Source: an uncultured bacterium
GTDB taxonomy: Bacteria; Hydrogenedentota; Hydrogenedentia; Hydrogenedentales; JAEUWI01
Direction: 5' to 3'
Length of the DNA: 33,060 nt
NCBI GenBank assembly: GCA_963977445.1
Contig: CAXBPH010000049.1
Coordinates: forward strand, 1-33,060
Within the stretch, counting starts at the first letter, position 1; the number at the start of each line of letters is the position of its first letter. Position numbers and translations under genes: made by a program. Below the pieces are notes generated by a model. The model saw only the letters and a list, made by a program, of their open reading frames with translations, was not told the DNA's origin and ran no database searches. Of the stretch, positions 1 through 33,060 are shown in pieces.

Positions 1-116
1 CTCGTCGTGTTGCAGGCGAAATGGCGGGAGGGAAGCGGGTTCCACGGCTTTGTCAACGATTCCGCCAATTCGGTACCATGGCAACTCCTGTGTTTCAACG
101 TTCAGAAAGTATCCCC

Positions 117-2174
117 ATGTCCCTTGTTTTACGCATTACATCGATTTCATTGCTCCTTGCGGTTACCACCATCGTTTATGCCGACACGCCCGAAGAATTC
201 GCAACAACGGCCGCCCAACTCACCGCATCCAGAGAACACCCTTCCATGTTTGTGACGGCCCAACCGAAAGAGGGCCTGCGTAGCCTTGACGATCTTCGCA
301 ATGGGATTAGGTCAGGCCATGGAAAAGGGCTGTGGGAGGCGCTGTTGGCCCAGGTCGATAAACGGATGGGCACACCGGTCGTTGCGCCCCAGCAGATGAA
401 AGATGGTCAGCCCGTCCTGCTGAACCGGTCCTATACGTTCGTTTCCCAGGCCGCCAACCGAATTCTCGATACCGCACTTGTGGCGCTGGTGTTGGACGAC
501 CGTCGCTATGTCGATGACGTGTTGCCCCAGATTATGTCCCTCTTCGACGAGGCCCAGTGGCCCGAATGGTCAGATCAGGCCCATCTGAATGTAGGACTCC
601 ATGCCGACCTGCGTCATGGCCAGCTGGTTATGCCCGTCGCGCTGGCCTACGATTGGCTCTACCCCCAACTTACCCCGGAGGAACGGGCAGCCATCATCGA
701 GGGGCTGGATCGATGCGCTATCACCCCCTATAAAAAAGGCTATGAGGCCAATGAACATTGGATGCGACGGAGCAGCAACTGGATGACCGTGGTGCTCGGA
801 GGTTTCGGTATTGCCGGCATGGCCCTCGGCCCCGATCACCCCGACAGTGCCATGCTGGTGGCCAACTCGCTGCCCATGATGGAAGCTTATCTCGATGTGC
901 TTGGCCCCGAAGGGGAGTTCAACGAAAGCGTCCAATATGCGGGCTCCATGTCCTCGGTTGTTCGTTACTTTGTCGCCATGCGCTATGCCAGCGGCGGGGC
1001 GGATAATCCCTTTGAACGCCACTCCCTTGAAAAATTCTACACTTGGTACATGCTCATGACCTTCCCACCCGGGCGGGTGGCGGGCTTTGGCGATCCGGCA
1101 CCCGATATGCCGCCGGTTGTGGTGCCCATCGCTGCGGTGGCATCTGCCACACAGAATCCCCAGCTCCAGTGGTTCTACGAGCAATACAACGAAAAAATGC
1201 TTGAATCGCATCGAAATCGTTCCTTGGAATTGCTCTACTACGACGCCAGCCTTCAGGGCGTTTCACCCGACGGCGTCCTGCCGCTGGGTAAGGCCTATCA
1301 CTACCAGGGGCACGTCGTCAGCAGCCGCAGCAGTTGGGACCCCACGCGTTGCGTGTCGGTGGTCTATGGCAAATCCGGCAGGGAGGCCTACCACGGTCAC
1401 GCCGATTGGGGCCAGGTCTGCATCGATGGCTATGGGGAGCGCTTGCTCGTCGACCTCGGCTCAACACCGGGCTACCCCAAAAGCGCCACCGAGCGGTATT
1501 ACAACTACCAACAATACGGTCACAATGTTTTTATGTTTGGTGAAAACGAAACGGGTGGCGTCTCCCTTCGTGAAAAAGGGCGCTATGGCGAAACCGTCTG
1601 GTCGGCCTTTGACGCGGAACGGGGTGCCGCCTGGACGATGGATTTGAGCCACGTCTACGACGAGGGCGCGCAGGTATCCCGGACGGTCGTACACCTGCTT
1701 CCGAATGTGGCGGTTGTCCTAGATACGGCTAAACTCGCTTCGACCGATAAAATCAGCATGCGCTGGCACGTGGCTGGCGAGACCGCTCCAGAGGACGACG
1801 GTAGTTTCGTCGTGGTCGGAAAACAAGGCTCCCTGGTGGGGCGGACCATGCGTCTTGATGGGGAGGCCACCCTGACGGCAAAACACCATGAGTACGTGGC
1901 ACCCTACAATACCCATCGCCTTGGTGCAGAGTTCAAGCAACGAAAGGAACCGTTCCTTGATATGGAGATGACCGACGACCGGTGCCAGCTGTTGAGCCTC
2001 TTTGCGGTCTTCGAATCCGGCAGCGATCTGGGGCGCTGGGAATCGGTGGAGGATGGTTGGAAAATTACCACGGCAGAAGGCCCGGTTGAAGTCAAATTGG
2101 CCGGAAATCGCCTGCTGGTTGAAGGCCCTGGAGAACGAGTCTGGGACGTGGAGACCGTGGTGCCGACCGAGTGA
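117..2174 (+). CDS. Secreted heparinase II/III-family (oligoalginate/polysaccharide lyase-like) protein
   Basis: Long ORF 21..2174. ATG at 117 gives a signal peptide (MSLVLRITSISLLLAVTTIVYA). Helical N-domain with 'SNWMTV' and 'EGEFNESVQY', then a C-terminal 'HGHADWGQ...GERLLVDLG...Y...HN' motif typical of Hepar_II_III domains. Confidence 0.75.
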   Translation: MSLVLRITSISLLLAVTTIVYADTPEEFATTAAQLTASREHPSMFVTAQPKEGLRSLDDLRNGIRSGHGKGLWEALLAQVDKRMGTPVVAPQQMKDGQPVLLNRSYTFVSQAANRILDTALVALVLDDRRYVDDVLPQIMSLFDEAQWPEWSDQAHLNVGLHADLRHGQLVMPVALAYDWLYPQLTPEERAAIIEGLDRCAITPYKKGYEANEHWMRRSSNWMTVVLGGFGIAGMALGPDHPDSAMLVANSLPMMEAYLDVLGPEGEFNESVQYAGSMSSVVRYFVAMRYASGGADNPFERHSLEKFYTWYMLMTFPPGRVAGFGDPAPDMPPVVVPIAAVASATQNPQLQWFYEQYNEKMLESHRNRSLELLYYDASLQGVSPDGVLPLGKAYHYQGHVVSSRSSWDPTRCVSVVYGKSGREAYHGHADWGQVCIDGYGERLLVDLGSTPGYPKSATERYYNYQQYGHNVFMFGENETGGVSLREKGRYGETVWSAFDAERGAAWTMDLSHVYDEGAQVSRTVVHLLPNVAVVLDTAKLASTDKISMRWHVAGETAPEDDGSFVVVGKQGSLVGRTMRLDGEATLTAKHHEYVAPYNTHRLGAEFKQRKEPFLDMEMTDDRCQLLSLFAVFESGSDLGRWESVEDGWKITTAEGPVEVKLAGNRLLVEGPGERVWDVETVVPTE

Positions 2175-2343
2175 GTTTACTCAACGGCGGTCCAGTAACC
2201 GGGTTGTTTGACTTCGGCATGTTTCACTATGAAGCGGTTGCTCGATGTTGAAACAGCAAAGCCCAAGGTTTTTCAGAAGGTGTAGGAGAGAGTGTTTTGT
2301 GTAAGTTGTTTTAATGTAAGTGTTTATGTGTGATGGTGCGCTC

Positions 2344-2360
2344 TTGGCACGATCCTCGCC
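2344..2360 (+). promoter_or_regulatory. Sigma54 (-24/-12) promoter upstream of hsp20
   Basis: TTGGCACGATCCTCGCC: TGGCACG followed by exact GG-N10-GC spacing, about 125 nt upstream of the hsp20 ATG. An AT-rich tract (about 2295-2330) lies just upstream. Confidence 0.65.
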
Positions 2361-2485
2361 TTAGTAAGTTCAGTTAGGGCAACAGCCAATGACTGCGGTA
2401 GAAATCGCTAACCCCTATAGGCGGCGATCAGCCCAGTCTGCAGAGTAAACGGCAACATAAACCGAAACATTGAAGGAGACTTACC

Positions 2486-2932
2486 ATGAGCAACATGACC
2501 TGCACACAGAACACCACCACGTCCCCCTGGGGAGGTTTTCGCGACTTGGAGCACCAGTTGGATCGTATCTTCCACGGTGCCGCGACACCCAGCGCCAGCG
2601 GTTCCTGGGTCCCTGCGATTGACGTCTATGAAACCAACGACGCCTATATGATGGAAGCCGATCTGCCGGGTCTGAAGAAGGAAGATATTGATCTTCAGAT
2701 TATCGAAGACCGGGTAACCCTTCGTGGCTCACGGAAACGCGCCGAACAGACTGACGAGCAAGGCTATCGGCGCTACGAACGGGCGGCCGGCGATTTTGAA
2801 CGGAGCTTCCGCATTCGCGGTGGCGTGGATGCGGAAAAGGTAGAAGCCAAGTTTGAGAACGGCGTCTTGACGGTCACCATGCTCAAACCCGAAGCGACCA
2901 AGCCCCGACATATCGAGGTAAAAGTCAGCTAA
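2486..2932 (+). CDS. Small heat shock protein, Hsp20/alpha-crystallin family
   Basis: SD GAAGGAG before ATG. Motifs 'WVPAIDVYET', 'ADLPGLKKEDI', 'ER..G.F.RSF', 'A.FENGVLTV..K' and C-terminal 'IEV'. Confidence 0.95.
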   Translation: MSNMTCTQNTTTSPWGGFRDLEHQLDRIFHGAATPSASGSWVPAIDVYETNDAYMMEADLPGLKKEDIDLQIIEDRVTLRGSRKRAEQTDEQGYRRYERAAGDFERSFRIRGGVDAEKVEAKFENGVLTVTMLKPEATKPRHIEVKVS

Positions 2933-2954
2933 GTTTTTTCCCAAGACCATGCCT

Positions 2955-3000
2955 GGAGCCCTCCGCTACACCTGTCGTGTAACCGGGGGGCTCCTTTTTT
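2955..3000 (+). terminator. Rho-independent terminator of hsp20
   Basis: GGAGCCCTCCG pairs with CGGGGGGCTCC, with an inner TACAC/GTGTA stem, followed by T6. Confidence 0.85.
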
Positions 3001-3176
3001 CTCTACGTCCCCAGGTTAGGAAGAGTCCTGACGTGTTTTGATTTTTTGCGAAGCGTCCGTCCGTCGCGGGGGTCTTCCCGTCTGGAATTTGCGAACGGAG
3101 CAGGGTGCTGTTAGAGTCACTCGGAAGCAGAATTTTCTCCCCACTGGAAACACCAAACGAGAATTGGATAAGCCCC

Positions 3177-3938
3177 GTGATCGATCGAAAACGCACTTTA
3201 TCCCACGCCGAACTTCTTGAACTCAAACGGTGGAATACGCCAACCATCTACAATGGGTGGGAGCAAATTACCCGCCACGATGCAGCGGAAGAGGGGTTCA
3301 ACCTGGAGGAAAGCACCGACTTCATGCCCCAGATGGGACCCATGGTGGGCTATGCGGTAACGGTGGTCGCCGAGCCGGGCAACCCGGATCATAAAGCCAA
3401 TAATCCCGACGCCCCCGCCGAATATCTTCGCTATGTGGCCTCCATACCGGGACCCAAAATAGTTATCGTGCAGGATTTGGACAAGCCACGGGTACTCGGT
3501 TCGTTTTGGGGTGAGGTGAATGCCAACTGGCACCGGGCGCTCGGGTGTGTCGGCACCATAACCGACGGTGCCATTCGTGATTGGGACGAGATGTGCAACG
3601 CGGGGTTCAAAGCGTTGGCCCAACGATTTTGCGTCGGCCATGCCCACAGTTGGCCCGCCCGCTGGAACTGCGATGTGGAAGTCTTCGGGCGTACGATTCA
3701 ACCGGGCCAGTTGATACATGCCGATAAACATGGCTTTCTGGTCATTCCTGAGGAGGATGAAACGCAGCTGCTGGATGCCGCACGTTTCATGGATGCCAAT
3801 GAGTGCAAGACGGTGATTCCTGCCGGCCGTGACGCCTGTGGTAAAAGTTACGATGAAATTCTTGCCGACATGAAAGCGGCGGGAGCGGCCTTCGGTGCAA
3901 ACGTGAAAGAGAAATTCGGGAATCGGGGAGAGTGGTAG
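3177..3938 (+). CDS. RraA/HMG-aldolase (demethylmenaquinone methyltransferase-like) family protein
   Basis: Motifs 'MVGYAVT', 'WGEVNA..H.ALGCVGTITDGAIRD', 'IQPGQLIHADKHG'. Start is probably GTG 3177 (ORF track start 3105). Confidence 0.85.
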   Translation: MIDRKRTLSHAELLELKRWNTPTIYNGWEQITRHDAAEEGFNLEESTDFMPQMGPMVGYAVTVVAEPGNPDHKANNPDAPAEYLRYVASIPGPKIVIVQDLDKPRVLGSFWGEVNANWHRALGCVGTITDGAIRDWDEMCNAGFKALAQRFCVGHAHSWPARWNCDVEVFGRTIQPGQLIHADKHGFLVIPEEDETQLLDAARFMDANECKTVIPAGRDACGKSYDEILADMKAAGAAFGANVKEKFGNRGEW

Positions 3939-4053
3939 TCAAAGGCCTTCGGGTTGCCTTCGCAGGACACCGGGCCGTATAACAGGGCAGACGACACGTG
4001 AGAAATCTTTAATGAGATACGACGGGTGCGCTATGCCGTCGAAGGGAGTGAAC

Positions 4054-4929
4054 ATGGTTTTCCGTATTATGACTATCGCGATTCTGGTAGGTGTTGCCAC
4101 TACGTCACCGGTTTCTGGAGAGGACTTGGACATCGACCCCGGTGCGGACCATCTGATTACACTGTGGCCCGAGTTGGATGGGGCGTCCCGATACAGCATC
4201 CAGGAAGACCAGGGCGATGGCGTGATTCGACTCTCCAACGTGGAAAATCCCACATTGGCCGTATATCTCGCGCCCCACACCGGCGCAAGCACACCGGCCG
4301 TATTGGTGTGTCCTGGTGGTGGTTATGCGAAACTCGCCTATAACAAAGAAGGTACCGAAGTGGCGGAATGGCTCAATTCACTGGGCATCTCCGCTGCGGT
4401 GCTGAAATACCGCGTGCCGGGCAACCGCGCAGGTGCGTTGGCAGACGCGCAGCGCGCCATGGGCCTGCTGCGACACCATGGGGAGGAATGGCATATTGAC
4501 CCGGAACGGATTGGTATCCTCGGGTTTTCCGCCGGGGGACACCTTGCGGCGTGTGCGAGTAACAATTTTGCCGAACGTAGCTATGTAGCCGTCGACGACG
4601 CGGACGCCTTAAGTAGCCGACCGAACTTTAGCGTCCTGGTCTATCCGGCTTACCTGGGCGGTGCGGATTTGGCGCTCGTGCCCGAGGCACCGGTTTCGGG
4701 CAACACGCCGCCCGCGTTTATCGTGCAGACACAGGATGACAAGCACTACATCGACAGTAGTATTTCTTATTATGTCGCCCTCAAGAATGCGGGAGTCTCG
4801 GGCGAGCTTCACGTCTATCCGAAAGGTGGTCATGGTTACGGGCTGCGTCCTTCGGAGAATGCCGTCTCGACCTGGCCAACCCTGTGCGGACGATGGTTGA
4901 AGACAATTGGCGTGCTTTCCAAAGACTAA
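4054..4929 (+). CDS. Secreted alpha/beta hydrolase (esterase, BD-FAE/xylan esterase-like)
   Basis: SD GGGAG before ATG 4054; signal peptide; 'CPGGGY', nucleophile 'GFSAGGH', Asp in 'QDD', His in 'GGHGYG'. Confidence 0.88.
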
Positions 4930-7343
4930 TGGGCATCGCCGGGAGGGGTCGATGGCGAAGCATCCGATTTGCCTGTCGGAAGGTCCTCCAGGTATCGGGA
5001 TAGGAGTTCGCGGAGCGGCCCGATTTTTACTGGTTTACTCAGGTAGTCGGACATGCCGGCCTGCAAGCACTGCTCCCGTGAGCCTGGGAGAGCGTTCGCG
5101 GTGAGCGCAACAATTGGTGTGGTCTCGTGTGCGGGCAGCAGTCGGATTGCGCGGGTCGCAGCGTATCCATCCATCACGGGCATTTCGCAATCCATCAATA
5201 TGACGTCATAGGCCGATTTCGCGGCAGCGTCGACAGCCTCCTGGCCGTTATTTACAGAATCCGCACGTAAATTGAGCCGGTCAAGCATCTTGACGGCGAC
5301 CTTCTGATTCACTATGTTGTCGTCGGCAACTAAGATACGAGGGCGTTCCGATTTTTCGAGCTCGATAACGGTGTGACGGGTCAGCATGTCCGTGCTGGTC
5401 TCCGTGCCCGTCGTAGCGCTTCGGGAAGACTTGGCCTTGTTTATCATGCAACGAAGACATTCCAATAGACTCTTTTCAGTGACGGGCATGGGTAAATAGG
5501 CGGAAAATCCGGCTTCACTTGCCAACCGTGCCTGACCGCGTTGGCTCATCGTGGAAAGCAATAACATGTCAAGGGGGCGGTCATTGGAGAGTTTCGATAA
5601 TTGATGACCAAGCTCCAGACCGTTCATCTCTGGCATTTGGAATTCGATGATAGCCAAGTCGAAATGCCGCCCTTCGTTTTGCTCCGCCTGCACCCGGGCC
5701 AACGCAAGGCTGGGGCGGTCAACAAGCGTAACTTCCATCCCCACGGCAGCTAGCTGTTGGACCATCTGATCTTGGTGGGGCTCGGTATGATCCACAACGA
5801 GGACTCGCTTTCCTTGAAACACGTCCTCTGAAATGGGGCTACGTTCATTCTTGCGATCAACGATGGGGAATTCGACAGTAAACCAGAATTCTGCCCCCTC
5901 GCCTTCCTTGCTTTTTACCCCGATTTCTCCATTCATACGCTCAACGAGATTCTTGCATATGGAAAGGCCGAGCCCCGTACCACCATACTTCCGCATCGTA
6001 GATGCGTCTGCCTGAATAAATCGTTTGAAGATATGGACTACCTTGTCGGCAGGTATTCCAATGCCCGAGTCCTTGACGGATATGTAAAGTCGGAGCGAGG
6101 AACTATCCTCAGACAGGACGTTTGTACGCAGAACGATCTCACCAGAATCAGTGAACTTCAGGGCATTCGTGAGAAGATTTAATATTATTTGTCGGAGTCG
6201 ACCTGGATCGCCTTCCACGCAGTGGGGAAGGGGAGATTCAAAGAGGCAATACAGCTCTATATCCTTGGCGGAAGCTTGCTTGCCGAGGATGTCGATACAG
6301 TCCTCGATAGTATTTCGAATGTCGAAGGAAATACGTTCGAATTCGAGTTTTCCGGATTCTATTTTTGAGAAATCGAGGATGTCGTTGACAATGGATAGCA
6401 GGCGATCCGCAGATTGTTGAATGATTCGCGCATATTCTTCCTGCTCATTTTGCAAGCCGGAATCACAAAGCAATTCCGATATGCCGATGATGCCATTCAT
6501 GGGCGTGCGAATTTCATGACTCATGGTGGCTAGAAAATCGGACTTGGCCTCGTTTGCGGACTGGGCCTCTTTTGCCAGAATTTCCGCCCGTACCGTCGCC
6601 TCAATGAGGTCCATGTTCTGTTTGCGCAACGACGCCTGCGCGGTGGCAAGTTGAAGACGTTCTTCTTCCAATTCGCTGGTACGCGCCTCAACTTCCCGCT
6701 CGATCGTTGTGTTGGTAGCCTGAAGTTTTGCTTTTTGATCCGCCTCCAGCCGCATGTCTCGCTGGCCGAGCAGGCATTGCCAGATTAGGAAAATGTCTTC
6801 AAACACAACCCAGGCGGCGTGTTCTACCCATCGCCATTGCGGCGCGGTGACCACGCCAAAAATGGATTGGGGCCAAAAGTAACTTCGAACTACGTGGTCG
6901 ACAGTCACCACGACCGAGGCTGTCAGGAGGACGCGCCAGTCGCGATACATGGCCAGAAAAGCAAGTGAGCCGAAGATGTGAAAATGAGTCTCGATGCGTC
7001 CACCCGTCAGATGAATGAGCAGGGCCCCCATAATCATTTGACCGGCCGCAATAATGTGACGGGTGAATGGCTCACCGGGTCGGGTCAGCGCCAGAAATAC
7101 GGGATAGAATGTGGCTATGCCCCCCAGGAATATGGCGGCTATGAGATGAGGGTGCAGCCGACTGTCTATACCCGACCATGTCAGCGGGGTCAGCCAGAGC
7201 GCTGCTGCGATGGCCAGAATCCATTGGATTGGCATGAGTATGACAAAACTCTGGTCGACCCGTCGGCACAAACGTCCGAATGACTCTTGCCAGAGGGTAC
7301 GTCCGTCTTCGTGGAACGTTTCCGTAGTGGTGGCTGAGGTCAT
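4926..7343 (-). CDS. Hybrid sensor histidine kinase (His-rich membrane sensor, coiled coil, HisKA, HATPase, two receiver domains); RedC-like input domain
   Basis: H-box '[15 protein letters not shown]', N-box '[15 protein letters not shown]', G-boxes 'DSGIGI' and 'GGTGLGL'; degenerate REC1 and intact REC2 ('ADDN', 'LMDCEMP', 'YLSKPV'). Start is probably ATG 7343 (MTSATT), 7 nt after the upstream gene's stop. Confidence 0.93.
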
Positions 7344-7350
7344 GAGTTCA

Positions 7351-8085
7351 TCACGATGGCGTTTCCTTTTGGGGGGCGGCAACGGGGCATCCAAATACCG
7401 GGATACCTGTCCGGGGGGAGGTGTCGCCCTGTGCGATGGCTTCCAAGGCAAGGCTCCCGTAGCTCGTCCCTGCGTGCCCCCGCGATGCGGTAATACCGCC
7501 TTCATAAATTAGCCGACCATCCGGACCATAGACCAGAGTGGTGCCGGATAATACTACGCCAAAGGTGTTGGTTATCGAAGCGCTATCGTCTTCGATTATT
7601 TCAGCGTGGGGCAGACGTTGGGCTGCGCTGTGGTTGCTGCCGAAAAGCCAGCCCGTTGGAGCTCTCGAGGGCACGGGGAAGACCACATAGGTCTGATAGC
7701 TTGAAGGGTTACGGCTGAGTACACGGTCCAGTTCCGAAATGCTTGCGGCGGTGCAGGGGCATCGGGGGTGTACGAAGAACAGGAGTGTAGGGCCTTGTTT
7801 TGAGGAAAGTAGTGGGATGTCATCGGGCCAGTACGCGGGAGAATTCGTGTCGGTAGTGCCCGAGAATTCGTAGGTGTAGAGTCCGAAAAAGCCTACCGCA
7901 AGGCCCGTGAGCCAAAGAAGAAATATTGCCACGTGATACGAAGCGTAGCCATTCGGTCTGGAAGGGGGGGCGAGTTGGGCAGATCCTGCGTCTTGGAGAG
8001 GAGAAAGATTGACGTGGACACGGGGTAGCCTTAGCAACCAGTAACGGTGATACATGTCTACAGAAATCTGCCTCATGGGCCTCAC
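7351..8085 (-). CDS. Membrane-anchored thioredoxin-fold protein with CxC motif (RedB-like)
   Basis: N-terminal TM segment ([19 protein letters not shown]), '[19 protein letters not shown]', '[15 protein letters not shown]', 'VFGCP'. Resembles proteins I recall being annotated RedB. True start uncertain and may lie downstream of 8085. Confidence 0.75.
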
Positions 8086-8316
8086 ATGTATTTTTTGTAT
8101 GCCCCTCCTGATAACCAGTTTAGCACAACGCTACGGTGTTTTCGTGTTTTGAACTGATTGATCAAGAGTTATTTTGCTTTGAGTAGTTTTTCGATGCTTG
8201 CAGACCGCTGAATTTGGATATGCCTGCACGAAATCATCCATCCGTAGACGTGTTAACATGCATATTTACGCGAAAAAGACACGAGCTCAAGGTCGAGACG
8301 AATGCACTCATGGCGT

Positions 8317-8345
8317 TTGCCTTCCGTATAGTTGAATTGTATAAT
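8317..8345 (+). promoter_or_regulatory. Sigma70 promoter of the TetR-RND operon
   Basis: TTGCCT (8317-8322), 17-bp spacer, TATAAT (8340-8345). Confidence 0.75.
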
Positions 8346-8364
8346 TCAACTGGACGATTGAATT
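8330..8364 (+). promoter_or_regulatory. Operator palindromes overlapping the -10 box (probable TetR autoregulatory site)
   Basis: AGTTGAATT-GTAT-AATTCAACT (perfect 9-bp inverted repeat) plus overlapping AATTCAA-N8-TTGAATT. Confidence 0.7.
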
Positions 8365-8384
8365 TGGAGTGGGAGGGATTACGG

Positions 8385-9029
8385 TTGCGCAAAGACGGGG
8401 AATCAACACGAGGACGAATACTGGATGCGGCGCTGCAGCTTTTTGGTGAGAAAGGCTTCTATCACACCACCAATGCGGAAGTTTGTGAATCAGCCCAGGC
8501 CAATATTGCGGCCATCAATTATCACTTTCGCACGAAGGAACAACTCTACAAAGAAGTTTGCCAATACGCGATTGCATCCATCAACGAATTGTATCCGCCA
8601 GAGGGAATTGTCGAGCCTGCCATGTCACCGGAGGGGCGATTACGCGCCCACATTGCGTCGTTGATCATGCGATCACGTGTAACAGGTTCCTTGCGCTACT
8701 ACCACAACTTGCGGATGATGGAGACCTTCAATCCGACGGGGCTTGTCGATGAGATTTGGCAGGACTGGTTTCGTCAGCACACAGACGTCTCCATGAAAAT
8801 TATTCGTAAGCTGGTCGGGCCCGGGGCGCAGGAAGTGGATGTTGCCCGGTGCCAACTCAGTCTTGCGGGACAGTGTTACTTAGCGAATTCTATGTACATC
8901 TCTGGCAAATACGTCAAGGATGGAGGCAACCACCTGGACGACGAGCAGGCGGTAATTGATCATATATATATTTTTACCTGTGCTGGTATTCAGGCGGCAA
9001 TAGATAAAATTAAAGCAAGGACCCGTTAA
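8385..9029 (+). CDS. TetR-family regulator with CerR/DUF1956-type C-terminal domain
   Basis: 'TRGRILDAALQLFGEKGFYHTTNAEVCESAQANIAAINYHFRTKEQLY' TetR HTH; 'E..NPTG'; 'IDHIYIFTCAGI'. TTG 8385 follows SD GGAGGG and lies downstream of the promoter. Confidence 0.9.
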   Translation: MRKDGESTRGRILDAALQLFGEKGFYHTTNAEVCESAQANIAAINYHFRTKEQLYKEVCQYAIASINELYPPEGIVEPAMSPEGRLRAHIASLIMRSRVTGSLRYYHNLRMMETFNPTGLVDEIWQDWFRQHTDVSMKIIRKLVGPGAQEVDVARCQLSLAGQCYLANSMYISGKYVKDGGNHLDDEQAVIDHIYIFTCAGIQAAIDKIKARTR

Positions 9030-9031
9030 AT

Positions 9032-10659
9032 ATGCCCCAACTCATGCGGCACTTCGCCCGCGTAATCGTAAGGTTGCAAAATCGGAAGCCATGGCATCCG
9101 ATTTTAGTGACCATGATACCCCTGTTTGTCAGCGCGTGCGCTCACCTTACGCCAGCGGATCGCGTGCAAGAATCGGAGAATTTACCCGACTCCTTCACGC
9201 TCTATGGGGCCACGGAGGCCACTCCCGAAACGTGGTGGAACAGCTTTAATTCTCCTGAGTTGGATCGGTTGGTATCTTCGGCGCTCGATGGCAATTTCTC
9301 GATAGAGCAGGCCGTAGCCCGTATTAAGCAGGCCAGCGCTGTGGTCGAGCAGACGGGGGCCTTGCGCCGTCCGTCCCTTGGGTACAGCGGTGATGCCGCG
9401 ATAAGCCGTAGGCGCACCGAATTGGGTGGGGAGAATCGCAGATTGACGCCGCCACGCGCCGCTTAAATGGATTGAATACCCTGCTGGGTGCGGCCAATAG
9501 TACCGCCAACGGCAGCAGCCTTCTCACCGGGGTTCAGGCCTATCAACGGAGCCGTGATGGCGTGGCTTCGATCCTTGCCCCCTCTCCGGCGACTGCGGTT
9601 ACGGTGGATACGGATACCTATGGGCTGGGTCTCAGCGCGAGCTATGAAGTGGACCTGTGGGGCCGTTTGCGTGCCGACGAGACCGCTGCGCTGACCAGTT
9701 TTGAAGCCACTCGGGAAGATGCGCACACGATTATGCTCAGTGTTGCCAGTCAGGTCGTGTTGACTTGGCTCGATCTCCTCGAAGTGGGCCAGGTGTTGGA
9801 TGTGGTTCGGGGTCAATTGGAAACCAATAAGACCAATTTGGGACTCATCGAATTACGTTACCGCAGCGGTCTTGCCACGGCCTTGGACGTGTATCAGCAG
9901 CGTCAGGCTATCGCGGAGACAGAATCGGTTCTCCCCCTCTTCGAAGCGCAATATGAGCTGAACAAACATACGCTGGCGATTTTGCTGGGCAAAGCGCCCC
10001 GAACTGATTTGGAACTCACCGAACAGGCCTATGCGTTGCCCGGTGCGCTGCCGGACTATGGGATTCCTGCCGACTTGCTGGCCCGACGGCCTGATGTGCG
10101 TGCTGCAGGGCTTCGACTGCGATCGGCCGATTGGAGTGTGGCTGCGGCACGGGCCGATCGTCTGCCCCGTTTGCAATTGACAGCCAGTCTCAGCAGCGAT
10201 GTGGCGACTTTAGGGGCCCTTTTTGACAACTGGTTTGCCCAACTGGCAGGCAGTGTTACGGGGCCAATTTTTGATGGAGGTCGCCGAAAGGCAGAAGTGG
10301 AGCGAACCCGGGCCGTTGTTGATGAGCGGCTCGCGGCCTACCGCTTGTCCGTTATAACCGCGATTGCCGAAGTGGAAGATGCCCTCGTCCTGATTGATCG
10401 TCAAATCGCTTTTTCCAAGGCATTGGACCTTCAGTTGGAGGCGGCACAAAACAGTCATCGTGAGGCCCTTGGGCGCTATCGAAAAGGACTTACAGATTAC
10501 CTGCCGGTGCTTACGGCACTTCGCAATCGGCAGGGGTTGGAACGAGACGTTGTGGAAGCAAAGCATGACCTGTTGACCTACCGTGTTCAACTGCACCTCG
10601 CATTGGGCGGTGATTGGATGGCTGGTCAATTCGATAGGGTAGAAGGAATGAAAAAATGA
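9032..10659 (+). pseudogene. RND outer-membrane factor lipoprotein (NodT/OprM/TolC family), split by a frameshift near 9428-9431
   Basis: ORF 9032..9466 has lipobox 'FVSAC' and 'WWNSFNSPELDRLV..AL..N'. ORF 9472..10659 continues in another frame with 'SYEVDLWG', 'P.DLLARRPDVRAA', 'LHLALGG.W'. One extra base in the GGGG run joins them. Either a true pseudogene or a sequencing error. Confidence 0.8.
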
Positions 10660-11924
10660 CGCATTCGGGTTCGAATGATACGCCCCCCCGGCATAATACG
10701 GCCGTAGAAATTCTGTTTCTGATGATGAAAGCGATCATACCTCTTGCCATTCTTGGCGGTGGTATCGCCGTGGTCTACATCATGGTGGAGACCGCACCAC
10801 AGCCTCAGAAAGCCCCGCACCACCGTCGCGCGCGTTTGGTTACGGTGGTAGAGGCCGAACGCACGGCCCACCCCCTTCGCGTGGAAGCGTCTGGGAAAGT
10901 ACTGGCTGCCCGCGAAGTGACACTGAACCCCCAGGTGGCGGGTGAAGTAATCGAGGTTAGTCCGGCGCTCGAGCCGGGGGGACATTTCGAGAGTGGCCAG
11001 TTGATAGTGCGGGTCGAGTCCACCGACTACGAGCTTGCGGAAAAAATGCGCCAGGCGGAATTGACTCAAATGGAAGCTCGTCGCGTCATGGAGCAGGCTA
11101 GCCAGGATGTGGCCAAACGGGAATACGACATTCTGGGTGAGTCGCTGAACGACGATGAAAAGGCCCTGGTCTTGCGCGAACCCCAACTTACAGCGGCTTC
11201 GGCCGATGTTTCAGCGGCCCGTGCCATGCTGGAAGATGCCCGCCTCGACCTGCAGCGGACGACCGTGAGTGCGCCCTTTGATGCCCAGGTGGTGGAAAAG
11301 TTTGTTGATCTGGGTACGCGCCTGACTATCCAGACGCCGATTGTGCGTCTGGTGGGTACAGATACGTATTGGATTGACCTCAAAGTGGAGCAGTCGAACC
11401 TGCGTTGGATCAAGTTTCCTGAAGGCGACAAACCGGGTTCTGTGGTCATGATACGGCACCCGAAGATCTGGGGGCCCGATGCGTACCGCGAGGGCCATGT
11501 AATCAGGCTCTTGCCCGATCTTGATTCGGAAGGCAGTATGGCCCGTGTGCTGGTTGCCGTCGATGACCCCCTCGGCCTTAAACCGGAAAATGCCTCCGCA
11601 CCGAAACTGCTCGTGGGTCAGTATATCCAGGCAGAAATCGAAGGCACTATCTTGGACGATATGGTCGTGGTTGATCGGAGCTTGCTGCGGAACGGCGACT
11701 TCGTCTGGATTATGAATGCCGAAAATATGCTGGTTGTTCGGGCGGTGGACATTGCCTACCGAGGATTGGAGGATGCCCTCGTGCGTGGTGGCCTCGAGGA
11801 TGGTGAACGTATCGTTATTACCGATATCGCGACCGTGGCCGAGGGCATGGAACTGCGCTTGGATGGCGATGAAGAAGACTCACCCAAATCAGCCGAAGCC
11901 GTGACCGAAGGGGCTAAATCATGA
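10656..11924 (+). CDS. RND efflux periplasmic adaptor (membrane fusion protein)
   Basis: N-terminal TM segment, 'VTLNPQVAGEV', hairpin, 'L.RTTVSAPFDAQV', 'GGLEDGERIV'. ATGA overlap with both neighbours. Confidence 0.93.
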   Translation: MTHSGSNDTPPRHNTAVEILFLMMKAIIPLAILGGGIAVVYIMVETAPQPQKAPHHRRARLVTVVEAERTAHPLRVEASGKVLAAREVTLNPQVAGEVIEVSPALEPGGHFESGQLIVRVESTDYELAEKMRQAELTQMEARRVMEQASQDVAKREYDILGESLNDDEKALVLREPQLTAASADVSAARAMLEDARLDLQRTTVSAPFDAQVVEKFVDLGTRLTIQTPIVRLVGTDTYWIDLKVEQSNLRWIKFPEGDKPGSVVMIRHPKIWGPDAYREGHVIRLLPDLDSEGSMARVLVAVDDPLGLKPENASAPKLLVGQYIQAEIEGTILDDMVVVDRSLLRNGDFVWIMNAENMLVVRAVDIAYRGLEDALVRGGLEDGERIVITDIATVAEGMELRLDGDEEDSPKSAEAVTEGAKS

Positions 11925-14900
11925 AGACGCCGGACCTGACCGGGCCGATTGCATGGATGGCACGGCATGGGGTGGCACCGAACATCCTGATGGCGGTGTT
12001 CATCATGGGTGGCCTCTTTATGACCACCAAGATCAAGCAGGAAGTCTTTCCGAATTTTGACCTCGATACCGTTACCATTGTTGTCCCTTTTCCGGGGGCA
12101 AGCCCGGAGGAAGTGGAAGAAGGCATCATCCTCGCTATTGAAGAGGAAGTGCGCTCGCTTGACGGGGTAGATGAAGTGCTCGCCGTCGCCTCTGAGGGCC
12201 GTGCGACGGTAACCGTCGAAATACTGCTTGGTGCCGACCCCCAGAAGATTAACCAGGATGTTCAGCAGGCTATTGCTCGAATTCGAGTCTTTCCAGAAGA
12301 CGCGGAAGAGCCCATAATCGCCTTGAGTGTGCGGCGACGCGCCGTTGTCGACTTGCAGATCTATGGTGATGTGGACGAGTGGTCCCTCCGTCAGGCGGCC
12401 GAGCAAGTACGTGATGGGCTGCTTCAACACCCAGATATTTCCCAGGTGGACCTCGAAGGGGTGCGAGATCTGGAAATACACATCGAGATTCCCCAGCACA
12501 CCCTCCGTCAATACGGAATGACACTGAGCGAGGTCGGGCAAATTGTGCGACAGTCTGCTTTCGACCGTTCTGGTGGTAAGGTTGAGACCAGCGCTGGTGA
12601 AATCCTGCTTCGCGTGCAGGAGCGCCGCGACTGGGCCCGGGAGTTCGAGAATATCCCTATTATTTCCTCGAGCGACGGTGCAATTGTACGCCTCGGCGAT
12701 ATTGCCACCATTCGCGAGGGCTTTGAAGACAGCGACACCTACGCAACTTTCGAAGGACAACGTGCCATCGCCATGACGGTCATCCGCGTGGGCGATCAGA
12801 CCCCCATTGGCGTGGCGGAGGGGGTGTACGAGTCCATGCCGCGTATATTGGCGGCATTGCCACCCGAAGTGAATTTTACGGTCGTGGATGACGATTCTGA
12901 GATATATCGTCAACGTCTGGAGTTGCTACTCAAGAATGGTTTGCTTGGCCTGGTGCTCGTCATGTTGACGCTCTCCATGATTCTCGAGTTTCGGCTGGCT
13001 TTCTGGGTGATGATGGGCATCCCGACATCCTTTATGGGTGCGTTGTTGTTTCTGCCCGGTTTGGATATCTCCATCAACATGGTGTCCATGTTTGCCTTCA
13101 TTCTGGCCTTGGGTATTGTCGTGGATGACGCTATCGTGGCGGGCGAAAATATCTACGAATATCGCCAGCGCGGCATGAGCCATATGGAGGCAGCCATACG
13201 GGGTGCCCAGGATATGGCCATTCCAATTTCCTATTCGATTCTCACCAACGTCGTTGCCTTTCTTCCGATTCTCTTCATTCCAGGGATTTTTGGAAAGATA
13301 TGGGCTGTGATTCCCCCCGTGGTAATTATTGCCTTTCTGATTTCCTGGGTCGAAGCCCTATTCATCCTTCCCGCGCACCTTGCCCATGTGAAAGAAGCGG
13401 GTACCCACGGTATTGGCGGAAAGCTGCATGGTATGCAGCAGATGGTGGCCAACGGTTTCACCGTTATCGCAAAACGACTTTATGGTCCCTTCATCGATAT
13501 CGCCGTACGCTGGCGTTATGCCACTATCGCGGTCATGATTGTGATCCTTGCGCTCGTTCTGGCGCTCCCCGGAAGTGGGCGAATGGGTTTTGTGCTCATG
13601 CCTCAAATTGAGAGTGAATATGCCCAGGCAACGGCCACGTTACCGGTCGGCGCTCCCCGTGAACATGTAGATGCTGTCGTTGACCGCCTGGTCGCCTCGG
13701 CACAAGCTGTTCTGGCCGAGAATGGCGGCGAAGCATTGGGTAAGGGGGTGTCGGCGTTGGTCAAGGAGAATGCCATTGAAGTGCGGGCCTATCTCGTGGA
13801 ATCGAGTCTGCGTGACCTCTCCACCGCTCAGGTAACCAACATGTGGCGTGAGCGACTGGGGGGTGAAATGCCTGGACTGGAAACCCTCCGGTTTGCCGCA
13901 GATGCCGGTGGGCCAGGACGGGGACCAAAAGTCTCTATTGAGCTTTCCCACCGGGACGTACCTACGCTGGAGCGTGCTGCGGAAGCCGTGGCGGATCGTC
14001 TGGAAGACTTTGCCGTCGTGAAAGACATTGACGACGGCTATACGCCCGGCAAAACCCAGCTCGATTTCCGCATTACTGACGAAGCAAAGTCTCTCGGGAT
14101 GGATGCCGACAGTATCGCTCGCGCCGTTCGATCGAGTTTCTTTGGCGTGGAAGCCATCCGACAGCAGCGTGGGCGCAACGAAATTACGGTACGCGTTCGA
14201 TTGCCAGAAGCAGAGCGAAACAGCGAATCTAGTCTGGAGAATCTTATCGTGGCCACGCCAGATGGTGGGGAAGTGCCCCTCTATCAGGTTGCCGATGTTA
14301 CGCGCGGTCGGGCCTACACCGATATAAATCGCCGTGATGGCCGCCGTGTTGTGACGGTGACGTCCAACGTGGATCCCGTCAGTGAGACAGGCAAAGTGCT
14401 GGCCGACATGAAGGATATCGTTCTGCCGGAAGTAATGCTGGACTTCCCGGGCCTGAGTTTTTCTTTTGAAGGACGGCAGGCCGATCAACGGGACTCGATG
14501 GTGGCCCTGCGCAATAACTACGTGATTGCACTGGTCATAATCTACGTCTTGCTCGCCATTCCTTTTCGGAGCTATATTCAACCCATTATTGTCATGACGG
14601 CTATTCCTTTCGCGGGGGTAGGCGCTATCCTGGGCCATCTTCTCATGGGCTTTAATCTCTCGGTGATTTCGGTAATGGGAATGATAGCCTTATCCGGCGT
14701 GGTAATTAATGACGCCCTGGTTATGGTCGACTACGCCAACAAACTACGACGGGAGGGATATTCGGCGGCCGAGGCCATCGAAAATGCCGGTATTCGTCGA
14801 TTCAGACCTATCTGGCTTACCACCATGACCACCTTTTGCGGCGTGGGTCCCATGATCTTTGAAACGTCCCGACAGGCCCGTTTTCTCATTCCCATGGCTC

Positions 14901-15079
14901 TATCCCTCGGGTTCGGGATAGTTTTTGCAACGGCGATTACGCTGGTGTTGGTGCCAGCGCTTTACATGGTCGTAGAAGATGCGACGAGTGCAATGCGCTT
15001 TTTCTTGCCGGGATCCCATTCAGATAGTGCTGAGGAGGTCAGCGAAGACGCCCCGGCATCGCCCACGTCTGCGCACTGA
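11921..15079 (+). CDS. RND efflux transporter permease (AcrB/AcrD/AcrF family)
   Basis: 1052 aa; 'PGASPEEVE', TM4 'GIVVDDAIV', 'RFRPIWLTT.TT', two large periplasmic loops. Confidence 0.95.
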   Translation: MKTPDLTGPIAWMARHGVAPNILMAVFIMGGLFMTTKIKQEVFPNFDLDTVTIVVPFPGASPEEVEEGIILAIEEEVRSLDGVDEVLAVASEGRATVTVEILLGADPQKINQDVQQAIARIRVFPEDAEEPIIALSVRRRAVVDLQIYGDVDEWSLRQAAEQVRDGLLQHPDISQVDLEGVRDLEIHIEIPQHTLRQYGMTLSEVGQIVRQSAFDRSGGKVETSAGEILLRVQERRDWAREFENIPIISSSDGAIVRLGDIATIREGFEDSDTYATFEGQRAIAMTVIRVGDQTPIGVAEGVYESMPRILAALPPEVNFTVVDDDSEIYRQRLELLLKNGLLGLVLVMLTLSMILEFRLAFWVMMGIPTSFMGALLFLPGLDISINMVSMFAFILALGIVVDDAIVAGENIYEYRQRGMSHMEAAIRGAQDMAIPISYSILTNVVAFLPILFIPGIFGKIWAVIPPVVIIAFLISWVEALFILPAHLAHVKEAGTHGIGGKLHGMQQMVANGFTVIAKRLYGPFIDIAVRWRYATIAVMIVILALVLALPGSGRMGFVLMPQIESEYAQATATLPVGAPREHVDAVVDRLVASAQAVLAENGGEALGKGVSALVKENAIEVRAYLVESSLRDLSTAQVTNMWRERLGGEMPGLETLRFAADAGGPGRGPKVSIELSHRDVPTLERAAEAVADRLEDFAVVKDIDDGYTPGKTQLDFRITDEAKSLGMDADSIARAVRSSFFGVEAIRQQRGRNEITVRVRLPEAERNSESSLENLIVATPDGGEVPLYQVADVTRGRAYTDINRRDGRRVVTVTSNVDPVSETGKVLADMKDIVLPEVMLDFPGLSFSFEGRQADQRDSMVALRNNYVIALVIIYVLLAIPFRSYIQPIIVMTAIPFAGVGAILGHLLMGFNLSVISVMGMIALSGVVINDALVMVDYANKLRREGYSAAEAIENAGIRRFRPIWLTTMTTFCGVGPMIFETSRQARFLIPMALSLGFGIVFATAITLVLVPALYMVVEDATSAMRFFLPGSHSDSAEEVSEDAPASPTSAH

Positions 15080-15364
15080 GGCTCGCGTGACGAGTTTGTA
15101 AAAATACATCCAATTGTCGTACAACAATGGCCCATGGGTGGCTGGGTCTTCTCGATCGCCGTCATGCTGATTTTTACCTGTTGACGGAGATTAGCGTCTG
15201 CTTGTCAGAAAGTATAGTCTTTGTGCGTACAGGTGCCTCTCCAATCCTTACCGATGACAATGAGGCAGGACGAAGATGCCGGTGCAAATCGAAACAGTCC
15301 TCCGACCCAAGTGTACTGTAGTGTTCCAATAAGGCGACCATGGATCAAAAAGGAATAAAATCAG

Positions 15365-16933
15365 TTGCGGCACGATGAATTTAAGTATGACATTGTGATT
15401 TATGGCGGCACTCCGGCTGGGATTGCCGCCGCCGTAGCCGCGGCGCGCATGGGCCGCTCGGTCGCACTTATTGATACCCATGGGCATTTTGGTGGCATGG
15501 CGGCGAGTGGGCTCGGGAAGAGTGACGTAGAAAATCCCCAATATATTGGCGGGCTCTTTTCCACGTTTACGGCGGGGGTTCGCGCTTACTATGACAGGCG
15601 ATTTGGCTCGGGCTCCAAGGAATCGCAGAGGTGTAAAGACGGTTTCTACTATGAGCCCCATGTGGCCGAGCTTGTATTCGAGGGTATGCTCGCCGAACAC
15701 CCCGGCATAGTGCCCTTCAAGCGCCATCGACTGACGGGGGTGACGGTGGAGACGGGACAACTCAAGGCCATTGCGCTCCTCGATATGGATGGGGATCGCA
15801 CGGTTACGCTGGACGGCAAGGTGTTTCTCGACGCAGGCTACGAAGGCGATCTCTACGCGAAGGCGGGCGCAGGCTTTCGACTGGGGCGGGAAAGTCGCGA
15901 CGTTTTTGAGGAAAGTCTTGCGGGGCATATCTACTATGATTTTGACAATGGCGTTGCCCTGCCGGAGAGTACGGGCGTTGGGGATGACGGGCTACCCGCA
16001 TGGACCTACCGACTATTTCTCTCCACCGACCCCTTTGACAGTGTTTCTATTACGTCACCGCCCGACGACTATGATCGGAAATTGTTCACGCCCTATTTCG
16101 AAGATCTCGAAGCAGGCAGGCTGGGCGGCCCCAAGGTGTTTTACGAAGGCAGAGGCTACTATCCCGCCCATTTCAATACCATGGTTCGGGCCCTCTCTGT
16201 CACACGGATGCCCAATGGAAAAGCCGACGTAAATATTAATCCCCGGCCCCTCGCCTTTCCCTTTCCCGAAGAAAATGCGGGTTATGTGGAAGGGGACTGG
16301 GATACGCGTATGGCCATCGAAAAACGCCATCGGGATTTGTGTCTCGGCCTCCTCTGGTTTCTGCAAAATGACGACGAAGTGCCTGTAGCGGACAGGAACG
16401 TGGCGCGCGAATACCAATTGCCCTGCGATGAGTTTATCGACAATGGCAATTTCCCGTGGCAACTCTACGTGCGTGAAGCCCGAAGGCTCGAAGGTTGTTA
16501 CACGATTACGCAGCACGATGTGTCCGTGGGGGAGGGCGTGCCCCGGGAATTCCAACATGACGACGTTATCGCCATGGGGGAGTTTCCCATAGACAGTTTT
16601 CCCGTGCACAAGCGGCAGCCCGGCGATACAATTGTATTGGAGGGGTATCTTGGCATGTTGGGCCACTTGACCCGGCCCTACAAGATTCCCTACCGCGCCA
16701 TGCTGCCCAAAGAGATTGATGGCCTGATTGTTCCCGGTGCCCTTTCCGCCTCCCACGTCGCCTACTCCTCGATTCGCATGGAGCCGACCTGGATGGCCCT
16801 GGGCCACGCCGCTGGCATCGCTGCTCACCTCGCTATACAGCATGAATGCCCCCCCCGAGCCGTTCCGGTAGAAACGTTGCGAGAAATGCTCCGCGCGCAG
16901 GGGCAGGTGGTAGATCCTCCGTCGAAGTGTTGA
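15365..16933 (+). CDS. FAD-dependent oxidoreductase (FAD_oxidored family)
   Basis: 'DIVIYGGTPAGIAAAVAAAR.G', 'GGM...GL', 'FLDAGYEGDL...AG', 'YVREARR', 'PYKIPYRAM', 'SIRMEPTWMALG'. TTG start after AAGGA. Confidence 0.88.
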   Translation: MRHDEFKYDIVIYGGTPAGIAAAVAAARMGRSVALIDTHGHFGGMAASGLGKSDVENPQYIGGLFSTFTAGVRAYYDRRFGSGSKESQRCKDGFYYEPHVAELVFEGMLAEHPGIVPFKRHRLTGVTVETGQLKAIALLDMDGDRTVTLDGKVFLDAGYEGDLYAKAGAGFRLGRESRDVFEESLAGHIYYDFDNGVALPESTGVGDDGLPAWTYRLFLSTDPFDSVSITSPPDDYDRKLFTPYFEDLEAGRLGGPKVFYEGRGYYPAHFNTMVRALSVTRMPNGKADVNINPRPLAFPFPEENAGYVEGDWDTRMAIEKRHRDLCLGLLWFLQNDDEVPVADRNVAREYQLPCDEFIDNGNFPWQLYVREARRLEGCYTITQHDVSVGEGVPREFQHDDVIAMGEFPIDSFPVHKRQPGDTIVLEGYLGMLGHLTRPYKIPYRAMLPKEIDGLIVPGALSASHVAYSSIRMEPTWMALGHAAGIAAHLAIQHECPPRAVPVETLREMLRAQGQVVDPPSKC

Positions 16934-17188
16934 AGGTTTCGCTCACAGATTTTTCGGAACTTTGTGGCGAGCAGATAATTTAGGCGTTCTGCAGATAGTT
17001 CAATTGTTTTCCATCTCGGTGACTGCTATAGTTTTCTGAGGTCGCAAGGCCCGTGGGATTCTGGTTTTGTCTCGCACGGAAGTGCGCCGGGTTCTACAGA
17101 AATTTTTGATGTGTTTGTGCATGTAGATTGCTGCCCCGTTGCAGGGCTGCGTGTGGCAAACCAAAACAATCTAACGGGAGAGTGGCAT

Positions 17189-18646
17189 ATGTATCGGTAT
17201 TTCACCAAGGGGTTCATAGCCATTGCAATGATATTGGCTGCGGCCGGTTCGGCGCAGGCACAGGGGCCCATCGGCAATGATCAGTATGCCTTTAAGGTAT
17301 ATGCCGTTGATGTAGGCTTCTACCCGATTATTCAGGTCTATTTTCGGACCTGGGACCAGAATCGGGACCCCCTGCAGAATGTAAACTATGCGAATATCGG
17401 GTTGATGGTGAAAGGCCGTAACTACGAGCCCACTATCTTTGATCCTCAGACCCGTCAGACCCAATATACTATCGAGACCCTGCAAAACCGCCAAGAAGGC
17501 TTTCGTACCGTATTGGTCCTCGATTGTAGTCTCTCCATGGCCGGAAAGCCCTTTGCCGACGCCCAGAACGCCCTCATTCGCTATGTGGAGGCCAAACGAC
17601 CGACGGACCAGATTGGGATAATCGCGATACGGGATGAGGCAGAAGGTTTTCAGCTGGTTTCCGGCTTTGAAAAAGACCCCACCTTGCTCTATCAGCGCAT
17701 TTCGGATATCAAGTGTGATGGCAAGAGCACCCGGCTCTACGACGCCATCGCGGGTGCTATCGAAATGAGCGCTTCTGCTTCCCAGGGGGGAACCAGCAAT
17801 GCGAGCAACGAACGGGCCGTATTGAATTCTATCGTGGTCTTTTCCGATGGGCACGACGAAGGCAGCGCGGTGGCCCGTGATGAGCTGATGAATCGTATTG
17901 GACAGATGCCTGTTCCGGTGCCAATTTTTTCACTGGCCTATTCAAAATCCAACACGGAACACTTCCGAAATCTGGAAGCGCTGTCCAAAGGTAGTTTTGG
18001 TCGCTATTGGACCCACACCGATTCTCAGGAGTTGTCCGCCACGGTTCAGAAAATTCATCAGATCAATCGCTCTGACTATGTCGTCAGCTTTCGCTCCTAC
18101 GTGGAGGTGGATGGCGGTAAGCACCCCTTCAAGATCGGCCTGAGCTACCCCTCCAACTCGGGACGTTTCATCTGGGAAGATGGTGTGTTCGAGGCCATCG
18201 ACTCGCCCGCGCAGCATATCCCAGAGACCCGTGATCAGTATATGTACGCTCAGTCGATGATTCCTGTCCTGCCAAATGGATGTCCTTATGTAGGCTGCGA
18301 GGCCCAAACGACGGCAATGCCCGCGCCCGCTCCGGTCCCCGCACCGGCACCGGCACCGCCTGTGGCGGCACCCGTAGCGCCCGAAGCCTTGAGTGTGGAA
18401 CCGGCTCCTGCGGCCAAAGCGAGTGACCAGTCGTCGGATGAGGGTGAGGAGGCGGAGCCCAAGTCATTCCTCGATGAGAACGGTGCACTGCTTGGGCTGG
18501 GTGCCGGTATTCTGGCCCTGTTGATTGCCATATTGAGCTGGGTTCGCGGTGGTGGTGGTCCTAAGGGTGGTGGGGGAACCTCGACGGGTTCCCGGAATTC
18601 AGCGCCTCGTCTGGGTTCTTCCTACGACGTGGATACCCAACTGTAG
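17189..18646 (+). CDS. Exported, C-terminally membrane-anchored von Willebrand factor A (vWA) domain protein
   Basis: SD GGAG then ATG 17189; signal peptide ending 'AQA'; MIDAS 'LDCSLSM' with T ('STRLYDAI') and D ('FSDG'); Pro/Ala linker; TM 'LLGLGAGILALLIAILSWV'; short Gly/Ser/Thr tail. Confidence 0.88.
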   Translation: MYRYFTKGFIAIAMILAAAGSAQAQGPIGNDQYAFKVYAVDVGFYPIIQVYFRTWDQNRDPLQNVNYANIGLMVKGRNYEPTIFDPQTRQTQYTIETLQNRQEGFRTVLVLDCSLSMAGKPFADAQNALIRYVEAKRPTDQIGIIAIRDEAEGFQLVSGFEKDPTLLYQRISDIKCDGKSTRLYDAIAGAIEMSASASQGGTSNASNERAVLNSIVVFSDGHDEGSAVARDELMNRIGQMPVPVPIFSLAYSKSNTEHFRNLEALSKGSFGRYWTHTDSQELSATVQKIHQINRSDYVVSFRSYVEVDGGKHPFKIGLSYPSNSGRFIWEDGVFEAIDSPAQHIPETRDQYMYAQSMIPVLPNGCPYVGCEAQTTAMPAPAPVPAPAPAPPVAAPVAPEALSVEPAPAAKASDQSSDEGEEAEPKSFLDENGALLGLGAGILALLIAILSWVRGGGGPKGGGGTSTGSRNSAPRLGSSYDVDTQL

Positions 18647-18655
18647 CGTTTTGAG

Positions 18656-18690
18656 AAGGGGGGAGGCACCAGCCTCCCCCTTTGGTTTAT
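18656..18690 (+). terminator. Intergenic GC-rich hairpin (terminator/attenuator) between the vWA and FHA-ABC genes
   Basis: AAGGGGGGAGGC-ACCA-GCCTCCCCCTTT followed by GGTTTAT. Confidence 0.6.
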
Positions 18691-18715
18691 GAAGCAGTTA
18701 TTCTAGTGGGGACTT

Positions 18716-21226
18716 ATGTCAAAGCGAACGGCTGTAGGCTATCTGGAAGCAACGGATCCCCTTCTGTTGCAGCCGCACTATCCGATTTTTGAAGGCGGGG
18801 TTAAACTCGGCCGTGATTCGGACCACTGCGAAATTATCTTGTCCCGCGAGTTTGTCTCACGTCGACATTGTGCACTGCGGACAGAAGGGGACGCGGTCGT
18901 CATCGAAGACCTGGAAACCACCAATGGCACCTTCGTCAACGGCAAGGAAATACGGCAGCAACGACTCAATCCCGGCGACCGAATTGGCCTGGGCAAGGCG
19001 TCACCCCATCACTTTGTCTACACCCTCAGCAACGAGACGCCCACCCGAAAATATGCATTGCCGTCTCAAAAGGTCTATCGGATTGGCCGCACCCAAGATT
19101 GCGACCTGCCCTTAATTCATGACCCTACGGTTTCAGCCCAGCACGCCCGACTACTGGTTCGTGCCAATAAGCTGACCATTGAAGACATGGGAAGCGCGAG
19201 TGGCACCTTCGTCAATGGCCAGATGATTCGGGTTGCCCAGATTACGGCCAGTGATCAGGTGCGTATCGGCACCACCGAGCTTGTCTTTCAGCAGACGGCC
19301 GAAGGTATGCGGGTTTCCGCCCAGACCCGGCAAAACCAGATCCGTCTGGAGGCCCAGAATCTGGTTCGCACCCACGGAAAACACCAGCTCTTACGGAATA
19401 TTGACCTCGTAATTGAGCCCGGGGAGTATGTAGGTGTCCTGGGGCCCAGTGGTGCCGGCAAATCGACCTTGCTGAATGCCCTGAACGGATTTCAGCCCGC
19501 GACTGGCGGTCAGGTACTGGTTAATGGAACCAATCTTTACAGTTCCTATGATATGTACCGTAATTCCATCGGTTACGTGCCACAGGACGATATCATCCAC
19601 CGGGAATTGTCGGTGGAGCGCTCCTTGGCCTACACGGCCCAGTTGCGCCTGCCCCGGGATACGACTTCGGAACAACTGGAAGCGCAGGTCACCAGTGTCA
19701 TCGAGACCTTGGGGCTGAGCCACGTCCGTCAGAGTCCCGTGCTCAACCTCTCCGGTGGTCAACGTAAACGGGTATCCATAGGTTGTGAGCTGCTGACGAA
19801 GCCGAGTCTTATCTTTCTCGATGAGCCCACGTCCGGACTTGACCCGAGCACCGAAGAAAAACTGATGCGCCACTTCCGGCAAATGTCGGAGCAGGGGCAA
19901 TCGGTCGTACTGACCACGCATATTCTATATAACCTCGATCTCCTCGATATGGTGATTCTTCTTTCCCGAGGACGACTCGTCTATTTTGGTCCCACCTCAG
20001 AGGTCTGCAATTTCTTCGATTCCACATCCAATCGGGTGCAACGGCCTATCGATATCTTTGACCTCCTGGAACCTGAGTCCCCCGATTCTGCCTTGCGGGA
20101 AGAGCGTGCGGAACACTATGCCCGACTCTACAAGGGCTCCCGGTTGCACAAGGAATATATAACGGGCCGCTCGTCCCAGCCCCAAAAACTGGACGACGGT
20201 ATCCGGCTCAACCCGAAAGAGACGGTACCGTCGGGGAACGAACCCCGTGCGAAGGGCGCGAGTATTCGCCGCCGTACCCGTGGGTTTATGGAACGGGCCC
20301 TCAATATCGGGCAATTCATGGTCCTTACCCGCAGGACGCTCGATCAGAAGTTCGCGTTTCCACGTCGTCTGGCTATCCCGCTATTGACGCCCCTGGTGCT
20401 CGCTATTCTGACGGCCACGCTGGAGTTGGGTAATCAAAGTGCCCTGACCCAGGAGCAGGCGGATTTCGAAGCGACGAATCCGCAGTTTCTGGCCATGCTG
20501 GATCAGCCCGATATGCCCGTGAACCGTGAAGCATTCATCGGCATGCGCTTTCAGGGATTTGGCGGCCTCGCTATACCGTTGGCCTTGCCCCTGACGATGA
20601 TTATGACGGCCGTCTTCCTGGGAACCTTATCTTCCTGCTTGGAAATATCCGGGGAACGCTCCATATATCTTCGGGAACGAGCCGTAAATCTGGGTATTGT
20701 GAGCTATCTGGCGAGTAAATTGCCGGCCCTGTTCCTCCTCTCTGTGGTACAATCATTCGTGTATGTTGCCTTCGTAATGGGTATATTGCAGCCGCCAGGT
20801 GTCGATGTCCTTGGGATCGTGCTTATCTGCATTGGCGTGGCGTGGGTTTCGTGTATTATCGGTCTGTTCATTTCCAGTCTGGACCCCACACCGGGGCAGA
20901 ACTCGGTTATGCTGGCGGTAATCGCCATGTTGCCTCAGATGATATTTTCTGGTGCCATGGCTCCCGCGTTCTTCGATGGGATGCATCCTATTACGCAGGG
21001 TATCGCTGCCATGTTACCTGCCCGTTGGGGTTTTGAGCTCTTGCTCACCGTGCTCTACCAGGATCCGCCCTGGGCGCGGGATCTCATCACCGCGGGAAGT
21101 CCCGCCGGGATGGGTTTCGGCTTTGGCAAAGATGTCCTTTGGGTAAATGGCGTGGCGTTGCTGACCTTGGCGGTGGCGTATTTTGGTGCGACTTGTGTTA
21201 GTTTGCGCCGATTTGACAAACTCTAG
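18716..21226 (+). CDS. FHA-FHA-ABC transporter (ATPase plus ABC2/ABCG-type permease fusion), Rv1747-like
   Basis: FHA1 'LGR...SRRH...TNGTFVNG'; FHA2 'IGR...SAQH...SGTFVNG'; Walker A 'GPSGAGKS'; signature 'LSGGQ'; Walker B 'IFLDEP'; H-loop 'TTH'; C-terminal multi-TM permease with 'ER.IY.RE'. Confidence 0.93.
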   Translation: MSKRTAVGYLEATDPLLLQPHYPIFEGGVKLGRDSDHCEIILSREFVSRRHCALRTEGDAVVIEDLETTNGTFVNGKEIRQQRLNPGDRIGLGKASPHHFVYTLSNETPTRKYALPSQKVYRIGRTQDCDLPLIHDPTVSAQHARLLVRANKLTIEDMGSASGTFVNGQMIRVAQITASDQVRIGTTELVFQQTAEGMRVSAQTRQNQIRLEAQNLVRTHGKHQLLRNIDLVIEPGEYVGVLGPSGAGKSTLLNALNGFQPATGGQVLVNGTNLYSSYDMYRNSIGYVPQDDIIHRELSVERSLAYTAQLRLPRDTTSEQLEAQVTSVIETLGLSHVRQSPVLNLSGGQRKRVSIGCELLTKPSLIFLDEPTSGLDPSTEEKLMRHFRQMSEQGQSVVLTTHILYNLDLLDMVILLSRGRLVYFGPTSEVCNFFDSTSNRVQRPIDIFDLLEPESPDSALREERAEHYARLYKGSRLHKEYITGRSSQPQKLDDGIRLNPKETVPSGNEPRAKGASIRRRTRGFMERALNIGQFMVLTRRTLDQKFAFPRRLAIPLLTPLVLAILTATLELGNQSALTQEQADFEATNPQFLAMLDQPDMPVNREAFIGMRFQGFGGLAIPLALPLTMIMTAVFLGTLSSCLEISGERSIYLRERAVNLGIVSYLASKLPALFLLSVVQSFVYVAFVMGILQPPGVDVLGIVLICIGVAWVSCIIGLFISSLDPTPGQNSVMLAVIAMLPQMIFSGAMAPAFFDGMHPITQGIAAMLPARWGFELLLTVLYQDPPWARDLITAGSPAGMGFGFGKDVLWVNGVALLTLAVAYFGATCVSLRRFDKL

Positions 21227-21311
21227 GTACTATCCGCCGTACAGCGGATCAATTTAATAGCAGGGCGCGTTGCCGAGGGTATTCAATGCGGCACGTGTTG
21301 AGGGTAACATT

Positions 21312-23021
21312 GTGGACCAAATGAATATTGCTGACGAGCTCATTGCCGGCCGCTACCAGGTGACCAAACATCTGGGAGAGGGGGCCATGGGTAGTGTCTA
21401 TCTGGCCGCCGACACCCAGTTGAATCGGCAGGTCGCCCTCAAAGTGCTTCGTGGAGAGTGGGTGAGTCGTCCCGACGTGGCCAAGCGCCTCGAAATGGAA
21501 TGCCAGCTCATGGCCCAGTTGGGGCCCCACAACAATATCGTTACCCTCTTCGACCGTGTAAATCACGGTGACAGCGTTGTCATGGTTATCGAATACGTTC
21601 CCGGTGAGAATATCGCTGACGTGTTGGACCGGGCACGTGCCATGAATGAGGAAAAAGAATCCGCCCGACGGACGACTCCGGTGCTGGCTGGTGTTTCGAC
21701 CATTGCCATGACGCCCACCGACGCCATCGATATTACACTTCAATGTTTGAGCGGTTTGGATTTTGCCCACAGCCGTGGAGTCATCCACCGCGATATCAAG
21801 CCGGCCAATATCATGGTTTCTCATGATCACAACGGTAGTATTCTCGCGAAGATTACCGATTTCGGTATTGGTAAGGCGATTGCGGGCATCGATGGCGATA
21901 CCAGCCCGGAGATGACGGCACTCACCCGTGCGGGGGGGCCGGGTCCTGGTACACCCGCCTACATGGCTCCCGAGCAGATTGACCAGAGTCGCTTTGGACT
22001 CGTCGGTCCTGCCTCTGATCTCTATGCCCTGGGTGTGACGCTCTACGAGATGCTCTCCCTGGGTTTACCCTTTCATGGGACCTATACCGAATTACTCCAC
22101 CTCCATACCAATGTCGATCCGCCCGATTTGCGGAAGTTAATTCCCGGCTTGAGCCCGGCGTTGGCGGCGGTGGTTAAGAAGAGTCTGGCCAAGGAGCAAA
22201 AGGATCGCTATGAGTCGGCCCACCGGTTCAGAATGGAACTTGCTGCTGCGGCCAAAGATCCCATACCCGCCTGGTCCGCACGAGGTGGTGGCGGCGGCCG
22301 ATCGTCCGTGCCCCTTATTTTTGGCGCCGTAGCCGCAGTGGCGTTATCCGTGGGGGGCTATCTCTATCTGTCCGGTCAAAAGTCGGCAGAGAAGACTTCG
22401 CCTCCGGTGGAAAAGGCGATTGTATCCAATGAAACGGTCCCGCCCCCGGCACAGCCAACGCAGGAGCCTGCTGGTACCGGTCTGCCTTCGGCAACCGTGC
22501 CGGATGCCGTGGTGGCCCAACCGGTGACAGCGACGCCGACCGATGGTGTGGCACCACCTGCACCTATGCCCGTTGCAGAACCAACACCGCCGCCACCATC
22601 AGGAGCTGCGCTGCAGGCGGCGAAGAACTCGGCCCAGAGTTCCCAGCAGGAGGCGATGAGCCAGTATGGCGGGAAAGACCCGTCCCAGGATACGAATTAC
22701 ACCCAGGGTCAAACCTGGCTGGCGAAAGCCAACGAGGCGGAGACCTCGGGCGACGTCGATTCGGCACGGAGTTACTTGCTCCAGGCGAAACAGAGCTTTG
22801 ATGCCGTGAAAGCACCGGCACCGACGCCCCCCCCAGCACCCAAGGTGACTGCGGCACCGGCACCCAAAGTGACGGCACCGAAGCCAGTAGTGCCAAAAGC
22901 GGTACCTGCCAGTCAGAAACCGGATCCCATCCCCGTGAAGCCACCGGAAACACCGGCCGCGAAACCAGCGAACGGCGGCTTTTCTACGGGCGAATCGGTG
23001 GTGACACACAAACCCAAATAA
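21312..23021 (+). CDS. Transmembrane Hanks-type Ser/Thr protein kinase
   Basis: 'LGEGAMGSVY', 'VALK', 'HRDIKPAN', 'DFG', 'GTPAYMAPE', 'SDLYALG'; TM 'LIFGAVAAVALSVGGYLYL'; Pro-rich C-terminal region. Start is GTG 21312 (after GAGGG) or ATG 21321. Confidence 0.95.
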   Translation: MDQMNIADELIAGRYQVTKHLGEGAMGSVYLAADTQLNRQVALKVLRGEWVSRPDVAKRLEMECQLMAQLGPHNNIVTLFDRVNHGDSVVMVIEYVPGENIADVLDRARAMNEEKESARRTTPVLAGVSTIAMTPTDAIDITLQCLSGLDFAHSRGVIHRDIKPANIMVSHDHNGSILAKITDFGIGKAIAGIDGDTSPEMTALTRAGGPGPGTPAYMAPEQIDQSRFGLVGPASDLYALGVTLYEMLSLGLPFHGTYTELLHLHTNVDPPDLRKLIPGLSPALAAVVKKSLAKEQKDRYESAHRFRMELAAAAKDPIPAWSARGGGGGRSSVPLIFGAVAAVALSVGGYLYLSGQKSAEKTSPPVEKAIVSNETVPPPAQPTQEPAGTGLPSATVPDAVVAQPVTATPTDGVAPPAPMPVAEPTPPPPSGAALQAAKNSAQSSQQEAMSQYGGKDPSQDTNYTQGQTWLAKANEAETSGDVDSARSYLLQAKQSFDAVKAPAPTPPPAPKVTAAPAPKVTAPKPVVPKAVPASQKPDPIPVKPPETPAAKPANGGFSTGESVVTHKPK

Positions 23022-23081
23022 GCAACAGCCACGTGTGCTGAGAAATACAATGGTAAAAACCACAAAGACAAGGATATTACA

Positions 23082-23738
23082 ATGAAAACGAAAACTATCA
23101 GTAGTTTGTTAATCGTGGCCGTGCTGGTTCCCGGCCTGCTTACGGGTTGTGAGACCACGGGTCAATCCACCGGGCTTGGCGCGGTTATCGGCGGCGCGGC
23201 GGGATACGCCATTGGCGGCAATAAAGGTGCCTTGATAGGCGCAGCCGTTGGCGGCGTTGCTGGCTTCGCGATTCACAAGGCGAAAGAGCGGAAGATTAAG
23301 ACAGCCCAGGAAACAGCGACGGAATACAAGTATGATCCCAGCGAGGGATTGAAAGTTGACCTCCGTCCGGCTACTTCGGCGTCCCCAAGCACCGTGCCCC
23401 AGGGCTCCACGTCCAATGCGGAGCTCGAATACTACGTTCTCGGTGCCGGTGATGCCGGTACCGCAGTACACGAGAAGCAGCTCATCCTGAAAGATGGCAC
23501 CGAGCTCGTTACCCTTCGCGACGAACCCGTTACCCGGGTAGACGGCACCTGGAACGTTTCTACGCCCATCGAGGTAAACACTTCCGTTGAGCCGGGACAG
23601 TATGATCTCGTCCAGACCATCTCCGTGGCCGGTAACAACCTGTCCACCCGCACGCCCCTGACGGTTACGACCAAGACTGCCAAGGCACCCAGCCAGATGA
23701 TCTATGGCGAGACCGAGATTCTGGTGGCTTCCCGTTAA
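23082..23738 (+). CDS. Glycine-zipper lipoprotein with a C-terminal beta-rich domain
   Basis: SD AAGGA; lipobox 'LLTGC'; glycine zipper 'GLGAVIGGAAGYAIGGNKGALIGAAVGGVAG'. Confidence 0.85.
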   Translation: MKTKTISSLLIVAVLVPGLLTGCETTGQSTGLGAVIGGAAGYAIGGNKGALIGAAVGGVAGFAIHKAKERKIKTAQETATEYKYDPSEGLKVDLRPATSASPSTVPQGSTSNAELEYYVLGAGDAGTAVHEKQLILKDGTELVTLRDEPVTRVDGTWNVSTPIEVNTSVEPGQYDLVQTISVAGNNLSTRTPLTVTTKTAKAPSQMIYGETEILVASR

Positions 23739-23770
23739 GCCCACCTACTCAGGTAGTGAATAATTTATAT

Positions 23771-23813
23771 AGCCGCCGGAAGTACTTCGGGTACTTTCGG
23801 CGGCTTTCTGTTT
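23771..23813 (+). terminator. Rho-independent terminator ending the vWA-FHA/ABC-kinase-lipoprotein cluster
   Basis: 15-bp stem AGCCGCCGGAAGTAC / GTACTTTCGGCGGCT (one G-U pair) with a TTCGG loop, followed by TTCTGTTT. Confidence 0.85.
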
Positions 23814-23918
23814 GTGTTCGGTCAATTTCCTCTCGGGGCGGTGTCCGCCCGACCTTGAACCGATGTGCGGGCCTTGTTAGAGTGAGTCTTGTTTTTCCGA
23901 GAGAAAGGTATTTACCAA

Positions 23919-25124
23919 ATGACAGCAGAATCAATGGGTTCCCTCCTTCGGACAGGGTTGGTACTGGGGCTACTCGGTACGTTGAGCATTCCCGCAGCAC
24001 ACGGTGCAGAGGACTACCCCGATCCCAAGACAAACCCGACGTCATCGCTCATGTTGCAGGGCTCCTGGGTGCCGGAAGAAACCCATGATATTGATTTCGG
24101 AACGCTCCCCCGTATTCCCTCGAAGCTTGCGGTCATCAACGATGCACGGCCCTACGACGGTGTTAACCAACACAACTATCTCGCCTTCTACGATGGCAAG
24201 TATTGGGCCATGTGGAGTGATGGCCCCGCCGTAGAAGACATGGCCGGACAGCGGGTGCGCTACGCCACCAGCGAGGATGGACTGACCTGGACGGCCCCAG
24301 AGTTTCTGACGCCTATTCCGCCCAACTCCGGTCCCGATTCACCGGTTTACAATACACGGTCTCCCGAAGGTTTTCGGTGGATTTCCCGTGGACTGTGGGA
24401 GCGCGATGGGGAACTGCTGGCCCTGGCCTCCCTCGATGAATCGGCCGGTTTTTTCGGGCCAAGTCTCGCCCTTCACGCCTTCCGCTTCAACAAAGATACG
24501 CAGGCCTGGGACGATCTCGGGGTGGTCTCTGACAACACCATCAATAATTTCGCACCCAAGAAGATTGCGACGGGGGAGTGGATGATGACCCGCCGCACCT
24601 TCGACCGCAATGTGTCCTTCCTCGTGGGCGGCGTGGATTCTATCAACGCCTGGGAATCATTCCCCGTGGTCTTTTATGGCGACAAGACCTTGAAAGCAGA
24701 AGAACCCTATTGGTGGGAACTGCCCGACGGCAATCTTCTGGCACTTTTTCGCGACAACAACAAGAGTGGCTATTTATTTCGCTCCTTTTCCACCGACAAC
24801 GGCCGCACCTGGAATCCGCCGGTGAAGACCAATTTTCCCGACGCCACTTCGAAATTTAATGGCCTCCGCATGAGTGATGGGCGCTATGTGCTGGTAAGCA
24901 ACGCCAACCACGAGAAGCGAGATCCCCTGGTTCTTTCTATCAGCGATGATGGTATTGTTTTCAACAAGATGGGCTATCTCACCGGTGGTCGATGGATAGA
25001 CTACCCCCACGTTATTGAGCACGACGGACATCTCCTCGTTGCATTCGCCGGTTGGCGGAAACAGACCTGCGAAGTCCTGAAGATTCGTATCGCCGATTTG
25101 AGCGTATTGGATGTACAGAAATAG
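23919..25124 (+). CDS. Secreted BNR-repeat (sialidase-like beta-propeller) protein
   Basis: Signal peptide ending 'AHG'; 'RIP' motif; Asp-boxes 'TSEDGLTW', 'STDNGRTW', 'SISDDGIVF'; C-terminal 'YP'. Confidence 0.8.
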   Translation: MTAESMGSLLRTGLVLGLLGTLSIPAAHGAEDYPDPKTNPTSSLMLQGSWVPEETHDIDFGTLPRIPSKLAVINDARPYDGVNQHNYLAFYDGKYWAMWSDGPAVEDMAGQRVRYATSEDGLTWTAPEFLTPIPPNSGPDSPVYNTRSPEGFRWISRGLWERDGELLALASLDESAGFFGPSLALHAFRFNKDTQAWDDLGVVSDNTINNFAPKKIATGEWMMTRRTFDRNVSFLVGGVDSINAWESFPVVFYGDKTLKAEEPYWWELPDGNLLALFRDNNKSGYLFRSFSTDNGRTWNPPVKTNFPDATSKFNGLRMSDGRYVLVSNANHEKRDPLVLSISDDGIVFNKMGYLTGGRWIDYPHVIEHDGHLLVAFAGWRKQTCEVLKIRIADLSVLDVQK

Positions 25125-25180
25125 AGCCGACCGCTGGGCCACTGGAATGCCGTTTTTGTGTCACACGTGGATTTTGATGC

Positions 25181-26746
25181 ATGCATGACCTCCCAATCTT
25201 AATCCAACAGTCACTATTCGCCATTCCCGACGCATCCCATACCATCCGGCCACTCGATGCGATCACGATTGGGCTGTATCTTGTCGCCATGCTCGGTGTC
25301 GGGCTCTATTTTGCCCGAAAAAATACGACAACCGAGGAGTACTTCGTCGGCAACCGAAACTTTCCCGGCTGGGTGCTCGGCTTGTCCATGTTGGGCACCA
25401 TCGTAAGTTCGGCCACCTTTCTCGCCCTGCCAGCGGCCGCCTACGTCCTCGATTGGCGTCAGCTCAGTGTCAACCTCGTGCTGCCCTTTGTCGCAATTCT
25501 GGCGGTGGTGCTTTTTATTCCGTTTTTTCGGCGGGCCGGGTTGACCACCGCCTTCGAATATCTGGGATTGCGCTACGGAAAGGTGCCCCGTCTCTATGGC
25601 ACCCTCAGTTTTATCCTCATGCAGGTCATCCGCATGGCCCAGATACTCTTTCTCGTGAGTTTGCCCATTCAATTCCTCACGGGGGCGCCCATTACCGTTG
25701 TAATCATCGTCTGTGGTGTGTTCATCGCCTTCTACACCATTGCGGGGGGGATTGAAGCCGTCGTCTGGACCGATGTCGTCCAGGCCGTCATTCTCATGAT
25801 TGGTGGCGTGCTCTGTTTTGTCACCATGGCCCTCGATTTGCCCGGTGGATTGAACCAGATCATCGCAGAAGGTGCCGCCGCTCAAAAATTCAGTCTCGGC
25901 AGTTTCGACTGGAACCTGAGCGAGCGCACCTTCTGGACCGTTACCATTCTCGGTGTTATCAACTGGCTCACTATCTACGGCGGCGATCAGAATATGGTCC
26001 AGCGCTACGCGGCCGCGAAGTCGACCCGGGAAGCCCGAAAAGCCACCATTATCTATTCCGTCATCGCCCTGCCCCTCTGGATTATGTTCTTCTTTGTGGG
26101 CACCAGCCTCTTTGTCTACTATCAGAATTTTCCCGATGCCGCTACCGACGGAATGGCCGCTGACCAGGTCTTGCCCTATTTCATCCTCACCAAGGTGCCC
26201 GCCGGTCTCGCGGGCATCGTTATCGCCGCTGTCATGGCCGCCGCTATGAGTTCCCTGGATTCGGGTATCAACGCCGTTTCCACCGTCACCGTCGTGGACC
26301 TCATGAAGCCCTGGCTGAAACCGGGACGGGACGATCGCTATTATCTTCGCGCCGCACGTTGTATCGCTTCGGTCGTCACGGTGCTGGTGGTTTTGGGTGC
26401 CATCACCTTCAGCTACCTGCCCAAAGAGAGCATGAACGACGTGAGCCTCATCGTTACCAGCGTGTTCGGGGGCTGCCTCATGGGACTGTTCCTGCTGGGC
26501 TTCTTCACCACCCGCGTCGACGGCACGGCAGCGACCATTGCCTTGGCCCTGGCGGTCATGTTCAACATTTATCTCGGCCTGGGACTGGGAGGAGCATTGC
26601 CCGACGCCATTACCCTGCCCGTGCACAGCTATTGGACGGGCGCACTCGTTAATGGGGTATTTCTCGTTGGTGCCTATGGGATAGGGTGTCTGCGGGGTAA
26701 CCAGCGCGATATGACGGGTCTTACTGTCTGGACCATGGAGAAATAG
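25181..26746 (+). CDS. Sodium:solute symporter (SSS family)
   Basis: 'EEYFVGNR', 'GGIEAVVWTDVVQ', 'DQNMVQRY.AAK', 'AAAMSSLDSGIN'; many TM segments. Confidence 0.93.
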   Translation: MHDLPILIQQSLFAIPDASHTIRPLDAITIGLYLVAMLGVGLYFARKNTTTEEYFVGNRNFPGWVLGLSMLGTIVSSATFLALPAAAYVLDWRQLSVNLVLPFVAILAVVLFIPFFRRAGLTTAFEYLGLRYGKVPRLYGTLSFILMQVIRMAQILFLVSLPIQFLTGAPITVVIIVCGVFIAFYTIAGGIEAVVWTDVVQAVILMIGGVLCFVTMALDLPGGLNQIIAEGAAAQKFSLGSFDWNLSERTFWTVTILGVINWLTIYGGDQNMVQRYAAAKSTREARKATIIYSVIALPLWIMFFFVGTSLFVYYQNFPDAATDGMAADQVLPYFILTKVPAGLAGIVIAAVMAAAMSSLDSGINAVSTVTVVDLMKPWLKPGRDDRYYLRAARCIASVVTVLVVLGAITFSYLPKESMNDVSLIVTSVFGGCLMGLFLLGFFTTRVDGTAATIALALAVMFNIYLGLGLGGALPDAITLPVHSYWTGALVNGVFLVGAYGIGCLRGNQRDMTGLTVWTMEK

Positions 26747-26791
26747 GGTAGTGCTTTGACGGGGAGCGTCAAACTCATTTCCCGCTGACAA

Positions 26792-26821
26792 TAGACCTTC
26801 CCTTCCGTACCGTGCTACAAT
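26792..26821 (+). promoter_or_regulatory. Probable sigma70 extended -10 promoter for aguBA
   Basis: TAGACC (26792-26797), 18-nt spacer, TACAAT (26816-26821) preceded by TG at 26813-26814; about 40 nt upstream of the ATG with SD GAGG. Confidence 0.45.
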
Positions 26822-26861
26822 TCCGCCCTTCACAGAGGTCTATAACCCCCGAGGTAAAGCC

Positions 26862-27767
26862 ATGGCGCCCTCCGCCGTCTCCGAAAAATATACTGTTGGT
26901 CTGCTGCAATTGCAGGTGACGCCTGACCCCGTCGAAAATACCCGCAAGGCCCTCGATTGGTTTGAGAAAGCCGCTGCCCAGGGGGCCCAGGTGGTGTGTC
27001 TGCCCGAACTCTACAAGAGCCAGTACTTCTGCCAGAAGGAAGACGTGGACCTCTTTGATTTGGCCGAGCCTATCCCGAACGAGAGTATCGAGGCATTCCA
27101 GGCTGCGGCGGCCCGCTTGAAGGCGGCGGTGGTCGTACCTGTATTCGAACGACGGGGCCCCGGTGTCTATCACAACAGCCTGGTCTGCATTGATGCCGAC
27201 GGCAGCCTCGTCGGTATCTATCGCAAAATGCACATCCCCGATGACCCGGCCTACTACGAGAAGTTCTACTTCGCTCCCGGTGATTTGGGCTTTAAGAATT
27301 TCGACACCCGTTATGGCCGTATTGGGACCCTCATCTGCTGGGACCAGTGGTACCCCGAGGGTGCCCGACTCACCGCGCTCCGTGGTGCGTCTATACTTTT
27401 CTACCCCACGGCCATCGGCTGGCACCCCTATGAAAAAGAAGAATATGGTGCCGCACAACGGGATGCCTGGATGACTGTCCAGCGTGGTCACGCCATCTCC
27501 AATGGCATCTACGTGGGAGCCGCCAATCGGGTTGGCTTCGAGCAGCCCGTACCCGAGCAAGCCGGCATTGAGTTCTGGGGCTCTTCCTTTATTGCCGATC
27601 CCCAGGGCGTCATCATCGCCGAGGCCAGCACGGATAAGGAAGAGGTCCTTCTGGCCGAAGTGGACCTGGTCCACATGGAAAACATTCGCCGCAATTGGCC
27701 CTTTTTACGGGATCGGCGCATTGACGCCTATGGCGATATAACCCGCCGATTCATCGACGAAGGATAA
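26862..27767 (+). CDS. aguB: N-carbamoylputrescine amidohydrolase (carbon-nitrogen hydrolase family)
   Basis: Triad Glu 'LPEL', Lys 'YRKMHIPDDP.YYEKFYF', Cys 'ICWDQWYPE'; C-terminal 'WPFLRDRR'; adjacent to agmatine deiminase. Confidence 0.9.
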   Translation: MAPSAVSEKYTVGLLQLQVTPDPVENTRKALDWFEKAAAQGAQVVCLPELYKSQYFCQKEDVDLFDLAEPIPNESIEAFQAAAARLKAAVVVPVFERRGPGVYHNSLVCIDADGSLVGIYRKMHIPDDPAYYEKFYFAPGDLGFKNFDTRYGRIGTLICWDQWYPEGARLTALRGASILFYPTAIGWHPYEKEEYGAAQRDAWMTVQRGHAISNGIYVGAANRVGFEQPVPEQAGIEFWGSSFIADPQGVIIAEASTDKEEVLLAEVDLVHMENIRRNWPFLRDRRIDAYGDITRRFIDEG

Positions 27768-27772
27768 GGCCC

Positions 27773-28819
27773 ATGCCGTCAACGCTGCGCATGCCTGCCG
27801 AATGGGAAGGCCATGAATGCACCCTCCTGGCCTGGCCCACAAATAAAGACGATTGGCCCGGTAAATTTCGACCCATCCCCTGGGTGTTTTGCGAGATGAT
27901 TCGGCACCTGAGCGTGGGGGAGCGGGTCGATCTTATCGTCCCCAGCGGCTGTATCGAGGAAAAGGTGCGCCGAAATCTGGTCAAGGCCCGTGCCAACCTG
28001 GACAACATTCACTTTATTCACCAAACCCTCGATCGGGGATGGATGCGGGATTGCAGTCCGGCTTTCGTGCGCCGTGGTGATGCAGTAGAGGCCGTTCACT
28101 TTGGATTTAACGGCTGGGCAAAATACGACAACTACCAGTTGGACGCCACCGTGCCCGAGCGACTTTCGGAGTCCTTGGGACTCGGTCGGGTCGAAGCCCT
28201 CCATAGGGGGCGTCATATTGTTCTGGAAGGCGGTGCCCTCGACGGCAATGGTGGGGGAACCCTCCTCACGACGGAAGAGTGCCTGCTCCACCCGGAAACG
28301 CAGATCCGAAATCCCGATTTCACCCGCGAAGACTACGAGGTGCTCTTTCGTCAGTATCTTGGCATCGAAAAGGTCATCTGGCTGGGGGACGGTATTGCGG
28401 GCGATGATACCCATGGTCATGTCGACGATCTGTGTCGGTTTGTCAATCCCAACACGGTCGTGTTATGTGGGGAATCCGACGTCAACGATGACAACTACCG
28501 TGCTCTCGCGGAGAACAGGGAACGCCTTCAGGGCGCGACCACGGCCCGTGGTGAATCGATTGATGTCGTTGCGTTGCCTATGCCCGCGCCCCTGTATTTC
28601 GACGACACCCGTCTGCCGGCGAGCTACGCCAATTTCTATATTGGCGACGAAGCCGTGCTTGTTCCGACGTTTAACGATGTCAAGGACCGACTTGCACTCG
28701 GTACACTGGCCGAGCTGTTTCCAGACCGACGGGTCGTAGGGATTCATGCCGTTGATCTGGTCTGGGGTTTTGGCACCGTTCATTGTCTCAGCCACGAAGT
28801 GCCCCGCCTGAACGCATGA
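27773..28819 (+). CDS. aguA: Agmatine deiminase (PAD_porph family)
   Basis: 'RMPAEWE.H', 'WMRD', 'FNGW', 'LEGGALD.NG', 'DDTHGHVDD', 'SYANFY', catalytic 'GTVHC'. Confidence 0.93.
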   Translation: MPSTLRMPAEWEGHECTLLAWPTNKDDWPGKFRPIPWVFCEMIRHLSVGERVDLIVPSGCIEEKVRRNLVKARANLDNIHFIHQTLDRGWMRDCSPAFVRRGDAVEAVHFGFNGWAKYDNYQLDATVPERLSESLGLGRVEALHRGRHIVLEGGALDGNGGGTLLTTEECLLHPETQIRNPDFTREDYEVLFRQYLGIEKVIWLGDGIAGDDTHGHVDDLCRFVNPNTVVLCGESDVNDDNYRALAENRERLQGATTARGESIDVVALPMPAPLYFDDTRLPASYANFYIGDEAVLVPTFNDVKDRLALGTLAELFPDRRVVGIHAVDLVWGFGTVHCLSHEVPRLNA

Positions 28820-28891
28820 CGCGCGGTCGTCGGCCTTGCGTCGGTGCGGCGTAATTCTTCATACTCGGTGGGACTGTTGAAAGGTTCCCTG

Positions 28892-30259
28892 ATGTATTTC
28901 TCACGAGTACGTTTTTGTATTTCGTTCTGTTGTATCGTTTTCGTTGGGGCGATGGTGTCTGCAGCAGAATCTTCGGTAAAATTGGGTGTGTTCAACGTCG
29001 ACGTATCGCCGCCCATCGGTAGCCCCGTGGCCTATGTGCCTGCGAAGGAAATCGTTGACCCCTTGATCGCTCGGGGCATCGTCCTGCTCTCGGGTGATCG
29101 TCCCGTCGTCCTTTGTGCCGTCGATTTCATCGGTATTGGAAATGAAGGGCAAGACGCCTGGAAAAAGGCCTTGGCGGAAGCGGCGGGCACCTCGCCCGAC
29201 CACGTTTCGGTACACGCGCTCCACCAGCACGACGGCCCCCGGTGTGATTTTACCAGCGAGCGCCTCATGGAGGCCCACGGCCTGGGTGGTACCCGCTTTG
29301 ACAACGCCTATCTTCGCGACGCCATCGCTCGGACCGCCACGGCGGTGGGGGAGGCCGTGGCGAATGCCCAGCCTGTCACCCACGTGGGTTCGGGGCAGGC
29401 AAAGGTGGAGATGGTAGCCTCCAATCGCCGCGTTCTCGGTGAAGACGGCAAGGTCAAAATCGTTCGCTACAGCGCTTCGAAGAATCCAGAAGCCATTGCG
29501 GCACCGGAAGGTACTATCGACCCCTGGTTAAAGAGCGTCAGTTTCTGGAATGGTGATAAAGCCCTGGCCGTTCTCTCCTACTATGCGACCCACCCCCAGA
29601 GTCATTATGGTAAGGGCGGTGTGACCTGCGAGTTTGTGGGAATCGCCCGCAATGCCAGGGAAGCGGCGTCGGGCGTGCCCCAAGTTTATTTCACCGGGGC
29701 CGGCGGCAATGTGGCAGCGGGCAAATACAACGATGGTGCGCCGGAGACTCGGCCCATACTCGCCGCGCGGGTGGAAGCGGGTATGAAAGCGGCATGGGAA
29801 GCCACCGAGAAAACACCGATTGACGGGGAAGCCATCGAGTGGCGCACGCGCTATACGGCACTGCCCGTTGCCAAGCACCTGGTAGAAGAAGATCTGCAGG
29901 CGGTTCTTGCCGATAGTACACGGAACGAAAAGGACCGCTTTCACGCCGCCGACAGACTCGCCTGGCTCCTGCGGACCAAAGCGAGCTTGGGGGTGACGGT
30001 TTCCACCTTGCGCCTGGGAAATATCTGGTTGTTGAACATGCCGGGTGAGCTCTTTGTCGAATACCAGCTCGCGGCCCAGGCCATGAAACCGGGCGAAACG
30101 GTTTGTCTCGCGGCCTACGAAGATTACGGCGCTGGCTACATCGGTACGGAAATCGCCTATGGCCAAGGCGGCTATGAAACCAGCGACCGCACCGCTAAAG
30201 TCGCGCCCGAAGTCGAGAAGGTGCTCATGGACGCCATGGAAGCGGTGCTTGCCCCGTAG
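28892..30259 (+). CDS. Secreted neutral/alkaline ceramidase-like metallo-hydrolase of unknown substrate
   Basis: Signal peptide; 'VDVSPP', 'DPL.ARGIVL', 'HALHQHDGP', 'YATHP', 'GAGGN', 'PGELFVEY', 'GGYE'. Confidence 0.65.
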   Translation: MYFSRVRFCISFCCIVFVGAMVSAAESSVKLGVFNVDVSPPIGSPVAYVPAKEIVDPLIARGIVLLSGDRPVVLCAVDFIGIGNEGQDAWKKALAEAAGTSPDHVSVHALHQHDGPRCDFTSERLMEAHGLGGTRFDNAYLRDAIARTATAVGEAVANAQPVTHVGSGQAKVEMVASNRRVLGEDGKVKIVRYSASKNPEAIAAPEGTIDPWLKSVSFWNGDKALAVLSYYATHPQSHYGKGGVTCEFVGIARNAREAASGVPQVYFTGAGGNVAAGKYNDGAPETRPILAARVEAGMKAAWEATEKTPIDGEAIEWRTRYTALPVAKHLVEEDLQAVLADSTRNEKDRFHAADRLAWLLRTKASLGVTVSTLRLGNIWLLNMPGELFVEYQLAAQAMKPGETVCLAAYEDYGAGYIGTEIAYGQGGYETSDRTAKVAPEVEKVLMDAMEAVLAP

Positions 30260-30346
30260 CGTCGGGCACTGCACAATGTTATTACGAGATTTCCGGCCGG
30301 TCGGCGTTGTTGGATGCGGGCCGCGCGGACGTCGGGGGCGTCCTCG

Positions 30347-31588
30347 TCATTTCGCCAATTGGATTGCGAGCCATGCGAAGGCCTTTTCCTGCATTTCGCG
30401 GTTGAACTCATGGGGGGCATCGAAGAAAACCCCTTCGTAGTTCTCCGAGACACCCATTTTTTCGAAAATTCTTTCGATTTTGGCTACGGCGCTCTTCGCC
30501 GACGCCAGGGGATAAAGTTCGTCTTGCAGGCCGTTGATAGTCATTAAGGCCCCCGGCCAGTGCAAGCCCGCGAGGTCAGGCCAGTCCAACTTGCTGTACA
30601 GCCCGGGGACGAGCTTGGTAAATCCCACGGCCCAGCGCACGTTGTTGCGGACGAGTGCCTGGTACTCGGCCATCCAGCAAACGGCCACGGACGCCCGAAC
30701 CTTGGGGTGAAGGGCACCGAGAAAGATACTGCGGACCGACCCGAGACTCAAGCCCACGCAGCCGACCCGTTCTTCATCCACTTCGGGTCGACTGCAGAGG
30801 TAATCGGCGGCGCACAGATCATCCCAGGTGATGATTCCAGAAAAGGTGGTGCCTGTGGCTAGGGCGGTTCTCCCGATGAGCTCTTCGTGGGCCCAGGAAC
30901 GGGCATTGAACTGCTTAATGTCTTCTGCGGTTACCTCGGCCGTGCGATTGCGAATACGCTCCGGGTCCGCCTCGAAGTACATGCCCCGTTCCCCCCAGTG
31001 CATCATGTCTGGAATAACCACGACATAGCCCAGACGGGCGAGCTCATCGGCGATGTTTCGTCCACTATAGTATTGGTCTTTAAAGCGTTGTAGCTCGGGA
31101 TGAATCGGCTCGACGGCCGTGATTTTTTCCTTGCCCCAAAGATAGAACCCGCCGTGATCGTGGAGGGCAACGATGGCCGGTGCGGGTTTGCTGAGGCCCT
31201 TGGGAATGAGGAGATAGAGGGCAGCACGGTGTCCGGCGGTCGTGTTAATGACCACCCGCTCGCGGGTGAAGTCGCCACAATCCTCTTGGCTGACGACTTC
31301 GGGGGCCAGGTCACGTGTCTGGTCGCGGTATAAAAGGCACGCTTGCAACGTCTTTCGTGCCTCCTGGGTCCAGGATATCGGGTCGCCATAGGCCGGGTTG
31401 AGAAAGCTCATGCTTGGCTCGCAGCGCGCGGAGAGCTTCTCGAAGACCTCATAATGCGTGCCGAGATCAGGGGCGGGTTTCCATTGCGTTGCTGGTATCG
31501 GGTCAGGCGTGGTTGCGGCAACGGATGTGGCACCGATGCCGGTGGCGGCACCAAGGGTGCTGGTCCTGAAGAAATCTCTGCGATTCAT
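30347..31588 (-). CDS. Tat-exported alpha/beta hydrolase (dienelactone hydrolase/Abhydrolase_7-like)
   Basis: Twin-arginine signal 'MNRRDFF'; 'ALHDHGG'; 'GLSLG'; Asp 'QDELY'; His 'PHEF'; SD AGGAG. Confidence 0.88.
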   Translation of the reverse strand: MNRRDFFRTSTLGAATGIGATSVAATTPDPIPATQWKPAPDLGTHYEVFEKLSARCEPSMSFLNPAYGDPISWTQEARKTLQACLLYRDQTRDLAPEVVSQEDCGDFTRERVVINTTAGHRAALYLLIPKGLSKPAPAIVALHDHGGFYLWGKEKITAVEPIHPELQRFKDQYYSGRNIADELARLGYVVVIPDMMHWGERGMYFEADPERIRNRTAEVTAEDIKQFNARSWAHEELIGRTALATGTTFSGIITWDDLCAADYLCSRPEVDEERVGCVGLSLGSVRSIFLGALHPKVRASVAVCWMAEYQALVRNNVRWAVGFTKLVPGLYSKLDWPDLAGLHWPGALMTINGLQDELYPLASAKSAVAKIERIFEKMGVSENYEGVFFDAPHEFNREMQEKAFAWLAIQLAK

Positions 31589-31740
31589 GGGGGACTCCTT
31601 TTTCGCGGCTATGTGGCCATTGTAGCGATTGCACGTTACAAAGGAAATAGGGTTTTACCCGTCGGCACGAAGGGCACTGGGATGCTATGATGGCAGAAAG
31701 GCGGGCGCGCACGCGTCCCCCGTAGCGGAAAGGAATCGGA

Positions 31741-32691
31741 ATGAAATTTAATGGTACGAACCGTTCCCAGCCTTGTCGGATTGGGGGCGCATTTTGGACG
31801 CGTGGCCTGGCGGTTGTCTTCTTGCTCCTATGCGTTTTATCCCATGGGGAGGAGGGGCCCGGTGGTGCGCCCACGGGCTGGCCCCAGGAGTTTGCGGCGG
31901 AAGTGGGCCCCTTGGGTGTTCGCTTTGAAAGCCGCTCATTCTGGACGCTGTATCGAATCGATTATAAAGGCGAGCGATTGGGCCTCGATAAATGGGGCAG
32001 TCACTACGGGTCCGTCGCGAAGTTTCCTGAAGTCGGTTTTATCGGCAGCGGCCATAGGGAAAACGAAGACGAAGAAGTTCTGGAGTTGAGCCTCGATGTA
32101 GACGGCGTTACCCAGGTAATTCCTCAGGCATCCTACCAGTGCAAGACCCTTACGCTGGTCAAGCGTTCTAAAATCCGTTCGCTGCGATTGAAGACATCGG
32201 TGGAGAGCGGGGCGGGCAAGATTATTGAAGACGTGGAACTCCAGGCGGAAACACCAACGCCGGTCAATCTTATTTATCATTTCATGCATCCCTGGACGCC
32301 GGCCATGACCCATTTCTTTGCCGAAACGATGGATGGGCGCGAAGTCTTCGGTGAATTCGACGACGACAAACGGCAGGAAATTGACCAGCCCACCCGCTGG
32401 TCCGCCGTTTATAATGCAGATGAGAGGAATGGTGTATTTACTGGCGTTCTGATTGCCCCACCGGCTCACTGGCGGACCCGCTATTGGGATGTGCCCGACC
32501 GATATCGCAAACACTATTTTACGACCTTCATGGATGAAACCATTCCCCCCGGACCCGTCTTTCACTATCGTATCGTGACGATTCCCTTCGAGGCCCCATT
32601 AGAGTCATGGAAGTCGCTGGCCCGTGAGCTTGCGTTGACGAATTTACCCGATTCTTCCCGAGTAGTCGAAGAGCAGAGTCCTTCAAACTAA
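31741..32691 (+). CDS. Hypothetical secreted protein
   Basis: 316-aa ORF with SD AAGGA and a hydrophobic signal segment (LAVVFLLLCVLSHG); aromatic- and beta-rich; no family recognised. Confidence 0.7.
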   Translation: MKFNGTNRSQPCRIGGAFWTRGLAVVFLLLCVLSHGEEGPGGAPTGWPQEFAAEVGPLGVRFESRSFWTLYRIDYKGERLGLDKWGSHYGSVAKFPEVGFIGSGHRENEDEEVLELSLDVDGVTQVIPQASYQCKTLTLVKRSKIRSLRLKTSVESGAGKIIEDVELQAETPTPVNLIYHFMHPWTPAMTHFFAETMDGREVFGEFDDDKRQEIDQPTRWSAVYNADERNGVFTGVLIAPPAHWRTRYWDVPDRYRKHYFTTFMDETIPPGPVFHYRIVTIPFEAPLESWKSLARELALTNLPDSSRVVEEQSPSN

Positions 32692-32925
32692 TCGAAGAAG
32701 TGTTGATAATTTTTTCCGTATCTGACAAGATTGATGACACTAATTGGGAAGGCCGGTCCAGATGACTGATGGTGAGAACGGAAAAATGCAGGGGCTCGAT
32801 CGCCGATGCGACGTTACAGGCAACGAGATCGGAAGTTTCTTCGACGGTTGTTATATTGCGGCTACCTCTATATGTCGATCGTGTGCTCAGTGGGGAAACC
32901 ACCGAATAGCCCGGTTCATTGGTCG

Positions 32926-32979
32926 CCATTCATGAGTGCGCCAAAAGCTCCTTCGACTAATCCATTCATGAGTGCGCCA
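32926..32979. repeat. Perfect 18-bp direct repeat CCATTCATGAGTGCGCCA (2 copies, 36-bp period)
   Basis: Copies at 32926-32943 and 32962-32979, separated by the 18-bp spacer AAAGCTCCTTCGACTAAT. Confidence 0.9.
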
Positions 32980-33060
32980 CAGAATAATAGCAACCTACAA
33001 CCAAGCAACTTTCAACCCACGATCCAACAAACTCAAGTTGATCCACGGTTGATCCCTGAT

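Follow-up and report, generated by a model that had tools for sequence, protein, structure and literature searches.

Four closely spaced genes in the genome of an uncultured Hydrogenedentota bacterium encode an exported vWA protein, an ABC exporter with two FHA domains, a membrane Hanks Ser/Thr kinase and a glycine-zipper lipoprotein, and raise the question of whether they form a unit of their own in the cell envelope or a part of the threonine-phosphorylation pathways that regulate type VI secretion systems (T6SS). A sequence-only reading had proposed the former; in the window, by which we mean the whole 33,060-nt stretch of DNA analysed, the four genes and their terminator lie where that reading placed them and carry the domains it assigned, as listed below.

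Layout of the cassette and domain content of its proteins

16934..17188, no strand assigned: presumed promoter region, a 255-nt intergenic stretch 5' of the vWA gene (sequence reading)
17189..18646, + strand: vWA protein, exported and membrane-anchored, 485 aa from ATG (Pfam VWA_2/VWA, AF2, Foldseek, homologues)
18488..18643, + strand: C-terminal TM helix of the vWA protein (residues 434-452) and 33-residue Gly/Ser/Thr-rich cytoplasmic tail (hydropathy, family alignment)
18716..21226, + strand: FHA-FHA-ABC exporter, 836 aa (Pfam, FHA profile matches)
18800-18994, + strand: FHA-1 of the ABC protein (profile matches)
19076-19270, + strand: FHA-2 of the ABC protein (profile matches)
about 19391-19834, + strand: nucleotide-binding domain (NBD) of the ABC protein (Pfam)
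about 20312-21223, + strand: ABC-2-type membrane domain of the ABC protein (Pfam)
21321..23021, + strand: membrane Hanks Ser/Thr kinase, 566 aa from ATG (Pfam, motifs, composition, alignment of 10 cassette kinases)
21354-22217, + strand: kinase domain (Pfam, profile match)
21660-21692, + strand: clade-specific kinase insert SARRTTPVLAG (alignment of 10 cassette kinases)
22308-22370, + strand: kinase TM helix, residues 330-350 (motif and composition analysis)
22371-23018, + strand: Pro/Ala-rich outer part of the kinase with one helical hairpin (motif and composition analysis)
23082..23738, + strand: glycine-zipper lipoprotein, 218 aa (Pfam, alignment of 14 sequences, AF2)
23771..23805, + strand: intrinsic-terminator-like hairpin at the 3' end of the cassette (16-pair stem with 9 G-C, 3-nt loop, T-rich tail)

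The genes are separated, in order, by 69, 94 (43 with an alternative TTG start of the kinase gene, open at 21270) and 60 nt, and the closing hairpin is the strongest among 14 terminator-like sites in 16500-24500. Gaps of 43-94 nt together with the single terminator suggest that the four genes are co-transcribed. No sigma-70-like site was found within the presumed promoter region by a promoter scan whose coverage does not extend to the promoter types of Hydrogenedentota.

The vWA protein (Pfam VWA_2 4e-12, VWA 9e-8) begins with what reads as a Sec signal peptide with a putative cleavage site (MYRYFTKGFIAIAMILAAAGSAQA/QG), followed by an N-terminal β-sandwich, the vWA domain with its MIDAS, a C-terminal β unit, a Pro/acidic linker, the TM helix and the cytoplasmic tail. 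The MIDAS (DxSxS...T...D) is intact: across 43 aligned family members D112, S114 and D220 are invariant, T181 is kept in at least 90% of the sequences and S116 in the majority, and the N-terminal sandwich is likewise invariant in the homologue alignment. The family, for which 223 homologues were found, retains 45-48% identity between phyla (E about 1e-98). The AF2 model (mean pLDDT 81) has ArnB, ITIH1 and 4fx5 as its top Foldseek matches, with collagen VI, integrin I-domains and pilus adhesins among further neighbours; the best match, ArnB (8s05; E 1.6e-12, TM-score 0.33 by query and 0.42 by target), mostly reflects the shared vWA fold. In a protein atlas the window's protein falls in generic vWA clusters, and one of its structural neighbour clusters is an FHA-vWA fusion (Myxococcota, TM-score 0.70). 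Complex prediction with two ABC membrane domains and the vWA ectodomain scored 0.00 and 0.00, the mark being 0.32, which is evidence neither way.

The C-terminal hydrophobic helix (residues 434-452; Kyte-Doolittle mean 2.46) and the tail behind it are present in 18/43 aligned family members, the other 25 being soluble and without an anchor; the soluble form is the one found in most lineages. Tails of the anchored proteins are 24-55 residues long and rich in Thr (12.5%, versus 4.1% in the ectodomains), and 15 of the 18 carry T-x(1,2)-[LIFVM] within their last 16 residues, versus 3.7 +/- 1.7 in shuffled sequences, a comparison that overstates significance since the tails are mutually related. 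The tail of the window's protein ends in ...SSYDVDTQL, and such Thr-bearing tails are candidate FHA docking sites, with the caveat that Ser/Thr/Gly-rich tails are also common among disordered segments.

The exporter (Pfam FHA x2, 1.5e-36; ABC_tran; ABC2_membrane) preserves the Walker A, signature, Walker B and H-loop motifs, and both of its FHA domains retain G-R...S-x-x-H and with it the residues that bind phospho-threonine, FHA-2 of the window reading SASGT where relatives read S-x-N-G-T (Ser for Asn). The linker between the two FHA domains is about 10-15 residues long and without a conserved Thr in all eight aligned family members. By sequence the NBD is closest to ABCA and ABCG/PDR transporters, and the best NCBIfam match of the protein, TIGR00955, falls below its cut-off; none of the four cassette proteins scores above any curated NCBIfam cut-off. 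Eight sequences share a conserved Asp in the exporter's first outer loop, which was considered as a possible MIDAS ligand before the idea was set aside.

The kinase (Pfam Pkinase 4e-45) has its K41, HRD, DFG and APE motifs in place, and its outer part of 216 residues (19% Pro, 16% Ala) contains no Pfam domain and a single helical hairpin instead of a folded periplasmic sensor domain of the PpkA type. The sequence of the kinase covaries with the form of the vWA protein: in 5/5 loci an anchored vWA protein co-occurs with the kinase insert SR+TTPV (4/5 kinases) and a short juxtamembrane segment, and in 5/5 others a soluble vWA protein co-occurs with a kinase that lacks the insert and has a long juxtamembrane segment bearing [KRS]-T-[LV]-x-A. 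The pattern rests on one evolutionary split and may reflect shared ancestry rather than co-adaptation. The extracellular C-terminal peptide of the kinase was considered as a tethered MIDAS ligand and rejected, being unconserved across 11 kinases.

The lipoprotein has a lipobox (L-L-T-G-C23), a glycine-zipper segment at about residues 25-70 and an Ig-like β-sandwich at about residues 88-199, the latter modelled by AF2 with pLDDT >90. The glycine-zipper families PF13441, PF13488 and PF13436 match above their cut-offs, one orthologue (locus L005) also matches PF05433, and the Desulfobulbaceae orthologue lacks the zipper in an alignment of 14 sequences. A lipobox followed by a glycine-zipper segment is what the protein shares with the SlyB/Pcp, YmgG and YiaD lipoproteins, from which it differs in that its C-terminal domain is a generic Ig-like sandwich. 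Fold searches (Foldseek PDB, VIA-align wide) returned generic Ig-like sandwiches alone, at Z about 10 with many tied rows; the comparison with the SlyB chain 7ojf gave E 0.1, and the NCBIfam model YiaD_Gzip_OmpA scored 27.9 bits against a cut-off of 175.

Conservation of gene order and distribution

The cassette is conserved as a self-contained unit and recurs in synteny in other genomes, which bears out the four-gene unit proposed from sequence. Of 17 distinct loci, 16 have the vWA gene directly upstream of the FHA-ABC gene; the ABC gene is directly followed by a Hanks kinase gene in 11 of the 13 loci that allow the test (three further loci, cut by a contig end, were left out of this count), and the lipoprotein is present in 8/12. 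Because the gene order recurs across phyla, the arrangement exceeds chance. Its constant core is the vWA and FHA-ABC pair, usually accompanied by the kinase, and the lipoprotein is its least constant part, being absent beside the kinase in three loci that include one from a complete genome of the same genus (L011). Two loci (L017, L019) have as their kinase a giant STPK-WD40 protein encoded upstream, and one (L018) has no adjacent kinase. The flanking genes vary between lineages while the cassette stays; among the loci compared no conserved glycan-synthesis genes adjoin it, and the neighbouring genes offer no clue to a substrate. The Desulfobacterota cassettes are preceded by four genes without Pfam assignment, which match no Pfam family even at E 0.1 and for which the window's genome contains no homologue.

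Across 121 Hydrogenedentota genomes, 20 have both the vWA and FHA-ABC genes (adjacent on one contig in 17), one has the vWA gene only, three have the ABC gene only, in two cases at the start of a contig, and 97 have neither; three genomes of the same genus as the window are without the two genes together. In the phylum of the Desulfobulbaceae carrier, the vWA gene was found in one of 201 sampled genomes (E <= 1e-50), the carrier itself.

A possible phospho-threonine-gated exporter and its alternatives

On balance, we lean towards a cell-envelope module in which phospho-threonine gates an ABC exporter. Its output would be a homodimeric ABC-2/ABCG-type exporter, whose two tightly joined N-terminal FHA domains would read phospho-threonine marks supplied by the single-pass Hanks kinase encoded alongside; on the outer face, the vWA MIDAS and N-terminal β-sandwich may bind a ligand, the outer loops of the pump, or both, and the lipoprotein would act as a frequent, dispensable accessory. 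As the FHA-FHA linker is too short for acceptor sites of the Rv1747 type, the FHA domains would have to dock in trans. Where relatives have a soluble vWA protein, docking would probably be at the conserved Thr motif of the kinase's juxtamembrane segment; in the window's clade, where that motif is gone, the Thr-Thr-Pro insert of the kinase and the cytoplasmic tail of the vWA protein are candidate docks, and docking would switch or cluster the pump. With at least 38 Pkinase and 17 FHA matches in the window's genome, other kinases could serve the pump as well. Who phosphorylates whom, the direction of signalling and export itself are what we infer here, and the likeness of the NBD to ABCA/ABCG transporters, together with the ABC-2 type of the membrane domain, leads us to guess at a lipid or glycolipid as the exported substrate. 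The role of contact or envelope-damage sensor raised by the sequence-only reading is speculation.

A more specific form of the gated-exporter reading, which we put forward tentatively and consider rather doubtful, would apply to the Hydrogenedentota clade. Here the vWA protein would be a single-pass receptor whose short cytoplasmic tail would signal ligand binding at the periplasmic MIDAS across the membrane; the cassette kinase would phosphorylate a D-x-[DP]-T-x-[LF]-type motif at the C-terminus of the tail, and the tandem FHA domains would read it, so that binding outside the cell would directly gate or cluster the pump. The dock would have moved from the juxtamembrane segment, its place in relatives whose vWA protein is soluble, to the tail and the insert. 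If true, this would constitute a bacterial relay of receptor, kinase, phospho-threonine reader and transporter of a kind not described so far. In diderms of several phyla, the combination of pump and kinase is joined almost without exception by an exported vWA/MIDAS protein, through which one could probably learn what the system senses or handles on the outside. Short peptide motifs, in the tail of the anchored vWA protein, in the kinase insert and in the juxtamembrane segment, turn the question of the FHA phospho-site into one of direct binding.

A tempting alternative would make the cassette a sensor module for T6SS threonine phosphorylation after the model of TagQRST-PpkA-Fha1, acting in trans on the genome's own T6SS. 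The observation that the 33 kb hold no T6SS structural gene is true of the window and incomplete for the organism, as a check of the rest of the genome located TssC, Hcp, TssE, TssF, TssG, VgrG, TssK, TssL and TssM on contig C26, separate from that of the cassette. The visible part of this T6SS region contains no FHA, kinase or PP2C gene, and the classes of parts in the cassette match those of the Pseudomonas aeruginosa pathway as far as it is set out in the available part of PMC13713981, both of which would suit such a module. Against it, TssC is restricted to one genus (9/121 Hydrogenedentota genomes), 15 of the 21 genomes with the vWA gene have no TssC match, three TssC-bearing genomes of the genus have no cassette, and about 0.94 Mb separates the cassette from TssC in a complete genome of that genus. 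TssC was found in 0/4 carriers from other lineages, genomes whose completeness is not given, and the cassette has its FHA domains as part of the ABC protein and not as a free scaffold protein. A PP2C gene is absent from the window (the nearest homologues are on contigs C209 and C101) and lies within the cassette in one of 17 loci (L009). Given this distribution, the cassette is neither embedded in T6SS loci nor dependent on T6SS, in agreement with its proposed self-contained nature; the tempting link to T6SS regulation is wrong, and a module acting in trans is barely credible.

Signalling might also flow in reverse, with the FHA-ABC and vWA proteins as the sensor that recruits or activates the kinase through the FHA domains towards other cellular targets, and with export secondary or absent, much as Bce-type ABC transporters act as sensors for their histidine kinases. 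Such an arrangement would fit the strictest linkage in the data, that of vWA with FHA-ABC (16/17 loci; 20/21 genomes), next to a kinase that varies in type and position, as well as FHA domains without an acceptor linker in cis and a genome whose many kinases and FHA proteins could form a network. We nevertheless judge it unlikely, since conservation of every ATPase motif and of a complete ABC-2 membrane domain is what a working transporter would be expected to show, and since phosphorylation activates the transporter in the one studied relative, according to the available part of PMC3138270. The present data do not cleanly separate reverse flow from the gated exporter. Quite unlikely in our view is a function in surface display or adhesion, where the vWA protein would be an adhesin or matrix binder held by its anchor or by the lipoprotein and the kinase-gated pump would export the bound polymer or lipid. 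The Sec signal and intact MIDAS are those of extracellular adhesion proteins, the structural neighbours include ITIH1, collagen VI, integrin I-domains and pilus adhesins, and the lipoprotein sandwich resembles those of carbohydrate-active enzymes and of the biofilm scaffold RbmA (Z 10.3, tied with many unrelated rows); yet these matches are generic to vWA and Ig-like folds, with low TM-scores (0.3-0.4) and no functional weight, glycan-synthesis genes are not conserved beside the cassette, and an anchor is missing from most lineages (25/43 aligned). Highly improbable, finally, is a conflict or anti-phage system of kinase/vWA type, for which the patchy distribution (21/121 Hydrogenedentota genomes; 1/201 in the phylum of the Desulfobulbaceae carrier), matches of the kinase and ABC ATPase to PADLOC models and the vWA-containing conflict systems described in the available part of PMC7159879 could be adduced. 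The PADLOC matches are to generic kinase and ATPase domains, with 0 models matched by the vWA protein or the lipoprotein, both of which are exported and hence unfit for cytoplasmic sensing of invaders, and Pfam reveals no nuclease or other effector-type domain in the cassette.

Comparison with known systems

The threonine-phosphorylation pathway of the H1-T6SS also has a vWA fold on the periplasmic side, and TagS is a permease of another type than ABC-2. The cassette differs in being unlinked to T6SS genes both physically and by distribution, in the fusion of its FHA domains to the ABC protein, in its ABC-2-type membrane domain, in the absence from the window of a TagR-like FGE-domain protein and of a PP2C gene, and in a vWA protein separate from the kinase (longer fused forms of 850-2425 aa, such as kinase-vWA, were not found at E <= 0.001 in a search that we rate as weak evidence). 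In the available part of PMC13713981, TagQ/TagR/TagS/TagT-PpkA-PppA-Fha1 is described as the threonine-phosphorylation pathway of the P. aeruginosa H1-T6SS, with a lipoprotein, an ABC-like inner-membrane ATPase complex, an FHA reader and a single-pass Hanks kinase that has a disordered stretch and, on the outside, a folded domain; these are the classes of parts shared with the cassette. The claim that the two share a parts list stands for the resemblance of domain classes and not beyond; no kinase-vWA fusion was found in that search, PP2C is missing from the window, and the lipoprotein shows no more than a generic glycine zipper and an Ig-like sandwich.

Signalling sets that, like the cassette, bring together the genes for a vWA protein, an FHA reader and a Ser/Thr kinase are ArnA/ArnB of Sulfolobus and the DRA0331-DRA0334 operon of Deinococcus radiodurans, neither of which includes an ABC exporter in the available parts of their accounts (PMC6509490; bioRxiv 10.64898/2026.01.23.701218). 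The cassette vWA protein carries a signal peptide and is located outside the cytoplasm, and its globular part therefore cannot bind the FHA domains. The vWA proteins of both sets are cytoplasmic. A full-text literature search, judged by titles and the starts of abstracts, found no published description of a cassette of vWA, FHA-ABC and kinase, with or without the lipoprotein.

To our knowledge, FHA-tagged ABC exporters comprise essentially one studied case, Rv1747/PknF of Mycobacterium tuberculosis, whose signal, substrate and phosphorylation effect are still debated. This is the closest known system, and the comparison drawn from sequence holds as far as architecture is concerned: both proteins begin with two FHA domains, joined to an ABC ATPase and a membrane domain of ABC-2 type, FHA-2 matches the Rv1747 FHA domain 6cah (E 7.8e-7), and a Hanks kinase gene adjoins the exporter gene, here on the same strand at 43-94 nt. 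PknF phosphorylates and positively regulates Rv1747, whose FHA domains bind phospho-threonine epitopes and whose acceptor threonines are Thr-150 and Thr-208 (PMC3138270, available part), in a region described as non-structured (PMC8339232, available part). A long phospho-acceptor linker between the FHA domains is missing from the cassette, which has about 10-15 residues in its place in the eight sequences aligned, and the gene order is reversed, with the kinase downstream; the window's organism is moreover a diderm, as judged from RND/OEP efflux genes in the window. Whereas Rv1747, as far as we know, has neither a vWA partner nor a lipoprotein, the cassette exporter is accompanied by an almost obligatory exported vWA protein and, frequently, by a lipoprotein.

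Gene content and setting of the cassette

The sequence-only reading had described four co-oriented genes closed by a hairpin, and open reading frames, Pfam matches and a terminator scan bear out this arrangement, with intergenic gaps of 69, 94 (or 43 with the TTG kinase start) and 60 nt:

17189-18646, plus strand: vWA gene, ATG start (Pfam VWA_2/VWA)
18716-21226, plus strand: FHA-ABC gene (Pfam two FHA, ABC_tran, ABC2_membrane)
21321-23021, plus strand: Hanks Ser/Thr kinase gene, ATG start, TTG at 21270 also open (Pfam Pkinase)
23082-23738, plus strand: lipoprotein gene (Pfam glycine-zipper families)
23771-23805, plus strand: terminator-like hairpin of 16 pairs, the strongest such site within 16500-24500

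A GTG start at 17111 is also open for the vWA gene, and the ATG is preferred because the signal peptide begins directly after it. As read from the translations, the vWA protein carries a Sec-type signal peptide, the ABC protein has intact Walker A, signature, Walker B and H-loop motifs, the kinase motifs K41, HRD, DFG and APE are all found, and the lipobox of the lipoprotein is LLTG-C23. The TM helix of the kinase comprises residues 330-350 and is followed by 216 residues containing 19% Pro and 16% Ala.

The genome to which the window belongs (7.1 Mb in 464 contigs, 94% complete) holds the cassette in single copy, is very rich in eukaryote-like signalling parts (at least 38 Pkinase and 17 FHA matches), and the nearest relatives of the window are MAGs labelled Candidatus Hydrogenedentota. 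By Pfam, genes of unrelated function lie on both sides of the cassette. The upstream flank encodes an FAD oxidoreductase and, at 8214-15079, a TetR/CecR-type regulator followed by OEP, HlyD-type and AcrB genes, a complete RND tripartite efflux operon that shows the envelope to be diderm. Downstream, a BNR-repeat (BNR_2, sialidase-like) protein and a sodium:solute symporter are encoded upstream of an adjacent C-N hydrolase (N-carbamoylputrescine-amidase-like) and agmatine deiminase (PAD_porph, 5.5e-106) at 26862-28819, likely a putrescine-synthesis pair.

Conservation and distribution

We compared 17 distinct loci (the window, L002-L009, L011, L012 and L014-L019), leaving L013 and L020 out of the counts as duplicates of L003 and L004. 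The gene order proposed as a conserved unit recurs in other genomes: the vWA gene lies directly upstream of the FHA-ABC gene in 16 of the 17 loci, the exception being L019, where it adjoins a gene for an STPK-WD40 protein and the ABC gene is absent. A Hanks kinase follows the ABC gene directly in 11 of 13 testable loci, three further loci stopping at a contig edge; L017 has an STPK-WD40 kinase upstream instead, and L018 has no adjacent kinase. A lipoprotein homologue is present in eight of the 12 loci with sufficient downstream sequence, and none lies beside the kinase in L011 (a complete genome of the window's genus), in L012, where an IS200 transposase comes next, or in L015, where a sulfatase does. 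The constant core of the unit is thus the vWA and FHA-ABC pair, usually with the kinase; of the four-part set first proposed, the lipoprotein does not hold as a constant member. The cassette is kept while its flanks vary, apart from the closest relative.

Cassette carriers comprise Hydrogenedentota, three Desulfobulbaceae/Thermodesulfobacteriota MAGs and one MAG labelled Clostridiales, and the source names of vWA homologues also include Chromatiaceae and other Pseudomonadota. Across 121 evenly sampled Hydrogenedentota genomes, 21 carry the vWA gene and 23 the FHA-ABC gene (the latter at E <= 1e-60): 20 genomes have both, one the vWA gene only, three the ABC gene only and 97 neither. Of the three ABC-only genomes, one has just a paralogue of 34% identity, and in the other two a contig begins with the ABC gene. 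Where both genes occur, they are neighbours on the same contig in 17 of 20 genomes, and three members of the window's genus have neither. Elsewhere the cassette is rare, with one carrier among 201 genomes sampled from the phylum to which the Desulfobulbaceae carrier belongs. Synteny, co-occurrence and these patchy survey counts together argue that the unit is real, accessory and patchily distributed.

Several loci depart from or extend this layout. In L018 (G094:C3:98000-117000), the FHA-ABC protein (1048 aa) has a large insertion separating the NBD from the membrane domain, and its gene follows two vWA paralogues in tandem. In two Hydrogenedentota genomes (L019:5773-11735 and L017:4410-7988), the vWA gene lies beside a giant Ser/Thr kinase fused to WD40 beta-propellers, of 1516 and 1192 aa, respectively. 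Cassettes of the Desulfobacterota and 'Clostridiales' MAGs are preceded on the same strand by up to four conserved genes (about 190, 198, 112 and 420-470 aa; L009:328-3321, L007:3284-6232, L008:16-1269 and L006:700-2599), for which neither a Pfam match, even at E 0.1, nor a homologue in the genome of the window was found; these loci may represent a larger version of the system. In L009, alone among the 17 loci, a PP2C phosphatase gene comes after the cassette, directly behind the lipoprotein-like gene. In one Hydrogenedentota family (L004:3588-6212, L005:5-2656 and L015:9904-12582), the gene directly upstream of the vWA gene always encodes a PPDK_N-domain protein (pyruvate phosphate dikinase-like ATP-binding; about 880 aa), which may reflect lineage synteny or an additional component.

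Two forms of the vWA protein, their kinases and the lipoprotein

The vWA family is large and tightly conserved, with 223 matches and 45-48% identity (E about 1e-98) between phyla. In a 43-member alignment the MIDAS residues are invariant, if not fully at every position (S116 is the majority residue, and T181 is kept in at least 90%), as is a block in the N-terminal domain (Y45, P46, Y51, R53, P61, L62, N64, N69, G76 and Y79). The AF2 model (mean pLDDT 81, pTM 0.69) features an N-terminal beta-sandwich, the vWA fold and a small C-terminal beta unit. Foldseek matched it to ArnB (8s05, 1.6e-12), ITIH1, the Catenulispora vWA protein 4fx5 and BatB with TM-scores of only 0.3-0.4, so that these matches essentially reflect the vWA fold; ArnB and DRA0331 are cytoplasmic proteins.

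The usual form is a soluble protein of about 380 aa. An anchored form, found in 18 of the 43 aligned members including that of the window, adds a Pro/acidic linker, a strong TM helix (hydropathy at least 2.4) and a cytoplasmic tail of 24-55 residues. Threonine makes up 12.5% of these 18 tails versus 4.1% of the ectodomains. The tails are poorly conserved apart from a motif, T-x(1,2)-[LIFVM], that lies inside the last 16 residues in 15 of the 18 (as in DVDTQL, SPTEF, DTTSRL and DTKTRLI); composition-preserving shuffles gave 3.7 +/- 1.7 and reached 15 in none of 2000 trials, a significance that is overstated because the tail sequences are related to one another.

Alignment of ten cassette kinases follows the same division. 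All five kinases from anchored-vWA loci (the window, L002, L003, L011 and L012) have in common a kinase-domain insert of about 20 residues, which reads SR+TTPV in four of them (SARRTTPVLAG in the window), together with a short juxtamembrane segment. In all five from soluble-vWA loci (L005, L006, L009, L015 and L016) the insert is missing, and [KRS]-T-[LV]-x-A occurs within a juxtamembrane segment of 40-50 residues. ABC proteins of this soluble-vWA group also have a first outer loop that is longer by about 14 residues. We read the kinase pattern as a putative shift of the FHA docking site between the two groups, and the association of anchor, insert and juxtamembrane segment may reflect shared ancestry, given one phylogenetic split. 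Candidate docking sites would be the vWA tail (...SSYDVDTQL in the window) and the kinase insert in the anchored-vWA clade, and the juxtamembrane [KRS]-T-[LV]-x-A motif in the relatives with a soluble vWA protein. Beyond the TM helix, the kinases extend as variable, Pro-rich stalks bearing short helical hairpins, and comparison of their sequences revealed no conserved terminal motif.

The lipoprotein has only 11 matches in a large protein database and is therefore taken to be fast-evolving. It consists of the lipobox, a glycine zipper and an Ig-like sandwich, the last modelled with pLDDT above 90 and the zipper at low confidence; fold searches with it returned generic matches only, and the Desulfobulbaceae orthologue keeps the sandwich but has no zipper. 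By sequence, the protein may sit in either membrane, outer or inner. Elsewhere in the same genome (L022, G000:C170:10561-14818), a 225-aa paralogue, 31% identical in the sandwich domain, is encoded between a 678-aa DUF4129 protein and a neutral-ceramidase-like protein.

Relation to type VI secretion, proposed function and known systems

The window contains no T6SS gene by Pfam, as first stated, and a check of the rest of the genome did find a T6SS, on contig C26 (L010, G000:C26:21000-40988). This locus encodes TssC (truncated at the contig edge), Hcp, TssE, TssF, TssG, VgrG, two products lacking Pfam matches (ORFs of 180 and 235 aa), TssK, TssL, a TssM-like protein of 1754 aa in which only the IcmF-related N domain is recognised, and a Big_12 protein; its visible part has no FHA, kinase or PP2C gene. 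TssC occurs in nine of the 121 sampled Hydrogenedentota genomes, all of the window's genus, and has no match in 15 of the 21 vWA-bearing genomes of that sample. The cassette is absent from three TssC-bearing genomes, the two lie about 0.94 Mb apart in a complete genome having both, and TssC was found in none of four carriers from other lineages (genomes of unstated completeness). These distributions exclude a link of the cassette to T6SS, and its regulation of T6SS in trans is correspondingly disfavoured.

By sequence, the NBD of the pump is nearest to ABCA and ABCG/PDR transporters, and its best NCBIfam model is the ABCG-type TIGR00955, with a score under the cut-off. The pThr-pocket Arg, Ser and His are kept in both FHA domains, the second of which matches GarA, FhaA and the Rv1747 FHA domain (6cah, 7.8e-7). 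We lean, by a modest measure, towards a model where the neighbouring kinase would write phospho-threonine marks that gate, through the FHA domains, an ABC-2/ABCG-type exporter, with the vWA/MIDAS protein as a presumptive periplasmic partner (ligand receptor or pump accessory) and the lipoprotein as an optional accessory. From the ABC class, our guess for the substrate is a lipid or glycolipid. Signalling in the reverse direction, from pump to kinase, appears improbable, a role in adhesion or display slightly more so, and a defence system is very hard to credit.

We found no published description of such a cassette, as judged from titles and the beginnings of abstracts. New here are the co-occurrence numbers for vWA and FHA-ABC in Hydrogenedentota, the explicit exclusion of a T6SS link, and the anchored-receptor vWA form with its Thr tail and matching kinase changes.

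As regards known systems, TagS has a permease of another type than the ABC-2 permease of the cassette, and the outer domain of PpkA is of vWA nature. The sequence-only reading had seen the same parts list as in the P. aeruginosa H1-T6SS pathway TagQRST-PpkA-Fha1; set against the part classes given in PMC13713981, the likeness comes down to classes of parts and extends neither to homology nor to linkage. For the M. tuberculosis exporter Rv1747, PMC3138270 reports that PknF phosphorylates Thr-150 and Thr-208 and that both FHA domains bind those epitopes. In contrast to Rv1747 with these acceptors, the cassette pump has an FHA-FHA linker of about 10-15 residues without a conserved Thr (eight family members aligned), which implies that its FHA domains recognise a site in a different chain or in some other part of the same protein.
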